This document shows, one piece after another, positions 1 to 64,000 of a stretch of DNA of 64,000 nucleotides. The first letter of the stretch is position 1. Every line of letters starts with the position of its first letter. The stretch lies in IMG/VR virus record IMGVR_UViG_3300030117_007612, positions 96,001 through 160,000 of that record. One strand, 5' to 3'. Origin of the DNA: a virus. Its lineage: Duplodnaviria; Caudoviricetes. Below the pieces are notes generated by a model. That model worked only from the letters and a program-made list of their open reading frames with translations. It was not told where the DNA came from and did not search any database. The position numbers and the translations under genes are program-made.

Positions 1-12
1 TGACAATTGGGG

Positions 13-20
13 ACTAGTTA
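13..20 (+). promoter_or_regulatory. putative late promoter ACTAGTTA
   Basis: ACTANTTA octamer just upstream of the ORF at 36; the same motif precedes many virion genes. Confidence 0.5.
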
Positions 21-35
21 ATAAAAGGAATTAAT

Positions 36-1241
36 ATGGCATCATTTTTAAAAAATTCACACGATATTATAGTCGACGCCGTGTTGACAACCCAAGGGCG
101 TTATTATATCGCAGAAGGAAAAGAATCACAAAAAATTACACAATTCGCGCTTTTTGATGATGAAATAGATTATTCGTTGTATAGAAGCAAGTATGGCTGC
201 TTCGGTGAAGAGCACGCTAGTGGGAGTGCTTATTTTGATTTAGATATTTTACAACGACCTGTGCTTGAAGCATTTACTAGGGGATCTGCAATTGGTAAAA
301 GCAAGCTGGTTACATTAGATGGTAATCCCGATTATTTACCAATCATAAGACCAAACTACAATAGAAAAGACTATTTTCCACAAGTTGATTCTTCTCCGAC
401 TTGGGGCGCCGAGTCCACGCGTGGCGAAGCACCGGAAGCCGGCCGAGGAATTGAAGAGGGCTTTGTGGTTATTTTTGATGAAGATACACTGCACAAGTTG
501 AACGGCCACGACTTCGATGAGGGCATAGCTAACTCATACAGCGTGCTGGGGGAAAGATCTGCAAGAGGGATTAATTTTCTAAATGCATTTCAACCAACGG
601 CGACGGACTGTGGCGGTTGTATTTCGGTTGAACACGGGATTGATTCAAAGGGTACCGCAATGGATGTGATATCACCATATGATACCGATGAATATTTAAA
701 TTCTGATTATGGATTGTGGGAAACTGATTTTTACATACAATTTAATCCAATGTTTGGTTTTCCTTGTGATATCGCCGGCTCTCAAAGACAAGGTGGATAT
801 AACACTTTGGGAGAATTTGATCTTGCAACACCAAAATTTGAAACCAGATTTAGGACAGAGGGGTACACTAGTCTTGCTCCGGGCACAATACAGATGATAG
901 CTCCCCAAGAAACAACGCCCTTAGAGACCGTAATTCATGGGCCCAGAAGCTATAGATTGAATTTTAAATTAACTTTAGGCAATGGGACATACGTAGATTA
1001 TCCACTATCTCATTATCCATTATCAATCTTACACAATCCGGATGAATTTGATAGAATTGGGGCACTACTAACAACAGAGGTGTCATTAAAGATATTCGGA
1101 GAGGATGTGACGTACGCCACGGCTATAGCCAATTCCAATTATTATGGATACAAGTATGTGGATACAGAAGTAAAAATTATTTCAGGAACAACAGGATACG
1201 GAGTCACGATACCGCTTAGGTATATAAGACTATTTACATGA
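36..1241 (+). CDS. putative virion structural protein, paralog of 1316..2344
   Basis: Shares N-term DIIVDAVLTxxGR..FAL.DDE.DY and C-term YKYVDT.V...G.TTGY...IP.R with the next ORF; late promoter motif upstream. Confidence 0.5.
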   Translation: MASFLKNSHDIIVDAVLTTQGRYYIAEGKESQKITQFALFDDEIDYSLYRSKYGCFGEEHASGSAYFDLDILQRPVLEAFTRGSAIGKSKLVTLDGNPDYLPIIRPNYNRKDYFPQVDSSPTWGAESTRGEAPEAGRGIEEGFVVIFDEDTLHKLNGHDFDEGIANSYSVLGERSARGINFLNAFQPTATDCGGCISVEHGIDSKGTAMDVISPYDTDEYLNSDYGLWETDFYIQFNPMFGFPCDIAGSQRQGGYNTLGEFDLATPKFETRFRTEGYTSLAPGTIQMIAPQETTPLETVIHGPRSYRLNFKLTLGNGTYVDYPLSHYPLSILHNPDEFDRIGALLTTEVSLKIFGEDVTYATAIANSNYYGYKYVDTEVKIISGTTGYGVTIPLRYIRLFT

Positions 1242-1288
1242 GACATAAAATCATAATGCAATATAAGTGGAAGAAAACACTCTTAAAT

Positions 1289-1296
1289 ACTAATTA
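1289..1296 (+). promoter_or_regulatory. putative late promoter ACTAATTA
   Basis: ACTANTTA motif about 20 nt before the ATG at 1316. Confidence 0.5.
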
Positions 1297-1315
1297 TATT
1301 CAGCGAGGAAAATAA

Positions 1316-2344
1316 ATGGCTTTTTTAGATAACTCAGGCGACATCATACTGGACGCTGTGTTGACTGATTTGGGACGAATGAGAATGGCAGACGGAGACT
1401 TTTCAGTTAATAAGTTTGCACTCGGTGACGATGAGGTTGACTACGGCCTTTACGATATAAATCATGTTAGCGGAAGCGCGTACCATGATTTAAAAATTAT
1501 GCAGACACCGGTACTGGAGGCCTTCACAAATAATACCTCTGTCATCAAAAGTAATCTAATGACAATAGACGGCAGTGCTTTGTATCTCCCGGTGTTAAAG
1601 ATAAACACTGCCGGCGATGGCCACAAGGGCGATCCTGTCAATCCCGGCACTGCCGGCGGCGATGTCTTCTTGGTTATTTATGATGAAAATACGCGAACAA
1701 TGATGGACGGCACAGATTCAGAATCCGCTTCCCCGACCGCCACATCTGTCAAGGTTATCGGAGGCTCTTCTCCCCAGAAAAATTATTTAAATGGATACAG
1801 CCCATCCAGCACCGACGGTCGAATTGTTGTTGATCAGGGGCTCGACAGTCCGGATATATCTAAGTTTAGAACGTCTTATTTAACAGCCGGCTCTATGAAC
1901 TTGGTAGAATCGGACTATCTGATTGAGATCGATAGCCGTTTGGGGAAAATTACCGATGTGAACGGAAGCACACTTCCAACCGGCCCCTCAGATGATGACA
2001 ACATGGCTGCGTACATAATGAATGCAACCACAGCAATGGGAACCAGTTTTGTTAGTATCGATCCGAGCGATGTATACCCAACCGCAACTCCAATACAAGG
2101 CCCTTGCGGAACACGAATTAGATTTAAAATTGATGTCAATGGTACTGAATTAGGCGGAAATGATAATTTGCTAGATAAATTGGGAAAAGACCTCACAACC
2201 GGCGTATCCACCACTATGTTCGATAGCAACATCCTTAGTTCAGGCGGTAGCTACAAGTATGTTGATACGATGGTGAGAGTTCGCGGCATGACAACCGGGT
2301 ACGCCCTTGACATACCAGTGAGATTTTTGAAGAAGTTAACATAA
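1316..2344 (+). CDS. putative virion structural protein, paralog of 36..1241
   Basis: MAFLDNSGDIILDAVLTDLGR..FALGDDEVDY; C-term YKYVDTMVRVRGMTTGYALDIPVRF. Confidence 0.5.
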   Translation: MAFLDNSGDIILDAVLTDLGRMRMADGDFSVNKFALGDDEVDYGLYDINHVSGSAYHDLKIMQTPVLEAFTNNTSVIKSNLMTIDGSALYLPVLKINTAGDGHKGDPVNPGTAGGDVFLVIYDENTRTMMDGTDSESASPTATSVKVIGGSSPQKNYLNGYSPSSTDGRIVVDQGLDSPDISKFRTSYLTAGSMNLVESDYLIEIDSRLGKITDVNGSTLPTGPSDDDNMAAYIMNATTAMGTSFVSIDPSDVYPTATPIQGPCGTRIRFKIDVNGTELGGNDNLLDKLGKDLTTGVSTTMFDSNILSSGGSYKYVDTMVRVRGMTTGYALDIPVRFLKKLT

Positions 2345-2368
2345 TTTATATAACATAAAGAGAATAAG

Positions 2369-3487
2369 ATGGCAAGAATATTTAAAAACTTAGCAGCTGC
2401 AGATAGCACAACAACAAAAACATTATTACATGAAGCAATCCCTATCACTGGGGCGATAATAAATTCCGGAACTTATGCAAATAATAATATTAAAAATTAT
2501 ACTCACGGCATGTTCCAATCAGTTTATGATTATCCTTATTTAAGTTCTTCAGCGAACCATATATTTGATATAACAATGGGTTATTCTGAAACGTCATGCT
2601 TGTCAGCATCGACTAACGTTCAACACGAAAAGAAGACAAATATTTATTATCAAATGGCAAAAATGCTAGTGGGTCATAGCTCATCGGGTGAAATTCAAAA
2701 ATTCGATCCTGACGGCGACTTTAGCACAACCAGCACCAAGATGACTGATGTGTTCTTCCTCAACTTTTCTCGTCTTTTGACAAAAGACGAAATCAAAAAA
2801 GGTTCATTTACTTTAGAGCTTGGCATGGAGCCATCCACTGGCGCCGACCTCCATGAATTAAGAGCAAAAATAATTGATTACAATGCCGCATCGGACTACC
2901 GAGTCAATTCTCCCGCCGGCGAATACGGTTTTTTGTATATCACGAACTCATCCGGTGCACCGGTTTCAGGAACGCACGACCCTACATCTATTAAAGCTGG
3001 TTTAATTTACTATCAAGCCGGCATCGTTGTATTAACTTCCTCAATATTTTCACCAACTGGCTCTAGCCAGATTATTCCTAGTGGCTACTTAAGCAAATCA
3101 ATTGACCTGAACCCCTCGTTTGTTTCAGTTACAGGCTCTCCGCATGCATTGGTTCAGGCAATTACAGGCGGCGCCATTACGGCATCAGCAGACGCGCTCA
3201 GACAGAGAATCTACAACATCTCCTTCAATAACACAACGGAGATTCATTCAAAGATTTACTTCTGCAGATTAGCTCACAATGAATTCAATTACAGCACTAA
3301 TCCAACTTACCTAACCTCGTCCAAGATTGTAGTTAAAAACTCGGCGACGGATACGGCCGTTTCCTATGTTACTGGAATTGGACTCTACAATGCATCCAAC
3401 GAATTGTTAGCTGTAGCCAAGTTGTCCGAGCCATTGAGAAAGGACGAATCAACAGAATTGACGTTAAGAGTGAGATTGGACTACTAA
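2369..3487 (+). CDS. putative tail/baseplate-associated virion protein
   Basis: C-term NYSTNPTY...IGLYNASNELLAVAKLSEPLRK shared with 3492..4706; also shares IKKG...GELI/GEYG block. Confidence 0.5.
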   Translation: MARIFKNLAAADSTTTKTLLHEAIPITGAIINSGTYANNNIKNYTHGMFQSVYDYPYLSSSANHIFDITMGYSETSCLSASTNVQHEKKTNIYYQMAKMLVGHSSSGEIQKFDPDGDFSTTSTKMTDVFFLNFSRLLTKDEIKKGSFTLELGMEPSTGADLHELRAKIIDYNAASDYRVNSPAGEYGFLYITNSSGAPVSGTHDPTSIKAGLIYYQAGIVVLTSSIFSPTGSSQIIPSGYLSKSIDLNPSFVSVTGSPHALVQAITGGAITASADALRQRIYNISFNNTTEIHSKIYFCRLAHNEFNYSTNPTYLTSSKIVVKNSATDTAVSYVTGIGLYNASNELLAVAKLSEPLRKDESTELTLRVRLDY

Positions 3488-3491
3488 TGAA

Positions 3492-4706
3492 ATGGCATTT
3501 AAGAAATTCAATCCAGAAGAAGTCTTAATAAATACAATTCAAGCTTATCCGAAGTGTGAATTTTTCATATACAACGGGCGCATATTTTACAACAAAACAC
3601 CAGAATTATCTGGCGCTTTTAATGCTAACGCTAATAGCGTTCCGACCGGCCACATAAGCTTGTATGAAATGAATGTCGATAAACTAAGTGGTTCGAATAA
3701 TTATTCATACCCTTTTATCACAAAAGACAGCACGCTGTCATCATTCAAAACTGTGTCTACAACCGCTTTTCATACCGGATTTGGATTTGGAGACACGCTA
3801 ACTAGTTCGTATCCGCTTTCCGCTAGTATTACGCGAGAATATATCGTATCAGCCGTTGACACATCAAACAGGAAAAGAATACTAGCATTGCAGAGCACGC
3901 TAGATCATTATAAAAAAATAAGTCGCCATTATGCTTTCACTGAGAATGGTCGACCCGATGCGGTCCCTTTGTATGGAGATAAGGCAACCCAAAAAATTAA
4001 TTTGATTTCCATACCTTCTATTTTTTATGGTACAGAAATCAAAAAAGGCACAATTGACCTGAAGTATTATATAAGTGGTACACTTATTGGTCAAATAAAA
4101 GACGAGAAAAGAAATGGTGAGCTTATACAAATAGGCCCCGAAGGCTCTAACGGATCTGGTTCAGTAGCGGGCGTTGCATTATATAAAGAGGGCTTTCTTC
4201 TTTTAACCGGAAGCTGGGCCTTGGACACAAATAGTTTCAATTACGTTTCCGATTTAACAGTTAAAAATAATCCAGCATGGCTATTCTGGGGTGTTGGTGC
4301 GAATGATGGGTTCGCCCCCTCGGACTCCGGAAGGACAAGTTTAATATCCAGTAGTTATAATTTAGCATTTTCTGGTTCGCAACAAATTCAAACCGTGACA
4401 ATGTTGGCACACGCGAAGATAGGGCAAGCAAATTATTCTACAAATCCCACATATATTAGGAGCGGCTCAGTAGATTTGCGAAACACAGGAAGTTTTGGGT
4501 ACGTTGAAAATGAACACAGAGTCTTAAAAAATATAGCCAGTTCTAGTTTTGCAGATGTTCCGGGCGTTTATGAAAAACAAGTATACATTTCCAGAGTTGC
4601 AATTTACGACAAAGACAAAAACTTAATTGGCGTTGCTACAGTTGCTAATCCGGTTAGAAAGCCAAGTGGTCGAAGTTTAACGTTTAAACTTAAGGTTGAT
4701 TTATAG
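3492..4706 (+). CDS. putative tail/baseplate-associated virion protein, paralog of 2369..3487
   Basis: C-term NYSTNPTY...VAIYDKDKNLIGVATVANPVRK..SLTFKLKVDL. Confidence 0.5.
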   Translation: MAFKKFNPEEVLINTIQAYPKCEFFIYNGRIFYNKTPELSGAFNANANSVPTGHISLYEMNVDKLSGSNNYSYPFITKDSTLSSFKTVSTTAFHTGFGFGDTLTSSYPLSASITREYIVSAVDTSNRKRILALQSTLDHYKKISRHYAFTENGRPDAVPLYGDKATQKINLISIPSIFYGTEIKKGTIDLKYYISGTLIGQIKDEKRNGELIQIGPEGSNGSGSVAGVALYKEGFLLLTGSWALDTNSFNYVSDLTVKNNPAWLFWGVGANDGFAPSDSGRTSLISSSYNLAFSGSQQIQTVTMLAHAKIGQANYSTNPTYIRSGSVDLRNTGSFGYVENEHRVLKNIASSSFADVPGVYEKQVYISRVAIYDKDKNLIGVATVANPVRKPSGRSLTFKLKVDL

Positions 4707-4717
4707 TATAGTGAGTT

Positions 4718-5287
4718 ATGATTCTAGGAATTGATATATCAACAAGTATCACGGGCTTCTCCATTGTCGGCGATCAAAAACTGCTGCATTATGGCTCAGT
4801 CGATCTTAGAAAGCATGACGATCTTTTTGACAAAGCGAATTTTCTCAAAGAACACCTAGAAGATTATTTTGAGGCTTACCAGCTTGATAATGATTCAGGT
4901 TGGGGTGGATCAAGATTTCCAATAACAAATATTTACATTGAACAGCCGCTCCATATGTTTATGAAGGGCAAGTCTTCCGCCAGCACCCTGTCTAAATTAA
5001 TGAGATTTAACGGAATAGTATCTTATATTGTATATGAACTCTTTGAAATTAAGCCACAATACATCGCAGCAACCACGGCACGAAAACAATGTGGCATTAA
5101 AGTGAAGCGCGGCGAAAAAGCAAAAGAAGTAGTTTTAGAGCACCTATTGACAAACGAGTCTGCCTTTAAAATAGAATATACAAGATTTGGAAACCCAAAA
5201 CCTGAATCTTATGATAGAGCAGATGCAATTGTTATCGCGAAAGCTGGCGCTATTATAGAGGAAAAAAATACCTTAAATAAACGTTGA
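4718..5287 (+). CDS. ruvC: RuvC-like Holliday junction resolvase
   Basis: MILGIDISTSITG (first Asp), IYIEQP (Glu), DRADAIVIA (Asp pair): RNase H-fold RuvC acidic tetrad. Confidence 0.8.
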   Translation: MILGIDISTSITGFSIVGDQKLLHYGSVDLRKHDDLFDKANFLKEHLEDYFEAYQLDNDSGWGGSRFPITNIYIEQPLHMFMKGKSSASTLSKLMRFNGIVSYIVYELFEIKPQYIAATTARKQCGIKVKRGEKAKEVVLEHLLTNESAFKIEYTRFGNPKPESYDRADAIVIAKAGAIIEEKNTLNKR

Positions 5288-5312
5288 CACATTTAATTTT
5301 GTGTGTTATAGT
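5284..5312 (+). promoter_or_regulatory. sigma70-like promoter
   Basis: TTGACA-17 nt-TATAGT with TGn extension, upstream of the FKBP gene. Confidence 0.7.
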
Positions 5313-5343
5313 TGTTAAGCAATTTCATTAAAAAGGAGAAATA

Positions 5344-5787
5344 ATGAAAGTAAAAACTGGAAGCAATGTGAGTGTACACTATCGTGGCACTCTCTTAAAA
5401 GATGGAACCGAATTTGATAATTCGCGCACCCGTGGTCAGACCTTGGATTTTCAAGTGGGCGTTACTGCGATGATTAGTGGATTCACTGACGCTCTAATTG
5501 GAATGACTGAGGGTCAAACAAAGACTGTCACACTAACACCAAGCCAAGCATATGGAGATCGAGATCCCGCGGCACTTCAGCCGGTACCCAAGGATGCCTT
5601 TGGAGAAAACTTTACACAGCTTGAAGTTGGGGAAACCGTTCAAGGTCAACGACCCGATGGCGGCTCTTTTTTGGCCAAGGTGCACGAATTGAATGAAGAG
5701 GTCGCAGTCCTTGATTTGAATCACCCTCTTGCCGGCGAAGATCTCAATTTTGAGATTGAGCTTGTTTCTGTTCAAGAACCTGAATAA
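5344..5787 (+). CDS. FKBP-type peptidyl-prolyl cis-trans isomerase (SlyD/SlpA-like with IF domain)
   Basis: VSVHYRGTL.DGTEFDNS, F.VG...MISGF..ALIGM, AYG, DLNHPLAGEDLNFEIELV. Confidence 0.92.
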   Translation: MKVKTGSNVSVHYRGTLLKDGTEFDNSRTRGQTLDFQVGVTAMISGFTDALIGMTEGQTKTVTLTPSQAYGDRDPAALQPVPKDAFGENFTQLEVGETVQGQRPDGGSFLAKVHELNEEVAVLDLNHPLAGEDLNFEIELVSVQEPE

Positions 5788-5792
5788 ATTTC

Positions 5793-5821
5793 TTGACTTA
5801 TTTGGCCTAGCATACTAATAT
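5793..5821 (+). promoter_or_regulatory. sigma70-like promoter (weaker -10)
   Basis: TTGACT-17 nt-TAATAT upstream of primase. Confidence 0.45.
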
Positions 5822-5835
5822 ATAGTTGAGGGCAC

Positions 5836-6774
5836 ATGCATACCAAAGACGCAATAAATACCCTAAGTGCGGTGTTGGGCACTTGTAGAAAACTAAGCAA
5901 TGATGAGTATTATTTCAAATGCCCTGCATGCGATCATCGAAAGCATAAGCTCGCTATTAATTTGGATAAAAATGCTTTTCATTGTTGGATTTGTGATTAT
6001 CGCGGCCGTAATATTCGCCGGCTTGTTAGGCGTTTTGGTACGTTTGCACAATTACAAGCATGGGACAGATTATCAGGCCAAGTTGATCTTACAGTATTTG
6101 ATTCTTTGTTCGATTCGAGCGTCACTGAGCCGGAAGAAATATTACAACTACCGGTAGAATTCAAAAGCTTAGCAAACAATAGGGCGCCCGCCACTGGCAT
6201 TGCTGCCTTATCGTATTTAAAGAACAGAGACATCACTAAAGAAGATATACTTAAATGGAAAATAGGGTACTGCTTTTCAGGCGAATATGAAAACAGAATT
6301 ATAATTCCTTCTTTTAATAAAGATGGAGATTTGAATTATTTTATTGCGAGAAATTATTCCAATGATTATAAAAAATATAAAAATCCCAAAGCCTCTAAGA
6401 ATATCATTTTTAACGAGCTATATATTGACTGGAATACTGACCTTGTTTTAGTTGAAGGAGTTTTTGATGCTATTCGGGCCGGAAACGCTGCTCCTATATT
6501 GGGTTCAACCCTACGGGCAGAATCAAAATTATTACGAAAGATTGTACAAAACGACACCCCAATCTATGTCGCCTTGGATCCCGACGCTGCCGCAAAAGAG
6601 CGTAAAATTATTCAAATGCTCTTGCGATATGATATCGAGGTTTATAAAGTCGATGTATCTGGCTACGAAGACGTAGGTTCCATGCCAAAAGGTGTTTTTG
6701 AAGAAAGAAAAAGCAACGCCAATTTAATAGATAGAGACGATTATTTGCTATTGGATTTGCTGTCCGCAGTATAA
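5836..6774 (+). CDS. DNA primase (Zn finger + Toprim, T4 gp61/DnaG-like)
   Basis: CPACDH..CWIC zinc ribbon; RIIIP..G.LNYFIAR; Toprim VEGVFD and DPD motifs. Confidence 0.9.
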   Translation: MHTKDAINTLSAVLGTCRKLSNDEYYFKCPACDHRKHKLAINLDKNAFHCWICDYRGRNIRRLVRRFGTFAQLQAWDRLSGQVDLTVFDSLFDSSVTEPEEILQLPVEFKSLANNRAPATGIAALSYLKNRDITKEDILKWKIGYCFSGEYENRIIIPSFNKDGDLNYFIARNYSNDYKKYKNPKASKNIIFNELYIDWNTDLVLVEGVFDAIRAGNAAPILGSTLRAESKLLRKIVQNDTPIYVALDPDAAAKERKIIQMLLRYDIEVYKVDVSGYEDVGSMPKGVFEERKSNANLIDRDDYLLLDLLSAV

Positions 6775-6779
6775 AACGC

Positions 6780-6808
6780 TTGACAGGTCTAAATCAATAA
6801 GATATAAT
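6780..6808 (+). promoter_or_regulatory. sigma70 consensus promoter
   Basis: Exact TTGACA-17 nt-TATAAT before the GTG at 6828. Confidence 0.8.
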
Positions 6809-6827
6809 CTATGTATAGGGAGGCAGT

Positions 6828-9800
6828 GTGAAATTTGCACATATCAGTGATACTCACATTAAAAATCTAAAGTACCACTACGAATATCGAGTCGTTTTTG
6901 AGCAGCTTTATGAAAAGTTGCGAGAAGAAAAGGTTGACTACATTATTCATTGTGGCGATGTTGCGCATACGAAAACTCAGATATCACCTGAGTATGTTGA
7001 GATGTGTTCATTGTTTTTTGAGAATCTTGCTAATATTGCGCCAACTTACGCAATTTTGGGCAACCACGACGGCAACTTGAAGAACAGTAGTCGTCAAGAT
7101 GCTTTGACGCCGATATTTAACGCGCTTAATCATCCGAACCTTTTCTTGCTAAAAGATTCAGGCGAAACCATTTTGGATGATAAATTTTGCCTTAATGTGT
7201 TGTCTGTTTTTGATCGTGACAATTGGATCAAGCCGTCCGATTCTGACAAGATAAATATTGCACTTTATCATGGTTCTATATCTAATTGCAAGACTGATAT
7301 AAACTGGACGATGACCAATGGCGAGGATGAAATTGGCATCTTTGATGGCTTCGACTTTGCAATGTTGGGAGATATTCATCGGCGCCAATTCTTAGATGAA
7401 GCCGGCCGAGTATGGTATGCAGGTTCCACAGTACAACAGAACCATGGCGAAACAAATGACAAGGGAATATTGATTTGGAATATTGAATCTAAGGACGATT
7501 GGGACATCGACCCTGTTGTTTTCAAGAATCCCAAACCCTTTGTAACGTTGGAGTTAACACAGAAAGGCAGAATGCCTAAAGGTGCAGATGTTCCGGAAGG
7601 CGCGCGCCTTAGACTGGTAAGCAATAACAACTTGCCGTTAAGTGTTATGAAGCGCGCCATTGACATCGCGAAGCATCGTTTTAAACCAGAAAGTGTTACG
7701 TTTCTTAATCGTGCCGCCGGCGAGCGCGGTGATGTGAGTGAAATCACAGACACACTTAAGACTGAGAATCTTCGTGATATAAATATTCAAGAAGAATTGA
7801 TGGATGAGTATCTAAAGGAGTACCAAGTTGACTCTTCCACAATGGAAAAGATTTACGAATTGAATCGAAAATATAAAAAGCTGGTAGAAAATAGCGATGA
7901 TATATCGAGAAACGTGAATTGGAGACTGACAAATTTTGAATTTGATAACTTGTTTAATTACGGAGAAGGCAACAATGTAAGCTTTGAGGATCTCAATGGG
8001 ATTACAGGGATCTTCGGCAAGAACTATTCTGGCAAGAGTAGCATTATTGATGCTGTACTTTGGACACTCTTTAATACAACCTCGAAAAACGAACGTAAGA
8101 ACCTCAATGTCATTAATCAGAACAAAGAGTTCTGCCGCGGCAAACTGACAATCGATGTAGGCCACCTAAGATATACAGTCGAAAGAACAGCTGAAAAATA
8201 TATTAAGCGCCTAAAGGGTGAGGAAACTCTAGAAGCCAAGACCGATTTAAATTTTGAGGTGCATGATCAGGCGACTGGGGAAACTGTATCTTTAAATGGC
8301 CTGAGTCGCAACAACACTGATGCCAACATACGCCGTCATTTTGGTGAGTGCGAAGATTTTCTAATCTCTTCAATGGCCTCACAGCACGGTGCTCTATCAT
8401 TCATTGACGAAGGCTCAACACGCCGTAAAGAAATAATTGCAAAGTTTCTTGATTTAGAGATATTTGAAAAGAAATTTAAATTAGCTAAAGAGGATTCGAC
8501 TGATCTTAAGGGCGCCCTCCGTCGCTTAGAGAGCAGAAATTACGACGAAGAGATAGTCGAGGCCTCCGCCACCTTAGAAGAGAAGAGGGTGGAACTGAAG
8601 CGCCACGAAACTCAATGCGAAATTTTAAAAACAAAAATCGACGATATTACAGAAACGTGTGAATCACTAAAGAATAGTATTGAGGCGATTCCAGAAGAAG
8701 TTATAAATGTAATAGACACAAAGCGGGAAATCAAAAAGAGAAACATGCAGATCGCCTCCTTAGAATTGGAAGGCGCAGAGAACAAAAACATATTAATATC
8801 CAAAAAGGCTACATCTGAAAAGATCATAGAATACCTTGCGAAAATTGATATTGATGCACTGAATCGACAAAACAGCATAATTACAAACCTATCAACACAA
8901 AGACAAGAACAGGAAAACATTTTAAATGATCTGCTCTCCCAAATAGAACAGATTGAGAAAAAGTCAAAATTGCTAGATGGGATTCCTTGCGGCTCTGATT
9001 ATCCTCAGTGTAAGTTTATTAGAGACGCTAATGTCGCTGTTGCAAACTTGCCACACGTGCAACAAGAAAGAGAAAACTCACAAACTCAGTTTAAAATTTT
9101 AGATAAAAAACTATCAAGCATGCGACCGAAAACAGTCGAAGAGCAGCTTGAAAAATACAATCTAGTTTTGCAAAAACAAAACACCGTTACTCATGAGATT
9201 GCGGATTTAAATTTATCAATCGAAAAAGGTCAAGCTTCAATTGAAAGATTAACCTATGAATTGAAAGAGTTTGAGCAGAAAAAACAAAAATATGAAGAAA
9301 ATAAAGAAGTCATCGAAAACTTTGAAGAGTTCTCATCAGAATTAGCAACTTGTCATGCCAACTTAGAGAAGGCAGAGAAACAATACAACAAATGTGAAAA
9401 TCAAAAACTTGAACTTTACAAAGAAATAGGATCATCCGAAGAACGCGTACAAAGCATAAAAGAACAAAAACAGGAATACTTATCTTTACGGGAGGAGTAT
9501 TCAGCCTATGATCTTTATATGCGTTGCATGCATACATCTGGCATTGCTTACGATATTATTAAACGCAAACTTCCAGTTATCAACCAAGAGATCGCGAAAG
9601 TCCTAGCAAACATCGTTGACTTTGAAATATTCTTTGAAGATTCTGGAAAGAAATTTGATATTTTTATCAAGCACCCTCGACACGAACCGAGACCGATTGA
9701 AATGGCATCCGGCGCCGAAAAAACCATGGGGGCCATGGCAATTCGTTTGGCGCTCTTGAGTGTTTCGTCGTTGCCCAAGAGTGATTTATTTATTCTTGAT

Positions 9801-9977
9801 GAACCCGGCACAGCATTAGATGAAGAAAATATGGAAGGTTTTATTCGTATTTTGGAACTAATTAAAGTGTATTTCAAGAACGTCTTGTTGATCTCGCACC
9901 TTGACTCTCTCAAGGACTGTGTTGATATGCAAATTGTGATTGAAAAGAAATCAGGATATGCAAAAGTAAATCAATAG
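6828..9977 (+). CDS. fused Mre11/SbcD nuclease - Rad50/SbcC ATPase (gp47-gp46-like)
   Basis: Phosphoesterase motifs DTH, GD, GNHD, HG, GDIH; then Walker A GKNYSGKSS, coiled coil, signature SGAEK, Walker B ILDEP, H-loop ISH, all in one ORF. Confidence 0.92.
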   Translation: MKFAHISDTHIKNLKYHYEYRVVFEQLYEKLREEKVDYIIHCGDVAHTKTQISPEYVEMCSLFFENLANIAPTYAILGNHDGNLKNSSRQDALTPIFNALNHPNLFLLKDSGETILDDKFCLNVLSVFDRDNWIKPSDSDKINIALYHGSISNCKTDINWTMTNGEDEIGIFDGFDFAMLGDIHRRQFLDEAGRVWYAGSTVQQNHGETNDKGILIWNIESKDDWDIDPVVFKNPKPFVTLELTQKGRMPKGADVPEGARLRLVSNNNLPLSVMKRAIDIAKHRFKPESVTFLNRAAGERGDVSEITDTLKTENLRDINIQEELMDEYLKEYQVDSSTMEKIYELNRKYKKLVENSDDISRNVNWRLTNFEFDNLFNYGEGNNVSFEDLNGITGIFGKNYSGKSSIIDAVLWTLFNTTSKNERKNLNVINQNKEFCRGKLTIDVGHLRYTVERTAEKYIKRLKGEETLEAKTDLNFEVHDQATGETVSLNGLSRNNTDANIRRHFGECEDFLISSMASQHGALSFIDEGSTRRKEIIAKFLDLEIFEKKFKLAKEDSTDLKGALRRLESRNYDEEIVEASATLEEKRVELKRHETQCEILKTKIDDITETCESLKNSIEAIPEEVINVIDTKREIKKRNMQIASLELEGAENKNILISKKATSEKIIEYLAKIDIDALNRQNSIITNLSTQRQEQENILNDLLSQIEQIEKKSKLLDGIPCGSDYPQCKFIRDANVAVANLPHVQQERENSQTQFKILDKKLSSMRPKTVEEQLEKYNLVLQKQNTVTHEIADLNLSIEKGQASIERLTYELKEFEQKKQKYEENKEVIENFEEFSSELATCHANLEKAEKQYNKCENQKLELYKEIGSSEERVQSIKEQKQEYLSLREEYSAYDLYMRCMHTSGIAYDIIKRKLPVINQEIAKVLANIVDFEIFFEDSGKKFDIFIKHPRHEPRPIEMASGAEKTMGAMAIRLALLSVSSLPKSDLFILDEPGTALDEENMEGFIRILELIKVYFKNVLLISHLDSLKDCVDMQIVIEKKSGYAKVNQ

Positions 9978-9989
9978 GAGGTGCACGTG

Positions 9990-10187
9990 ATGGCACAAAC
10001 AAAAGCATTTTTAGACACATGGTTGTCAAAGTTGACCTCTCGGAAACTTATGGTCTGGATAACAGCCACTGCCCTTACTTACGTGGGTCATGTGAGCAGC
10101 GAAGATTGGGTTATAATTTCTGCAATTTATATTGGCGGCCAAACAATAATCGATGGCATTGCTCGCCTCCGGGGTCATAATGATTAA
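9990..10187 (+). CDS. small two-TM membrane protein, holin-like
   Basis: SRKLMVWITATAL and WVIISAIYIGG hydrophobic segments; SD GGAGG favours ATG 9990. Confidence 0.45.
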   Translation: MAQTKAFLDTWLSKLTSRKLMVWITATALTYVGHVSSEDWVIISAIYIGGQTIIDGIARLRGHND

Positions 10188-10563
10188 AAAACAAATTGTT
10201 GAATTTGTAATAAAATATTGGAAGGAAATAGCAGTAGCGGCATTGGTGGTGGTGGTGATTTTAAAAATGAAGCATGATTACAAACTGATGCAAACCGCTT
10301 ACGAAACTAGAATAGAATCCACACAAGCCCAAATCGAAGGACTAAAGGAGATTCACAAAAAAGAATTGGAAGAGAAGCGACTCCTGATGGAAAGTTTCCT
10401 AGAATCAATGGCAGCAATTGAAAGCGATTACGAGGAGGCAAGAGCAGAACTTGAAGACCTCCGACGAGATAAGAAAGAAGATTATACAAAAAAGTTCAGA
10501 CAAGACAAGGAACAACTAATTAAAGATATAGAAACAACATTCGGGATTGAGTATGTTCCTTAA
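10180..10563 (+). CDS. N-terminally anchored coiled-coil protein, i-spanin-like
   Basis: One TM (IAVAALVVVVIL) followed by long helical charged region; start overlaps upstream gene. Confidence 0.4.
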   Translation: MIKKQIVEFVIKYWKEIAVAALVVVVILKMKHDYKLMQTAYETRIESTQAQIEGLKEIHKKELEEKRLLMESFLESMAAIESDYEEARAELEDLRRDKKEDYTKKFRQDKEQLIKDIETTFGIEYVP

Positions 10564-10975
10564 ATTACTACTAATGTTGTCACTGGCGGCAAATGCAACC
10601 GAGCCCGCTAAGTTCACTATGTTAGAGTACAAACAGCCAGCACCCTTTGAGGGTGTTTTGTTTAATGAATTTGCAATATCAACAGTGCTATCTGATTATG
10701 AAATAGCCGCCTATTCATGCGATATAAGAACTGATTATGAATTAAAAAAGTTGCAAGAAAAATATAATTTTGAATTTGAAAATCTAAAAATAGAACACAA
10801 CTCGCTGATCAATGAGTACGATTTATTCATAATGCAGAAGGATAGAGAAATAAATTCTTTAACCACTGCTCTAAAAAAAACTTCGCCCCGCTACAAATGG
10901 CTGTGGTTTGCTGGTGGGATCCTCATTGGTGGTGCAAGTTCATATGGCGTATATAAATTGTACAATGAAAAATGA
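10553..10975 (+). CDS. secreted/membrane coiled-coil protein, spanin-partner-like
   Basis: Signal peptide MFLKLLLMLSLAANA, coiled coil, C-terminal TM WLWFAGGILIGG; overlaps previous gene. Confidence 0.35.
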   Translation: MFLKLLLMLSLAANATEPAKFTMLEYKQPAPFEGVLFNEFAISTVLSDYEIAAYSCDIRTDYELKKLQEKYNFEFENLKIEHNSLINEYDLFIMQKDREINSLTTALKKTSPRYKWLWFAGGILIGGASSYGVYKLYNEK

Positions 10976-11351
10976 AAAAGATCTAAATTACATCGCCGCC
11001 GTCGAAAAAGCAATTGCAAAGAAATATGGACAAGAGACGGTACAAAATCCGAAAGGAAATTGGGACGATGAAAAGGAAAAAGAGTACCTTCAACAGATCA
11101 AGGAATTTGCGCAAAAACAACGCAAAATCGAAGAAGGCTCAGAGAAGGTAGATGTTAATGGCATTTTGGTGTCAAAAAAACTACTTAATAAAGAACCCGC
11201 AGGTTCTTGTCCTGTTTGCGGAAAGTATCTTTCTATTGCAAAAGATGACATATGCATCGCAAAATTTAATTGCTGCTTTCAGTGTTACGTAAAATGGGTC
11301 GAGGATCGAGAGGAAAGATGGGCATCTGGATGGCGACCAAATGAAGATTGA
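10965..11351 (+). CDS. zinc-finger hypothetical protein
   Basis: CPVC...CIAKFNCCFQC; ATG 10965 preferred over the ORF-track start. Confidence 0.6.
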   Translation: MKNEKDLNYIAAVEKAIAKKYGQETVQNPKGNWDDEKEKEYLQQIKEFAQKQRKIEEGSEKVDVNGILVSKKLLNKEPAGSCPVCGKYLSIAKDDICIAKFNCCFQCYVKWVEDREERWASGWRPNED

Positions 11352-11649
11352 CGACATTAGAGATTTGATAAGACAAGAGCTTCTTAGTAGAACAAATCAT
11401 GACGTACGTGAAATTAAAAACGAAGTAAATGAGCCACAGCCACCCGACAATGAAGGTCGCATGGCGAAGTCGGAATTATATAAGCTTAAGAATTATGCAG
11501 AAAAGGTAAGCGACATGATAAGCGACACAGAACAACTAGAAGGGTGGGTCCAGTCAAAAATAACTAAGGCTGCTGACTACTTAAGCTCAGTTGCGCACTA
11601 TTTAGAGTATGAGAAATCAAGAGAGTTTTCTCAAGAAGGAGAAGAATAA
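11341..11649 (+). CDS. hypothetical protein, possible internal head protein
   Basis: N-term MKIDDIRDLIRQEL variant of the shared motif; QLEGWVQSKITKAADYL core. Confidence 0.55.
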   Translation: MKIDDIRDLIRQELLSRTNHDVREIKNEVNEPQPPDNEGRMAKSELYKLKNYAEKVSDMISDTEQLEGWVQSKITKAADYLSSVAHYLEYEKSREFSQEGEE

Positions 11650-12206
11650 TGGCTTCAGTGATGGACGTAATCAAAGGATTATCGCAAGCCGCAGCCAATG
11701 TTTACGACGGAGCATTGGATGAAAATGGTAATTATTTAGACGTTGGACTTAGAAGAGAGGAAGGCAACCCCCTAATTGATGAGAGAGTCATTGATGGTTT
11801 TAATGTGAAATTTCATGGCAATAGAATGATACTTTGTTATCATACCGCCGTCAAATTAAAAGAAATCCACAACGGCGGCTTTGAATCAGAAATAGAAAGT
11901 CAAATAAACCAAATCGCCAAATTTTTAAAAACTGAATATCGCAAAGTTACAGGCGACAATGTTTCGCTCACTGCGGAAGGTGAAGTTGACATTTTGGTGC
12001 AAAGCGCTGGCTATCATCGCTCTTGGATTCAGGCTTACATGACTTATAACATTGGCGGCATTGAAGAAGTTCAAACTGTTGGCCAAGCTAGTGAAGATTC
12101 TATGGAGGCTTCTTATCGAAAATTTCTCGATCAAGGAGGCTTTAAAGAGAAGGAAACAAAATCTCGCAAAGCCAATGTTAAAGCAAAGGATAATAAGGAT
12201 AAATAA
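11649..12206 (+). CDS. hypothetical phage protein
   Basis: 185-aa ORF, translationally coupled, normal codon usage. Confidence 0.65.
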   Translation: MASVMDVIKGLSQAAANVYDGALDENGNYLDVGLRREEGNPLIDERVIDGFNVKFHGNRMILCYHTAVKLKEIHNGGFESEIESQINQIAKFLKTEYRKVTGDNVSLTAEGEVDILVQSAGYHRSWIQAYMTYNIGGIEEVQTVGQASEDSMEASYRKFLDQGGFKEKETKSRKANVKAKDNKDK

Positions 12207-12209
12207 ATT

Positions 12210-12659
12210 ATGAAACTTACAAAAGAAATACTTAGAGAGATCATTAAGGAAGAAATAGAGAATGCCCGCGATGTGTCAGAGGGCCCTATTGGCTCCGTTG
12301 CCCCTATGTCCACTACAGGCCAACGACGCCCACGTGGCACTGCTCCAAGTCGACCAGTAGAGGAGCCGGATGCTGCAGTGGGTGGGGAAACGACCATGGA
12401 AATTGGAGCTGTCGAAAACATTAAATCGAGACTGGATCAATATATCGCCCAGCCCGGAAACCAAATGAAAGGAAGATTCAACGGTTTGCTCAATTTTCTT
12501 GATGCATATTTGGCCTCTCAAGGTTTGGGCGTTAAAGGCGATTATAGAAAAGAGCGCGGTACCGATACACAACGTAGAACTAAATCAAGACAGGTTGTGC
12601 AAAGAGGCAAAGGCTCTGCTGCTGGCATTGGATTAAAAGAAGGAGAATCCGAAGAATGA
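12210..12659 (+). CDS. MKITxxxLRxIIxEE-family protein
   Basis: Begins MKLTKEILREIIKEEI; contains VSEG and LKEG. Confidence 0.65.
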   Translation: MKLTKEILREIIKEEIENARDVSEGPIGSVAPMSTTGQRRPRGTAPSRPVEEPDAAVGGETTMEIGAVENIKSRLDQYIAQPGNQMKGRFNGLLNFLDAYLASQGLGVKGDYRKERGTDTQRRTKSRQVVQRGKGSAAGIGLKEGESEE

Positions 12660-12754
12660 AAAACGTACTACACAGATTAGCAAACTTATTTAATAGCGAA
12701 CACTGCTGCTGCTGCTGCGGCTGCTGTAGTTGCGCCGGAGCATGTTGCAAATGA
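12656..12754 (+). CDS. 32-aa cysteine-rich peptide (not in ORF track)
   Basis: MKNVLHRLANLFNSEHCCCCCGCCSCAGACCK*; ATGA overlap with both neighbours. Confidence 0.65.
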   Translation: MKNVLHRLANLFNSEHCCCCCGCCSCAGACCK

Positions 12755-12981
12755 AAATCACAAAAGAACAATTGCGTAAGATTATTATGGAGGAGATATC
12801 CTCTGAAGGTGTTGTTGACATGGGCGGCGAGCCAGTTGTCACTGGCCCAGAAGGTGATGCATCCGGAGAGGCCCAAGCCGGCGCTCGCCTTAAAGATGTT
12901 ATTTTATATCTCGAAGGTAATGAAAGAGACGACTTGGCCGAACCACTTCGCAAGATTCAAGAAATGCTAGAGATGCTATAA
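12751..12981 (+). CDS. MKITxxxLRxIIxEE-family protein
   Basis: Begins MKITKEQLRKIIMEEISSEG at ATG 12751. Confidence 0.65.
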   Translation: MKITKEQLRKIIMEEISSEGVVDMGGEPVVTGPEGDASGEAQAGARLKDVILYLEGNERDDLAEPLRKIQEMLEML

Positions 12982-13009
12982 TTATCGGCAGCAGGATAGG
13001 AGACTCACA

Positions 13010-13438
13010 ATGAAGATTACTGAATCGGAAATCATAAAATATATTAAAGAAGAGATGGAGTCTGATTCGGCTTTAGCTGATGCAATTGTAAAACTGTCCA
13101 ATAAGATAGACAACCTAGACGTGAGCATTGACTATCTGGCATCGGCTCTTACTGGCGAAGATGTTTTAGATATTGGCCTCGCGCAAAAAGCTTTTGGCAG
13201 ATTCAGAGCCGCCCCAACTGTAAGTGTTGGCCGTTCTGACATGTCAGAGGGCCTCGTTACAGAAGATGTCTACGACGAGGCGAAGCAAATTGCTAAAGAT
13301 CCCAAACAGATAGATCATCTCTTCCAGCTTCTACAGGCCGTCGTTAGCGTAGCTGCTGATATGAATATGATGGGTATGCGGCTAATGAAATTAGGAGATC
13401 TTCACAAACATGCGACAGAAAAATTCAAAAACAATTAG
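13010..13438 (+). CDS. MKITxxxLRxIIxEE-family protein
   Basis: Begins MKITESEIIKYIKEEM; SD AGGAG upstream. Confidence 0.65.
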   Translation: MKITESEIIKYIKEEMESDSALADAIVKLSNKIDNLDVSIDYLASALTGEDVLDIGLAQKAFGRFRAAPTVSVGRSDMSEGLVTEDVYDEAKQIAKDPKQIDHLFQLLQAVVSVAADMNMMGMRLMKLGDLHKHATEKFKNN

Positions 13439-13685
13439 TAAGTTACAACTTAGGCAGATTGTCAAAGAAGAACTTAGGGCCGTTTTGAACGAAGGGCATT
13501 ATCATGACATGGGCGGCGAAGACGAAATGTACGATGCTTTGGATCCACATGGCATTGCAAAGATGTCAGATGCACAATTAGTAGATGCTGCCTACCGTGA
13601 TGGAATTGAAGAAATTCTAGTTTTAGACAACGAAGGCGATCTTGTAAATCGTGAAGAAGTCATAATGGCACTGAAAAATGTATGA
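13410..13685 (+). CDS. MKITxxxLRxIIxEE-family protein
   Basis: KTISKLQLRQIVKEELRAVLNEG near the N-terminus; start uncertain. Confidence 0.55.
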   Translation: MRQKNSKTISKLQLRQIVKEELRAVLNEGHYHDMGGEDEMYDALDPHGIAKMSDAQLVDAAYRDGIEEILVLDNEGDLVNREEVIMALKNV

Positions 13686-15265
13686 GCTTTCAATTAACCA
13701 AAAAAGATATGATGAAAGAGATCCTAAAGTGCGGCAAGGATCCGACATACTTTCTTAATACATATGCAAGAATTTCACACCCCCTGCACGGCACTATACC
13801 TTTCAGAACATACGATTTTCAACAAGAATTACTAGACGATTTTAATGATTATCGTTTTAATGTGATATTAAAAGCCCGCCAGTTAGGTATTTCGACCATA
13901 ACTGCGGGCTATGTTGTTTGGCTGATGTTGTTTCATCGCGATAAAAACGTTTTGGTTATGGCAACCAAGTTTGGTACCGCCGCAAACCTCGTTAAAAAAG
14001 TCAAAAGCATAATGAAAAACCTGCCTGACTTTATAAAAATTGCAGAAATTTCTGTTGACAACCGTACATCATTCGAATTATCAAATGGATCTTTTATTAA
14101 AGCTTCCTCAACTTCTGGTGATGCTGGTCGTTCTGAATCACTCTCCCTGCTTGTGCTTGATGAGGCTGCTCACATTGAGGGACTAGAAGAGTTGTGGACC
14201 GGTCTATATCCCACGCTGTCAACGGGTGGTAGGTGTATTGCACTATCAACCCCAAATGGTGTTGGAAATTGGTTTCACAAAACATACATGGAAGCTGACT
14301 CTGGGGCAAACAATTTTCACCCCACGAACTTACCATGGGATGTGCATCCAGATCGCGATCAGCAATGGTTTGAAAAAGAGACAGCAAATATGTCTAGACG
14401 ACAAATTGCTCAAGAGCTAGAGTGTAATTTTAATACTTCTGGCGAAACTGTAATTGATCCGGAAGATTTGGAAAAGCTAGCAAAAAACGTGAGAGAGCCA
14501 AAATACAAAACAGCATTTGATAGAAATTTTTGGATTTGGGAAGAGCACGATCCATCGTGCAATTATCTCATGGTTGCTGATGTTGCAAGAGGCGATGGGA
14601 CCGACTATTCTGTATTTCACATTATCAAGCTTGAAACTTTAGAGATCATAGGGGAATACCAAGGGAAACCCACACCAGACTTATTTGGCAATATGATTAA
14701 TCAAATAGGTAGAGAGTTTGGAGATTGTTTGGTTGTTGTTGAAAACAACAGTATCGGATACGCTGTATTGGAAAAATTGGTTGAGTTTGGATATCCGAAT
14801 GTTTACTATTCAGTTAAGTCAACACATGAATATATCGATCAATATCAAGCCGAAAGCCAAACAAATGCGGTGATGGGCTTTTCAACTACTTCAAAGACGC
14901 GTCCTTTAATAGTTGCCAAACTTGAAGAATTCATAAGAAATGAACTAATTACTGTGAATTCTGGTCGTTTAATAAACGAAATGAGGACTTTTATTTGGCA
15001 GTACGGAAAACCACAGGCCATGAGAGGGTACAACGATGACTTGGTTATGTCGTTGGCAATTGCATGTTGGATTAGGGACACCGCACTCCAAGTTAACCAA
15101 AGAAGCATGGATTATCAAAGGGCTTTTTTAAGCTCTATAGTCTACACAAAAACGAGTTTTGATACTACAATTAAGGGAATGGACAAAAACAAAAGCACAA
15201 AAATGACCGATAGAATAGCTGAACAAAAAGAAAGCTATGATCATTTAATGTGGCTAATAAAGTGA
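13682..15265 (+). CDS. terL: terminase large subunit (T4 gp17-like)
   Basis: ILKARQLGIS (Walker A region), LVLDEAAHI (Walker B), LSTPNG coupling motif, nuclease DVARGDGTDYS and NDDLVMSLAI. Confidence 0.95.
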   Translation: MSFQLTKKDMMKEILKCGKDPTYFLNTYARISHPLHGTIPFRTYDFQQELLDDFNDYRFNVILKARQLGISTITAGYVVWLMLFHRDKNVLVMATKFGTAANLVKKVKSIMKNLPDFIKIAEISVDNRTSFELSNGSFIKASSTSGDAGRSESLSLLVLDEAAHIEGLEELWTGLYPTLSTGGRCIALSTPNGVGNWFHKTYMEADSGANNFHPTNLPWDVHPDRDQQWFEKETANMSRRQIAQELECNFNTSGETVIDPEDLEKLAKNVREPKYKTAFDRNFWIWEEHDPSCNYLMVADVARGDGTDYSVFHIIKLETLEIIGEYQGKPTPDLFGNMINQIGREFGDCLVVVENNSIGYAVLEKLVEFGYPNVYYSVKSTHEYIDQYQAESQTNAVMGFSTTSKTRPLIVAKLEEFIRNELITVNSGRLINEMRTFIWQYGKPQAMRGYNDDLVMSLAIACWIRDTALQVNQRSMDYQRAFLSSIVYTKTSFDTTIKGMDKNKSTKMTDRIAEQKESYDHLMWLIK

Positions 15266-15274
15266 GTTTAAAAT

Positions 15275-17236
15275 ATGGCAATTAATCCTAAAAATCCAAG
15301 AAATCCGCAATCTCAATTATTCAAGAGTTTGACAAGATTGTTTTCCGGACCAATCATTAACTATCGTAGTCAGACCGGTCGAAAGATCAGAAGACAACAC
15401 TTGGATAAATATTCGTCAAGGTTCCGTTCAGCCAGTGGGCAACAGTTTAAACGGAGTACCTACAATCCACTAGACGTCGTTGCTGTTAATGCAATTGCAA
15501 ATCAAAGAAGAAGCGAAAGATATATTGACTTCGATCAAATGGAATACATGCCAGAGATTGCCTCGTCCTTAGACATATACGCAGATGAGATGACAACACA
15601 TTCAAGTCTCCAGCCAATGTTAAAAATACACTGCACCAACGAAGAAATCAAAGCAGTGCTTGATGTTCTGTATCACAACATAATGAACATTAATTACAAT
15701 TTATTTGGATGGTGCCGAACGATGTCTAAATACGGCGACTTCTTTTTGTATTTAGATATCGACGAAAAATATGGAGTTAAGTCAACCATAGCCCTGCCCT
15801 CTCAGGAGGTCGAAAGGCTTGAGGGATTAGACGCAACAAACCCAAATTATATTCAATATCAGTGGAATAATGCCGGAATGACGTTTGAGAATTGGCAGAT
15901 ATCTCACTTTAGAATCTTAGGAAACGATAAGTATGCGCCATACGGTACATCAATTTTAGAGCCGGCCCGAAGGATTTGGCGCCAACTTACTTTAATGGAA
16001 GACGCAATGATGGCATATCGTGTCATTCGCTCACCAGAGAGAAGGGTCTTCAAGATCGATGTTGGTTCAATTCCACCACAAGATGTCGAACAGTATATGC
16101 AAAAAATTGTAACACAGATGAAGCGCCACCAAGTTGTTGATCCTGACACCGGGCGCGTTGACCTTAGATATAATCCATTAAGTATTGAGGAGGATTACTT
16201 TATTCCTGTTCGTGCAAATTCCTCATCTGATATAACAACGCTCCCGGGCGGCTCGAACGCAACAGAGATTGACGATATTAAATATTTAAGAGATAAGCTG
16301 TTTTCTGCATTAAAGGTGCCACAATCTTATTTGTCACGCGGCGAAGGCGCCGATGAAGACAAAACGACATTAGCACAAAAAGATATCAGATTCGCAAGAA
16401 CCATTCAAAGATTACAGCGCGTTGTAGTATCTGAGTTAGAAAAGATTGGAATCATTCACTTATACACATTAGGTTTTAGAGGAGACGATCTTCTCAGTTT
16501 CAAGTTGGCATTAAACAATCCATCAAAAATCGCAGAACTGCAGGAACTTGAACACTGGAGATCTAAATTTGATACGGCCGCTGCAGCAAATGAGGGTTAT
16601 TTTTCGAGACGATGGGTTGCTGAAAAACTATTCAATATGTCCGAAGAAGAATTCCTTCGCAATCAAAGAGAGTTGTTTTATGATCGCAAGCAGGATTCTG
16701 CGTTGCAAGCGATTGCCGAAGCAGGCGCCCTCGGCGCCGAAGGCGGCGGATTGGGTGGCGATTTGGGTGGTGACCTAGGAGGCCTCGAAGCCGCCGAGGG
16801 ACCCGAAGCAGATCTAGAAACCGCACCGCCCCCCGCCGATGAGGTACCCCCGGGTGACGAATCAATGCTTCTCACTTCCCCAGAGGGCCCACCCCCGGGC
16901 CATAGAGATTCGCCTACAATTTATAAATCACCAGACGGCCATGGCACCAGCAAATATCATAGAGTAAAAGTCGACCAACGTCGTCTTGGGGCTTTAAGAA
17001 GAAACATGGCTAGGGCTGCCTCTCCGGAGGTAAATACCTATAGAAAGAACAATCTAGGCGCGCCAGAATTAAGAACCCATGCTCGCGGAAGTATTTACGA
17101 GCAACAAGGCCCTATTTATAATGACAATGAAAATCGTCTGTTCGAAATCAATCACGAAGTTAGGGGCTTAATTAAGTCGCTTGAAGAAAAAGAAAACATA
17201 GTGGAGTTAAAAAAGGATGAAACCAAAGCACAATAA
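15275..17236 (+). CDS. portal protein (T4 gp20-like)
   Basis: KYGDFF, YGTSILEPAR, LMEDAMMAYR..R.PERRVFKIDVG, EEDYFIPVR, LPGG, DDIKYLRDKLFSALKVP. Confidence 0.95.
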   Translation: MAINPKNPRNPQSQLFKSLTRLFSGPIINYRSQTGRKIRRQHLDKYSSRFRSASGQQFKRSTYNPLDVVAVNAIANQRRSERYIDFDQMEYMPEIASSLDIYADEMTTHSSLQPMLKIHCTNEEIKAVLDVLYHNIMNINYNLFGWCRTMSKYGDFFLYLDIDEKYGVKSTIALPSQEVERLEGLDATNPNYIQYQWNNAGMTFENWQISHFRILGNDKYAPYGTSILEPARRIWRQLTLMEDAMMAYRVIRSPERRVFKIDVGSIPPQDVEQYMQKIVTQMKRHQVVDPDTGRVDLRYNPLSIEEDYFIPVRANSSSDITTLPGGSNATEIDDIKYLRDKLFSALKVPQSYLSRGEGADEDKTTLAQKDIRFARTIQRLQRVVVSELEKIGIIHLYTLGFRGDDLLSFKLALNNPSKIAELQELEHWRSKFDTAAAANEGYFSRRWVAEKLFNMSEEEFLRNQRELFYDRKQDSALQAIAEAGALGAEGGGLGGDLGGDLGGLEAAEGPEADLETAPPPADEVPPGDESMLLTSPEGPPPGHRDSPTIYKSPDGHGTSKYHRVKVDQRRLGALRRNMARAASPEVNTYRKNNLGAPELRTHARGSIYEQQGPIYNDNENRLFEINHEVRGLIKSLEEKENIVELKKDETKAQ

Positions 17237-18038
17237 AAAAAGAAATACTGCTTTTATATACGAATCTTTAATTAAAGAAATTACTAAAAGTATTATTGAA
17301 AAAAATGATAAAAAGAAAATCAAAACACTGAAGATAGTGAAGAAATATTTTTCAACTGGGTGTATTTTGAGAGAGGAGCTGGAACTTTACAAGAGTCTTT
17401 ATGAAAACTGTGCTTTGGAGAAAGACGAATGCGAAAAAGTTCTCAAAGAAGCTAAACTGCAACATAGATTCCTAAACCCACAGGTAGTGTTTAAGCAGCA
17501 GACAAAACTAATCAACGAGATTAACAAAGAATTAAGCTCGGATGTTTATAACAATTTTATTCCAAACTACAAAACCTTGGCATCCATATCTCAGATATTT
17601 AGTGGAAAACTAAACCCCAAGTCATCGATATTGTTGGAAAAAGAAATAGTTCAATATATGTGTGATACTTCCACTATTGATGAAAAAAATCTCAAACCAA
17701 TTGACAACCTTGTATTAAAGTCGTTTATTGGCAAATTCAATGAAAAGTATTCAAATGATTTATTAAGCGAGCAAAAATTGCTTTTAAGTCATTATATATC
17801 TTCTTTCTCGGATAACGGTGTTCAATTAAAAATGTTTTTGAATGAGGAATTGAGCAGATTAAAAACTGAATTAAAGAAATCACTATCTTTGGATGAGATT
17901 TCAAGCGATTCCATAATGTGTGAAAAAATAAACACCCTAATGGAAAAACTCAATTCTTATTCTAAAGTTGCAATAGATGAGAAAATGCTACGACAGATTT
18001 TAAAAACCCAAAATTTAGTTAAGGGAATTTATGAATAA
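17217..18038 (+). CDS. hypothetical protein in head module
   Basis: 273-aa helical ORF overlapping the portal end (KHNKKRNTAFIYE). Confidence 0.6.
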   Translation: MKPKHNKKRNTAFIYESLIKEITKSIIEKNDKKKIKTLKIVKKYFSTGCILREELELYKSLYENCALEKDECEKVLKEAKLQHRFLNPQVVFKQQTKLINEINKELSSDVYNNFIPNYKTLASISQIFSGKLNPKSSILLEKEIVQYMCDTSTIDEKNLKPIDNLVLKSFIGKFNEKYSNDLLSEQKLLLSHYISSFSDNGVQLKMFLNEELSRLKTELKKSLSLDEISSDSIMCEKINTLMEKLNSYSKVAIDEKMLRQILKTQNLVKGIYE

Positions 18039-18586
18039 TGTCTGTTAGCGTATCCATTGGAAAAGAACTTAATAAGCCAAAACAAAATCTCATAAGGCTT
18101 GAATTAAATATTCGTAAAGCCCTCAATGGCGATCTTATGATTTTCGATCATGGTGATATTGATATTGTTTTAAGTCCTGATGGCAATAAAATTGTAACGT
18201 TCGCGAAGGAGAACATGTCCGATACGGTATACGGCGCCCAAAATAGATTGTTTACTTTCCTTAGAAAAAAAGGAGTGATTGTTCCTGAGTCAGTTCAAGC
18301 AGGCAATGTGTATGGCTCAATGGAAGCAGTCATATTAGAATCAGTTGATGAAAACTTAAGCTCATCAAAGATTGCATTGTTAAATATTTCAAAATTTATT
18401 GATGATGAGCGGCCTTACTTTGAATTCGTCGATAGTATTGTTGATGAGTTTGAAGATGACATGACGGATCCGGAAAATATCGATAGCACTGATTTGGGAG
18501 ATGTTGAGCACTCTGTTGAAAAGGGCTCTATTAGGAAGGGATATGTGAGAGATCCATATTCTTTAAGTTATTTATACACAATTTAA
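18038..18586 (+). CDS. hypothetical protein in head module
   Basis: 182-aa ORF coupled to the previous gene. Confidence 0.6.
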   Translation: MSVSVSIGKELNKPKQNLIRLELNIRKALNGDLMIFDHGDIDIVLSPDGNKIVTFAKENMSDTVYGAQNRLFTFLRKKGVIVPESVQAGNVYGSMEAVILESVDENLSSSKIALLNISKFIDDERPYFEFVDSIVDEFEDDMTDPENIDSTDLGDVEHSVEKGSIRKGYVRDPYSLSYLYTI

Positions 18587-18594
18587 ACTATTTA
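18587..18594 (+). promoter_or_regulatory. putative late promoter ACTATTTA
   Basis: ACTANTTA motif upstream of 18623. Confidence 0.55.
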
Positions 18595-18622
18595 TAAGAG
18601 AAAGGTTTTAGGAGATTAAAAA

Positions 18623-19024
18623 ATGCCAGCAAATTCATGGAGATATCCACCCGGCTTAAACAACGTTGGATCATACCAAGTATCGGGTATGCCATATATC
18701 ACAGGCTCGGCTTCATTGACTTCGGGTAGTGAACACAAGATATCGTTCCCGAAAGTAACACGTGCTGTGACGGTGATGAACCACTCAAGTAACACTCTAA
18801 GGTTTTCGTTTGCCCCTACGGGGTCTAACGGAGATAGGGTTCAAACAGGGTTTCATTATATTGAACTAGATAGTGATGAAGATTCATTTAAATTGAATGT
18901 TAAATGTAAGGAGATTTATGTATCTTCTACAGCGGGCACAGTTGAGTATCGTGTTATTGCGGAATTGACCAATATTGATACCAATTCCATGGGTCCAATA
19001 TCCGGCTCTGGACTCACTGATTAA
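18623..19024 (+). CDS. putative small virion protein
   Basis: Beta-rich ORF with TGS/SGS motifs, SD AGGAG, late promoter upstream. Confidence 0.5.
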   Translation: MPANSWRYPPGLNNVGSYQVSGMPYITGSASLTSGSEHKISFPKVTRAVTVMNHSSNTLRFSFAPTGSNGDRVQTGFHYIELDSDEDSFKLNVKCKEIYVSSTAGTVEYRVIAELTNIDTNSMGPISGSGLTD

Positions 19025-19038
19025 GAAGGGCAATAACA

Positions 19039-20976
19039 ATGGGGTTCAAACCGGGAAAGGGCGAAATTGCTGAAACTTTTAAAATCAGCGATGGAAGCAT
19101 AAAAGTAAAAGAGCAAGCAAATGCTGAAGCAGATGAAGCTGCTTACGGACAACTTTGGGTTAAATCAAATACTCCGTGCGATTTGTTTTTCACTGACGAC
19201 AGTGGCCAAGATATTCGATTAACTAACGACGGTGCTTTAGCTAGCTCTGGTGGCACGCTATCTGGCCTAGGCAGTACTGACAATGCCGTGCTGCGTGCAA
19301 ATGGCACCGGTGGCGAAACAGCCCAAGGGTCTGCAGCAACGATTACCGATGCCGGCGTTGTGTCTGGCAGCTCATATACGGGCTTTGCAACCCGCACAGA
19401 AAAAGTTGAGGTTACATCAGTCTCTGCATCCAGTGCTCAAGCAGCAACACTTTCTGGATCAGCAGCAACACTTGATAATTTAACCCTTGGAAACACCGCT
19501 GTTACATCAGATGCCGGCGAATTAAACCTACTTGACGGCAGCAGTGCCGGCTCGATTGCAAACAGTAAAGCTGTTGTTTATAGCTCAGTTGGAATTGTAA
19601 CAGGAAGCTCTCACAAAGCTTTCTCTGCAATTGCTACAGAAGGGGAATTTGCAACATCAGTTTCCTCCTCTCTGCATTTAGGCTCTATGATTTCCGCAAG
19701 CTTAACTGTTAGCGGCGGCCAACATCAAGGGTTTAGAGGTGACTTCGCGTTACTGTCTGGGTCTTCTGTCACAGTCGATAACGTCACGATTAAGAACACC
19801 GGCAGAGTAACCGGCAGCTTTATTGATTATAATTACGCTTTCGAACCCGACGCAGTAATCACTGCGCTTGAAATTGACGTTGACAAGGTAACCGCCACTA
19901 CGTCAAGTAATTTAATAACAGGGATTAAGGTTGATCTCGACAACACAACGGCCACTAACGGTACGAACACGATGATTGGCGGAAGCTTTACTCCAACATT
20001 AACGCACGCAGCGGATGCCGGAATATCGATTGTAAAAGGTGTTGAGATTGTGGCAACTGCCGGCGGCAATGGCCAAGGCACAGCCAGAGGCATCGAGATT
20101 AAATCTTCTGGTGGAGACTATAATCAAGGAATTTATATGAACGTTGCTAACGGTGGCGTAGACCTGAAGTGTGTAAGCTCTGCGGACGCTGGTGACTTCT
20201 TTACAATCTCTTGCGGTACCAATGGTGAAACAACACTTAAAACTAATGACGACGATGATGGAAATGCCAATTTTATTTGTGAAGCCGATGGCAATTTTAA
20301 AATTGACGCTAAAAATATCATTAAACTTGATTCTGAAATTGGCGACATACACTTTTTAGATAATGGCACTACTATGCTCGCCATTGATCTTGACAGCACC
20401 TCTGGATCAATCGGCGCCGACTTAATTTTCAAAGTCGAAGATGATGCCAAGAACTTAGTATTCCAGCAGAACAATGGTTCTGAGGTCGCAAGAATTCAAC
20501 ACACTGGTTCACTGGGATCAAACTGGAGAAGTGTAGAGCCGGGCCTCAACCACAAAAGGCAGGTGTTGGAAGTTTTGGCCGACGGCGCATCAGTAACGGC
20601 CACTCTCGCAGCATCGAATAGCGGGTGCATTGTGCTAGCAATACCCGTTAATGATGATATTGTAATTGTTTTACCCGCGGGTACCCCGGGCCTGTTCTAT
20701 GATATTTGGCTGGGTGAAGACGTTCCAAGTGGCAAAACTGTTAAAATTCGAACAAACGGAACAGACAACAATGATAGCATATATGGCTACTTTACTGTGC
20801 CCGCCGGCGGCAGTGGTGACGAAGTGACTTTTGACTTTACTGGCGACGTCTTAACCCTACAGGCAAACACAGCCAAGGGTGCGTGGGTTAAAGTAACCAA
20901 CGTTGTCGGCGGATCAAATGAAATTTGGCATGCTGAAGTCATCTCACAAACTGTTGCTCTGGTTGACAACTCATAG
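19039..20976 (+). CDS. fibre/decoration-like virion protein (mosaic)
   Basis: Gly/Ser/Thr-rich; shares modules with 24414..26699 and 26699..31054. Confidence 0.55.
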   Translation: MGFKPGKGEIAETFKISDGSIKVKEQANAEADEAAYGQLWVKSNTPCDLFFTDDSGQDIRLTNDGALASSGGTLSGLGSTDNAVLRANGTGGETAQGSAATITDAGVVSGSSYTGFATRTEKVEVTSVSASSAQAATLSGSAATLDNLTLGNTAVTSDAGELNLLDGSSAGSIANSKAVVYSSVGIVTGSSHKAFSAIATEGEFATSVSSSLHLGSMISASLTVSGGQHQGFRGDFALLSGSSVTVDNVTIKNTGRVTGSFIDYNYAFEPDAVITALEIDVDKVTATTSSNLITGIKVDLDNTTATNGTNTMIGGSFTPTLTHAADAGISIVKGVEIVATAGGNGQGTARGIEIKSSGGDYNQGIYMNVANGGVDLKCVSSADAGDFFTISCGTNGETTLKTNDDDDGNANFICEADGNFKIDAKNIIKLDSEIGDIHFLDNGTTMLAIDLDSTSGSIGADLIFKVEDDAKNLVFQQNNGSEVARIQHTGSLGSNWRSVEPGLNHKRQVLEVLADGASVTATLAASNSGCIVLAIPVNDDIVIVLPAGTPGLFYDIWLGEDVPSGKTVKIRTNGTDNNDSIYGYFTVPAGGSGDEVTFDFTGDVLTLQANTAKGAWVKVTNVVGGSNEIWHAEVISQTVALVDNS

Positions 20977-20992
20977 AGGATATAAGTAGGCG

Positions 20993-21217
20993 ATGCCATA
21001 CACATCATCAGGCAAGTGCGTTTATAAAAAAAACAAAGATGGCTCTCGTGGTAAAAAAGTGGGATGTACAAAGGGTCCCGTAAAGCAGTACCTTAAGGCT
21101 TTGTATGCTAATACCGATGAGGGCTTGGATAAAACTGTAACAGAAGAAACAATGAGACTAATTATTAGAGAAGAATTACAAGAATATCTAAAGGAGATTA
21201 CAAATGACAATGGATGA
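20993..21217 (+). CDS. small basic protein with internal IIxEE motif
   Basis: MPY..GKCVYKK...GC...YLKALYAN then TVTEETMRLIIREEL. Confidence 0.6.
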   Translation: MPYTSSGKCVYKKNKDGSRGKKVGCTKGPVKQYLKALYANTDEGLDKTVTEETMRLIIREELQEYLKEITNDNG

Positions 21218-22253
21218 TTTTGATTTTATAGATCACTATGGCGAAGCCGAAGAGGTAGCCAACGAAGATCAGCTACCAGATAACGAAGTTGGCTCATCGC
21301 TAAACTGTGCTATTATTGGCGTTGGTGGAGGGGGCGGCAAAATGGCAAAAGCCTTTTTAGATATCGGCTACAATAAAACATTGTTGATTAATACTACTCC
21401 AAAAGATATCCCAAGCGACGTCGATGAATCACATGTAGTGCTGATTCCGGATGCTGATGGGATCGGAAAAGATGTCAGCTTGGGTAAATCCGTACTTGAC
21501 GCCAATAGCGCCGTTGTTGAAGATGCCTTGCGGACAAAACTTGGCAAGGTTGATTGGCTTATCGTATTATCAGGCGGTGGCGGAGGTACTGGTAGTGCCA
21601 CTGCTTCATTGCATTCTGTTTTCGAAAGATACTTAAAATCTGTTCAGGCCGATGGTGACATACTTTATGTCGCATCGTGGCCAACAGCACAAGAGTGCTT
21701 GAATCCCACAATTAGCAAAAATGCACTGTCACTTATTAATGACGTATCAAAGCACTCGCACATTGTGATCGACAATGAAAGGCAGGTTAAGTTACTCAGA
21801 GGCAAGGTTGGCATGCTTGGAATGTTTCCGTTTGCCAATACGGCGTTTGCCAAGCTTTTAACGCAGGTGCTCAGATTGTCTGCAGAACAGTCACCAATCC
21901 AGTCTTTTGATTCAAAAGATCTTGCTAGGTGCTTAAGCACAGATGGTAGAATGTTTATTGGGTCTACGATGATTGCTGACCCGGCCAGTCCCAACCTTGG
22001 ATCGATGATTTTACAAAATTGCCTGAAGCGCTCTCCCTGCCCGCAGCCCTCTGGGCGCCCAAAAACAGGCACACTACTATTGGTGGTGAGCCCTGAGATG
22101 GCGTCTGATCCAGAGATCAGCAAGCACCTAGATAATGCAATTTCGTACGTCGGAGGAAGAACAGAGACACTTTTTTCCGGAGTCTATGTTAAAGAGAACG
22201 TACCGGGCTTGGTTGCTATCTTGTGCATGAATGGTTTACCCAAAGGAAATTAG
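21204..22253 (+). CDS. FtsZ/tubulin-family GTPase
   Basis: IIGVGGGGG (T1 loop), SGGGGGTGS (tubulin signature variant), IDNE, FDSKDL (T7-like xDxxD). Confidence 0.88.
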   Translation: MTMDDFDFIDHYGEAEEVANEDQLPDNEVGSSLNCAIIGVGGGGGKMAKAFLDIGYNKTLLINTTPKDIPSDVDESHVVLIPDADGIGKDVSLGKSVLDANSAVVEDALRTKLGKVDWLIVLSGGGGGTGSATASLHSVFERYLKSVQADGDILYVASWPTAQECLNPTISKNALSLINDVSKHSHIVIDNERQVKLLRGKVGMLGMFPFANTAFAKLLTQVLRLSAEQSPIQSFDSKDLARCLSTDGRMFIGSTMIADPASPNLGSMILQNCLKRSPCPQPSGRPKTGTLLLVVSPEMASDPEISKHLDNAISYVGGRTETLFSGVYVKENVPGLVAILCMNGLPKGN

Positions 22254-22267
22254 CGGGAGATGTTAAA

Positions 22268-22735
22268 ATGAAAATAAGCAGACACCGCCTCATGCAGATT
22301 ATTCAAGAAGAGTATGATATAATGTTGCGTTCTGAAAAAAAAGAACGACTTGACGAAAGTGTTGTTTTAGAAGCTTCCATGTCTCAAAGCGAGGTGGCTC
22401 TCGCTTCAATTGAATCGGCGATTAACGGCACCTTGCACAATTTGTTAAAAGACTTTGTAGCTGAAACGGAAATTAAAAGCATTGTCGATAGTGCAGCTGA
22501 CGCCGTTGCAGGCAGGATTGGCATTGAGCTAGAAAGCATATATAATGAAAAGCAGGCACCTCTTGAGGAGGTGGTGATGACTCAAGAGCCAATGGATATT
22601 CTAGAAGAATTAAGAAGCTTGACAAATAAGTTATCATCGATATCCGGCAACGCACAGCCGTTTGAAAATATAGCATCGGATATGATAATACAGATTAATG
22701 ATTTAGAGGAAATTTTAACAACGGAGAAGGAATGA
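22268..22735 (+). CDS. MKITxxxLRxIIxEE-family protein
   Basis: Begins MKISRHRLMQIIQEEY at ATG 22268; LDES, VLEA sites. Confidence 0.6.
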   Translation: MKISRHRLMQIIQEEYDIMLRSEKKERLDESVVLEASMSQSEVALASIESAINGTLHNLLKDFVAETEIKSIVDSAADAVAGRIGIELESIYNEKQAPLEEVVMTQEPMDILEELRSLTNKLSSISGNAQPFENIASDMIIQINDLEEILTTEKE

Positions 22736-23067
22736 TAGAGTTGCTTAATTTATTGTGGTTTGTACTGGCGGCGTATGGTTTAACTCAAATTCTTATTTAC
22801 GGAACAATTTTCAACAAGATAAGGCCGACTAAACAGTGGCTTAATGGATTTGGAGAATTATTCCACTGCCCCATGTGTATGGGTTTTTGGGTTGGCGTAT
22901 TTTTATGCGGCGTTAGTACGTATACGCAACTATTTACGTTTGAGACATCTTTAATAAATTATTTTATTTTAGGTTGTGTTAGTTCAGGTACATCATATAT
23001 CCTGAACGTTTTATTTTGCGATAACGGAATACAAATAGGAGTTAGAAATGGGAAAGACATGGACTAG
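22732..23067 (+). CDS. DUF1360-like membrane protein
   Basis: Three hydrophobic segments and CPMCMGFWVG motif. Confidence 0.55.
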   Translation: MIELLNLLWFVLAAYGLTQILIYGTIFNKIRPTKQWLNGFGELFHCPMCMGFWVGVFLCGVSTYTQLFTFETSLINYFILGCVSSGTSYILNVLFCDNGIQIGVRNGKDMD

Positions 23068-23113
23068 TAAATGGATGTTGCAGCCAGTTCGCCATTGCTG
23101 CAAGGGGAGTTAG
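23048..23113 (+). CDS. 21-aa peptide (not in ORF track)
   Basis: MGKTWTSKWMLQPVRHCCKGS*; fills the gap and stops 2 nt before the protease ATG. Confidence 0.4.
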   Translation: MGKTWTSKWMLQPVRHCCKGS

Positions 23114-23115
23114 CT

Positions 23116-23721
23116 ATGGGTAAGGTACTTTTACGAGAATTTTATGAATTATGTGAAGGGGGCGTCTGTCAGGATCTTTTAACCGAGGAAGAGAAGAGGT
23201 TTGTGGCCGGCGGCGGTATGATTTTGTCTGGAATTATGCAAAAATCAGACACTGTTAATGGAAATGGAAGAATTTATCCACACAAAGTTCTTGTTCGTGA
23301 GGTTGAAAACTACTCTAAGCTTGTAAAAGAGCGACGAGCGCTCGGAGAATTAGACCACCCAGACGACTCAGTGATCAATCTTAAGAATGCATCACACCTT
23401 TGCACCAGCATATGGTGGGAGGGGCAAGATGTCATGGGCAAGGTTAGAATTTTGGACACACCATCTGGAAAAGTACTGCAAGAGCTTGTAAAATCAGGTG
23501 TTAGCCTCGGAATTTCTTCAAGAGGAATGGGTTCTGTTAAAGAAAGCCAAAATGGCACAATTGTTGAAGATGATTTTCAGTTAATTTGTTTTGATTTTGT
23601 ATCAGAACCCTCAACACCCGGCGCCTACATGATGAAAGAGTCTAAAAGCTTAAAAGAATCAAACATCTTCACAAAAGCAGATAAAATCAACAGATTAATC
23701 AACGAGGCTCTAGATGAATAA
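23116..23721 (+). CDS. prohead core protease (T4 gp21-like)
   Basis: NGNGRIYP, GELDHP (His), GISSRGMGS (Ser), DFVSEPST. Confidence 0.93.
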   Translation: MGKVLLREFYELCEGGVCQDLLTEEEKRFVAGGGMILSGIMQKSDTVNGNGRIYPHKVLVREVENYSKLVKERRALGELDHPDDSVINLKNASHLCTSIWWEGQDVMGKVRILDTPSGKVLQELVKSGVSLGISSRGMGSVKESQNGTIVEDDFQLICFDFVSEPSTPGAYMMKESKSLKESNIFTKADKINRLINEALDE

Positions 23722-24130
23722 GGCAGATTTAAAGAAGCTTATAAAACCACTAGTGAAAGAGTGCGTACAAGAAACCCTTCTAGAAGAAGGGTTGCTTTCT
23801 GGAATTGTAAGTGAGGTGGTAAAAGGAGTTTCCTCGGCACCACCAATCGTCGAGAAGGCAAAAACAGCAAAAACAGCACCGAAACAAGAACTTGATTACA
23901 AAAGAATAGCAGAGACCAAAAAGAAGATAAATCAACACCAAAAAAGACTATTAGACGCCATCGGCTCAGACGCCTACAATGGCGTTGATTTATTTGAGGG
24001 TACAAAACCGATTTCTGATAGCGGTGCCCCCAAGCCGGGCTCAACTGATTTGGGAGAACATGACGATCCGGGTGTTCCTTTCGCCGGACCATTGGCTGAA
24101 GCTTCCAAAATGTGGGGTAAATTAGTTTAA
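23714..24130 (+). CDS. hypothetical protein with related N-terminal helix
   Basis: MNKADLKKLIKPLVKECVQETLLEEG. Confidence 0.6.
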   Translation: MNKADLKKLIKPLVKECVQETLLEEGLLSGIVSEVVKGVSSAPPIVEKAKTAKTAPKQELDYKRIAETKKKINQHQKRLLDAIGSDAYNGVDLFEGTKPISDSGAPKPGSTDLGEHDDPGVPFAGPLAEASKMWGKLV

Positions 24131-24361
24131 ATGAGAAAAAAATGTAATGTACATTTAAAATCCAGAAGAAACGAGCCGGCAGATCGGCTTATTAGAAGGT
24201 TTATAAAAAAAGTAAAAAAAGAGAAGATTGTTGAAGAAGTTAGAGATCGAAAGCATTATAAAAAGCCATCGGTCAAAAAGAAGCAAAAGAGGATTAAAGC
24301 CCAACGCGAAAGGAAAAGACAAGAAGCCCGACGGTTAAGACGTCGGCAAAGGCGCAAATAG
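24131..24361 (+). CDS. rpsU: 30S ribosomal protein bS21 homolog
   Basis: V.....NE..DRLIRRFIKKVKKE.I..EVR.RKHYKKPS.K pattern matches bS21 (E..E.ALRRFKR....RE.YEKPS). Confidence 0.88.
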   Translation: MRKKCNVHLKSRRNEPADRLIRRFIKKVKKEKIVEEVRDRKHYKKPSVKKKQKRIKAQRERKRQEARRLRRRQRRK

Positions 24362-24371
24362 TTTTATTTTA

Positions 24372-24379
24372 ACTATTTA
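24372..24379 (+). promoter_or_regulatory. putative late promoter ACTATTTA
   Basis: ACTANTTA motif upstream of 24414. Confidence 0.55.
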
Positions 24380-24413
24380 TGTTTAAGTATCAGTATGTGG
24401 AGTATGTGAGTAG

Positions 24414-26699
24414 ATGGGAATAGGATGGGCATATATCGATTGTGATCCCGAGATTGTAACGGGATCGACCGGGCCAACTGGCTCAGTTATGTTTAAAGAT
24501 GGCCATAGATCTATTCGTGGTCAAGAAGAGCTTATGTGGATCCGCCCGGCCGCAGCTATCTCTGAGGGATTTACAATTGCATCGGGCAGTGCGTACACAA
24601 GCACACTCGACGTCGGCGCCACCTTCCACCCGCCATTCCTCCAAGTATCAGGAAACATAAGAGTTAGCGGCACAATTTTTGCAAACAGTTTCGATGTTAT
24701 AACAACAACTTTAACTGAGATACATCAGTCTGGATCAACCAGCTTTGGTCAGGGTGTTAACCGCGATAAACACAGCTTTTCAGGTTCCTTACAGGTAACA
24801 GGCGCCAGCACGCTGAATGCAATAAATTCATATGTTTTAGATAGATTTGGAATTGGCGAAAAAGAACCGAAATCTACACCTCACAGCGCAGGGTCTTCGA
24901 ATGATGCGAAGGCAGAAATATCAGTTGCTGATGGCGAGGCTTTAACGGCACTTGTAATCGATGCGAATGATGTCGATGAAGTAGCAATGCACATCGAAGC
25001 AGCACAAACAACCGCTAATGTTTTAGAAATTACAGCAGATGCAGTGACAACAGCAAATGTAATTGATGTTTCAGCAGACGCTCTAACTTCAGGCGCCGCG
25101 ATGAAAATTCAAGACAACTCAGCAAACAACACTTCCAGAGATTTAGTGCTTATTCATCAACAACACGCTAGCGCTACCTCAGCTACTGCATTGAAAGTTA
25201 TATCTGCAGGCGCCCAGACTGGAATGCTCTTGGACAAGAACTATTCGAGCGTTAATGCATCGACCGTCACTGGCTTCACTATTGACTTAGATAAAACTGG
25301 CACTTCGACTACTGCGAACACGATCTATGGGGCTACCATCGACGTGGATAACACAACAGCAACAGCCGGCGTCAATAACATGACTGGTATTCAGGTGACC
25401 CCGACCTTGACACATGCTGCAAACGCCGGCACGCCAACTGTAAAAGGCGCAGTCATTACTGCAACCGGCGGTGGCAACGGCACATCAGCCGCCACCGGCA
25501 TGGAGTTGACTGCTACTGGCGCCGATACCAACAAGGGTCTCATAATCAACTGTGCTGATGGAGGTCAGGATTTGCTAATTGTTAGCTCTGCCGACACCGC
25601 GGACTATTTTGCAATTGAAGTAACAGCCGCCGGCGCAACCACCCTTAAAACGTATGAGGATGGCTCCGATCACGGCGCAGATCTTACAATGGATATTGAT
25701 GGCGCAATTAAGATTGACGGCGACGGGGTTGAGATAGAAAATGATTCAGACTCGGGAGCAACGGCCCTTCTTATTGATAATGATGATACAGACGCGATTG
25801 CCCTTAGTATCGCCGCTGAGAATATTGATGCGAATGTTGTTGATATTGCAGCAGATGCGGTTACAACTGCTAAGGCGCTTAATATTTCAGCGGATGCGCT
25901 CACGACTGGTACTGCGTTTTATGTCGAAAGCGAATCAACGAACAACAGCACTAGAAATGTAGCAGCAGTTGTGCAAAACGCCGGCGCTGCCATTAACGCC
26001 ACTGCGCTACTTGTACAATCTGATAGTAACGGCGGCGTTGCTGGCATTAAAATTGATAGAAATGCAAACGGTACTGCAGCTGTTGATGCTGTAACCGGTC
26101 TTCAAATCGATCTAGATCAGACTGGAGAGATCACAAGCGCCACCGGTGTTGTGGTTGGAATCCAAACAGATATCGAAACCAACGTCGCCGGCGACGGCAC
26201 GTTAAATTCCTATGGTCACAGAATTGTGATGACCGGCGATGCTGATGGAACACATACAAACACTGGCCTTTCAATTAATTTAGGTCAGGCCGACATCAAC
26301 ACTCATATTGAGTTACTTTCTTCCGCCGATACCGGCGATAAATGCACGATTTCAACAGGTCTCGCCGGCGCAACAACAATTTTAACGGTTGATGATGATG
26401 GTGCGGACGCCCATCTTACAATAAATCCCGATGGCAATTTACTTCTTAATGCTGCTGGTGACATTATAGTCGATCCAACTGGCAATGATATTCTTCCTCT
26501 TAACGATAATGACATTAGCTTGGGTTCTGCTTCGAATCGATGGGCGCACATTTATACAACACTTATTACAACTGGTGACCTTCGTTTAAATAATGATAGA
26601 GGCGATTGGTTGATTGTCGAGGAAGCAGACTATTTGAGTATAAGGAATCAAAAAACAGGAAAGCTGTACAAATTCGTATTAGAGGAGATTAAAGAGTAA
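24414..26699 (+). CDS. tail fibre-like virion protein
   Basis: Beta-helix-like Ala/Thr/Asp repeats, internal duplication, C-term LGSASNRWAHIY...WLIVEE...KTGKLYKF typical of fibre ends. Confidence 0.6.
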   Translation: MGIGWAYIDCDPEIVTGSTGPTGSVMFKDGHRSIRGQEELMWIRPAAAISEGFTIASGSAYTSTLDVGATFHPPFLQVSGNIRVSGTIFANSFDVITTTLTEIHQSGSTSFGQGVNRDKHSFSGSLQVTGASTLNAINSYVLDRFGIGEKEPKSTPHSAGSSNDAKAEISVADGEALTALVIDANDVDEVAMHIEAAQTTANVLEITADAVTTANVIDVSADALTSGAAMKIQDNSANNTSRDLVLIHQQHASATSATALKVISAGAQTGMLLDKNYSSVNASTVTGFTIDLDKTGTSTTANTIYGATIDVDNTTATAGVNNMTGIQVTPTLTHAANAGTPTVKGAVITATGGGNGTSAATGMELTATGADTNKGLIINCADGGQDLLIVSSADTADYFAIEVTAAGATTLKTYEDGSDHGADLTMDIDGAIKIDGDGVEIENDSDSGATALLIDNDDTDAIALSIAAENIDANVVDIAADAVTTAKALNISADALTTGTAFYVESESTNNSTRNVAAVVQNAGAAINATALLVQSDSNGGVAGIKIDRNANGTAAVDAVTGLQIDLDQTGEITSATGVVVGIQTDIETNVAGDGTLNSYGHRIVMTGDADGTHTNTGLSINLGQADINTHIELLSSADTGDKCTISTGLAGATTILTVDDDGADAHLTINPDGNLLLNAAGDIIVDPTGNDILPLNDNDISLGSASNRWAHIYTTLITTGDLRLNNDRGDWLIVEEADYLSIRNQKTGKLYKFVLEEIKE

Positions 26700-29600
26700 T
26701 GGCCAAAATAGTAATAACCTCAGCAGGTATATCCGGTTCAGCAGGATCGGTAGCCATTACAGGCTCATTTGTTGTTACCGGATCCGAAGGCGAAATTACA
26801 GTTTCCGGAAGCGGAACCGAGCTTAGTGGCGCCCATGGATCCTCGACCACCACATCGGGCTCATCTACATTCTACGACGCCGCCGGCAGCAGCACGTCAA
26901 CCTCTGCGACTGGCTCAGTATCTACCGGCTCAGCAGGCTCCGCAACGCACGGCTCTGGTTCCTCAACATACACCGATGCTGATGGCACACACTCAACTTC
27001 TGCAACTGGTTCATACACTACGGGTTCCGGCGGATCAACATCGACAACATCAGGCTCTACATCCCACACAAGTGCTGATGGTAGCACCACTTCGACATCT
27101 GCGACTGGTTCTTATATTAGTGGCTCCGGAGGCGGAGCCGGAACTGGCTCTGGCGGCTCAGCAACCCACAGTTCGGGTTCATCAATTTACACAAGCGCTG
27201 ACGGTAGCACACACTCAACTTCTGCAACTGGCTCATTAACCACAGGCTCAGGAGGTTCCACCGAAACAACATCAGGATCTACATCGTATACAGACGCTGG
27301 TGGAAGCACCACTACTGTTTCTGCAACTGGTTCATATACCACAGGTTCTGGAGGTTCCACCGAAACAACAACGGGATCATCTACATACACAGGCGCTGAT
27401 GGTGGCACAGCCATAGTCTCTTCAGTTGGATACGTAGCTAGTGGTTCCGGTGGAGAGTCATCTACAACATCTGGCTCAACCAGCTACACAGACGCTGGTG
27501 GAAGCAGTACTTCGACATCTGCGACCGGCTCATCTATGACTGGTTCGGGCGGATCTGCAACCCATGGATCGGGTTCATCCACATATACAGACGCCGGCGG
27601 ATGTACTGGGTCGATGTCCGCAACTGGTTCATACACTACGGGTTCCGGCGGATCAACATCGACAACATCAGGCTCGACCACACACACAGACGCTGGTGGA
27701 AGCAGTACTTCGACATCTGCGACCGGCTCATCTATGACTGGTTCGGGCGGATCTGCAACCCATGGATCGGGTTCATCCACATATACAGACGCCGGCGGAA
27801 GTACCACTTCGACATCTGCGACTGGCTCTTATATGAGCGGGTCGACCCCGGGAACCACTACCACAACGCCGGGCGGGACTACATACGAAGACACAGACAG
27901 CACAACTATGCACTCAACCAGTGGTTCGCACTATAGTGGCTCAACGCCGGAAAGCGGCTCTGCCGGCAGCACAACGATTACAGATGGCACAGTTGAGGTA
28001 ACTGGATCCGTCACAATTTCTGGCTCAAGCCCCGCCTTAACAATTATGGCCGGCGAACTAATAGTTAGTGGCTCATCGATACTTGGCTCAACCATCGACC
28101 ACACAACCACTATAGGCAGCCACCTTACAGCATCCTATGGATTGGTTGCGCCAACACACGGAATTAGCGGAGCATATGTTACAGCCTATGATGGTCGTTT
28201 CCCGGGTCACGTGTCATCATCTCTTTATAAAGGCTCGATGGTCTCTGCTAGCTTGTTAGTGACAGGTGGAGAAGTTAAAGCACACCGCGGTACATTCGGC
28301 TTGATGGTTACTGAGTTTCTTACGATGTCAAAGGGCGCCCTTGTTGAGGATGATGACAAAGTCCACTTTGGCACAGATCAAGAATCACACATCAGGTACG
28401 ATGAGGCCGGCCAAGATTTCCTAACAATTTCAGGCTCAGATGCAGGTGGCCTTGTTCTAAGCGGTTCTAGCTTGGTAATCGACACTGACACCGTGGAAAG
28501 CGGTTCCCGCGCCGGCGGCGGAAGCTACTTGGCTATGACAACAACTGGTAAAATTGTGTTGTCGACTCCAGATGGCGGCGGCGGCGGTTCCGCTAGAAGC
28601 GTTTCGGGTGATGACGACGATGGCGTTATAACTTGGAAAACATCTGATAACACTTTTACTGTTGAGGGCAATCTTACTTTTGACGGTAACACACTTACCG
28701 TCGGCGGTCTGGGCGTTGTAACCGGTAGTCAGTTAATGGCGTATGGCATAACCGGATCGCTAGCGACAATTCAAGAGATTACTGGTGGCTGGGCTGATAT
28801 GCATAAGTTTGCCGGCGACAAGGTCGAAGTTGGCACTCACGTTTCATCTTCGCTTCTGTATGGTACAACATTGTCTGCGTCAACTCTTGTAAGTGGCGGT
28901 TTGCATATGGGCCATACCGGCAAATTTGATATTCTGTCAGCATCGACGGTGTATGCTCACGCCTTCTCCCCATCGACCGTATCAGCATCTACAGAAATAA
29001 CCGGCGGCGCCGTCTCGGCATTTGGAATTACTGGAACACTCGGAACATTCAGTGGCGTCGTCAGTGCATCTTCTTACGAAGGTTTTGCTGTGCGAACCAC
29101 ACACGGAGAACACGCTGGTACAGTCTCTGCATCAGTATTCATAGGATCGAATGTATCAGCCTCAACAGAAATCACCGGTGGTTGGCACAGAGGACACACT
29201 GGCAAATTTGATATTCTGTCAGCATCGACGATACATGCTCATGTCTTCTCTCCATCGACTATCTCCGCCTCGCTATATTTAACTGGTGGTCATGTTTATG
29301 CATACGGTATAACCGGCTCAAAAGCGACAATTACAAGCATCAGTGCTACGGAAGTCACATCATCTGTATTGTTGGGATATTCGCATACTGGCGACGAATT
29401 AATTGCACACAGCCATGTATCAGCGGCTCTATTCTTAACCGGTGGGCACGTCTATGCTTACGGCGTTACCGCTTCATTGGGAACATTCAGCGGCGTCGTC
29501 AGTGCGTCTTCTTATGAGGGTTTTGCCGTACGAACTACTCATGGCGAACATGCTGGCACAGTTTCTGCATCAGTATTCATAGGATCGAATGTATCAGCTT

Positions 29601-31054
29601 CTACGGAAATCACCGGTGGTTGGCATAGGGGACACACCGGCAAATTTGACATTCTGTCAGCATCGACGGTGCATGCTCACGTCTTCTCCCCATCGACCGT
29701 ATCAGCATCTATAGAAATAACTGGTGGCGCAGTCTCCGCTTACGGAATTACTGGTACGCTGGGCACATTCAGTGGCGTTGTCAGTGCATCTTCTTATGAA
29801 GGTTTTGCTGTACGAACCACACACGGAGAACATGCCGGCACAGTCTCCGCATCAGTATTCATAGGATCGAACGTGTCAGCTTCTACGGAAATCACCGGTG
29901 GTTGGCATAGAGGATTCAAATTTGAAGGACCCAAGGGTGAATTTGCAACACATGTTTCGTCTTCACTGTTGTTTGGTACAACATTGTCTGCCTCCACTAT
30001 TGTAAGCGGTGGTTTGCACATGGGACACACTGGCAAATTTGATATTCTGTCAGCATCAACCATGTACGCTCATGTTTGGGCGCCTACGACCGTATCAGCA
30101 TCTACAGAAATAACTGGTGGCGCAGTCTCCGCTTACGGAGTCACTGGTACACTTGGAACATTCTTTGGACTGCTCTCGGCATCCTCTGTGCACGGCTTCT
30201 CTCATGTTGGAGGTGAGGCTACATATACCGGATTCGTCGAAGCCGGCACTTATATGAGCGCATCTACTCACTTTACAGGTGGTCACGTATATGCTTACGG
30301 AGTCACTGGTACACTTGGAACGTTCTTCGGTCTTCTTTCAGCATCCTCTGTGCATGCCTTCTCTCACATTGGAGGCGAAGCGGTATACACAGGTTTCGTT
30401 GAAGCTGGAACCCACATGAGCGCATCTACTCACTTTACAGGTGGTCACGTATACGGATACGGCTTAACAGGTTCACAGGCAACTTTGACACATGCAGCAA
30501 CATCGCCGCCAACATATGCGTCATCGCAATTAAGACTAAACTATGATGATGCTAATTTTGCTTTTGTCGGAGTTGACTCAATTGGAAGCCTTTCAATTGA
30601 ATCCACAGCGATGTCGTCTCGCCAAAAGGGTGTTGACGCACTCCCTGCAAACAAATCGCATGGAGAAATAGTGTTCTTCGGAACAGAGGACTCCAACGAT
30701 ACTCTGGCCATAGGAAAGCTTATGTATCTTGCAACGGGTGGGATCTGGAAGCACGCTGACGCTGACGCGGTAGCATCATGTGGTGGTGTCATGCTTGGCA
30801 TTGCACTGGGCACTGGGATATCAGATGGATTATTGGTCAATGGTTACGCAAACATATCGGGCACACTGACGGCATCGCCGGTGTATAAATTAACCCACGG
30901 ATCAGCACTTTATGTATCTACGACGCCGGGAGAGATGACCCAAACACAGCCCACAGCAAGCGGGGATGTATCGCGAGTGATCGGTTATGCAGTAAGCTCT
31001 TCTACTGGTAAGACGATATATTTTAATCCAAGTGGTGATTGGGTTGAGCAGTGA
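26699..31054 (+). CDS. 1451-aa Ser/Thr/Gly-rich repetitive fibre/appendage protein
   Basis: N-term TGS/SGS low-complexity repeats, central repeats of about 94 aa, C-term GKLMYL..WKHADADA..LGIAL small domain. Confidence 0.65.
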   Translation: MAKIVITSAGISGSAGSVAITGSFVVTGSEGEITVSGSGTELSGAHGSSTTTSGSSTFYDAAGSSTSTSATGSVSTGSAGSATHGSGSSTYTDADGTHSTSATGSYTTGSGGSTSTTSGSTSHTSADGSTTSTSATGSYISGSGGGAGTGSGGSATHSSGSSIYTSADGSTHSTSATGSLTTGSGGSTETTSGSTSYTDAGGSTTTVSATGSYTTGSGGSTETTTGSSTYTGADGGTAIVSSVGYVASGSGGESSTTSGSTSYTDAGGSSTSTSATGSSMTGSGGSATHGSGSSTYTDAGGCTGSMSATGSYTTGSGGSTSTTSGSTTHTDAGGSSTSTSATGSSMTGSGGSATHGSGSSTYTDAGGSTTSTSATGSYMSGSTPGTTTTTPGGTTYEDTDSTTMHSTSGSHYSGSTPESGSAGSTTITDGTVEVTGSVTISGSSPALTIMAGELIVSGSSILGSTIDHTTTIGSHLTASYGLVAPTHGISGAYVTAYDGRFPGHVSSSLYKGSMVSASLLVTGGEVKAHRGTFGLMVTEFLTMSKGALVEDDDKVHFGTDQESHIRYDEAGQDFLTISGSDAGGLVLSGSSLVIDTDTVESGSRAGGGSYLAMTTTGKIVLSTPDGGGGGSARSVSGDDDDGVITWKTSDNTFTVEGNLTFDGNTLTVGGLGVVTGSQLMAYGITGSLATIQEITGGWADMHKFAGDKVEVGTHVSSSLLYGTTLSASTLVSGGLHMGHTGKFDILSASTVYAHAFSPSTVSASTEITGGAVSAFGITGTLGTFSGVVSASSYEGFAVRTTHGEHAGTVSASVFIGSNVSASTEITGGWHRGHTGKFDILSASTIHAHVFSPSTISASLYLTGGHVYAYGITGSKATITSISATEVTSSVLLGYSHTGDELIAHSHVSAALFLTGGHVYAYGVTASLGTFSGVVSASSYEGFAVRTTHGEHAGTVSASVFIGSNVSASTEITGGWHRGHTGKFDILSASTVHAHVFSPSTVSASIEITGGAVSAYGITGTLGTFSGVVSASSYEGFAVRTTHGEHAGTVSASVFIGSNVSASTEITGGWHRGFKFEGPKGEFATHVSSSLLFGTTLSASTIVSGGLHMGHTGKFDILSASTMYAHVWAPTTVSASTEITGGAVSAYGVTGTLGTFFGLLSASSVHGFSHVGGEATYTGFVEAGTYMSASTHFTGGHVYAYGVTGTLGTFFGLLSASSVHAFSHIGGEAVYTGFVEAGTHMSASTHFTGGHVYGYGLTGSQATLTHAATSPPTYASSQLRLNYDDANFAFVGVDSIGSLSIESTAMSSRQKGVDALPANKSHGEIVFFGTEDSNDTLAIGKLMYLATGGIWKHADADAVASCGGVMLGIALGTGISDGLLVNGYANISGTLTASPVYKLTHGSALYVSTTPGEMTQTQPTASGDVSRVIGYAVSSSTGKTIYFNPSGDWVEQ
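27486..27799 (+). repeat. 116-nt identical direct repeat (27486..27601 and 27684..27799)
   Basis: Read directly; offset 198 nt (66 codons). A second 56-nt identical pair lies at 27002..27057 and 27620..27675. Confidence 0.85.
28919..30060 (+). repeat. coding repeats (GKFDILSAST... units)
   Basis: GKFDILSAST begins at 28919, 29201, 29639 and 30032; the SASSYEGFAVRTTHGEHAG block occurs three times. Confidence 0.85.
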
Positions 31055-31118
31055 TAATTGCTAAACAAATGCTCATCCCCATGCGTCGAATTAAAAACGT
31101 CTTTTATGTCAATTAGTT

Positions 31119-31126
31119 ACTATTTA
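31119..31126 (+). promoter_or_regulatory. putative late promoter ACTATTTA
   Basis: Upstream of the scaffold-capsid operon. Confidence 0.6.
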
Positions 31127-31161
31127 TTTTTGAAATATAATTAAATTTTGGAGAATTTTAT

Positions 31162-32250
31162 ATGTCATCGATGCTCGACCAAGCAATTATAGACGCCACT
31201 GCCCTAAAAGAGGCGGCTCTTAAAAACGCAGAAAACGCAATTGTTGAAAAATATTCCAGCGAGGTTAAGCAAACGCTTGACAAACTGCTTGAACAAGACG
31301 CACCTCTTGCAATGGATCCTTTGGGAATGGATGCGGGCCCGGAGCCCATGGACGATCCTGCACCAGACACTCCGCTTGCTGCACTTGATGGAGACAAAGC
31401 ATGTCCATGCCCCGATGAAGATGAACAAATTGAATTGGATATTGATCTTTCGGCGCTTTCCAAGGCTGCAGCAGACCTAACAACATCCGACATGGGATCT
31501 GCAGAGGACCAAGAAGCCGTTTTACAACAAGTTGCCGAGTCCGAAGATTTTGAAATTTCAGACGATGTTATCGTCGAATTATTATCCGAGGATGAGTCCG
31601 AAGAACAAGAGATTGATGATTCAGAAGTTATTGAAGAAGAAGAGGAAGAATTGCTCGATGAAGATGAGGAATTAGAATACTCTTTTGAAGATGAATTAGT
31701 AGATAAGATTTATGAAAAATTGACGGTTGATTTAAAACCGGCATTATCTGGCTGGGCTGGACGCCCGGCTGAGCACATTGAAGCTGAAATGGAAAGAGAG
31801 TTAGCACGCCGACGCGACGATGAAGTCGAAGAAGACGTAAAGGCTCTCAAAAAGGCTGTAGAAGAATTGATGGAAGAGAACAACTCTCTTAAAGATCAAA
31901 ATGAAAAGTTTTCATCCGCAGTGGTTGCGCTGAAAGATAAACTCGACGAAGTTAATCTTTCAAATGCAAGATTGCTGTATACGAACCGAATACTCAGTAG
32001 CGCCTCCTTGAATGAGCGACAAAAAAGTAAAATTGTCGAAGCTATTTCAAATGCAGGTTCAGTTGAAGAAGCGAAGGTATTATGTGAAACCCTTCAAAGC
32101 ACAGTGGGTAGTACGAAAGAGAAACGTACTCCAAAATCATTGAGCGAAGCAATCGCACGACCCTCCGCAATTATAAGGGGTTCTCGTAAAGAGGAGCCCT
32201 CAGACGATCCGCTGTCGGAACGTTTGAAAAGACTAGCTGGAATAAAATAA
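31162..32250 (+). CDS. prohead scaffolding/core protein (gp22-like)
   Basis: Very acidic coiled coil directly upstream of MCP; many L/V-x-E sites. Confidence 0.75.
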   Translation: MSSMLDQAIIDATALKEAALKNAENAIVEKYSSEVKQTLDKLLEQDAPLAMDPLGMDAGPEPMDDPAPDTPLAALDGDKACPCPDEDEQIELDIDLSALSKAAADLTTSDMGSAEDQEAVLQQVAESEDFEISDDVIVELLSEDESEEQEIDDSEVIEEEEEELLDEDEELEYSFEDELVDKIYEKLTVDLKPALSGWAGRPAEHIEAEMERELARRRDDEVEEDVKALKKAVEELMEENNSLKDQNEKFSSAVVALKDKLDEVNLSNARLLYTNRILSSASLNERQKSKIVEAISNAGSVEEAKVLCETLQSTVGSTKEKRTPKSLSEAIARPSAIIRGSRKEEPSDDPLSERLKRLAGIK

Positions 32251-32275
32251 TAATTATTTAAGGAGGTAATTTAAA

Positions 32276-34033
32276 ATGTCTAGTATCGTAGAAAGATTGA
32301 CCGAGGGCATGGTCAATCGTGATATGAAAAAAGAAGGTCACGCACTTCTCAAGAAGTGGGAAAAAACTGGTCTTCTTGAAGGACTGCAAGATGAGCGTAA
32401 GCGCCAAAGCATGGCTCGACTTTTAGAAAATCAAGCGAAGGAACTGCTTCGTGAGGTTTCAACAATGTCGGGTGGTGATGTTGAGGGCTTTGCTGCTGTT
32501 GCATTCCCAATTGTCCGCCGAGTATTCGCAGGTTTAATCGCGAATGATTTAGTATCCGTGCAGCCAATGAGCTTGCCATCGGGTCTGATCTTCTTCCTTG
32601 ACTTTACTGTTTCAAACACCATTGGTGAGGGTACCAGTACAAACGGAAGATTATCATATGAGAAGAATGAGTCCATTTATGGTCAAGGAGTCGTTGGTCA
32701 AGAGATCACCGGCGGTGTGTCCATGACGCTCGACGATGCTGAGGATGGGCCTTGGAACCTTAACAACGGTTACTCGTCCACCACGGCTTCTCTGTCGAAT
32801 GTGACACTCGACTTCCACACCAGTGGTACTTATGGTACCGGTGATGAGGGACTCGATAAGATTCTTCGTTGGGATCTTGACCTTACTTCTGGTTCTACCA
32901 GAGTTACGGTTCTTAAGTGCCCAGTTGGTAGATTGACAAGCTCTAATGGTAACGTTCTGGATGGATCCCCAGGTAATCTTCAAGCAATTACGCTTTATGA
33001 TACCAATCTCGGAACATTCAGTAAGGGTCACCAAGTGCGTCGACTGACTCAGTTCTCTGGTTCAGCACAATCACACATCTTGCTTGTTGTCGCTTCGACT
33101 GGTTCTGAAGGTTCAACGACCCAGCATGATATTACCAACTATGTCACTGGTAACACTCTTGAGGTTACTTTCCCAATTATCGATAAACTCCAAAGTGCTA
33201 CGGCCGTTGGTTCTGTTATCGGTGCAACTGATTGGGCCCTTGAAAATGAGGGTAACATCCCAGAGATCGACATTCAGGTTGGCTCAATCGCCGTGACGGC
33301 GCAGACCAAGAAGCTGAAGGCCAAGTGGACTCCGGAATTAGGACAAGATCTTAATGCCTACCACAACCTTGACGCTGAGGTCGAGCTTACTCAGATCCTT
33401 TCTGAGCAAATTGCTCTTGAGATTGATCGTGAAATTCTTGCCGATCTCGTTAATGGCGCTAAGGCTGGTAAGTACTACTGGTCGCGTTCACCCGGTATGT
33501 TCCTGAACCGCACATCCGGTGAAGAAGTTGGTGCAGCATCTGCCGCCCCTGACTTCACTGGTACTGTCAGTGAGTGGTATGAGACTCTTGTTGAGACCAT
33601 TAATGACGTGTCGGCTCAGATCCATCGCAAGACCTTAAGAGGTGGTGCTAACTTCATCGTTTGTAGCCCTGAAGTTGCTGCTATTCTTGAGTTCACTGCT
33701 GGATTCCGTGCCAATGTCACTGTTGACGGCGAAACTGGAACAGTCGGTGCTGTTAAGACTGGAAACCTTTCTAAGAAGTGGGACGTCTATGTCGATCCAT
33801 ACTTCTTGCGAAGTGTAATTCTTGTCGGCCGCAAGGGAGGAAGCTTCCTCGAAAGCGGATATGTGTACGCACCGTACGTACCACTGCAAACTACACCTAC
33901 AATCTTCGGACCAGAAGATTTCGTGCCCCGTAAGGGAGTCATGACTCGCTATGCGAAGAAGATGGTCCGACCTGATATGTACGGTCTGGTTATCGTTCGC
34001 GGTATGCTCGGAGAGTCCGGCGCAACTAGCTAA
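32276..34033 (+). CDS. major capsid protein (T4 gp23-like)
   Basis: LIANDLVSVQPMSLPSGLIFFLDF, KKLKAKWTPELGQDL.AYH.LDAE.EL, EIDREI, YAPYVPL, GVMTRYA. Confidence 0.96.
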   Translation: MSSIVERLTEGMVNRDMKKEGHALLKKWEKTGLLEGLQDERKRQSMARLLENQAKELLREVSTMSGGDVEGFAAVAFPIVRRVFAGLIANDLVSVQPMSLPSGLIFFLDFTVSNTIGEGTSTNGRLSYEKNESIYGQGVVGQEITGGVSMTLDDAEDGPWNLNNGYSSTTASLSNVTLDFHTSGTYGTGDEGLDKILRWDLDLTSGSTRVTVLKCPVGRLTSSNGNVLDGSPGNLQAITLYDTNLGTFSKGHQVRRLTQFSGSAQSHILLVVASTGSEGSTTQHDITNYVTGNTLEVTFPIIDKLQSATAVGSVIGATDWALENEGNIPEIDIQVGSIAVTAQTKKLKAKWTPELGQDLNAYHNLDAEVELTQILSEQIALEIDREILADLVNGAKAGKYYWSRSPGMFLNRTSGEEVGAASAAPDFTGTVSEWYETLVETINDVSAQIHRKTLRGGANFIVCSPEVAAILEFTAGFRANVTVDGETGTVGAVKTGNLSKKWDVYVDPYFLRSVILVGRKGGSFLESGYVYAPYVPLQTTPTIFGPEDFVPRKGVMTRYAKKMVRPDMYGLVIVRGMLGESGATS

Positions 34034-34051
34034 TCGATAGCGTAGTCTAAT

Positions 34052-34089
34052 AAAAAAAGCCCCTGCTTTGAAAAAAGCAGGGGCTTTTT
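34052..34089 (+). terminator. intrinsic terminator after MCP
   Basis: AAAAAGCCCCTGCTTT-gaaa-AAAGCAGGGGCTTTTT inverted repeat. Confidence 0.85.
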
Positions 34090-34209
34090 GTGTATCTGAG
34101 GCTATGTATAAGCAGAGGGCACATCATTAATAAGTGTTCAAGTGGATACTTGAGGTGTATACCTCTATATAAACACGTTATAAATTATTAAAATAAGGAG
34201 AAATATATA

Positions 34210-35160
34210 ATGGGAAAAAGAATAGGCTTGTTGAGAACACAAGCATTATTAGAGAACTTAAAAAGAGAGATTAATCTAGAAAACACTACGTTTGCTAGAA
34301 AAGACAATGTAATATTCAGATGGAACTATATCGATTGTCAGACGCCAATCATTTCAAACCTTGCCGGCAACGGCGGCGCGGATGGTGTTATGGCTGCTGG
34401 TGATAAATTTAGTGCGATTTTCCCCGGACCAAATGTCGGGGACATGTATCCTGTGCAAGCATGTTGTATCGGCGCTCACACCGTCGCAGCCGCCGGCTTC
34501 AAAGTCGAAGGCACCGTTGTGGCGACCGACACGAACAACACAGCAGCAGGCTTAAACCTTCAAGGTGATGCAGCCACTGCTGATAACACTGGACTTGAAA
34601 TGATTCTCGGTGGAACAGAAATGGGTGGAGCCTCGGCTTGTACAATTGGTACCCATTCAATGACCATTGACGCAACTTTTTACAGCGAAGACTACACCGA
34701 CGCTGATGCTGTCACAATTGGATTTAGGAAGGTGCAAGCTTTCCAAACCGGCCATGGTGCTGCTCTTGCCGCTGCTTCTGGTGATCCTTTGTACACTGAT
34801 TTTGTGGCATTTGGTGTCCAGTCAGCTGATGATGTTCAAATTGCATCAGACATTAATGACGGTGGTTCCGGCACTTATACAGATACAACCCAAGCGACTG
34901 CTGCTAGCAAGAACCATAGGTTTAAAATTTCTGTAACAAAGGCTGGTGTTGTGACATATCAACATGTTGGCGCCCAAGTGATGGATAGCGGAACTTTGGC
35001 CGCTCCAACCACTACTGCTGCCTACACCTTTGATTCTGGCGATGTTGTCGTTCCCTATCTGATTATTCAGAGAGTCAATGCGGACTCGCAAACCCTGTTG
35101 AAGAGTATCACAGTGACTCGCGTAGGCGGCCCTGCTTCATATGTTGGCGCCCCCTCCTGA
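34210..35160 (+). CDS. putative capsid decoration/virion protein
   Basis: Stand-alone gene after MCP with strong SD; beta-rich body. Confidence 0.45.
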   Translation: MGKRIGLLRTQALLENLKREINLENTTFARKDNVIFRWNYIDCQTPIISNLAGNGGADGVMAAGDKFSAIFPGPNVGDMYPVQACCIGAHTVAAAGFKVEGTVVATDTNNTAAGLNLQGDAATADNTGLEMILGGTEMGGASACTIGTHSMTIDATFYSEDYTDADAVTIGFRKVQAFQTGHGAALAAASGDPLYTDFVAFGVQSADDVQIASDINDGGSGTYTDTTQATAASKNHRFKISVTKAGVVTYQHVGAQVMDSGTLAAPTTTAAYTFDSGDVVVPYLIIQRVNADSQTLLKSITVTRVGGPASYVGAPS

Positions 35161-35190
35161 TTTGAGCTTCACATAAGTCTCTTTCAAATT

Positions 35191-35236
35191 CCCTTCTTCG
35201 GAAGGGGCCCCCTTCTTCGGAAGGGGGTTTTTCTTT
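35191..35236 (+). terminator. tandem UUCG-tetraloop hairpins, intrinsic terminator
   Basis: CCCTTC-TTCG-GAAGGG then CCCCCTTC-TTCG-GAAGGGGG followed by TTTTTCTTT. Confidence 0.85.
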
Positions 35237-35325
35237 CTCAAAACCAAACGAATCTTCAAAAAACACAACTCCAGAATTTTTTTCGCCGCCAATTTTTTGA
35301 GATTTTCATTTTTAAGTATCTTAAA

Positions 35326-35333
35326 ACTACTTA
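35326..35333 (+). promoter_or_regulatory. putative late promoter ACTACTTA
   Basis: Upstream of the neck genes. Confidence 0.5.
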
Positions 35334-35352
35334 GTACAGGAGGCGTCTATGC

Positions 35353-36621
35353 ATGGCAAAACCAAATTTAAGTCCCAAATCAACAACACCGGAAAATGTA
35401 CTAACCGCTACGGGGAGTACCGATGATGTAGCTGCGTCAGTTCCTTTCGGAATATACACGGGATCTGCCGATTTTATATCTGGCGCCGCAGCCCAAGTGG
35501 CCTATGTTTATAAGAAGCTCGGTGGAGATGTAATTGACATTGAAATTACAACAGCGAATGTATACTCCGCCTATGAAGAGGCTGTGTTAGAGTATTCTTA
35601 CATTGTCAATTTACATCAATCGAAAAACCTGCTAGCTAATTCACTAGGAGACGCGACCGGTACGTTCGATCATAAAGGCGAATTGAAATCAGGCCCAGAA
35701 AGCGTTAATTTAAAATATCCGAAATTTGAGCTTGGATACGCCAGACGAATGGCTGAGGGTTTTGCGTCGGAAGCAACCATTGGAGGAAATATCAGAGAAT
35801 ATTCAGCCTCATTTGCTACAAGTGAAGACCAACAAGATTACGATCTACAAGATATTATTGATTCTGCCTCAAACAGCGGAGTTGACGACAAGGGCGACTC
35901 AGTTCCCTATTCTGGCAAAGTTGGAGGCAAAAAAGTATTAATTACTAGAGTGTTCTATAAATCGCCAAGAGCAATGTGGAGATTTTATGGATATTATGGC
36001 GGAGTCGGCGTTGTCGGCAACTACTCAACATACGGACAATTTGCCGATGATGCAACTTTTGAAATTATACCGACTTGGCAAAATAAGATGCAAGCCATTA
36101 TGTACGAAGATTCAATTTACACAAGAACCTCGCATTATTCGTATGAATTAATTAATAACAGGCTGAGACTGCACCCCACTCCAAGTGATTATGGCAACGA
36201 CAACAGAATATGGGTAAAATTTATGATCCCCACAGATGCATGGGTAGACGATGATGACTATAATTCGGGAATAGTTGGTGTTAACAACCTAAATACACTG
36301 CCATTCGATAACCTACCTTTTGAAAACATCAACTCCATAGGTAAACAATGGATTAGAAAATATGCACTGGCGGTCTCAAAAGAAATGCTGGGTCAAGTCA
36401 GAGGTAAGTTTGCTACATTGCCAATTCCGGGAGAATCTGTGACCTTGAATGGTCCAGAGTTGGTCAATCAGGCAAAAGAAGAGCAACAACAGTTAAGGGA
36501 CAAATTGATGGAAATACTCGATCAATTAACTTACACAGAACTGACTAAGACGCAAAATGAAGCTAGCGAAGCGGCCGCCAATGTTTTAAAGAATTCCCCA
36601 TTGCCGATTTTTGTAGGATAA
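35353..36621 (+). CDS. neck protein / head-tail adaptor (gp13-like)
   Basis: LGG.VIDIE, W.RKYALA..KE.LG.VRGKF..LPIPG..VTLNG.EL; position between capsid and sheath. Confidence 0.75.
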   Translation: MAKPNLSPKSTTPENVLTATGSTDDVAASVPFGIYTGSADFISGAAAQVAYVYKKLGGDVIDIEITTANVYSAYEEAVLEYSYIVNLHQSKNLLANSLGDATGTFDHKGELKSGPESVNLKYPKFELGYARRMAEGFASEATIGGNIREYSASFATSEDQQDYDLQDIIDSASNSGVDDKGDSVPYSGKVGGKKVLITRVFYKSPRAMWRFYGYYGGVGVVGNYSTYGQFADDATFEIIPTWQNKMQAIMYEDSIYTRTSHYSYELINNRLRLHPTPSDYGNDNRIWVKFMIPTDAWVDDDDYNSGIVGVNNLNTLPFDNLPFENINSIGKQWIRKYALAVSKEMLGQVRGKFATLPIPGESVTLNGPELVNQAKEEQQQLRDKLMEILDQLTYTELTKTQNEASEAAANVLKNSPLPIFVG

Positions 36622-36626
36622 GTTAG

Positions 36627-37115
36627 ATGTCAGATGAATGGAGACAGCCAGACGCACCGCCAGCCCCGTTATTCACTGGTAAAAAAGAGCGCGATTTAGT
36701 AAAAAAGGTAAACGATGAGCTAATTGAAAAAATCATCGGCCAGCAGGTTTTATATTATCCGATTGACATTGAGCATACAAATTTCAATGAATTATATGGC
36801 GAAGCCATTGAAAAAACATTTTTACCACCAATAAGAGTTTACGCACTTGTTGAATTAAATGAATATGGGACAAAATACTCGGAAAATATAGGATTAGACA
36901 AAGAGGCAAGAATCACGGTTAATTTCCACAAAAGAAGACTTGAAGAAGATCAAAATCTTTTTGTTAGAGAGGGAGACTTCATACTTTACGGTAAGACTTT
37001 TTACGAAATTGTCATTTTAAAAGAGCCTAGGCAACTTTTTGGCCAAATAGACAATAGGTTTGAAATTTCTGCTATATGCGTCAGAGCAAGAGAGGGATTA
37101 TTCGATGCCGATTAA
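36627..37115 (+). CDS. neck/head-closure protein (gp14-like)
   Basis: LYGEA..KTF.PP, REGDFI.YG; follows gp13-like gene. Confidence 0.65.
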   Translation: MSDEWRQPDAPPAPLFTGKKERDLVKKVNDELIEKIIGQQVLYYPIDIEHTNFNELYGEAIEKTFLPPIRVYALVELNEYGTKYSENIGLDKEARITVNFHKRRLEEDQNLFVREGDFILYGKTFYEIVILKEPRQLFGQIDNRFEISAICVRAREGLFDAD

Positions 37116-38034
37116 AAAGAACTTTGATTTTGCGAAATTACCCGCACAATATGGCAATTTTAAACTCCAAGACATTGGCATGCATGCCTCAACAATTGAA
37201 GTTGTTGATCAGTCTTTGGTTAGCTGGGTAAAAGAAGATTTGAGACCGGTTGCTTCCACCAACAAGGGCTTGTCACCCGTACCAGTCTTATGGGTTACCC
37301 CTGAGCGCGCCTTTCAGATTAAAAACAAAAAAGAATTAAGAGACGAAACAGGTAATTTAAAATTACCCTTAATAACTATCGAAAGGACAAACATAACAAA
37401 AGATCCCGCCAGAAAGGGCGGTTTTCAAGCCCACCTTTTTTCCGATAAAAAAAATGGCAGATCTGGACGTTTTGTAATTGCAAAAAGAATCAAACAAGAC
37501 AAAACGAGAGAATTCCTTGTTAATGATGCTGTTCGACCGGCAAATCAAACTGGTGGTACAATTCAGGAGCATTACCCACACAAAAATTTAAAAAAACTAG
37601 TCATTCAAATTGTTTCTATACCGATTCCCGTTTATATTAATGCAAATTACAAAATAACAATTGAGACCGAATATCAAAGCCAGATGAACGAACTTGTTAC
37701 GCCGTTTATTACTCGCCCGGGCCAAATTAATTCTTTCTTGCTGAACAGAAACGGCCACAGATACGAGGCGTTTGTCGAATCGGACTTTTCTCAATCTAAT
37801 AATACTGCGAACATGGGTGAAGACAACAGGAAATTCATCACCGAAATTACAATCAGAGTTTTAGGATACTTAATAGGCGATGGCGAAGACCGGGATCGCC
37901 CAATTGTCAGAATTGATGAAAACGTAGTCGAATTACGACAACCCCAAGAGCGTGTTTTGGCTGGGGATTACGATGAAAGCATCGATAAAGAAAGAGAATT
38001 TCCCCGCGACTATGGCATTTTGTCTAAGAGTTAA
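37105..38034 (+). CDS. tail terminator/completion protein (gp15-like)
   Basis: VPV.W.TPER, KLPLITIER; directly before the sheath; ATG 37105 preferred. Confidence 0.55.
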   Translation: MPIKKNFDFAKLPAQYGNFKLQDIGMHASTIEVVDQSLVSWVKEDLRPVASTNKGLSPVPVLWVTPERAFQIKNKKELRDETGNLKLPLITIERTNITKDPARKGGFQAHLFSDKKNGRSGRFVIAKRIKQDKTREFLVNDAVRPANQTGGTIQEHYPHKNLKKLVIQIVSIPIPVYINANYKITIETEYQSQMNELVTPFITRPGQINSFLLNRNGHRYEAFVESDFSQSNNTANMGEDNRKFITEITIRVLGYLIGDGEDRDRPIVRIDENVVELRQPQERVLAGDYDESIDKEREFPRDYGILSKS

Positions 38035-38040
38035 TAACAA

Positions 38041-38077
38041 AGCGCTTTTAGAACTTCGAAATACTATTTACAGATGT
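38041..38077 (+). promoter_or_regulatory. sheath-1 upstream element with late promoter ACTATTTA (38063..38070)
   Basis: CGCTTTT..CTTCGAAATACTATTTACA.ATGT nearly duplicated upstream of sheath 2. Confidence 0.6.
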
Positions 38078-38131
38078 TATAGTACCAAATATGGGTTAAA
38101 TAGATACATTTTATAAAAAGGAACCGTAAAT

Positions 38132-41100
38132 ATGTCAGTAAAAAGCTTTAAATTTGTTTCGCCGGGGGTGTTCATTAATGAAATTGACAACTCATTCATT
38201 CCTAGAACGCCAGACGTCATAGGCCCAGTTGTTATTGGAAGATCTGCCCACGGACAAGCACTTAGACCTATAAAGGTCGACTCTTTCTCTGATTTTGTTC
38301 AAAATTTTGGATATCCCATCGCCGGCGGTCGCGGCATGGATGTTTCTCGTCATGGGAACGACATTGGGCCCACTTATGGGCCAATGGCCGCACAAGCATA
38401 TTTGGACGCTAAAGTTGGCCCCGTTACTTTCGTTAGGCTTCTCGGGGCACAGCACGATGATGCCACCAGCACAGGATTGGCCGGATGGAACACTGCCAAT
38501 TTAAACACTACCTTGGCTGACAATGGTGGAGCTTACGGATTACTTGTGGTTCCGTCTGCATCGATTGGAACGGCCGTAAAGGGTACATTGGCTGCAGTAT
38601 GGTACTTGAAAGAAGGATATACTCTCACTTTGAGTGGGACCTTGAGGGGCTATGGCCCAGATTACTCTGGTCCTCGCTTCGATGGTGATGGGCGCCTACT
38701 GGCCGACTTCGACGGCGCCGCCGCACTTTTTGGAAGCACTAGCTCTTCTTTGGATGGTGACTATAATTCGTTTACCGCACACATTCAAAATGCCGCCGGC
38801 GCCACAATACACAAAACGAGTTTTAACCTCAATCCGAACAGTGAGAAATTTATACGTAAAAGATTTAATACAAACCCACAATTGACAAATGCGACAATCA
38901 CTCCATCTGCAAATCGTGAGTATTACTGGCTTGGGGAAACTTACGAAAGAAGCTTAAACAAGTTAAACCTAACAGGCTCCTCATATGGCGCAATTGTCGC
39001 CATTCAGTCTGGCTCCGCTAAAACCGGCATGCAAGATATGAAGATGGGCTACAAAAACGCTACGGCCGGCTGGTTTATTGGACAAGATCTTGAAAGTGAT
39101 GTTGGTAGTTTCTGCGTTGCAACCCCACTGCGCGCCCCCAAGTTGTTCAAATTTCATGGTCTTGAAAATGGCGAATGGCTGCACAAAAATGCGAAAATAT
39201 CAATCGAAAGAATTAAAAAATCTACATCAAAAAACGATAAGTATGGCAGCTTCTCGGTTGTCTTGAGATCACTCAGGGACAACGACAATGCTGTTAAAGT
39301 TTTGGAAAGATTTGATCAATGTAATTTAAACCCTGCATCGCCTAATTTTATTTCTAGAAAAATCGGAGATCAGTACTACACTTGGAGCGAAGGAGAGAGA
39401 AGGCTGCGCTTGCAAGGTGATTATCCAAATCAGTCTAGGTATTTTAGAGTTGAAGTTGACGAAGCCATTGCTGAAGGTGGAAAAGATCCGCTTTATCTGC
39501 CATTCGGCTTTTATGGTCCACCTAAATTCAGAGACTTTATGTTTGTAAGTGGAACTAATGTGCCACACAACCAAGCCTACACTGCCAGTGCAGATGGGAC
39601 TTTTGGTTCACTTATAGGTGGTGATGATGTAGGCAAGTCCGCATTTGTCACGGCTGGATCAAGCATTCCCAGAAGTCTTGTTGGAACTGCAGCTCACGCC
39701 TCTAGCAGTTTCCCATTCCCAAAGAGTGGTGCTCACACTGGCTCGGCAGCCATGGGTAACAACCCCAAGCCAAACACCGCCGCATTTATTCACACCGGTC
39801 GCTTTGATCTTACAGGAACAATTGAGTTTCCAGAAATTCCTTTGCGCGTTAGTGCTTCTGATGCGACTATGGGAGATCTAAGAGATTCGTACTTTGGTTT
39901 CCAAGCCAGCAAGGACAGATATAGCACAGAATTCGACCCGAGTATCCCAGACATCCTGAGAACCCTTCCGGCTGATGTTACTTCAACTTCACCGGGCGTC
40001 GTGGCCAATTCAGTCATATTCACGTTGGATGATATTAGAAGGACCGGCTCGGATGGTTATTGGGTTTCAGGCTCCCGCTTGAACAATCTTTCCGTAACTG
40101 CCCAAAGTGGCTCATATGAGGGTGTACTGGATGCAGGTTACGATAAGTTCACAGCACCATTCTTTGGCGGATATGACGGCTTCGATGTTTCCGAAGCGGA
40201 GCCTCTTAGAAACAGCCAATGGAGCATATCTTCAAACAATCTAAATAGCTATGCTTTCAACACAGTTAAGAGAGCCATTGACACTGTTGCCGATCCAGAA
40301 TTCATCGAAATGAATCTTGCAACCGTTCCCGGCTTAACTAATGCTCAGCTTACAACACACCTTATGAATGTGTGTGAAGATCGCGGTGACGCACTGGCAA
40401 TAATTGATATTGAAAACGTATACACTGCCGACACTGAAGGCACCGAAAGCATAACAGAGAGAAAAGGAACAGTATCACAAGCTATCACTAGCTTGAGAAA
40501 CAGAGGAATAAACAACAGTTACGGATGCACGTTCTACCCATGGGTTCAGATCAAAGAGCAAGCTTCAGGTAGAATTCTGTGGACGCCTCCTTCTGTGGCC
40601 ATGCTGGGTGTTTTCGCTAGCTCGGAAGCAAAATCAGAACTTTGGTTCTCGCCAGCCGGCTTTAACAGAGGCAGCCTTTCAGACGGCGCCGCAGGATTGC
40701 CAGTCTTATCCGTGTCGGAAAGACTGACTTCCGAAGATCGCGATACTCTTTATGAAGCAAACATTAATCCGATTGCGACATTCCCAGACACTGGAATTGT
40801 GGTGTTCGGACAGAAAACTTTGCAGTCAGAGCAATCGGCACTTGACAGAATCAACGTCAGAAGACTTGCGATTTACCTTAAAAAGCAAATTTCCAGAATG
40901 GCCACCCGCATCTTATTCGATCAAAATGTTGAAGCCACGTGGAACAGGTTTAAAGCAGCAGTCGAGCCGCTCTTGTCAAACACCAAGGCCAGATTTGGAA
41001 TTTCGGAATATCGCCTAATTTTAGACGATTCGACGACAACACCAGATTTGATTGATCAGAATATCTTGTACGCTAAGATAATGATCAAGCCCGCGCGCTC

Positions 41101-41161
41101 AATTGAATTTATTGCAATTGACTTTGTCGTTGCTTCAACGGGTGCATCATTTGATGATTAA
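38132..41161 (+). CDS. tail sheath protein 1 (gp18-like)
   Basis: FVSPGVFINEID, SELWFSPAGFNRG, NINPIATFP..GIVVFGQKTLQ...SALDRINVRRL, PARSIEFIAIDF. Confidence 0.94.
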   Translation: MSVKSFKFVSPGVFINEIDNSFIPRTPDVIGPVVIGRSAHGQALRPIKVDSFSDFVQNFGYPIAGGRGMDVSRHGNDIGPTYGPMAAQAYLDAKVGPVTFVRLLGAQHDDATSTGLAGWNTANLNTTLADNGGAYGLLVVPSASIGTAVKGTLAAVWYLKEGYTLTLSGTLRGYGPDYSGPRFDGDGRLLADFDGAAALFGSTSSSLDGDYNSFTAHIQNAAGATIHKTSFNLNPNSEKFIRKRFNTNPQLTNATITPSANREYYWLGETYERSLNKLNLTGSSYGAIVAIQSGSAKTGMQDMKMGYKNATAGWFIGQDLESDVGSFCVATPLRAPKLFKFHGLENGEWLHKNAKISIERIKKSTSKNDKYGSFSVVLRSLRDNDNAVKVLERFDQCNLNPASPNFISRKIGDQYYTWSEGERRLRLQGDYPNQSRYFRVEVDEAIAEGGKDPLYLPFGFYGPPKFRDFMFVSGTNVPHNQAYTASADGTFGSLIGGDDVGKSAFVTAGSSIPRSLVGTAAHASSSFPFPKSGAHTGSAAMGNNPKPNTAAFIHTGRFDLTGTIEFPEIPLRVSASDATMGDLRDSYFGFQASKDRYSTEFDPSIPDILRTLPADVTSTSPGVVANSVIFTLDDIRRTGSDGYWVSGSRLNNLSVTAQSGSYEGVLDAGYDKFTAPFFGGYDGFDVSEAEPLRNSQWSISSNNLNSYAFNTVKRAIDTVADPEFIEMNLATVPGLTNAQLTTHLMNVCEDRGDALAIIDIENVYTADTEGTESITERKGTVSQAITSLRNRGINNSYGCTFYPWVQIKEQASGRILWTPPSVAMLGVFASSEAKSELWFSPAGFNRGSLSDGAAGLPVLSVSERLTSEDRDTLYEANINPIATFPDTGIVVFGQKTLQSEQSALDRINVRRLAIYLKKQISRMATRILFDQNVEATWNRFKAAVEPLLSNTKARFGISEYRLILDDSTTTPDLIDQNILYAKIMIKPARSIEFIAIDFVVASTGASFDD

Positions 41162-41208
41162 TCGAGGAACTTGAAAGAATGGCATTTTATTCAACAGCAG
41201 AGAACAAA

Positions 41209-41244
41209 ACGCTTTTCAAGCTTCGAAATACTATTTACACATGT
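41209..41244 (+). promoter_or_regulatory. sheath-2 upstream element with late promoter ACTATTTA (41230..41237)
   Basis: Copy of the element upstream of sheath 1. Confidence 0.6.
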
Positions 41245-41288
41245 CACAGAACAAACAAAAACATGAATAACAGAAAGGAATCATAAGT

Positions 41289-44261
41289 ATGTCAGTAAAG
41301 AATTTCAAATTCGTCTCGCCGGGAGTCTTTATCAATGAAATTGATAACTCTTTTATTCCCAGAACAGCAGATGTAATTGGACCAGTTGTTATAGGTAGAT
41401 CTGAACGAGGTCAAGGCCTTCGACCAGTAAAGGTAGATTCTTTTTCTCAATTTGTAGAGAATTTTGGATATCCAATTGCCGGCGGCGCTGGGGACGACGT
41501 CTCTAGACAGGGAAATTATATCGGCCCAACCTATGGCCCGTTTGCGGCTCAAGCATATTTAAGGTCAAATGTTGGCCCTGTTACTTTTGTCAGGCTTCTG
41601 GGATCCCAGCACGACGATTATGAATCATCTGCCGGCGAGGCTGGATGGAAACTGGCGGACGCGTCCACAGCTGCAGCAAGCAACGGTGGCGCATATGGTT
41701 TGTTGGTCATTCCTTCGGCGTCGACGACCACTGTTTGCACCGGTACTTTGGCTGCCGTTTGGTACCTGAAGCAAGGGTACAATATTGTTTTATCGGGCAG
41801 CATTAGAGGGCACAACACCGGCTCAGCCTCAACCCTTACGGGCTCTGCTGCTTGGTTCCACTCGGATACAGATGCGCTTGATACCGACAACAACACGTTT
41901 ACGGTAATAGTCCAAGATAGCACTGCCGATACCCCGGGCCAGATTATTAAGACAAATTTCAATTTTAATGATAACAGCGAAAAGTTTATTCGTAAAAGAT
42001 TTAATACAAACCCACAATTAACGAACACAACGATTACAGCAACAGATAATCAAGAAAAATACTGGCTTGGTGAGACATATGAAAACCAAGTCAGAAAACT
42101 TGGACTTTCAGGCTCAATGTTGGGTGCAATTGTGGCAATTCAATCAGGATCGTACGGATACCACACAAATCAACAAAGTTATCAAAATGCAGTCGCTGGT
42201 TGGTTTATTGGACAAGACCTTACCACCGATTACGCAACATTTAACCCAAACAACAACAGCCGCGCACCACAGCTTTTTAGATTGCACGGATTAGAGAATG
42301 GAGAGTGGTTACACAAAAATGTTAAAGTTTCAATTGAAAGAATTAAGAGATCGACTAGCAAAAACGACAGATTCGGTTCATTCTCGGTCGTTCTCAGAAA
42401 CATTAGAGACAACGATAACGCTGTAAAGATAATTGAAAGATTCGATAACTGCAACTTGGATCCGTCTTCTCCAAATTATGTCGCAAGAAAAATTGGAGAT
42501 CAATACTACACTTGGAACGAAGGGGAGAGAAGATTACGCCTGCAGGGTGACTTTAAGAACCAATCTAAATTTGTTCGCGTTGAAGTTGCTAATTCTGTAG
42601 CAGAAGGATCTGTAGATCCGGTCTATCTGCCATTTGGCTATTATGGACCACCCAAGCCTAGAGATTTCTTGTTGATGAGTGGTAACGTTGCCGCCCACGC
42701 AGTAGGGTTTCCAGCATATGATGCATCAGGCTCGTACCCGGGAACTTTCTTAGAAATGCCGGGCGTTCCACAAGGCACTGGTTACCACTTTATAAAGGGT
42801 CAAGGCGAAATTGCTGAAGCTGATTACGATCAAATTAAGAATGTCACGACCACAAAAACATATCCCGGCGTTGCTGGCATCCCTCACCTTGTTAATCCAT
42901 TTAACTTAAGAATTACTGCATCGATTAACTTCCCTGCAGCACAATTAAGAGTAAGTGCATCTGATGCCACTATGGGATCTTTAAGGAAAGCATATTTTGG
43001 ATTCCAAACAGGCCGCAACCGATTCAGCACCGCATATGACCAGAGCACCCCCGAGGCGCTTAGAGCCTTGCCGGCCGGCCTAACAGCCACATCGACCGGT
43101 ATGGAGTATTCACATACATTTACGCTCGATGATATCGTTAGAAAGGGCAACGATGCTGAATATGCTTCTGGCTCTAGAGTTGCAGGAACGTCTTGCACGG
43201 CTGTTTCAAGTTCTTATGAAGGTATTCTCGATGCAGGATATGACAAGTTTACAGCGCCATTTGCCGGCGGCTTTGATGGTTTCGATATTACCGAAGCAGA
43301 GCCGCTTAGAAACAGTGGCTTTAGTACGACCACCACGCAAACCAACAACTATGCTTTTAACACAATCAAGAGAGCAATTGATACCGTGGCGGATCCAGAG
43401 TTCGTAGAGATGAATCTGGCCACCGTTCCCGGCTTAACTAACGCCCAGCTTACAACACATCTGATGAACGTATGTGAAGATCGCGGCGATGCATTAGCGG
43501 TTATTGACATCGAGAATGTATATACTGCTGACACCGAGGGCACTGAGAGTATAACAGAAAGAAAAGGTACAGTATCCAATGCTGTTTCGACACTGAGAGC
43601 CAGAAGCCTAGATAGCAGCTATGGTTGCACATTCTACCCGTGGGTTCAAATTAAAGATGAAACGTCCGGACGAATATTCTGGGTACCACCATCTGTTCCG
43701 ATGCTTGGTGTTTTTGCCAGTTCGGAGGCAAAATCAGAACTTTGGTTCGCACCAGCAGGATTCAATAGAGGCGGCTTAAGCCAAGGCGCCGCAGGCCTAC
43801 CGGTACTGTCAGTTTCCGATAGGTTGACGTCAAAAGATAGAGATAAGCTTTATGAAGCAAATATTAATCCAATTGCGTCTTTCCCATCAAATGGAATTGT
43901 AGTATTTGGACAGAAAACCCTACAAGACACTCAATCTGCACTTGATCGCATTAATGTGAGAAGGCTTACAATTTATCTCAAGAAACAGATTTCCAGAATG
44001 GCAACAAGGGTTCTTTTTGACCAAAATGTTGAAGCCACGTGGAATAGATTTATTGCATTAGTCGAGCCGTTCCTTGCGAACACTAAGGCTAGATTTGGAA
44101 TTTCGGAATACCGACTTATACTTGATGAGTCTACTACCACACCAGACCTGATTGATCAAAACATTTTGTATGCCAAAATAATGATTAAGCCGACAAGGGC
44201 TATCGAATTTATTGCAATCGACTTCGTCGTTGCTTCAACAGGCGCATCATTTGATGATTAA
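41289..44261 (+). CDS. tail sheath protein 2 (gp18-like), tandem paralog
   Basis: Same sheath motifs; identical C-terminal IEFIAIDFVVASTGASFDD. Confidence 0.94.
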   Translation: MSVKNFKFVSPGVFINEIDNSFIPRTADVIGPVVIGRSERGQGLRPVKVDSFSQFVENFGYPIAGGAGDDVSRQGNYIGPTYGPFAAQAYLRSNVGPVTFVRLLGSQHDDYESSAGEAGWKLADASTAAASNGGAYGLLVIPSASTTTVCTGTLAAVWYLKQGYNIVLSGSIRGHNTGSASTLTGSAAWFHSDTDALDTDNNTFTVIVQDSTADTPGQIIKTNFNFNDNSEKFIRKRFNTNPQLTNTTITATDNQEKYWLGETYENQVRKLGLSGSMLGAIVAIQSGSYGYHTNQQSYQNAVAGWFIGQDLTTDYATFNPNNNSRAPQLFRLHGLENGEWLHKNVKVSIERIKRSTSKNDRFGSFSVVLRNIRDNDNAVKIIERFDNCNLDPSSPNYVARKIGDQYYTWNEGERRLRLQGDFKNQSKFVRVEVANSVAEGSVDPVYLPFGYYGPPKPRDFLLMSGNVAAHAVGFPAYDASGSYPGTFLEMPGVPQGTGYHFIKGQGEIAEADYDQIKNVTTTKTYPGVAGIPHLVNPFNLRITASINFPAAQLRVSASDATMGSLRKAYFGFQTGRNRFSTAYDQSTPEALRALPAGLTATSTGMEYSHTFTLDDIVRKGNDAEYASGSRVAGTSCTAVSSSYEGILDAGYDKFTAPFAGGFDGFDITEAEPLRNSGFSTTTTQTNNYAFNTIKRAIDTVADPEFVEMNLATVPGLTNAQLTTHLMNVCEDRGDALAVIDIENVYTADTEGTESITERKGTVSNAVSTLRARSLDSSYGCTFYPWVQIKDETSGRIFWVPPSVPMLGVFASSEAKSELWFAPAGFNRGGLSQGAAGLPVLSVSDRLTSKDRDKLYEANINPIASFPSNGIVVFGQKTLQDTQSALDRINVRRLTIYLKKQISRMATRVLFDQNVEATWNRFIALVEPFLANTKARFGISEYRLILDESTTTPDLIDQNILYAKIMIKPTRAIEFIAIDFVVASTGASFDD

Positions 44262-44292
44262 TAAATAAGAGGGGTCTTTTTCCTCTTGCAAC

Positions 44293-44300
44293 ACTACTTA
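44293..44300 (+). promoter_or_regulatory. putative late promoter ACTACTTA
   Basis: Upstream of tail tube. Confidence 0.55.
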
Positions 44301-44324
44301 TTTTAGAAAGGAGTTACAAACATA

Positions 44325-44930
44325 ATGGCATTTTGGGCAGAAAATTTCGGAGACGACGCTAGCCTTAGAGATCCGAAAAGAAATTTTAGATTTAAGGTTG
44401 AGTTTTCGAACGTAGACAGTAAGACGGGAGGTCCTATACTTTGGTTCGCAAAGTCGGTTAATAAGCCGAGTTTTACGGTCGCTAATGCGGAACATAAGTA
44501 CCTAAACCACACCTTCTATTATCCCGGTTCAGTTACTTGGAACGAGATTACAATTGAATTGGTCGATCCGGTCGATCCAGACGTTGCCGCTACCATTAGC
44601 TCAATCGTGCAGGAGTCTGGCTATTCGCCCCCTTCCGATGTTAACTCTCTTGGTACCATGTCAAAAGCCGGCGCCGCATCTTCGCTTGGACAAGTTTTTG
44701 TTTCCCAGATTGACGGTACTGGACAAACTATTGAAAAATGGACCCTTTGGAATGCTTGGGTTCAAGATGTGAAATATGGCGACTTAGAATATGGAAACGA
44801 TGAGTTAACAAATATTTCTGTTGTGTTAAGATATGATTGGGCGCGCCTTGAGACCAACACTGCTGGTTCTGTTACAGCCGGCGGAACAGGCGTTAACAAC
44901 TTCTTTACTCCTGACGGAAGCTCCGTTTAA
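44325..44930 (+). CDS. tail tube protein (gp19-like)
   Basis: PKRNFRF.V, YYPG.V.WN.ITI, W.L.NAW...V..GDL.Y..DE; follows the sheaths. Confidence 0.88.
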   Translation: MAFWAENFGDDASLRDPKRNFRFKVEFSNVDSKTGGPILWFAKSVNKPSFTVANAEHKYLNHTFYYPGSVTWNEITIELVDPVDPDVAATISSIVQESGYSPPSDVNSLGTMSKAGAASSLGQVFVSQIDGTGQTIEKWTLWNAWVQDVKYGDLEYGNDELTNISVVLRYDWARLETNTAGSVTAGGTGVNNFFTPDGSSV

Positions 44931-44957
44931 TATGACTAACAAATTGAGAGGTGAAAT

Positions 44958-45815
44958 TTGAGTCGAAATAACCCCGAACGCTTGGGTGCCAACATGCAAG
45001 ACGCGGGAGCAGCACCCCCGAACGTTCAACAAGAAACAGAAAGTACCTTTTCTTATGTAGTTCCAACTGAATTTGTAGAATTGCCATCGAAAGGTAAACA
45101 TTATCCTCCCGGCCACCCGCTACATGGGCAGCAGCACATTGAGGTGCGACATATGACCGCAAAAGAGGAAGATATTTTAACATCTAGAACTTTGCTCAAG
45201 CAAGGTGTCGCTTTGGATCGTGTTTTGAGCAATATAATTGTAAATAAGCAAATCAACATAGACAGCATGCTGATTGGTGATAAAAATGCCATGATAGTAG
45301 CAGCCAGAGTTTCTGCATACGGCAGCGACTACAGAACGGCGGTTACATGCCCTGCCTGCTCAGAAACAACAAAATATTCGTTCAATTTGAACCAATGCGA
45401 TATTTTTGAGGGAGACCCCGATAATCCACTGGCAGTACAGCCAACAGAAAATGGAACGTTCTTACTTCAGCTTCCAACCACTGGAGTTACAGTTGAGTTT
45501 AGGCTTCTTACTGGGATGGACGAGAAACGTCTCGTCAAGGGCACCGAAATGGATCGCAAGTCAAAAAGAGGCGAAAAAAACGTGACACGACAATTAAAAC
45601 AATTTGTGGTATCTGTCAACGGCAGCAACAACCCTGCTGATGTAAACGGTTTTATTGAGAATATGCCATCCATGGACGCAAGACAAATTCGCTTGGCATA
45701 TAAATTGACAGCTCCAAATGTTGATTTAACACAAAATTTCGTTTGTCCGTCCTGCGATCATGAACAGGAAATGGAGGTTCCGTTAACCGCGGACTTTTTT
45801 TGGCCTGACCGATGA
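44958..45815 (+). CDS. tail/baseplate hub assembly chaperone (T4 gp26-like)
   Basis: VELPSKG..YP, MTAKEEDIL, CPAC and CPSC Zn pairs, ends ADFFWPDR. Confidence 0.75.
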   Translation: MSRNNPERLGANMQDAGAAPPNVQQETESTFSYVVPTEFVELPSKGKHYPPGHPLHGQQHIEVRHMTAKEEDILTSRTLLKQGVALDRVLSNIIVNKQINIDSMLIGDKNAMIVAARVSAYGSDYRTAVTCPACSETTKYSFNLNQCDIFEGDPDNPLAVQPTENGTFLLQLPTTGVTVEFRLLTGMDEKRLVKGTEMDRKSKRGEKNVTRQLKQFVVSVNGSNNPADVNGFIENMPSMDARQIRLAYKLTAPNVDLTQNFVCPSCDHEQEMEVPLTADFFWPDR

Positions 45816-45819
45816 TTAT

Positions 45820-46035
45820 ATGCTCAATGTTTATGAGCAATTCTTTTTCCTAAAATATTCAGGAGGCTGGAGCTTTTCAGAAGCCTACAATTTACCAATT
45901 GGGCTGAGAAAGTGGTTTGTAGAAAGACTACTAAAACAGCTAGAAGATGAAAAGAAGGCAATTGAAGGAGCTTCGTCCGGACGCGGCCGCCAAACGTATA
46001 CTTTGTCGCCCGAGAATCAACCAAAAATGCCATGA
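45820..46035 (+). CDS. tail chaperone C-terminal extension (probable frameshift product)
   Basis: FLKYSGGWSFSEAYNLPIGLRKWF; frame is open from 45787 through the T7 run. Confidence 0.65.
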   Translation: MLNVYEQFFFLKYSGGWSFSEAYNLPIGLRKWFVERLLKQLEDEKKAIEGASSGRGRQTYTLSPENQPKMP

Positions 46036-46039
46036 CAAT

Positions 46040-46066
46040 AAAACCCTGAAGTGTTCAGGGTTTTTT
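46040..46066 (+). terminator. intrinsic terminator
   Basis: AAAACCCTGAA-gtg-TTCAGGGTTTTTT. Confidence 0.8.
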
Positions 46067-46078
46067 ATTACAGTTTAA

Positions 46079-46086
46079 ACTAATTA
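46079..46086 (+). promoter_or_regulatory. putative late promoter ACTAATTA
   Basis: Between the terminator and the gene at 46111. Confidence 0.55.
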
Positions 46087-46110
46087 CTACTGATTCAGGA
46101 GAATTTTAAT

Positions 46111-46437
46111 ATGTCGGATGATTTGCAACCCATTATTATCGATTTTAACGAGTGCTCGAATGACACCTTAAACGAAAGTTTTTTAAAAATGTTTGGGTTT
46201 GCTGTCAAGAGTATTCTTAAGTACATGTTCAATGATTCCCCGATCCCTGTAAAAATTAAGGGCCACCCCACTCAGGTTAAATCGTTCGTAAACGCTCTTG
46301 CGCAAGAAAAAAGATATTTGGATTCCTACAAGCAGTTTGGACTAGACGATCCAAGAACTCTCCAAGATAAGTCAATTCTAACCCAATCAGTTAGAAAATT
46401 TGAAAGAGCAACGGGGCTAAAGTGGCCCTTTAAATAG
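46111..46437 (+). CDS. hypothetical protein upstream of tape measure
   Basis: 108 aa, SD AGGAG, contains LNES. Confidence 0.65.
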   Translation: MSDDLQPIIIDFNECSNDTLNESFLKMFGFAVKSILKYMFNDSPIPVKIKGHPTQVKSFVNALAQEKRYLDSYKQFGLDDPRTLQDKSILTQSVRKFERATGLKWPFK

Positions 46438-46447
46438 GAGCTAGTAA

Positions 46448-49126
46448 ATGTCGCAAATCTTTACTAAAGAAGAATTAGAAAGAACCCAAGAGCTTCTAAG
46501 CGCTTTAGAAGAGATCAAGAAAGCGAAAAAAGAAGGCGCTCAATTAGAGCAAAAACAGCTTGATCTTCTAGCGCAACACAATATCGCTGAATCGGAAGTG
46601 AACAAGTCGCTAAACGAACAGCGCGTCATTCTCCGAGAAATATTGGGCCTTCGTGAGAAGAACTCAACAGAAATTCAAGAGCGAATAGACCAGCTTAATA
46701 CACAGAAAGGAATTTTAGAGGCCCATAAAAAAAGCTTTGAAGACCTTGTTGATTTAGCAGAGGTGAATAAAGAAATAGAAGCCTCTAAGTTGGCTAAAAT
46801 TGAAGACCAGTATAAACAAGGTCAGCTGACTTACGCACAGTACCTGCAACAAATTAGGGCTGCAAAAGCTGACTTAGAAGTTGCTACTGAAAAGCTAGAT
46901 GTTTTAAATGAACAAGCAGATGCCGGCACAAGAGTTGGCAACACTCTGGCTCGTGTTTTGGGTATAAGCCAAAAAACACACACATCTTTCGCCAAAGATC
47001 TTGTTTTAATGATGTTCCAAGAAAATAGCTTGAAAAAAATGTCTGCGGCGATGGGCGGTTTCGCTGGTATCTTGGACAGTATTGGAAACAAAGGCATTGA
47101 GTCTCTTACTGCTCTCTTCATGGTGGCTGCCAAATTAGCTATATCAATATATGATGTAGGGGTAAATCTTCGAATGACAACCGGGATGAGTGCCGCTATG
47201 GCAACTGAAGCACAGAATGTGGCCAAGAGTTTTGTCGAGCTAGGTTACACCACAGAACAAGTACAGGAATCATTTTCGGAGCTTTTCACAACCGTGAGTG
47301 AGTTTTCAATGATGACTCCAGCAGCAAGAGCACAGATACAAGATTTAGCCATGGCAGCGCAAAAAGCGGGTGTTTCTTTTGGCGACTTCTCTAAAGCAAC
47401 GCAGGTCAGCGGTAGAATAATGGGCCTTTCAGGTGTGGCGGCCGCTGAGAATGCAGCACAATTAGGACATTACGCAGCTTCGATTGGAATGGTTCCTTCA
47501 ACTATCATTGGAGCGATGGACTCGGTAGTCCCCTCAATTGCAGCGATGGGTAAAGGCATGGGCAAAGAAATGAGAGCCTTGACCCGTATTCAGAAAGCAA
47601 CAGGAATTGAAATGCAAAGATTAATTTCAATTAGTGATCAATTTGATACATTTGAGGGATCAGCGAAAGCTGTAGGTAGCCTAAACGCCATGCTTGGTGG
47701 AGACTTTGTAAACGCACTAGATCTTATGATGGCGAGAAGCCCGTCAGAAAGATTTATGATGTTAAAAGATGCTTTAGATGCTGCAGGTAAATCTTTCGAT
47801 ACAATGGCTTACTTTGAAAAGAAAGCGATAGCTGAAGCCATAGGGTTCTCTTCTGTTGGTGAATTGGCTATGATGATGCGCGGCGAATTTGACCTTCTCG
47901 GAGAAACGGCCAACAAAACCTCTGAAGATTGGGCCAAGTATTATCGGGAACAACAACAACTTAAAGACTTTATGTCCGAGTTGAGAACAATTGCTATTGA
48001 GCTAGCACCAGACATGGTTAAGTTAGCCAAAGGATTTGCAAAATTTATACATTGGGTCAAACAGCCAGATAACTTAAAAATGATGAAGGGTATGATTTTC
48101 GCCATGATAGGCATGAAAGTCGCCTCTTTTGGCCTTGCTGCTGCGCAGACAGCCGCAGCCTTAAGCTCAGGAAAAATGTACTTCACAATCGGCCTCCTCG
48201 CAGGTGCACTTGGTGGATTAGCTTATCTTATGTTTGAGAAACCTTGGGCTTCTAACATGGTTGAGGGATTTTTTAAATTTGCGGCCGCAATATTTATATT
48301 AGGAAAAGTAGGAGACGTGGCAGGAAAAGGCCTAGCGAAGATGACTATGCCGCTGTTGGGCATAGGCGCAGCTGCAGTCTTGATGGGCGGCGGAATCGCC
48401 CTTGCAACATTAGGAATATCCAAGATGATCTCCTCATTTGCAGGCTTGGGAGAAGCCGCGGGACCAGCAGCATGGGCTGTCGGGGCCCTGATGCTTGGGT
48501 TCGTCCTCCTCGTTGGCACATTGGCAGCGATAGCCATAGCCGCAGCGCCGGCGGTTCCACTAATTTTCATGCTTGGCGCCGCCGTCGGACTAATAGGCTT
48601 GGGAATTGGCCTTGCCGCAGCAGGAATGTCTTTATTTGTTGGAGCGCTGAGTGAATTGTTTACAAATATTAATCCTTTGGACTTAGCAGTGGGTATCGGC
48701 GCCATGGCCGCGGCCCTACCACTCCTTGCTTATGCTGCTGGAATAGCCATCCTGCCACTGGGCGGCCTTGCTGGGGCATTCCTTGGCTTAGCCGGCGGCG
48801 TTGTAGCGCTTACTGCTGCCCTTGGAAAGCTAGAAAAACTAGAAGGCTTCCCCAACCTGCAGGCGGCAATAGTCCAAAAAGTGATGGCGGTAACTGTGGG
48901 CGCCGGCGAAGCGGGCGGTCGTGCCGCCGCGGCAGCCGTTGTGACCGCTGGTACTGCTGCCAGATCTCTTCCCGGCGCGCCGAGTACCCGCACCGCAGCA
49001 GGGGCAGGCACCGGTAATATCGTGGTTCAATTAGATCGACAAGGAACAATAGACTTCTTGGGAGGCAAGCCAGTTACATATGAACATCTTGAAGGCCGTA
49101 TCAAGCAAGGTACCGGTACTGGGTGA
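46448..49126 (+). CDS. tape measure protein
   Basis: Long helical coiled coil followed by Ala/Gly-rich hydrophobic repeats; lies after tube and chaperone. Confidence 0.85.
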   Translation: MSQIFTKEELERTQELLSALEEIKKAKKEGAQLEQKQLDLLAQHNIAESEVNKSLNEQRVILREILGLREKNSTEIQERIDQLNTQKGILEAHKKSFEDLVDLAEVNKEIEASKLAKIEDQYKQGQLTYAQYLQQIRAAKADLEVATEKLDVLNEQADAGTRVGNTLARVLGISQKTHTSFAKDLVLMMFQENSLKKMSAAMGGFAGILDSIGNKGIESLTALFMVAAKLAISIYDVGVNLRMTTGMSAAMATEAQNVAKSFVELGYTTEQVQESFSELFTTVSEFSMMTPAARAQIQDLAMAAQKAGVSFGDFSKATQVSGRIMGLSGVAAAENAAQLGHYAASIGMVPSTIIGAMDSVVPSIAAMGKGMGKEMRALTRIQKATGIEMQRLISISDQFDTFEGSAKAVGSLNAMLGGDFVNALDLMMARSPSERFMMLKDALDAAGKSFDTMAYFEKKAIAEAIGFSSVGELAMMMRGEFDLLGETANKTSEDWAKYYREQQQLKDFMSELRTIAIELAPDMVKLAKGFAKFIHWVKQPDNLKMMKGMIFAMIGMKVASFGLAAAQTAAALSSGKMYFTIGLLAGALGGLAYLMFEKPWASNMVEGFFKFAAAIFILGKVGDVAGKGLAKMTMPLLGIGAAAVLMGGGIALATLGISKMISSFAGLGEAAGPAAWAVGALMLGFVLLVGTLAAIAIAAAPAVPLIFMLGAAVGLIGLGIGLAAAGMSLFVGALSELFTNINPLDLAVGIGAMAAALPLLAYAAGIAILPLGGLAGAFLGLAGGVVALTAALGKLEKLEGFPNLQAAIVQKVMAVTVGAGEAGGRAAAAAVVTAGTAARSLPGAPSTRTAAGAGTGNIVVQLDRQGTIDFLGGKPVTYEHLEGRIKQGTGTG

Positions 49127-49197
49127 ACGCATTTAAAAGACAATTTAAATTAAACAATTATTTGAAAAGATAGTAGTTATAACAGAGGGAGAGAGCC

Positions 49198-50448
49198 ATG
49201 GCAGACGAAACCATACCAAATTTTAATACGAATAAGTACGCCTCGATTACTGGCGAAGTTCATAGAACAAACAGTACTCAGCGCCCGGGCGTGGCCACAT
49301 ATGCATTTAGCGATGGCTCGGATGATCTAGCGAATCTTAAACATTCAATACTTGGGTTCAAACATATCCCATCTGGAAATTCTGTATTTTTTAAAGCCTT
49401 TATAACTCAGTTTAATGAAAATTATGATTCTAGCTGGGAAAAGGCGACCGTGTTTGGTCGACCAGATCCTTTGTTGCAATTTCGCAACACACAAAGGAGC
49501 ATTTCAATCGGCTGGAATATTCCGGCTGCCAGTTTAGCTGAGGGCATCGAAAACTTAGAAAAAGTTCAAAACCTTATAAGGTACCAATACCCTTCCTATA
49601 ACACAACTACTGGCCCCGATAAAGATCTAGCGTACAATGCACTAGGCATGACGTCGCCACCGTTAGTGCGGCTAAAGTTTACCAACATGATAACCAACGC
49701 AGGCCCAACCAGTCCCACAGTCAGCATCGGTACTCCGCGCAATATGCGCCGGCGCCTAGGTATGCGCGCCGACCGTGCTAGCGGCGCACGTCCGGGAAGT
49801 GTTACATTTGAAACCAGCACCGATACGGGTCTTCTGGGTGTTATTTCAAGCATCACGGTTAACCATCATGTCGAAGGAGATGCTGGCGTTTTCCATGGCG
49901 ATGGAGCTATTGTTCCAAAGCTGATAGAAATAACTATGGAATTTAATCCGATTCACGAAGGCCTTCTTGGTTGGAACATGTCATCTGACAAGTGGGTTCC
50001 TGAGCGCGATAGCAACGGCAATGCCCTTCCTTCGCATAGATTACACAAATCCACCGCGATGGGTGGTTTTTCAGATTTCGACAAATCCAGATATGCTGGG
50101 TATGCCGGCAACAAGATGCAAACTTCGTTGGCTGCCCATTCTTCATTCCCGTACGGAATAGGTCCAGATTTTGATCCAATGCTGCAAGGGGAGACTCTCG
50201 ATGCCATGGCTAGCGCCCAAAGTGATAGGGTTGCCCTTCTTCAGGAGCGTGCTGATAAAGAAGCCGCCCGGCAAATTGCCCAAGTCAGGCATGCTGGCTT
50301 CATGGGGGGCGTTTTTAAACGCGCCGATGCCAAATACTATAATAAAAGAATGCGTGATCCATCTTTGAGAAGAGATCCCTATAGGATGGCGGCAGGTTAT
50401 GCTGCATCCGGATATCCGTCACCCGGCGACGAAGAAGGAGGAGGATAG
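49198..50448 (+). CDS. baseplate tube-initiator-like protein 1
   Basis: FKAFIT.F.E.Y.S.W...VFGR.DP...NT.R.ISIGW..PAA; paralog of the next gene. Confidence 0.55.
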   Translation: MADETIPNFNTNKYASITGEVHRTNSTQRPGVATYAFSDGSDDLANLKHSILGFKHIPSGNSVFFKAFITQFNENYDSSWEKATVFGRPDPLLQFRNTQRSISIGWNIPAASLAEGIENLEKVQNLIRYQYPSYNTTTGPDKDLAYNALGMTSPPLVRLKFTNMITNAGPTSPTVSIGTPRNMRRRLGMRADRASGARPGSVTFETSTDTGLLGVISSITVNHHVEGDAGVFHGDGAIVPKLIEITMEFNPIHEGLLGWNMSSDKWVPERDSNGNALPSHRLHKSTAMGGFSDFDKSRYAGYAGNKMQTSLAAHSSFPYGIGPDFDPMLQGETLDAMASAQSDRVALLQERADKEAARQIAQVRHAGFMGGVFKRADAKYYNKRMRDPSLRRDPYRMAAGYAASGYPSPGDEEGGG

Positions 50449-51756
50449 ATGGCTAACTTATTTGACGCCCTTAAGTATTATACAGACACTGGAGAAATGC
50501 ATTCAATTAGCACTCCGGCAGGTAGTTCTCAATTCCCGGGCATTGCCCCCATGGTCCAGCCATATATGGATGGATCCGATGCCATGGCCAACCTAAAGGG
50601 CTCTATTTTGGGATTTGAACATGTTGGAACAAATACATATATTCCTTTTAAGGCTTTTATCACCAATTTTGTGGAAACTTACAGTTCCGACTGGAATACA
50701 GAGGTTATATTCGGCAGACACGATCCAGTGTACGGCTATAAGAATACAAATAGAGAAATATCTATCGGATGGAAGGTGCCCGCTGCTACATTAAGCGAGG
50801 CAGTAGAAAATTTAGCCAGACTTCAGGTGTTTTTAAAGATGTTATATCCGGGATATAGCGCAACACACCATAGCGCAGGCCCCTCACGCACGCATCTGGT
50901 GCAATCTCCGCTTGTCAGAATGCAGTTTATGAACATGGTTTCAAGACACGCTTCGGGTGATCCGGGAATCAACATTAAAAGTCACCATGGGTACCGTGTC
51001 GTTGGCCCAAGCACGCGCGGTACCGCCCGAGTAAGGTCGGCAATTTCATATGCCAGACAAACTGTCGGCCGCAGCGGAATACAGGGCGGCACACCAACTG
51101 GGCTGTTGGGTGCTATAACCAGCGTCACCGTGAATCTAAATTTAGATACAGATGTTGGTGTTTTTCACGGCCAAGGGGCAATTATACCAAAACTAATAGA
51201 AGTCGATATAACATTTGCTCCAGTTCACGAAATACCGCTTGGATGGGACGAAAACGGAATTATTCGCACCCCCGGTAAAGCGGGCGGCGCGCAATCAGCA
51301 GCTTTTAGTGACGGATCTAGCAATTGGCCATATGGTATAAACGATGGTGAGACTCATTTTCAAGCGGGCCTTACGCAAGATGACATAGATGGTTTAATCA
51401 ATCTCGAACGCGAATTTCGCGATAAAGAAGCTGATATTTTAAATGCTCAAGCGAGATATAATGGATTATTTGGAAGAGCGCTGGCAAAACATGATGCGGC
51501 CGCATGCGCAGGCGGAAGGTGTTCTAACATGAGAGCTTCCGCTGCCAGAGGCGCCGAAGACTATTTCAACAGAAGAGGGAACAGCGAGACTAACCGAAGG
51601 AGCCGAGGCTCTAGTGCTGATTGGCCATACAACCGCGATCATACCGGCCAGAACAACGCGCCGTGGAGTCCCGGCTTTGGAACCAACCCCCAGAATGACT
51701 ACAATACGGCCAATGCAATAAGACGAATACGAAGAAACAAGGCCAATAAAAAATAA
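50449..51756 (+). CDS. baseplate tube-initiator-like protein 2
   Basis: Same motif set, plus SP.LVR..F.NM and IPKLIE. Confidence 0.55.
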   Translation: MANLFDALKYYTDTGEMHSISTPAGSSQFPGIAPMVQPYMDGSDAMANLKGSILGFEHVGTNTYIPFKAFITNFVETYSSDWNTEVIFGRHDPVYGYKNTNREISIGWKVPAATLSEAVENLARLQVFLKMLYPGYSATHHSAGPSRTHLVQSPLVRMQFMNMVSRHASGDPGINIKSHHGYRVVGPSTRGTARVRSAISYARQTVGRSGIQGGTPTGLLGAITSVTVNLNLDTDVGVFHGQGAIIPKLIEVDITFAPVHEIPLGWDENGIIRTPGKAGGAQSAAFSDGSSNWPYGINDGETHFQAGLTQDDIDGLINLEREFRDKEADILNAQARYNGLFGRALAKHDAAACAGGRCSNMRASAARGAEDYFNRRGNSETNRRSRGSSADWPYNRDHTGQNNAPWSPGFGTNPQNDYNTANAIRRIRRNKANKK

Positions 51757-51768
51757 AGGAAAATTGAG

Positions 51769-52104
51769 ATGGGAAGATATAGCAACAGAACAGTCGTTAC
51801 GAATGACAACGAAGTTTATGACGAATTGAGAGATCGGAGAAAAATCAAAATAGTGGAACACTACAACTCCGCAAATTTAAGACACCCATCTGTATATGAT
51901 CGTTCGTTGGTTAATCTAACCCCGCATGTTTGGACAGCAGGAGACAGGTTCTACAGGCTAGCCGATCAGTTTTACGGCGAAGCAGGTTTATGGTGGATAA
52001 TTGCATGGTTTAATACGGCGCCAACTGAAGCTCACATGTCTCCGGGCGAAGTGATTCATATTCCAACCCCCCTTAGCAGGGTTTATGACATGCTAGGGTA
52101 TTAG
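51769..52104 (+). CDS. LysM-like baseplate protein (gp53/gpX-like)
   Basis: GDRFYRLADQFYG...LWWIIAWFN......GEVIHIP. Confidence 0.75.
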   Translation: MGRYSNRTVVTNDNEVYDELRDRRKIKIVEHYNSANLRHPSVYDRSLVNLTPHVWTAGDRFYRLADQFYGEAGLWWIIAWFNTAPTEAHMSPGEVIHIPTPLSRVYDMLGY

Positions 52105-52106
52105 TT

Positions 52107-55100
52107 ATGAGTGATAATGGGGCACCAGTTACTTGGTCAAATATCGGGAAGAGATATAACTACGGCGCCGGCGCCGAGAAGCAGAGGCAAACGGCCCGCG
52201 AAGAAACAGAGCGCAAAAATGCGGCACGTGCCCTAGCTGATACATACCAAACAAATCTTTCCACTGCAATCCAAAAGTACAACGGTTCTCCGAATTCTGG
52301 CTATATTGACGAGATTGCAACGGGCGATATGGGCTGGGTTGGCTACTCAGACACGCTAGCGAAAACACGGGAACAAGTTACAGCATTAGGCATACCCGAG
52401 ACAGAATCCCCACATAAAGAACTCATAGACGCAGAGAAAACCCTCGCTGCCTATGATGAAACCGTAGCCAAAAGCAACAAGGCCATGGAAGACGCAGGAA
52501 TCAAGATGCTTAAGCCCGGAGAGCAACCATCTGAAGGTTATGTTCCTGCGCCTTTGTATCCGGCTTGGTATGGGGAAAAAGGCCGCCCAATGGCTGCGGC
52601 TATGGGTCTTGCGCCAAAAACGCGCCCGTCCACGGCCGCCACCGGTGCACCGGCCGGATCCCGCGCGGCATCAGGTGTTGCCGGGACAGTTGCCACGAAG
52701 ACATACGGACAACAACAGAGATTCAGACAACAGTGCTATTTGTTGAGTCGCATAAAACGTTTTGCAAAATTTAGCGCAACGCTTCATTCCGGATACGTAG
52801 TTGATGAGGTTGATCGTAGTAGAAAATTACCATATTTTGACGGAGTTTCAAATACCTCAATTCCCGTTGTAGGTGAGCCCTTTGGATTAATGAATAAACT
52901 AATCGGGAACTCAAAAAGCGAAGAATTAAATAACCTAACGACAGCACAGATATCGGCATTGATACCGTTACTGAGAATATTTAAGGTACATAGATTGCCG
53001 AATGGTACCGAACGGCATAACGAAATACTTTTTGACACACACGTAACCCGAACCGACATGACAGTCTTTGAAAGTCGCTCTGCCCGCGGTGCCGGATCCG
53101 GCCTAAACAGCTTTGACATAACCTTTGATGGTAGTAACTTTTTTACAGCCAAAAAAGCGATAAAAGCTAAGCTAAGCATGCATTTCGATTCATTTAACGA
53201 CATAATTAGAATTCGAAGGAGCAATTCTGGGCAAACCTTTAGATATGTTGACTTGGCACTAAGAACCAGCAGCGCCTCCGGTGGAAGAAAAGATCCAAAC
53301 CGGGACTCATTTCCTGAAAGCTACAGGATCAAAGTTATTGCTGGTTGGTCAGTACCTAGATCTGGCTTGGATAAGGAGCTGTTTAAAGATCAGGAGTTAA
53401 GAACAGCGATAGAAAACTCTTCTGTGATCTTTAATTTAACAATGGTTTCTCACACATTTAACGTTGATGATCTGGGCAGGGTTACTTTCGATATTGATTA
53501 TATGGCATATATTGATGCGGCTTTTTCAACAAAGTATGCAAATGTTCTAACAAATACCGATTTAATGGAAAAGTACTTAAAAAGAGAGTCCACCCTTAGA
53601 ATAATTTCTAAATCTGACTGTACCTCGGAAGAAAAATCAAAATTGAAAAAAGAATTATCCTTGGAAGCAGAGAGAGACAAAAAGACTGCTTTGAAAACAT
53701 TATTGGAAAAATTAGGAAGCGAAAAAAAGATATTTTACCACATCATACCCATGGCAGCCCTAGATAGTTTTAATAAGCTAGGCCCATGGGCTGAAGACGA
53801 CTCACTTGAGATAGAAGAAGGTGAAAACTTTGTCCAAAATGATGTTGAAAAAGACATCCTTAATATAATAGATGCCTATGATAAAAAGAAAGATTTACCT
53901 GAAAATTTAACTGGATTAATTCGTCGCCCCACATCAAACAAGGAATACATACTGCCCTTCTTTTTTCTTGGCGACTTGCTCGACGCAGGCCTTGGAAACA
54001 TTTCTGAATATACCTCGGACGCACACAATATAGCATCAGGCAATCCGGATGTTGATGGAGATTTTCTATCTTTTTCTCACTCCTTCCAAGGTTTAAGAAT
54101 TCTGACCGGAGATATCGAATTAGTGGAACCAAAAACAGGCGCAATTTACAGGGCCAACATGGCAGACGTCCCGGTATCTATTGATTATTTTGTGGAATGG
54201 TTTATGGGCAAAGTAATCTCGAAAGGCGGAGAGCCTGAATATCCATTGAGTAATTTTGTCAAAGACTTGATGAATAGTATTCTTACAACTGCTGGGGATG
54301 CCGAGTGTTTTGGATCTTCAGCAATTTCAAAAGTTCATGCCCGAGTCAGTTATCTTTCTGGGCTAGCCTCAGTTCGAGGCGCCGACCCGGCCACCATGGC
54401 AGCATCCAAATCCGGCATGAAAAGAATCGACATAGATGAAATAACCCAAAAAGGTTCACGGGCTCTGATTAGAACCTCAGATTCCGTAGATAAACTGGCC
54501 ACAGAAAGCAAACCGACATACCAATATATTGTATTTTATGCTTCTCGGGCCTATCCCCACAGCAGACAAGGTCATTATGTGAACGATGCCCAAGTCGGTA
54601 TTCCTCATTTTGAAATCGGCCGCGGCGAGGGTATGGTTAAAAATATACAATTTCAAAAAGCCGAACAGAAATATTTCAAAGAAATGATGCTTGAACAAGA
54701 GGGTTACGAAGGCTTGGCTCAAGTTAGGGAACCCTATGCTGTAACGATTACCATGTTTGGCAATTTAAATTATTTTCCGGGATCGTACATATATGTTGAC
54801 CCACGCGGTTTGGGTTCAATGATGGGATCACCACAAGATGATAAAGGAGACGATGGGTATGGCAGTCTCGCTTGGCAGCTCGGAATGGGCGGATATTATA
54901 TGATTACAAAGACCGCCAGTAAAATCACAAGCGGAATATACGAAACAACGCTATATGCCACATGGGTTGCACGAGGCGCCCGCCATGATCCTGAATTGGC
55001 GCCGTCTGTGATGGCCGAAGCGGCAGAAGACTGCGAATCTCTACCAAAACCAATTGTCAATGTTAGCCTCGTCGAAAGAGGAAAGTTCGACCAGATCGGC

Positions 55101-55202
55101 ATCTTCGTGTCGCCCAACGAGGCAAAGCCCGGCGATGTTGTTGGGTACGTCGAAAATTCGAGAACAGGCGAGAAGCGGTATACGCGCCTGCCCGATGAAT
55201 AG
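52107..55202 (+). CDS. baseplate hub protein (gp27/gpD-like)
   Basis: C-term Y.V.ITMFGN...FPG.YIY...GGYYMITK....I..G.YET.L; position after the LysM-like gene. Confidence 0.55.
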   Translation: MSDNGAPVTWSNIGKRYNYGAGAEKQRQTAREETERKNAARALADTYQTNLSTAIQKYNGSPNSGYIDEIATGDMGWVGYSDTLAKTREQVTALGIPETESPHKELIDAEKTLAAYDETVAKSNKAMEDAGIKMLKPGEQPSEGYVPAPLYPAWYGEKGRPMAAAMGLAPKTRPSTAATGAPAGSRAASGVAGTVATKTYGQQQRFRQQCYLLSRIKRFAKFSATLHSGYVVDEVDRSRKLPYFDGVSNTSIPVVGEPFGLMNKLIGNSKSEELNNLTTAQISALIPLLRIFKVHRLPNGTERHNEILFDTHVTRTDMTVFESRSARGAGSGLNSFDITFDGSNFFTAKKAIKAKLSMHFDSFNDIIRIRRSNSGQTFRYVDLALRTSSASGGRKDPNRDSFPESYRIKVIAGWSVPRSGLDKELFKDQELRTAIENSSVIFNLTMVSHTFNVDDLGRVTFDIDYMAYIDAAFSTKYANVLTNTDLMEKYLKRESTLRIISKSDCTSEEKSKLKKELSLEAERDKKTALKTLLEKLGSEKKIFYHIIPMAALDSFNKLGPWAEDDSLEIEEGENFVQNDVEKDILNIIDAYDKKKDLPENLTGLIRRPTSNKEYILPFFFLGDLLDAGLGNISEYTSDAHNIASGNPDVDGDFLSFSHSFQGLRILTGDIELVEPKTGAIYRANMADVPVSIDYFVEWFMGKVISKGGEPEYPLSNFVKDLMNSILTTAGDAECFGSSAISKVHARVSYLSGLASVRGADPATMAASKSGMKRIDIDEITQKGSRALIRTSDSVDKLATESKPTYQYIVFYASRAYPHSRQGHYVNDAQVGIPHFEIGRGEGMVKNIQFQKAEQKYFKEMMLEQEGYEGLAQVREPYAVTITMFGNLNYFPGSYIYVDPRGLGSMMGSPQDDKGDDGYGSLAWQLGMGGYYMITKTASKITSGIYETTLYATWVARGARHDPELAPSVMAEAAEDCESLPKPIVNVSLVERGKFDQIGIFVSPNEAKPGDVVGYVENSRTGEKRYTRLPDE

Positions 55203-55213
55203 GAGAATAAAAA

Positions 55214-56509
55214 ATGGCAAAATCATTTAAAGGATCAAATCGATTAGTAAACGCACGGGGTATATTCAATGAAAAAACCATATACAACACAGACAACCTG
55301 TTGATAGACTATTCAGAAAGATATGCAAATTTTGTATTTTTCAATTTGTATGAATTTCAACTGTATGGTAGGGTTGCCAGATTGCCCGCCCCTATAATTT
55401 TGAGACCAAAAGCGCTTACCGGACCCTCACTCAAAAGCCTTGAATCCCGCAGTGAATCACAAATACGATTGGTTAATTTTGTTGCTGATGCTTTTGCAGA
55501 CTTTAAAGCAGCTTTTAGAAAAAAACAATATAAAGGTGAATTAGCCACCAATGAAACATTTTTAAGTAATATTGTGCCATACAAGGGTCACATAAGTGCA
55601 GACGCAGAGTACGCCAAACATCGACAAAATATTTTTAATGCAATAAATCAGCATGTTTTTGATAAAAATTTACAAATTAAAAATTTTCAAGATTTTATGA
55701 GAACTGTAGAGGGTTTATTTTATCAATTCGCCGACAAAATACCTGTCACTCGATCTGGTTTTATAAAAAGCAGATTCTGTTCGCCCTTGGTTAGTGGGCT
55801 GGTGGTCGAAATATCAAGCTTAAACTATGACGACGATCAAAGAAAGTTTGATGCATTTATTTCTAGTCCCAATTTTGAATTTTATTTAAACAATGCGCGC
55901 GAACACGGATTCTATGTTGACGCATCTGCGCCATGGCGAATGATTGCAGATCTTGGATCGACCCAGATGGAAAGATATATGGAGAATTACGATGTGCGAC
56001 CGGCTGTAAATAGTGATCTAGAGCATGTTGACATTGTGCTCACATCATATTATGATATAGCAGCACCGGACGGATTTGAGTTGCTTATTACAACGCTTGT
56101 GGGCATGTATAATTCTTTTGTTGGTCTTAATCCTTATGATACTGAGCCCTTTATGTGTTCGAATGGTGAAACGATGATTAGGGGCATAACACGCAAAGAG
56201 ATAACGATTCAATATGCTACCAAGCTTTATTCAACTCATTACTGGCTGTGGTTGTATCTTAGATTGAGAAATATCGAATCAAATTCAATCTTAAATGAAG
56301 AGAATTTACACATTTTATACAACAATCTTTCAAAAATGGTTGACAAACTACCCATTAGGGATATATTATGGATGATGGAGATTGCAATTTGTGACGTTTC
56401 CGGTGAATCTGGATCCTATCATAATTTTGCTAAAGGTCTGACCCAAGAAGAGCAATATAAACTAAACATGGCAATTTATAGGGGTGCACGTGATATTTCA
56501 AGCTATTGA
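55214..56509 (+). CDS. hypothetical protein
   Basis: 431-aa ORF with SD AGGAG; no family recognised. Confidence 0.6.
   Translation: MAKSFKGSNRLVNARGIFNEKTIYNTDNLLIDYSERYANFVFFNLYEFQLYGRVARLPAPIILRPKALTGPSLKSLESRSESQIRLVNFVADAFADFKAAFRKKQYKGELATNETFLSNIVPYKGHISADAEYAKHRQNIFNAINQHVFDKNLQIKNFQDFMRTVEGLFYQFADKIPVTRSGFIKSRFCSPLVSGLVVEISSLNYDDDQRKFDAFISSPNFEFYLNNAREHGFYVDASAPWRMIADLGSTQMERYMENYDVRPAVNSDLEHVDIVLTSYYDIAAPDGFELLITTLVGMYNSFVGLNPYDTEPFMCSNGETMIRGITRKEITIQYATKLYSTHYWLWLYLRLRNIESNSILNEENLHILYNNLSKMVDKLPIRDILWMMEIAICDVSGESGSYHNFAKGLTQEEQYKLNMAIYRGARDISSY
56340..56367 (+). promoter_or_regulatory. possible intragenic sigma70-like promoter for the polymerase module
   Basis: TTGACA-16 nt-TATATT about 120 nt upstream of the polymerase start. 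Confidence 0.3.
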
Positions 56510-57674
56510 TGACAACAAAAGCTGTGTTGGTGTCTATTCTGGTGGGGAGCTTATATTCAATAAGCTACCGGAGAATTTAACCAAAACGTGGAAATACGCA
56601 GCTTATCTGGACAATATGGATGTTGAATATGCATATATTTATGCAAACGGTCAACAATTGGCCGAAGTATGCCCCGAGCACCTGCTGGGCGATTGGAAGC
56701 GCGTGAAAAAGAAGTTTGAGGCATATTTGAAAACCTTTCAAATAGCTAAAGTTTCATTATATGACAATTGTTTGTATGATTTGGTACCTCATGGGTTTTT
56801 GAAGGAATTCTTTAATGTTCGAAACAACATCACAAAGCATGTTTTTGAAAATTATGATAAACCCGACAACTACGATTTCTTGAGCGAAACATACAAAACA
56901 GTATACGACATAAAACACCAGCAACTAAACATCGATTATAATTCTATTCAAAAGGCTAGCCTCTCGCATGCTATGAAGGGCTATCTTCATAATTTGAAAA
57001 AATACGAAAAACGCTGCTCATACAACATATTCGGAACAAAAACAGGCCGGTTTACTAACACCTCAGATTCTTTTCCAATATTGACAATGCCGAAAGCCTT
57101 GAGGGGGGTAATTAAGCCACAAAATGATTGGCTACTGGCTTTGGATTACAATGGAGCCGAGGTCAGAACGCTGCTGTCCCTTTTGGGGGAACAACAGCCA
57201 GAGCACGACATCCATGAATGGAATGCAAAAAATATATTTGATAAAACACTCGATCGCGATGAAGCTAAAAAGAGATTTTTTGCATGGCTCTATAACCCCA
57301 AGTCTGATGATGTAAGTTCTGAATTCTACGATCGTGATAAAATTATTGAGAAGTACTGGAGCGACGGGGAGCTTCAAACCGTCTATGGCAGGCGGATCAA
57401 AGTCAACAAAGAGAAAGCATTAAATTATTGCCTGCAAAGTACGTGTGCCGACACTATATCCGATCGCATGAATGTGATTCATAATTTTTTGAAAGATAAA
57501 AAATCAAAAATTGCATTTTCCGTGCATGATGAGATTGTGATTGATATGGCAAATGAGGAAAAAGGCCACATACCAGAGTTAGTCGAACTGTTCTCCAATA
57601 ACAAATTGGACAAGTTTTCGACAACTGTTAAGGCTGGCAAAAACTTCGGTGATTTAAGGAAACTAAACCTATGA
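56484..57674 (+). CDS. compact family A DNA polymerase domain
   Basis: TKTGRF, motif A LDYNGAEVR, motif B RDEAKKRFFAWLY, NYCLQSTCAD, motif C VHDEI. Confidence 0.85.
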   Translation: MHVIFQAIDDNKSCVGVYSGGELIFNKLPENLTKTWKYAAYLDNMDVEYAYIYANGQQLAEVCPEHLLGDWKRVKKKFEAYLKTFQIAKVSLYDNCLYDLVPHGFLKEFFNVRNNITKHVFENYDKPDNYDFLSETYKTVYDIKHQQLNIDYNSIQKASLSHAMKGYLHNLKKYEKRCSYNIFGTKTGRFTNTSDSFPILTMPKALRGVIKPQNDWLLALDYNGAEVRTLLSLLGEQQPEHDIHEWNAKNIFDKTLDRDEAKKRFFAWLYNPKSDDVSSEFYDRDKIIEKYWSDGELQTVYGRRIKVNKEKALNYCLQSTCADTISDRMNVIHNFLKDKKSKIAFSVHDEIVIDMANEEKGHIPELVELFSNNKLDKFSTTVKAGKNFGDLRKLNL

Positions 57675-58507
57675 TCAGTGTGATTGGAGTTGGTACCGCC
57701 GGAATTAACGTAGCGGAAAAGTTCGCAGGCTACCCGCAGTATAATATTTATAAAGTTGGCGACGTCAAGGGAGAAAACAAAAACGAATATCAATGGCGAC
57801 CAGATAATATGGAGCCCGAATTTATCGAAGAAAACACACCAGATTTAAAACAATTTTTTAGTGAAGTTGATAATGATATATATTTCATAATTGCTGGTGA
57901 CTCTTTGCTGGCAAACGCAACGCTGGCCCTTTTAGAGCAAGTAAAAGATCACAAAATCAGCGTCTTCTTTTTACATCCCGAAGTCAAGTTGTTAACAGCC
58001 AAAAAGAAACTCCAGAACCGCGCCATATTTAATGTATTACAGGAGTATACACGTTCGGGACTGTTTGTTTCATTAAATGTAATCAATAATTACAATTTCG
58101 AAAGCATTCTTGGTTCAATTCCAATAAAAAACTATTGGGACAATATCAATAGTACAATTGTTTCTTCGATTCACATGATGAATGTTTTTAGATTTTCAAA
58201 GCCAATGCTGGGCAAACTTCATGAATCACAAAGCATATCTAGGATCCGAACCTTTGGCATTGTTGCAATGAAAGATTTTGAAGAAAAGTTGTTTTTTGAG
58301 CTTGACAACGTTAGGGAAAAGAGATATTATATAGGTATAAATGAAGAAACACTAGAAAGTGACGAAGGGCTGTATACTAAAATCTTGACCAATATAAGCA
58401 ACAAATCAGAAGATGGCGAAATTGATGTTTCATACGCAATTTATCCAACTAAGTATGATTACGACTTAGCTTATTGTGAACATTCAACACACTTTATTCA
58501 AACATAA
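57671..58507 (+). CDS. degenerate tubulin/FtsZ-like protein
   Basis: N-term VIGVGTAGINVA Rossmann/T1 loop; the GGGTG loop position reads AGDSLLAN. Confidence 0.5.
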   Translation: MISVIGVGTAGINVAEKFAGYPQYNIYKVGDVKGENKNEYQWRPDNMEPEFIEENTPDLKQFFSEVDNDIYFIIAGDSLLANATLALLEQVKDHKISVFFLHPEVKLLTAKKKLQNRAIFNVLQEYTRSGLFVSLNVINNYNFESILGSIPIKNYWDNINSTIVSSIHMMNVFRFSKPMLGKLHESQSISRIRTFGIVAMKDFEEKLFFELDNVREKRYYIGINEETLESDEGLYTKILTNISNKSEDGEIDVSYAIYPTKYDYDLAYCEHSTHFIQT

Positions 58508-58515
58508 AATAACAC

Positions 58516-58544
58516 TTTACATTACCACAAATAGTGGTTATAAT
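58516..58544 (+). promoter_or_regulatory. sigma70-like promoter
   Basis: TTTACA-17 nt-TATAAT upstream of SSB. Confidence 0.7.
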
Positions 58545-58619
58545 AGCTTTAGATATCGGGAACATTTGCTCGATATACTATACGTGCAATAGCACAAAAT
58601 GACAAAAGGAGAAAATTAA

Positions 58620-59384
58620 ATGTCAATCAACATGGAACTAATGAGAGAAAAGCTCTCAACCCTTCGGGGCGAAAACGAAAACAACAAGTCGGATGTATTC
58701 TGGCGCCCACCAGAGGGCGAGTCTATCATCCGAATCGTACCAACAGACGATGGGGACCCCTTCAAGGAGGTTCACTTTCACTATAATGTGCCCAACTATA
58801 AGGGCGGCATTATGTGCCCAAAACGCAATTTCGGCGATCGTTGCCCAATTTGCGACTTTGCTTCTTCAGTGTGGCGTGAAGGCGTCGACAACAATGATGA
58901 AGAAAGCAAGAAGCTGGCCAAGTCCTTGTTTGTTCGGGCCCGATACTTTTCACCGGTAATTTCTCGCGATGACGAGGATGCAGGCGTCAAGGTTTACGGC
59001 TACGGCAAGAAGGCTTATGAGCTTTTGCTGGGATATGTATTGGATCCCGAGTACGGAGATATCACAGATGCCGATGAGGGCACGGACATCGCAGTGACAT
59101 ATACCAAGCCAACGCGCCCCGGCGCATACCCTCAAACTAGCATGAAGATGCGACGTTCAACGTCGCCACTTCTGGAGGATCAGGAGCGAATCCCTGCCCT
59201 CTTGGATAGTGTGCCTGATATTATGGCACTATTCAAACGCTCGACTCCGGAGGAGATCGACCAAATCCTTGACGAATATTTGTCAGGAGACGCCAGTGCA
59301 GAGCAGCGATCAAGCGAGACCCACAAGTACGAAAAAGAAACAAATAGTGTGGACGCTGCTTTTGACGAGCTACTGGCTGGCTAA
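58620..59384 (+). CDS. single-stranded DNA-binding protein (T4 gp32-like)
   Basis: FWRP..G...IRI.P, H..C...CPIC zinc site, G.D.TD..EG.D, acidic tail DAAFDELLAG. Confidence 0.85.
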   Translation: MSINMELMREKLSTLRGENENNKSDVFWRPPEGESIIRIVPTDDGDPFKEVHFHYNVPNYKGGIMCPKRNFGDRCPICDFASSVWREGVDNNDEESKKLAKSLFVRARYFSPVISRDDEDAGVKVYGYGKKAYELLLGYVLDPEYGDITDADEGTDIAVTYTKPTRPGAYPQTSMKMRRSTSPLLEDQERIPALLDSVPDIMALFKRSTPEEIDQILDEYLSGDASAEQRSSETHKYEKETNSVDAAFDELLAG

Positions 59385-59392
59385 TGTGCTAG

Positions 59393-59431
59393 TCCCGCAG
59401 GGAGGCACGGGGAACAGGTGCCTCATTTTTT
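59393..59431 (+). other. intergenic hairpin / possible pseudoknot or terminator
   Basis: GAGGCAC (59402-08) pairs with GTGCCTC (59418-24), followed by ATTTTTT. Confidence 0.5.
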
Positions 59432-59450
59432 ATACCAATTAGAGGATTTT

Positions 59451-60596
59451 ATGGCAAGAGCTAAAAAAGTAAAGGCCGGAAAGCTTTCTATGTCTGATAT
59501 GCGCAAGCTCATCAACAAGAAGGCCGGCCAAAATGTAGCACATGATTTAACTGATGAGAACCCAACGTCAGTTAAGCAATGGATCCCCACCGGCTCTCGG
59601 TGGCTTGATTCAATTATTTGCCGCGGCAAACGTGCGGGTATTCCAGTAGGCAAGGTTTCGGAAATTGCCGGCCTTGAAGCGACCGGCAAGTCATACATGG
59701 CCGCGCAGATTGCTGCGAATGCTCAAAAAATGGGGATTGACGTTATCTATTTTGATTCTGAGTCGGCAATCGACCCGGCGTTCCTTGAGCGTGCTGGTTG
59801 TGATTTAAATAGCTTGCTGTACGTTCAGGCTGTTTCTGTTGAGTTTGTACTTGAAACAATTGAGGATCTGCTAGGAAATAATGAAAATCAGATGTTATTC
59901 ATCTGGGATTCACTGGCTTTGACCCCAAGTGTTTCTGATGTTGAGGGTGATTTTAATCCACAATCTTCCATGGCAGTAAAGGCAAGAATCCTTGCCAAGG
60001 GCATGTCAAAACTCACAGTGCCAATCGCGGACACTCAGTCGACTTTTTTGGTACTAAACCAATTAAAGACGAATATTCCGCAAGGCCCAATGGCACGTAT
60101 TGAGGCAATGACAACTCCATATATGACGCCCGGCGGAAAAGCGATGCATTATGCTTATTCTTTGCGAATTTGGTTGACTGGACGAAAAGCAAAGTCATCA
60201 TACATTGAGGATGAGAATGGGTTTCGCATTGGCTCCGAAGTTAAGGCCAAGATCGAAAAGTCGAGGTTTGGTACTGCCGGCCGCAACTGTAACTTTAGAA
60301 TCATGTGGTCTGACAGCGTTAGAATTCTTGATGAAGAAAGTTGGTTTAACGCAATTAAGGGATCCAAGCACTTGACTTCGTCCGGCGCATGGTACACGCT
60401 TGATATGGGCAACAACACCACAAAGAAGTTTCAACCATCTCGATGGGCTGATATTATTATGAATGATGAAAATTTCAGAGAGAGGGTGTTGAGCATAATG
60501 GACGAAGAGGTGGTTCTTAAATTCGAACTGCGAGAAGGAAAAGCATCAGATTTTTACGAGGATGAATCTGCAGATCAAACAACACAAAGTGCTTGA
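59451..60596 (+). CDS. recA: RecA/UvsX recombinase
   Basis: IPTGS..LD, Walker A GLEATGKS, FDSE.AID, IWDS, LNQL, TPGGKA; ATG 59451 with SD GAGG. Confidence 0.93.
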   Translation: MARAKKVKAGKLSMSDMRKLINKKAGQNVAHDLTDENPTSVKQWIPTGSRWLDSIICRGKRAGIPVGKVSEIAGLEATGKSYMAAQIAANAQKMGIDVIYFDSESAIDPAFLERAGCDLNSLLYVQAVSVEFVLETIEDLLGNNENQMLFIWDSLALTPSVSDVEGDFNPQSSMAVKARILAKGMSKLTVPIADTQSTFLVLNQLKTNIPQGPMARIEAMTTPYMTPGGKAMHYAYSLRIWLTGRKAKSSYIEDENGFRIGSEVKAKIEKSRFGTAGRNCNFRIMWSDSVRILDEESWFNAIKGSKHLTSSGAWYTLDMGNNTTKKFQPSRWADIIMNDENFRERVLSIMDEEVVLKFELREGKASDFYEDESADQTTQSA

Positions 60597-60621
60597 CTTT
60601 TGCCTCCCCCAGAGTTATAAT
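60593..60621 (+). promoter_or_regulatory. sigma70-like promoter
   Basis: TTGACT-17 nt-TATAAT upstream of the UV endonuclease. Confidence 0.75.
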
Positions 60622-60651
60622 AATATATAACCTTGAGGGAGGTATTCGTTT

Positions 60652-61581
60652 ATGAGAAACTATGGCTACGCATGTATTAATATGGGATTTTCAAATCGTC
60701 CCAAGTCCCAGCGCATCACAACCAATCGCACTATGATCAAGCGCACCTTTCAAGAAAAAGGTGTCGAATATGCTTCAGAGCTAGCTCTGCAGAATTTGCG
60801 CGATTTACGCAAGATCCTTGAATGGAATCTTGCTAACGATATTTACTTTTACCGATTGTCGTCAGACATCATTCCGTGGGCTAGCGAGTACAATTTACAG
60901 GACATGCCCAACTTTGGCGCTATCCATGCCGCGGCCCTATCCGCTGGTAATTTTGCGCGCCAACATAACATGCGCCTTACATCACACCCCGGCCCGTTCA
61001 ATAAATTAGCCTCGCCCAAGGAGCGAGTATTTCAGCTCACCAAGACTGATTTGACTGTGCATGGCGATTTGTTTGACCTTATCGGTTTGCCACGCACGCC
61101 GTATGCCAAGCTCAATATTCACGTCGGCGCAGCCTACGGTGACAAGCCTTTTGCTCTCGACAATTTTTGTCGCAATTTTGAGCGCCTACCGGAAAATGTT
61201 CGTACCCGCCTCACCGTCGAAAACGATGACAAGCCGTCACTTTACTCCACACAGGAATTATATGACGGCGTGTACAAGCGCATTGGCATACCTATCGTGT
61301 TCGACTATCATCATCACATGCTGCATCCCGGCGGCCAGTCTGAGCAAGAGGCGCTTGAGCTAGCCCTTTCTACGTGGGGCGACATCAAGCCCGTCGTGCA
61401 CTATGCTGAGTCCCGCTCCGTCGAGCACAACAATCCCAAGATCAAACCACAAGCACACTCAGACATGATTCGCAACCCTTTTGACGACTATGGCCACGAT
61501 CTCGATGTTATGATCGAGGCCAAGCACAAAGAACTTGCATTGCTAGAATATCGCAAGCTTTCATTAGAGAAGGCCGCATGA
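60652..61581 (+). CDS. uvsE: UV damage endonuclease (UvsE/UVDE)
   Basis: GYACIN, FYRLSSD, RLTSHPG.F, IHVG, ENDD, DYHHH, P.VHY.E, AHSD, DVMIEAK.KE. Confidence 0.95.
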   Translation: MRNYGYACINMGFSNRPKSQRITTNRTMIKRTFQEKGVEYASELALQNLRDLRKILEWNLANDIYFYRLSSDIIPWASEYNLQDMPNFGAIHAAALSAGNFARQHNMRLTSHPGPFNKLASPKERVFQLTKTDLTVHGDLFDLIGLPRTPYAKLNIHVGAAYGDKPFALDNFCRNFERLPENVRTRLTVENDDKPSLYSTQELYDGVYKRIGIPIVFDYHHHMLHPGGQSEQEALELALSTWGDIKPVVHYAESRSVEHNNPKIKPQAHSDMIRNPFDDYGHDLDVMIEAKHKELALLEYRKLSLEKAA

Positions 61582-61880
61582 ATAAGATCGATCACATTGC
61601 TCTGACAACGCCTGAGCCACAAAAGTCGGCCGAATGGTATTGTGACCAATTTGGCGCAAGCCTCCTGTATTCTGATGAGACATGGGCCGTGGTTCAATTT
61701 GAGAACATCAAGCTAGCGTTTGTAACCAAAACACAGCACCCTGCCCATATTGCATTTGAGGTTGAAGAATTCGACCTTAATGAAAAAACCAAGAAACATA
61801 GAGACGGCACCACTTCTGTTTACAAAAGTGATCCGTGGAAAAATATTTACGAACTGATCCAATACGGAAATGAAAAATGA
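61578..61880 (+). CDS. VOC/glyoxalase-family protein
   Basis: IDHIAL, HIAF, D.W.N..ELI. Confidence 0.8.
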   Translation: MNKIDHIALTTPEPQKSAEWYCDQFGASLLYSDETWAVVQFENIKLAFVTKTQHPAHIAFEVEEFDLNEKTKKHRDGTTSVYKSDPWKNIYELIQYGNEK

Positions 61881-62848
61881 AAAGACTTTTAATTATCGAT
61901 GGCCTAAATGCTTACCTGAGAGCCTATATCGTTGATCCTAGTTTATCTACAAATGGGCAACCAATTGGAGGTGTTAAGGGTTTCTTAAAAATCATCCAAA
62001 AGCTTATCAGAGAAATTAAGCCAGACAGTGTTTTTATTGCATGGGATGGGCCTAACGGCTCTAAAAAACGCAAGACAATGGACAAGAACTACAAAGAGGG
62101 TCGGAAACCGATACGCCTTAATAGATCTGTGCGCAATCTTACTGAAGCGGAGGAGTTGGAAAATAAAATCTGGCAACAAACTCGACTATTTGAGTATTTG
62201 AATTGTCTGCCCATAATTCAGGTTTTGATACCAGAAACAGAAGCAGATGATGTTATCTCCTACGTCACACAGCTGCCAGATTATGCAGATTGGCAAAAAG
62301 TCATAGTATCAAATGATCGAGATTTCCTACAATTGTGCGATGATAAGACTGTTTTATATCGGCCTGTTAAAAAAGAAGTTTACAACAAAAACAAGATTAT
62401 TGAAGAGTATGGAATTCACCCTACAAACATGGCTCTGGCCCGGGCCATTGCTGGTGATGCTTCTGACAATCTGCCCGGCATTAAGGGTGTCGGTATGGGC
62501 GGTATAAAAAAACGGTTGCCTTTTTTGTCAGAAGAGAAGACTTTTACGTCGGATGATGTCATTGAATTTTGTGATAGTACGGAAAGTAAGTTAAAGTTTT
62601 ACCAGAACATTGCCGAAAATCAAGAGATCGTGGATCATAATTATAAAATGATGCAACTTTATTCTCCTCAATTGTCCTATCAGGGCAAAAATAAAATTAA
62701 GTATGCAGTTCGGGAATTCGAATGTGAATTCAATAAGATAGAATTTATGCGTATGATGATTGAGGATGGTTTTGGCGAGTGGGACTGGTCAGAATTGAAA
62801 CTTAAGATGAATTCCTTTGTCGTTGATAGGAACAAAATGACTAGTTAA
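61877..62848 (+). CDS. 5'-3' exonuclease / flap endonuclease (T4 RNase H-like)
   Basis: IIDG.N, AWDG, YK.GRK, EADD.I, SNDRDF.QL, GD.SDN.PGI.GVG. Confidence 0.93.
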   Translation: MKRLLIIDGLNAYLRAYIVDPSLSTNGQPIGGVKGFLKIIQKLIREIKPDSVFIAWDGPNGSKKRKTMDKNYKEGRKPIRLNRSVRNLTEAEELENKIWQQTRLFEYLNCLPIIQVLIPETEADDVISYVTQLPDYADWQKVIVSNDRDFLQLCDDKTVLYRPVKKEVYNKNKIIEEYGIHPTNMALARAIAGDASDNLPGIKGVGMGGIKKRLPFLSEEKTFTSDDVIEFCDSTESKLKFYQNIAENQEIVDHNYKMMQLYSPQLSYQGKNKIKYAVREFECEFNKIEFMRMMIEDGFGEWDWSELKLKMNSFVVDRNKMTS

Positions 62849-62861
62849 TCGTGTTGCATTA

Positions 62862-62891
62862 TTGACAATCAAGCAATTAGTGTTATATAAT
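62862..62891 (+). promoter_or_regulatory. sigma70-like promoter
   Basis: TTGACA-18 nt-TATAAT upstream of the helicase. Confidence 0.6.
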
Positions 62892-62911
62892 ATAATTCAA
62901 AGTGAGGGCAC

Positions 62912-64000
62912 ATGAAAGAGCAGGCTAGCTTCTCAAAATTTGGCACTTCTTTCCAAGAAGGGTTATGTCAACTTATATTCGAAGATCGACCGTTCGCAGA
63001 TCAAATCATGGAAGTTTTGGATATCAATTTCCTTGAATTGGAGTATCTTCGGGTATTCGTCAGCAAGTTGTTTACGTATCGTGCAAAGTACAATCTTCAT
63101 CCCGTCGCGGATACCATTGAAACAATCCTACAGACGGAATTGGAAAGTGAAAACGAGGTTACAAGACAACAGGCGATCGAGTACTTTGCTAAGATTCAAG
63201 AGAGCGGCTTACATGATTCGGAATACATCAAAGATACCGCTCTGGATTTTTGCCGAAAGCAAAAATTAAAGGAGGCAATGCTACGTTCCGTTAATTTGCT
63301 TAAAAAGTCGTCTTTTGATGAGATATCGAAAGTAATCAATGAAGCCCTAATTTTGGGTTCTGATACTAATTTTGGATATGATTATCTTGTCGATTTTGAG
63401 GAGAGATTCAAACCCAAGTTCAGAAACCCCGTTACAACTGGCTGGGACGAGATTGATTCCATCTGTGGGGGTGGCCTAGGGAAGAATGAATTGGGCGTAG
63501 TCATAGCCCCTACAGGCGCCGGCAAAAGCATGGTTCTTGTACACCTTGGCGCTCAAGCGGTGCTTCAAGGTAAGACTGTGATTCATTATACTTTAGAATT
63601 GCAAGATTCTGTAATCGCCAAAAGATACGATAGTTGCATAGTTGGGTACCCTCTTGGCGAATTGAGCAATTTTAAAGATGAGATTTTTGAAAACATCAAG
63701 GACATATCAGGACAGTTGATTATCAAAGAATACCCAACCAAGAGCGCCAGCACTAATACTATAAAATCACATCTATCGTCACTCATGAAGCGGGGCATTC
63801 AGCCCGGCATGATTATTGTTGATTACGGCGACTTGTTGCGGCCAGTTTCAATTCAAAAAGAAAAGAGAAACGAACTGGAAACAATTTACGAAGAACTACG
63901 TTGTATTGCTGGTGAATTTCAATGCCCTGTTTGGACCGCCTCTCAAACAAATCGCTCAGGCCTGAATGCCGAGGTAATAACAATGGAGTCAATTTCAGAA
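62912..64000 (+). CDS. replicative DNA helicase (gp41/DnaB-like), truncated at window end, missing from ORF track
   Basis: Own translation: TTGW.EID..GGGL, Walker A APTGAGKS, YTLE, IIVDYGDL, WTASQTNR. Confidence 0.92.
   Translation, partial: MKEQASFSKFGTSFQEGLCQLIFEDRPFADQIMEVLDINFLELEYLRVFVSKLFTYRAKYNLHPVADTIETILQTELESENEVTRQQAIEYFAKIQESGLHDSEYIKDTALDFCRKQKLKEAMLRSVNLLKKSSFDEISKVINEALILGSDTNFGYDYLVDFEERFKPKFRNPVTTGWDEIDSICGGGLGKNELGVVIAPTGAGKSMVLVHLGAQAVLQGKTVIHYTLELQDSVIAKRYDSCIVGYPLGELSNFKDEIFENIKDISGQLIIKEYPTKSASTNTIKSHLSSLMKRGIQPGMIIVDYGDLLRPVSIQKEKRNELETIYEELRCIAGEFQCPVWTASQTNRSGLNAEVITMESISE

What the first reader, a model, noticed from the sequence alone, without database searches (positions are those of the whole stretch)
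11341..24130. Family of unrelated small head-module proteins sharing an MK(I/L)TxxxLRxII(K/R)EE tag followed by LxE protease-type sites
Seen: the motif opens or recurs in otherwise dissimilar ORFs: 12210 MKLTKEILREIIKEEI, 12751 MKITKEQLRKIIMEEI, 13010 MKITESEIIKYIKEEM, 13410 KTISKLQLRQIVKEEL, 22268 MKISRHRLMQIIQEEY and 20993 (internal) TEETMRLIIREEL, with looser copies at 11341 and 23714. Most are followed by (L/V/M)-x-E-(G/S/A) sites (VSEG, LNEG, MSEG, LDES), which also occur in the MCP N-terminus (LTEG), the scaffold and the protease. Known: T4 gp21 cleaves after Glu in L/I-x-E and T4 internal proteins carry a short capsid-targeting sequence. Inference: this is a modular capsid-targeting/core-binding leader that loads diverse cargo into the prohead, is clipped by the protease, and lets the cargo be ejected into the host. 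That would be a general-purpose phage protein-packaging tag.
Basis: partly seen in the sequence, partly recalled or inferred. Interest (0 to 1): 0.8.

Follow-up and report, generated by a model that had tools for sequence, protein, structure and literature searches.

The report
Shared head-loading tag on phage proteins
An uncultured marine relative of phage T4 starts many unrelated small proteins with the same 16-residue peptide, which ends in the cut site of its head-maturation protease; it most likely loads those proteins into the phage head as T4's capsid-targeting sequence does, but no experiment has tested this.

Summary
The window is part of a complete 203-kb IMG/VR virus genome with a T4-type head module: an S77 gp21-like protease, a Gp23-family capsid protein and a T4-like portal.

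- **Copies in this genome:** the tag MK(I/L)(T/S)K.QLKQIIKEE(L/I) occurs five times at 26-35 bits (window 12210, 12751, 13010, 13428, 22268). About 0.01 copies are expected by chance. The looser copies at 11341, 21140 and 23714 score at noise level.
- **Copies in relatives:** in 1.8 Mb of relatives the core motif occurs 136 times, always on the coding strand. In 116 cases it lies exactly 7 residues after a Met. It heads 189 ORFs that fall into 91 unrelated cargo clusters with no meaningful Pfam match.
- **Level of selection:** synonymous codons vary, so selection is on the peptide.
- **Cut-site pattern:** I12-x-E14 is nearly invariant, and a further (L/I)-x-E follows within 25 residues twice as often as chance predicts. 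The capsid protein carries LLRE where T4 gp23 is cut.
- **Location:** 88% of neighbouring genes in a tag-only sample map to the neck/terminase/portal/protease block.
- **Host genomes:** the strict consensus form of the tag is absent from 596 Gb of prokaryote genomes.

Best reading (about 0.55): a lineage-specific counterpart of the T4 capsid-targeting sequence. Packaging, cleavage and ejection are untested.

First readers of this scan noted the same tag in two related genomes, and analogous tags in other phages.

The parts
12210..12659 (+). Tagged ORF (149 aa). Tag MKLTKEILREIIKEEI at 12210-12257, then VSEG at residues 22-25.
   Evidence: 29.4 bits. Three homologues in relatives, all tagged.
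12751..12981 (+). Tagged ORF (76 aa, pI 4.4). Tag MKITKEQLRKIIMEEI at 12751-12798.
   Evidence: 35.1 bits, the best copy.
13010..13438 (+). Tagged ORF (142 aa). Tag MKITESEIIKYIKEEM at 13010-13057. Member of the one large conserved tagged family (LDVSIDYL domain).
   Evidence: 27.4 bits. The AF2 model is all-helical with pLDDT 53 and puts residues 5-18 in a helix.
13410..13685 (+). Tagged ORF (91 aa). Tag KTISKLQLRQIVKEEL at 13428-13475, preceded by 6 extra residues and followed directly by LNEG. Its stop overlaps the terminase start.
   Evidence: 26.1 bits. Relatives carry the same GHYHDMGGEDE body after a canonical Met-start tag, or as the C-terminal half of two-tag fusion proteins.
22268..22735 (+). 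Tagged ORF (155 aa, pI 4.4). Tag MKISRHRLMQIIQEEY at 22268-22315; LDES at residues 37-40.
   Evidence: 31.5 bits.
20993..21217 (+). Small basic protein (74 aa, GKCVYKK..GC family) with a tag-like C-terminal helix, TEETMRLIIREEL, at 21140-21178.
   Evidence: A core-regex hit but only 6.4 bits with the N-terminal HMM. Relatives have the same body untagged (56-59 aa), or with an N-terminal tag. Other proteins in relatives end in a similar C-terminal helix.
11341..11649 (+). ORF (102 aa) with a degenerate tag, MKIDDIRDLIRQELL.
   Evidence: Not detected by the HMM. Its C-terminal domain recurs in relatives behind canonical or near-canonical tags.
23714..24130 (+). Conserved 138-aa protein directly after the protease; a candidate prohead-core protein. 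Its N-terminus MNKADLKKLIKPLVKEC is only tag-like. It has conserved LLEEG and DLFEG sites.
   Evidence: 76 homologues, none with the true tag. Alignment A4. hhalign against the tag gives probability 41% over 10 columns.
23071..23721 (+). Prohead core serine protease (T4 gp21 type), the presumed processing enzyme.
   Evidence: Pfam Peptidase_S77 5.7e-33; phrog_207 head maturation protease 5.2e-57.
31162..32250 (+). Acidic coiled-coil protein directly upstream of the capsid gene; a candidate gp22-like scaffold and the presumed docking partner. It has invariant SLSEA, IVEA and V.EA sites.
   Evidence: Position and alignment A3. No family match, so identity as a scaffold is inferred.
32276..34033 (+). 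Major capsid protein (Gp23 family). LLRE (residues 56-59, nt 32441-32452) aligns with the T4 gp23 maturation site FLTE|A.
   Evidence: Pfam Gp23 1.3e-73; N-terminal alignment with T4 gp23 and relatives.
11649..12206 (+). Conserved untagged 185-aa gene inside the tag island. Its fold weakly resembles tail-terminator/neck proteins. It anchors the variable slot upstream of the terminase.
   Evidence: 86 homologues. AF2 pLDDT 73. Best Foldseek hits are phage terminator/neck proteins, but only at E 1e-3 to 3e-2 and TM about 0.3.
13682..15265 (+). Large terminase; the downstream anchor of the main tag island.

Best explanation
The 16-residue peptide is a lineage-specific counterpart of the phage T4 capsid-targeting sequence.

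Proposed mechanism:
1. The tag forms an amphipathic N-terminal helix that docks the nascent protein onto the prohead scaffolding core while the head is built.
2. The T4-type (S77) prohead protease cuts it off at the built-in I12-K13-E14 site, at a second (L/I)-x-E a few residues further on, or at both.
3. The freed cargo stays inside the head with the DNA.

Shown here:
- The tag is conserved, N-terminal and modular.
- It is selected as a peptide, not as DNA.
- It is confined to viruses.
- It is concentrated in the head/neck gene block.
- It ends in the protease-type motif.

Inferred: docking to the core, cleavage and residence in the virion.

More weakly inferred: the cargo is ejected into the host and acts there. 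The fast turnover of small acidic proteins suggests host-interaction or anti-defence roles.
For: (1) T4-type head machinery is present: Peptidase_S77 protease, Gp23-family capsid protein and T4-like portal.

(2) The tag is far beyond chance and strictly positioned.
- 5 copies against about 0.01 expected.
- 136 of 136 hits in 1.79 Mb of relatives are on the coding strand, and 116 lie exactly 7 residues after Met.
- Information content collapses after residue 16.

(3) The cargo is unrelated and swappable.
- 91 clusters from 189 ORFs, with no meaningful Pfam or PHROG family.
- The same body occurs untagged, N-tagged or C-tagged (GKCVYKK family).
- The same cargo occurs behind two different leaders.

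(4) Selection is on the peptide. There are 184 distinct 48-nt versions with free synonymous codon use. Identity is 0.75 at codon positions 1+2 and 0.52 at position 3.

(5) The protease logic fits.
- T4 gp21 cuts after L/I-x-E, and the T4 CTS MKTYQEFIAE ends in I-A-E (PMC9026906).
- Here I12 is 91% and E14 is 97% conserved, and I12-x-E14 is present in 167 of 185 tagged proteins.
- A second [LI]-x-E follows in 122 of 185, against 56 +/- 6 expected.
- The capsid protein has LLRE, and relatives LISE/IVSE/LLKE, in the column of the T4 gp23 maturation site.
- The candidate scaffold and the post-protease protein carry invariant [LIV]-x-E-[AG] sites.
- An independent leader family in the same genome, MKLLFENWRKF[LI]xE, also loses conservation right after [LIV]12-x-E14.

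(6) Location. In loci found by the tag pattern alone, 271 of 309 identifiable neighbours map to window 7002-24130, the block from neck to terminase, portal and protease.

(7) Hypervariable islands, as with T-even ip loci. The slot upstream of the terminase varies from 0.5 to 3.1 kb and holds 0-5 extra ORFs. Each complete genome has 5-8 tags.

(8) Virus-only. The strict consensus form of the tag gives at least 120 IMG/VR stretches and none in 596 Gb of prokaryote genomes.

(9) A divergent tag of the same format, followed by a conserved VLxE(G/D), clusters around the protease and capsid genes of the 484-kb phage LR756508.
Against: - There is no proteomic, structural or genetic evidence of packaging or cleavage. 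No cultured phage carries the canonical tag.
- The cargo is mostly acidic (median pI 4.96) and depleted in aromatic residues and Cys. T4 internal proteins are basic. The cargo could be core filler rather than injected effectors.
- A minority of tagged genes lie outside the head block. In relative G002 they lie beside DNA polymerase III alpha and dUTPase, and in G004 they lie in a block of small ORFs.
- The residue after the presumed cut is Glu, whereas the conserved sites in the scaffold and core proteins have Ala or Gly there.
- A tag-like helix also occurs at C-termini. That fits a docking helix but not a strictly N-terminal propeptide.
- The (L/I)-x-E enrichment may partly reflect helix periodicity.
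- A consensus sigma-70 promoter at 6780-6808 lies upstream on the same strand with no strong terminator between, so late-only expression is not shown.
Confidence: 0.55

Rival explanations
1. The tag is a docking or oligomerisation helix that brings diverse small proteins to a common partner that is not the prohead. The partner could be a host protein, or a phage assembly other than the head. The tag is not cleaved, and the I-x-E is simply part of an amphipathic Glu-rich helix.
For: - The tag is predicted helical.
- Tag-like helices also sit at C-termini.
- The cargo is acidic.
- Some tagged genes lie beside replication genes.
- Early transcription from the sigma-70 promoter at 6780 is possible.
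Against: - 88% of neighbours in a tag-only sample are neck, terminase, portal or protease genes.
- Tagged genes overlap the terminase start.
- Two independent leader families both end conservation at [LIV]12-x-E14. A pure docking helix does not predict that.
- The tag was seen only in genomes with an S77 protease.
Confidence: 0.2
2. The tagged ORFs are fast-diverging accessory scaffold or core proteins. They enter the prohead through the tag but are degraded and expelled, like T4 gp22, gp67 and gp68. They are not cargo delivered to the host.
For: - The cargo composition is acidic, helical and low in complexity, like scaffold proteins.
- One tagged family (13010) is broadly conserved.
- The conserved post-protease protein has a tag-like N-terminus.
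Against: - There are 91 unrelated clusters, and gain and loss occur even between near-identical genomes. That is hard to reconcile with a structural role.
- Scaffold components are normally conserved, as the candidate scaffold and the 138-aa protein are here.
Confidence: 0.12
3. The tag is a recognition leader for a modifying enzyme (RiPP-like, for example radical-SAM/SPASM), as an earlier follow-up in this scan proposed for a shared leader in phage RB43.
For: - One conserved leader on many unrelated bodies is also the RiPP pattern.
- A 32-aa Cys-rich ORF lies among the tagged genes (12656-12754).
- The genome has one radical-SAM gene.
Against: - The only radical-SAM gene is about 57 kb from the tag island, at genome 51283 against 107-110 kb.
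- It never appears among the 309 neighbours of tags.
- Cargo runs to 400 aa.
- The constant neighbours are structural or unknown small genes, not enzymes.
Confidence: 0.04
4. The conservation is at DNA or RNA level: a recombination cassette, a translation-initiation enhancer or a regulatory RNA at gene starts.
For: The first codons are A-rich. The genes sit in recombination-prone variable islands.
Against: - Synonymous codons vary freely at every position (Ile ATC/ATT/ATA, Leu CTT/TTA/CTC, Ser in six codons).
- Third positions are much less conserved than first and second positions.
- Conservation extends 16 codons in frame.
Confidence: 0.03
5. The tag is an address for a tubulin-based structure, because a tubulin/FtsZ homologue sits among the tagged genes.
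For: The tubulin gene 21204-22253 is flanked by tagged ORFs. In four relatives it lies inside the tag island.
Against: Relative G002 (5 tags) and LR756508 (14 tag matches) have no Tubulin-family match.
Confidence: 0.03

Closest known systems
[quoted passage not shown]
   Same: - A short N-terminal peptide shared by otherwise unrelated, fast-evolving small proteins.
- It starts with MK and ends in I-x-E.
- The phage has a T4-type core, an S77 protease and a Gp23 capsid protein.
- The genes sit in hypervariable islands.
(PMC3012670, PMC9026906)
   Different: - No sequence homology: the tag HMM finds nothing in T4.
- It is 16 residues long rather than 10, and much more widely reused (91 cargo clusters here, 838 database proteins).
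- The cargo is mostly acidic rather than basic.
- C-terminal copies and two-tag fusion proteins exist.
- At least two further leader families coexist in the lineage.
- The function is untested.
N-terminal propeptides of head and ejection proteins in phiKZ-like giant phages (phiKZ, 201phi2-1, SPN3US), cut by a gp21-like protease
   Same: Many internal head proteins are trimmed after Glu by a T4-like prohead protease and are then ejected into the host (PMC10052503, PMC7411985, by their abstracts; site motifs from my own knowledge).
   Different: Those propeptides share no common consensus leader and are usually longer. Here a single conserved 16-mer is reused.
Encapsulin cargo-loading peptides
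   Same: A short terminal peptide is sufficient to direct diverse cargo into an HK97-fold shell (established knowledge).
   Different: They bind the shell protein itself, are usually C-terminal and are not cleaved. There is no scaffold core, no protease and no sequence likeness.
Shared-leader systems for one modifying enzyme (RiPP-like; the scan's RB43 radical-SAM case, e1-127136)
   Same: One conserved leader heads many unrelated bodies.
   Different: No enzyme is linked to the tag here. The cargo is protein-sized.

Membership tests
T4-type capsid-targeting sequence / internal-protein system | The phage builds its head on a T4-type core with an S77 (gp21) protease and a Gp23 capsid protein. 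| tested here: met
   Peptidase_S77 5.7e-33 and phrog_207 5e-57. Gp23 1.3e-73 and T4-like portal phrog_213.
T4-type capsid-targeting sequence / internal-protein system | A short conserved N-terminal peptide on otherwise unrelated proteins. | tested here: met
   116 of 136 motif hits are at a fixed distance from Met. 91 cargo clusters. Conservation collapses after residue 16.
T4-type capsid-targeting sequence / internal-protein system | The peptide ends in the protease motif (L/I)-x-E. | tested here: met
   I12-x-E14 in 167 of 185. The homologous capsid-protein maturation column reads LLRE. This is sequence evidence only.
T4-type capsid-targeting sequence / internal-protein system | Sequence similarity to the T4 CTS MKTYQEFIAE. 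| tested here: not met
   The tag HMM has no match at E<=1 in T4. The only shared features are the MK start and the I-x-E end.
T4-type capsid-targeting sequence / internal-protein system | The peptide is sufficient for incorporation into the prohead, is removed by the protease, and the mature protein is found in virions. | not testable with these tools
   No cultured host or virion data. No cultured phage carries the canonical tag.
T4-type capsid-targeting sequence / internal-protein system | The cargo is small, basic and DNA-associated. | tested here: not met
   Median cargo pI 4.96; 52% below pI 5 and 15% above pI 9.
T4-type capsid-targeting sequence / internal-protein system | The genes lie in hyperplastic loci that differ between close relatives. 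| tested here: met
   The slot upstream of the terminase is 513-3090 bp with 0-5 extra ORFs among relatives sharing about 74% TerL identity. An indel separates the window from L001, whose TerL is 100% identical.
RiPP-like leader recognised by a linked modifying enzyme | A modifying enzyme gene is consistently encoded near the leader-bearing genes. | tested here: not met
   The single radical-SAM gene is about 57 kb away. No enzyme appears among recurrent neighbours.
Sec/Tat signal peptide | A hydrophobic core of about 10 or more residues after a basic n-region. | tested here: not met
   The consensus MKITKSQLKQIIKEEL alternates charged and hydrophobic residues and has no hydrophobic stretch.
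Encapsulin cargo-loading peptide | A terminal peptide that binds the shell protein, with cargo genes beside an encapsulin shell gene and no protease. | tested here: not met
   The context is a tailed-phage head module with scaffold and protease. Binding to the shell was not tested.

The most novel reading that the evidence does not exclude
Abundant uncultured marine T4-like phages, and at least one 484-kb huge phage, use a small set of interchangeable leaders, each ending in the prohead-protease site near residue 14:
- MKITKSQLKQIIKEE
- M.RKNKK.IDPRYF..E...
- MKLLFENWRKFLxE

These leaders would load a large, rapidly turning-over arsenal into the capsid for co-injection with the DNA. The arsenal would comprise over 90 families of small acidic proteins, plus enzyme-like cargo such as a J-domain protein. 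If so, the injected proteome of uncultured phages could be read directly from sequence.
Probability: 0.3. Interest if true: 0.8.

Novelty: new variant of a known kind. Interest (0 to 1): 0.58.

Why it matters
- **Generality of T4's trick:** if the tag is a capsid address, T4's way of smuggling proteins into the host with the DNA is a general, evolvable system in abundant ocean phages, with far more cargo diversity than in T4.
- **A sequence-only marker:** the tag would pick out candidate injected proteins in metagenomes, likely including anti-defence or host-takeover factors. All of them are currently 'hypothetical' with no Pfam family.
- **Dissecting targeting:** there is a second and a third leader family, and the same cargo occurs behind different leaders. 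This offers a natural experiment for separating targeting from cleavage determinants.
- **Practical use:** a defined 16-residue tag could be used to load foreign proteins into related capsids.

Tried and rejected
- **Complex prediction.** I folded the first 40 residues of the 12751 protein against the candidate scaffold (A3) plus the 138-aa post-protease protein (A4). The result was no verdict (score 0.00, partner pLDDT under 50). It is not evidence either way.
- **AF2 of the 13010 family.** pLDDT 53, all-helical, too poor for a fold search.
- **tblastn against 50,697 phage records.** A 25-aa consensus tag, the 13010 protein and the 11649 protein all gave no match, so no cultured carrier with proteomics was found.
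- **megablast of the whole stretch against phages.** No match.
- **Pfam and PHROGs on the window's tagged proteins and on 91 cargo representatives.** Nothing meaningful.
- **Cluster look-up of ten NCBI-sourced tagged proteins.** No names.
- **Full-text searches for the tag strings and the second leader's strings.** No paper.
- **Small-terminase idea for the 11649 gene.** Dropped, because its model weakly resembles tail-terminator/neck proteins instead.
- **Late-promoter check.** A box ACTATTTAY precedes several structural genes but not the tagged genes individually, so expression timing stays open.
- **Radical-SAM linkage and tubulin linkage.** Both rejected.
- **DNA-level conservation.** Rejected.

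Full report
**What the window is.** The window is bases 96,001-160,000 of a complete 203,368-bp IMG/VR virus record. All large ORFs lie on the + strand.
- The stretch holds a T4-type head module:
  - large terminase, 13682-15265
  - T4-like portal, 15275-17236 (phrog_213)
  - Peptidase_S77 prohead protease, 23071-23721
  - an acidic coiled-coil protein, 31162-32250, directly upstream of the capsid gene
  - a Gp23-family major capsid protein, 32276-34033
- The nearest cultured relatives are distant: Microcystis phage Mel-JY01, Rhodothermus phage RM378 and Flavobacterium phage immuto, with capsid-protein identity of 35-45%.
- Hundreds of marine IMG/VR contigs encode terminases and proteases that are 70-85% identical.

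**Is the motif there, and is it more than chance?** All quoted peptides are at the stated coordinates.
- A core regex hits five times in the six-frame translation of the whole genome, all on the + strand and all inside the finding. About 0.01 hits are expected.
- An HMM of the first 22 residues (A1) scores five copies at 26-35 bits: 12751, 22268, 12210, 13010 and 13434. The next best score in the genome is 7.7 bits.
- The C-terminal helix of the 20993 ORF (6.4 bits) and the N-terminus of 23714 (5.4 bits) are at noise level. 11341 is not detected at all.
- 11341 is still probably a decayed tag, because its C-terminal domain recurs in relatives behind canonical tags.
- 23714 is a different thing. 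It is a 138-aa protein conserved in all 76 relatives examined, and its residues 2-11 only loosely resemble tag positions 4-13.

- In 156 related loci (1.79 Mb) the core motif occurs 136 times, always on the coding strand. In 116 cases it lies exactly seven residues after a Met.
- The consensus is MKITKSQLKQIIKEE(L/I). Information content is 2-4.3 bits per position through residue 16 and under 1 bit afterwards.
- 189 tagged ORFs of 50-403 residues fall into 91 clusters when residues 21 onward are compared. None has a meaningful Pfam or PHROG match.
- A search of 5.8 billion proteins restricted to residues 1-40 returned 838 tag-bearing proteins. The 120 listed are marine-metagenomic, carry no informative name and have no Pfam domain.
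- The strict back-translated consensus is found in at least 120 IMG/VR stretches and in none of 596 Gb of bacterial and archaeal genomes.
- No paper in the library contains the tag string.

**Modularity.**
- The small basic GKCVYKK..GC protein (20993 family) exists in three forms: untagged, with an N-terminal tag followed by LAEG, and with a C-terminal tag-like helix, as in the window.
- The GHYHDMGGEDE body of 13410 also forms the C-terminal half of longer proteins that carry one tag at the N-terminus and another internally.
- One cargo occurs behind the MK tag in one phage and behind a different leader in another.
- The tag is therefore a transferable module, not the residue of one paralogous family.

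**Peptide or DNA?** There are 184 distinct 48-nt versions. Synonymous codons vary at every position, and third positions are far less conserved than first and second positions (0.52 against 0.75). Selection is on the peptide.

**Where the tagged genes lie.**
- Five complete relatives carry 5-8 tags each, mostly within 1-12 kb upstream of the terminase.
- To avoid the bias of loci fetched through head genes, I used the 78 loci found by the tag pattern alone. Of 309 neighbours with a homologue in this genome, 271 (88%) map to window 7002-24130, 13 map just upstream of it, and 22 map elsewhere.
- The slot between a conserved 134-aa gene and the terminase varies from 513 to 3090 bp and holds 0-5 extra ORFs.
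- Even L001, whose terminase is 100% identical to the window's, has one extra ORF there.
- There are exceptions. In G002 four tagged genes follow DNA polymerase III alpha and precede dUTPase, and in G004 three lie in a block of small ORFs.
- T4's own ip genes also lie outside its head cluster (my knowledge), so these exceptions weaken the location argument but do not refute it.

**The protease link.** T4 gp21 cuts after L/I-x-E, and the T4 CTS is a 10-19-residue N-terminal propeptide whose residues 8 and 10 govern processing (PMC9026906). T4 encodes MKTYQEFIAE twice.
- In this tag, I12 (91%) and E14 (97%) are among the most conserved positions, and I12-x-E14 occurs in 167 of 185 proteins.
- A further [LI]-x-E starts at residues 16-40 in 122 of 185 proteins. 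Shuffles give 56 +/- 6, and the next window has 36 of 183. The peak is at residues 19-22.
- Aligning capsid-protein N-termini with T4 gp23 puts the window's LLRE|V in the column of T4's FLTE|A. Relatives read LLRE|A/N, Mel-JY01 LISE|A, immuto IVSE|A and LR756508 LLKE|A. That T4 is cut there (Glu65/Ala66) is from my own knowledge.
- The candidate scaffold and the 138-aa protein carry invariant SLSEA, IVEA, LLEEG and DLFEG sites.
- The 484-kb phage LR756508 has 14 matches to a divergent tag of the same format, M(K/R)L(T/S)E..L(R/K)KI(V/I)KEE(I). Of the eleven whose sequence I read, most are followed by VLxE(G/D). The matches cluster around its protease and capsid genes.
- The HMM finds nothing in RM378, S-SSM4, HTVC008M, P-SSM2, T4, LR756511 or a Variovorax phage. 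It gives one chance-level partial match in Mel-JY01 (E 0.007; C-terminal and covering only the first 10 model positions). The tag is therefore lineage-specific.

**Further leader families.** These are outside the finding as written, but they bear on it.
- Relatives carry a second leader, M(A).RKN(K/T)(K/R).(I/F)DPRYF(M/L).E..., in 58 distinct copies. It often ends in IIKEE.
- This genome carries five copies of a third leader, MKLLFENWRKF(L/I)xE, at genome 14.0-18.8 kb, and relatives carry dozens more. Its conservation ends at [LIV]12 (83%)-x-E14 (78%). One copy heads a J-domain protein.
- Two unrelated leaders that both stop being conserved at hydrophobic-x-Glu at residues 12-14 are what a shared processing step predicts. 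A plain docking helix does not predict this.

**Rivals.**
- *DNA-level element:* rejected.
- *Tubulin-linked address:* two tag-bearing genomes lack a tubulin match.
- *A non-capsid docking helix* and *scaffold-like filler rather than injected cargo* both remain open.
  - The cargo is acidic (median pI 4.96), rich in Ala, Glu, Gln and Pro, and poor in aromatic residues and Cys. This differs from T4's basic internal proteins.
  - The very fast turnover argues for host interaction rather than a structural role.

**What is known and what is new.** The principle is established for T-even phages: a conserved CTS on diverse internal proteins in polymorphic loci (PMC3012670, PMC9026906). This tag has no sequence similarity to the T4 CTS. 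It is longer, is reused on far more cargo, coexists with other leaders, and belongs to an uncultured marine lineage. I found no published description. I file it as a new variant of a known kind.
- Within this scan, first readers noted the same tag in two related genomes (e1-5378444, e1-5389577).
- Follow-up agents reported analogous tags of other sequence in other phages (for example e1-3862018, e1-5376900).

**Verdict.** My confidence that this is a CTS-like, protease-trimmed prohead address is about 0.55, and that the cargo is ejected and acts in the host about 0.3. Interest is 0.58.

Noticed in passing
L001:~9007; L060:2113; many other loci (not in the window): Relatives carry a second N-terminal leader family, M(A).RKN(K/T)(K/R).(I/F)DPRYF(M/L).E..., in 58 distinct copies. 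It often ends in IIKEE, and it heads the same cargo that elsewhere carries the MK tag. L001, whose terminase is 100% identical to the window's, has one such extra ORF in the terminase-upstream tag island; the window lacks it.
   Followed up: partly
Own genome G000:14000-18792 (outside the window; locus L305:1001-6479): Five genes begin with a third leader, MKLLFENWRKF(L/I)xE. Conservation ends at [LIV]12-x-E14. One is a DnaJ (J-domain) protein, and by eye another has a HAD-like DxDxT motif. A NUDIX gene follows. 78 distinct copies were seen in all fetched DNA.
   Followed up: partly
window 18587, 24372, 31119 (exact); 1229, 38063, 41230, 44293 (one mismatch): The box ACTATTTA(T/C) lies 30-70 nt upstream of several structural genes (18623, 24414, 31162, both sheath genes). 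It is a candidate late promoter. There are 34 matches against 21 +/- 5 expected at one mismatch or fewer.
   Followed up: partly
window 6780-6808: A perfect sigma-70 consensus, TTGACA-17-TATAAT, lies upstream of the 1049-aa SbcC-like gene, and an 11/12 match lies at 5284-5312. No strong terminator separates them from the tag island on the same strand.
   Followed up: no
window 11649-12206: A conserved 185-aa gene inside the tag island. Its AF2 model (pLDDT 73) has phage tail-terminator/neck proteins as best Foldseek hits, but weakly (E 1e-3 to 3e-2, TM about 0.3). In the simplest relatives it is the only gene between the conserved 134-aa gene and the terminase.
   Followed up: partly
window 21204-22253; G001:112097, G003:181522, G004:94749, G005:193652: The tubulin/FtsZ homologue changes place between relatives. 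In four of them it lies upstream of the terminase among tagged genes, and here it lies between portal and protease. No match was found in G002.
   Followed up: partly
window 12656-12754: A 32-codon ORF, MKNVLHRLANLFNSEHCCCCCGCCSCAGACCK, is wedged between two tagged genes with overlapping start and stop codons. Other first readers also flagged it. I did not check whether it is conserved.
   Followed up: no
window 20993-21217 and relatives: A family of 56-59-aa basic proteins, MPY.R.GKCVYKK..DGS.GKKKGC, possibly DNA-binding. In this phage it has gained a C-terminal tag-like helix, and in one relative an N-terminal tag.
   Followed up: partly
L156:4972, L023:6284, L084:208, L067:32: Some proteins carry two tags, either N-terminal plus C-terminal or N-terminal plus internal. 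They look like fusions of adjacent tagged genes, that is, possible polyproteins.
   Followed up: partly
window 24131-24361: A ribosomal protein bS21 gene (Pfam 1.6e-12) lies between the post-protease gene and two very large fibre-like genes inside the head module.
   Followed up: no

Follow-up and report, generated by a model that had tools for sequence, protein, structure and literature searches.

A predicted family of ten-cysteine microproteins in large marine phages, with a tentative affinity to metal-binding peptides

Among the metallothioneins, SmtA employs a Cys9His2 ligand set for four Zn ions, and Cup1 arranges ten cysteines around a Cu(I) cluster. The streptolysin S-type core of SagA contains a Cys run, and enzymes of the M50 family process some peptides, for example, YydH. 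In phages, nothing pertinent on either a metallothionein or a polycysteine peptide was found in the literature searched. In mycobacteria, polycysteine short ORFs are cysteine-responsive attenuators, a mechanism that depends on a duplex between the Cys tract and the Shine-Dalgarno (SD) sequence as well as on constrained codons, such that silent changes break it (bioRxiv 10.1101/834739). The short ORF described here belongs, as judged by comparative sequence analysis, to a real, widespread, undescribed and almost unannotated microprotein family of large marine myovirus-like phages.

The window, that is, the 64,000-nucleotide stretch of DNA analysed here, was taken from a viral record of 203,368 bp (bases 96001-160000), which is rated complete by CheckV. 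The microprotein gene (positions 12656-12754 of the window, + strand) consists of 32 codons plus TGA, with the ATG at 12656 and the TGA at 12752-12754. The first half of the encoded peptide is the leader (residues 1-16; 12656-12703, + strand), a predicted amphipathic helix, with the invariant His16 as the final residue, and the second half is the Cys core (residues 17-32; 12704-12751, + strand) of the form C5-G-C2-x-C-x3-C2-K. The 10 Cys are packed in the last 16 of the 32 residues, whereas no other ORF, whichever frame of the 203-kb genome it is read in, has more than 6 Cys per 16 residues; in the long ORFs of this genome, Cys accounts for 0.94% of the codons. Part of the core is encoded by a (CTG)5 trinucleotide run (12703-12717, + strand) that is read in frame as Cys codons. 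An SD sequence, AAGGAG (12640-12645, + strand), is located 10 nt 5' of the microprotein ATG. On one side, the TGA of the upstream gene (12210-12659, + strand, 149 aa) overlaps the microprotein ATG (ATGA), and on the other side, the microprotein TGA overlaps, in the same manner, the ATG of the downstream gene (12751-12981, + strand, 76 aa), with a GGAG inside the microprotein ORF (12737-12740, + strand) 10 nt 5' of that ATG. Both neighbours start with the same N-terminal tag, MK[IL]TK..L..II.EE, and no promoter- or terminator-like sites interrupting the gene run were found on the + strand around the microprotein gene. The TerL gene (13682-15265) and the portal gene are located further along the window.

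Among the 80 loci of TerL relatives that were compared, the ORF is present only in the near-identical L002, with one R-to-K change, and this restriction initially spoke against its status as a gene. The nearest relative apart from L002 is L003 (TerL 96%), in which the homologues of the upstream and downstream genes show 58% and 89% identity, respectively, and these flanking genes abut, with exactly 95 nt missing. The 95 extra nucleotides in the window extend from the ATG of the ORF through the base preceding the next ATG, and in the alignment with L003, the block is bounded by a 7-nt direct repeat, ATGAAAA, with the left copy at 12656-12662 and the right copy, the start of the downstream gene, at 12751-12757 (both + strand). 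In three complete relatives with ∼74% TerL identity, the ten-Cys motif was found nowhere in the genome. The microprotein gene, with its 95 nt missing from L003 and the family absent from these three complete relatives, is an accessory and mobile one. The ORF of the window is spanned by contigs that come from three independent studies and show neither indels nor length variation at the (CTG)5 run; in a variant contig of 4.7 kb, all 31 differences counted over 881 nt fall outside the ORF, again without indels. Neither a blastn search with the 4 kb around the ORF nor a tblastn search with the consensus peptide yielded a match among the cultured phage records, although in the latter case, the low-complexity filter may hide one.

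The wider family was searched for with degenerate DNA patterns, that for the Cys core followed by a stricter one. The Cys-core pattern brought out short ORFs with a conserved non-Cys leader amid microsatellite noise, and with the stricter pattern, the design was detected in 76 viral contigs, 2 MAG contigs and more than 120 marine metagenome contigs. The matches listed for these three sources include at least 193 complete ORFs and at least 157 distinct peptides of 31-49 aa, nearly all with a GGAG-type site 6-10 nt upstream of the start. The shared design consists of an amphipathic leader, M-K-x-x-L-H-R/K-L-x-N-L-F-N-x-x-H, followed by the Cys core. The circularity inherent in the core-based search was removed by running a leader-only pattern, and the Cys core followed in 48 of the 48 matches, including six that the core pattern had missed because Gly22 was replaced by K, Y, D or T, with the cysteines retained, or because one Cys was shifted.

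Purifying selection on the peptide can be gleaned from the leader codons 2-11, which were unconstrained by the search pattern: the synonymous divergence is near saturation (pS 0.76) compared with pN of 0.24, whereas the same bases read in the remaining two frames give no comparable difference (pS/pN 0.47/0.34 and 0.21/0.40). Residues H6, L8, N10 and L11 of the leader, as well as Cys26 of the tail, are nearly invariant but their codons vary, and every Cys position is split ∼50:50 between TGC and TGT, which matches the neutral 1:1 usage in the genome. The presence of the (CTG)5 run and the absence of the ORF from L003 and most of the TerL relatives would be compatible with a chance ORF that arose from a trinucleotide repeat in an intergenic spacer. 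However, this run is peculiar to the copy in the window, the other members mix TGC and TGT freely, and the ∼190 homologous ORFs under purifying selection show that the ORF is more than a chance occurrence. Together with the indel-free population contigs, the family data refute the chance TGC-microsatellite explanation, which is next to impossible. The first-pass annotation had allowed for the prospect that relatives would show nothing but a variable TGC repeat with frameshifts; instead, the peptide is conserved, the codons vary and there is no slippage, so that the ORF is, on this comparative evidence, a selected protein-coding gene. The same annotation had described a real gene below the annotation cut-off, a 32-codon Cys-rich ORF with a helical leader, a Cys core and ATGA overlaps with the two neighbours, located immediately upstream of terL, and in all these respects it holds up; the ORF also has a strong ribosome-binding site, and the genes around it are small and tag-bearing. 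Its proposal of translational coupling on both sides carries over to the family in one direction: a same-strand gene starts -14 to +30 nt from the microprotein stop in 63 of the 65 loci, so that downstream coupling is general, whereas the upstream overlap is specific to the genome of the window.

The two halves of the peptide differ sharply in composition. The leader is 44% hydrophobic, with conserved residues H6, L8, N10, L11, F12 and N13 in the family alignment and a hydrophobic moment of 0.59 compared with the shuffle mean of 0.29; His16 is invariant and His6 is present in 62 of the 63 sequences. Among the non-Cys residues of the core, 96% are small or polar (G/S/K/A/E/T/N/D-type) and 3.6% are hydrophobic or aromatic. 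The core opens with C5-G-C2-x-C and continues into tails of the form x3-CC, x2-C-x3-C or CC. The three tail Cys were not imposed by the search pattern and come in several spacings, and the total is still 10; among the matches listed, exactly 10 Cys are present in 149 of the 157 peptides. AlphaFold run with the family alignment predicts a helix at residues 2-11 only (mean pLDDT 67) and no fold for the Cys core (pLDDT ∼60-65). In ∼9 of the 157 peptides among the matches listed, the C-terminus is an AT-hook-like basic tail, R-R-G-R-P-R-K, that scores below the cut-off against the Pfam AT_hook profile (E = 0.18); such members (L228, L232, L238, L248, L284, L308, L362 and L373) are 45-49 aa long, and the mapped ones are located directly after a DnaG-type primase gene. 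At the other extreme, two viral contigs that have diverged from each other share, in equivalent surroundings, a 13-codon leaderless mini-ORF (L113:418-462 and L173:11295-11339, both + strand) that is nearly all Cys core (M-K-x-x-C5-G-C2-K), with ATGA overlaps on both sides. Assignment of the peptide as a lipoprotein or a signal peptide was dropped because there is neither a lipobox nor a hydrophobic core.

The family is nearly invisible in the existing databases. No match for the peptide was found in Pfam, NCBIfam or PHROGs, a PDB search with the family profile found nothing, and the ESM Atlas gave no usable match. A collection of 5.8 billion protein clusters contains one family member, and a library of 1.84 billion representatives contains eight, some of them mis-called fusions.

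The carriers are one group of large uncultured marine phages, in which the gene is single-copy and occupies several positions; their nearest cultured relatives by TerL are Flavobacterium phage immuto (47%) and Microcystis phage Mel-JY01 (44%). This phage group has a conserved landmark in a fused SbcD/Mre11-SbcC/Rad50-like gene of 1049 aa (window positions 6828-9977; cluster c5). The genomic contexts were counted in 173 dereplicated loci among the matches listed. In 30 of these, the microprotein gene directly follows a DnaG-type CHC2 zinc-finger primase gene, and these primases are only ∼50% identical to one another. A gene for an M50 peptidase, a membrane metalloprotease, is found nearby in ∼16-17 loci (within 1.3 kb in 16, and 35-45 nt upstream in ∼9), a 120-aa gene without an assigned function in 23, and IscU/IscA genes in ∼11; in further loci, the gene follows that for PolIII alpha or the tail sheath. 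The neighbourhoods are otherwise heterogeneous, and no enzyme is a constant neighbour. The iscU gene is present in 10 of the 28 carrier records, and in 8 of the 10 records with both genes, the peptide gene and iscU are 0.1-2.1 kb apart, in three or more arrangements within one sub-lineage; by our arithmetic, the chance expectation of such proximity is ∼2.6% per 170-kb genome. Neither iscU nor iscA was found in the genome of the window. Together, iscU and iscA occur in about one-third of the peptide-bearing records (L178, L217, L230 and L263; G004, G008, G018 and G023), usually accompanied by a conserved uncharacterised gene (cluster c19). Elsewhere in the same genome, beyond the window itself (G000:C1:49783-53319; L264), three consecutive genes encode a sulfotransferase, a radical SAM enzyme of the B12 type (565 aa) and a cytidylyltransferase of the CMP-sugar type, probably a glycan or nonulosonate modification cluster.

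Across the family, more than half of the genes next downstream open with the tag MK[IL]TK..L..II.EE, compared with only ∼3-4 genes with this tag in the entire 203-kb genome by the motif used here. In the window, the genes that start at 11341, 12210, 12751, 13010 and 13410 (11341-13685) are unrelated and share the N-terminal tag alone. Downstream neighbours with this tag are also found in L091, L092, L207, L223, L251 and other loci, and a second class of tag, MK.[IL].ENW[RK][RK][FY][LI], opens ∼11 other neighbours. Among the TerL relatives, the stretch between a conserved 185-aa gene (11649-12206) and terL holds from 0 to ∼1.6 kb of genes. The region upstream of terL resembles an array in which genes for tagged, possibly capsid-targeted proteins are shuffled. 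The window also encodes, at ∼23185-23661 (G000:C1:119185-119661), a prohead protease of the T4 gp21 type (Peptidase_S77, E = 5e-34), consistent with cleavage of the tagged proteins at I-x-E sites. Capsid targeting of the Cys peptide itself was dropped because this peptide has neither the tag nor an I-x-E site. Arrays of tag genes together with the peptide gene are also carried by two contigs of ∼100-116 kb assigned to Halobacteriovorax and Ca. Pelagibacter MAGs (L262, PBIO01000025.1, and L263, NHHP01000006.1), which are probably phage contigs mis-binned into these MAGs.

What could be the function of such a peptide? The best reading, which we hold tentatively and put a little short of an even chance, is that the family consists of metallothionein-like metal-thiolate or Fe-S-related microproteins. 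This reading is best supported because the set of ten Cys plus His is fixed and the spacing is flexible, the core is metallothionein-like, no maturases of the types searched for were found in the complete carrier genomes, and the gene is linked to iscU and primase genes. The traits expected of a metallothionein, that is, low mass, high Cys content and few aromatic residues in the metal-binding part, are all present, with Phe12 and His6/His16 belonging to the leader. The same reading is weakened by several observations: five consecutive Cys are atypical of the known metallothioneins, in which the motifs are C-x-C, C-C and C-x-x-C; no metallothionein family (for four members searched, no Pfam match, including SmtA/BmtA PF02069, at E up to 10) and no solved structure shows a sequence match; AlphaFold gives no core fold; IscU/IscA are absent from the genome of the window; and the neighbourhoods are heterogeneous. 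The iscU linkage may reflect merely a shared island of accessory genes and the shared ancestry of the respective genomes. The predicted complex of the IscU of L178 with the peptide of the adjacent gene and a 2Fe-2S cluster has a score of 0.01, which counts neither for nor against the reading. Under the metal-binding scenario, the N-terminal amphipathic helix would pack against, or position, the C-terminal Cys segment, and the ten cysteines together with the invariant His16 would wrap a small metal-thiolate cluster, either metallothionein-like (Zn or Cu(I)) or of the Fe-S type. During infection, the peptide could keep metal or sulfur buffered or sequestered, or pass it on, for the needs of the phage, the candidates being, in one lineage, Fe-S assembly together with IscU/IscA and, in another, the zinc-finger primase module. 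The gene itself would move as a start-to-start cassette to positions before other small genes.

The order of a strongly conserved leader and a core with a CCCCC run that recalls the streptolysin S-type cores also suggests a RiPP precursor, with the 16-residue leader recognised by a maturase, the Cys core modified to thiazoles, thioethers or thiooxazoles and the leader removed, by enzymes that the host supplies or that belong to unrecognised phage families; the M50 genes located 35-45 nt upstream in ∼9 loci could be invoked as processing enzymes. The first-pass annotation entertained maturation by distal phage enzymes, and the genomes contradict this. In the complete genome of the window, YcaO (PF02624), MNIO/DUF692 (PF05114) and a SagB-type nitroreductase/dehydrogenase (PF00881) were not found, which makes a phage-matured RiPP unlikely, and the search suggested at the time, for YcaO, SagB or radical SAM genes in the rest of the genome, retrieved a single radical SAM gene, 57 kb away, between the sulfotransferase and cytidylyltransferase genes of the sugar-modification cluster, with a B12-type product that falls far below all equivalog cut-offs. 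The other eight complete carrier genomes encode neither radical SAM enzymes nor YcaO. Accordingly, none of the enzymes that accompany the precursor in TOMM systems (YcaO and FMN dehydrogenase) or in methanobactin/bufferin-type systems (MbnB/DUF692) was detected in the genome of the window, and the linked radical SAM maturase of SCIFF/ranthipeptides and sactipeptides was not found in the nine complete carriers. Also at odds with a RiPP are the lack of a constant enzyme neighbour, the lack of a GG/GA-type cleavage motif and the AT-hook-like tail of some members, which would be odd in a RiPP core; overall, with host enzymes included, this explanation appears unlikely. A redox or structural peptide is doubtful, too. 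Through disulfides or metal bridges, it would join components of the virion by cross-links or compact the DNA as protamines do, or else serve as a sacrificial thiol buffer, and the even Cys count (10), the position of the gene in the head-module region of the window, by terL, the portal gene and the tag-bearing genes, in a genome with a gp21-type prohead protease, and the basic AT-hook-like tails of the members mapped beside primase genes are in line with such a role. But vicinal Cys-Cys disulfides are strained, the peptide has neither the N-terminal tag of its neighbours nor any (L/I)-x-E site, and most of the members are found outside head modules, in the primase, polymerase, IscU, M50 and tail-sheath contexts.

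The coupling to the next gene raises another, quite improbable alternative, namely, that the ORF is regulatory, with the ten Cys codons tying its translation to the supply of charged tRNA-Cys, the stop-start overlap gating the next gene by the cysteine/sulfur status of the host and the peptide itself being secondary. This has the mycobacterial polycysteine ORFs as a precedent (bioRxiv 10.1101/834739) and gains from the position of the ORF immediately upstream of a co-directional, in more than half of the cases tag-bearing, gene in 63 of the 65 loci, from the 13-codon leaderless versions with their ATGA overlaps and from the MFE fold of the window, in which the downstream SD is paired to the Cys tract. 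However, in tests against mononucleotide shuffles and in-locus controls, and also dinucleotide shuffles, there is no excess of RNA structure (z = +0.15 for the window; family mean z = -0.62 compared with -0.31 for the controls), and pairing of the Cys tract with the downstream ribosome-binding site through constrained nucleotides, as in the attenuators, was not found, the Cys codon choice being free. Codon sensing would not require the conservation of leader amino acids under free synonymous change, nor would it explain the Cys count fixed at 10 or tails that include AT-hook extensions; furthermore, the ORF has an SD of its own and is not leaderless, and the downstream genes are not cysteine-metabolism genes. 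In L003, the site equivalent to the AAGGAG at 12640-12645 serves the homologue of the downstream gene of the window, without the microprotein ORF. A combination of the two functions, in which the Cys codons would gate reinitiation onto the next gene, typically one for a tag-bearing and probably capsid-targeted protein, via charged tRNA-Cys and the peptide would act as a thiol, metal or Fe-S carrier, such that the gene is a dual-purpose sulfur gauge, is highly improbable; if true, phages of sulfur-limited ocean bacteria would carry a cassette-like sensor that registers, through translation, the sulfur status of the host.

Returning to the metal or Fe-S binding interpretation, the gene would, if this is correct, be a phage-encoded metallothionein-like auxiliary gene, a type for which no description was found in the literature searched, and would link phage infection to the marine trace-metal and sulfur economy. 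Members of the family abound in viromes from the ocean, those of Tara and of many marine JGI samples included, but are almost absent from protein databases, and the family represents a test case for microprotein annotation as well as a clear example of start-to-start cassette shuffling in the hypervariable small-gene arrays of phages.

Compared with the described systems, the microprotein and its locus combine features of several. The T4-type hypervariable internal-protein loci, relevant for the context only, likewise are arrays of unrelated small genes that share an N-terminal tag, their content also differs between close relatives, and a gp21-type protease is encoded in the genome of the window as well; unlike the T4-type capsid-targeted proteins, the Cys peptide carries no tag, and the role of the tag in these phages is putative. 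With SagA and other streptolysin S-type TOMM precursors, the family shares the same short layout, in which the leader precedes an uninterrupted series of Cys, but it lacks the Ser/Thr-rich continuation and a recognised cleavage site, its genomic contexts vary, and unlike in TOMM systems, there is no cyclodehydratase/YcaO in the nine complete carriers and no SagB-type dehydrogenase in the genome of the window. The Ms5788A/Rv0815A class consists of similarly short ORFs with a long run of Cys codons coupled to the gene directly downstream; unlike these, the phage ORFs come with an SD of their own and encode a conserved peptide part besides the Cys, the choice of Cys codons is free, and there is no conserved RNA duplex. 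From the metallothioneins (SmtA/BmtA, the small fungal Cu-thioneins and Cup1), the family, in which metal binding is putative, differs by the five-Cys run, the conserved amphipathic helical leader and the phage origin. It resembles them in its tiny size and Cys content of ∼31%, in a core of Gly, Ser, Lys, Ala and Glu with almost no aromatic or hydrophobic residues, in the constancy of the ligand count combined with flexible spacing and, with ten Cys and one or two His, in a ligand count that can be set beside those of SmtA and Cup1.
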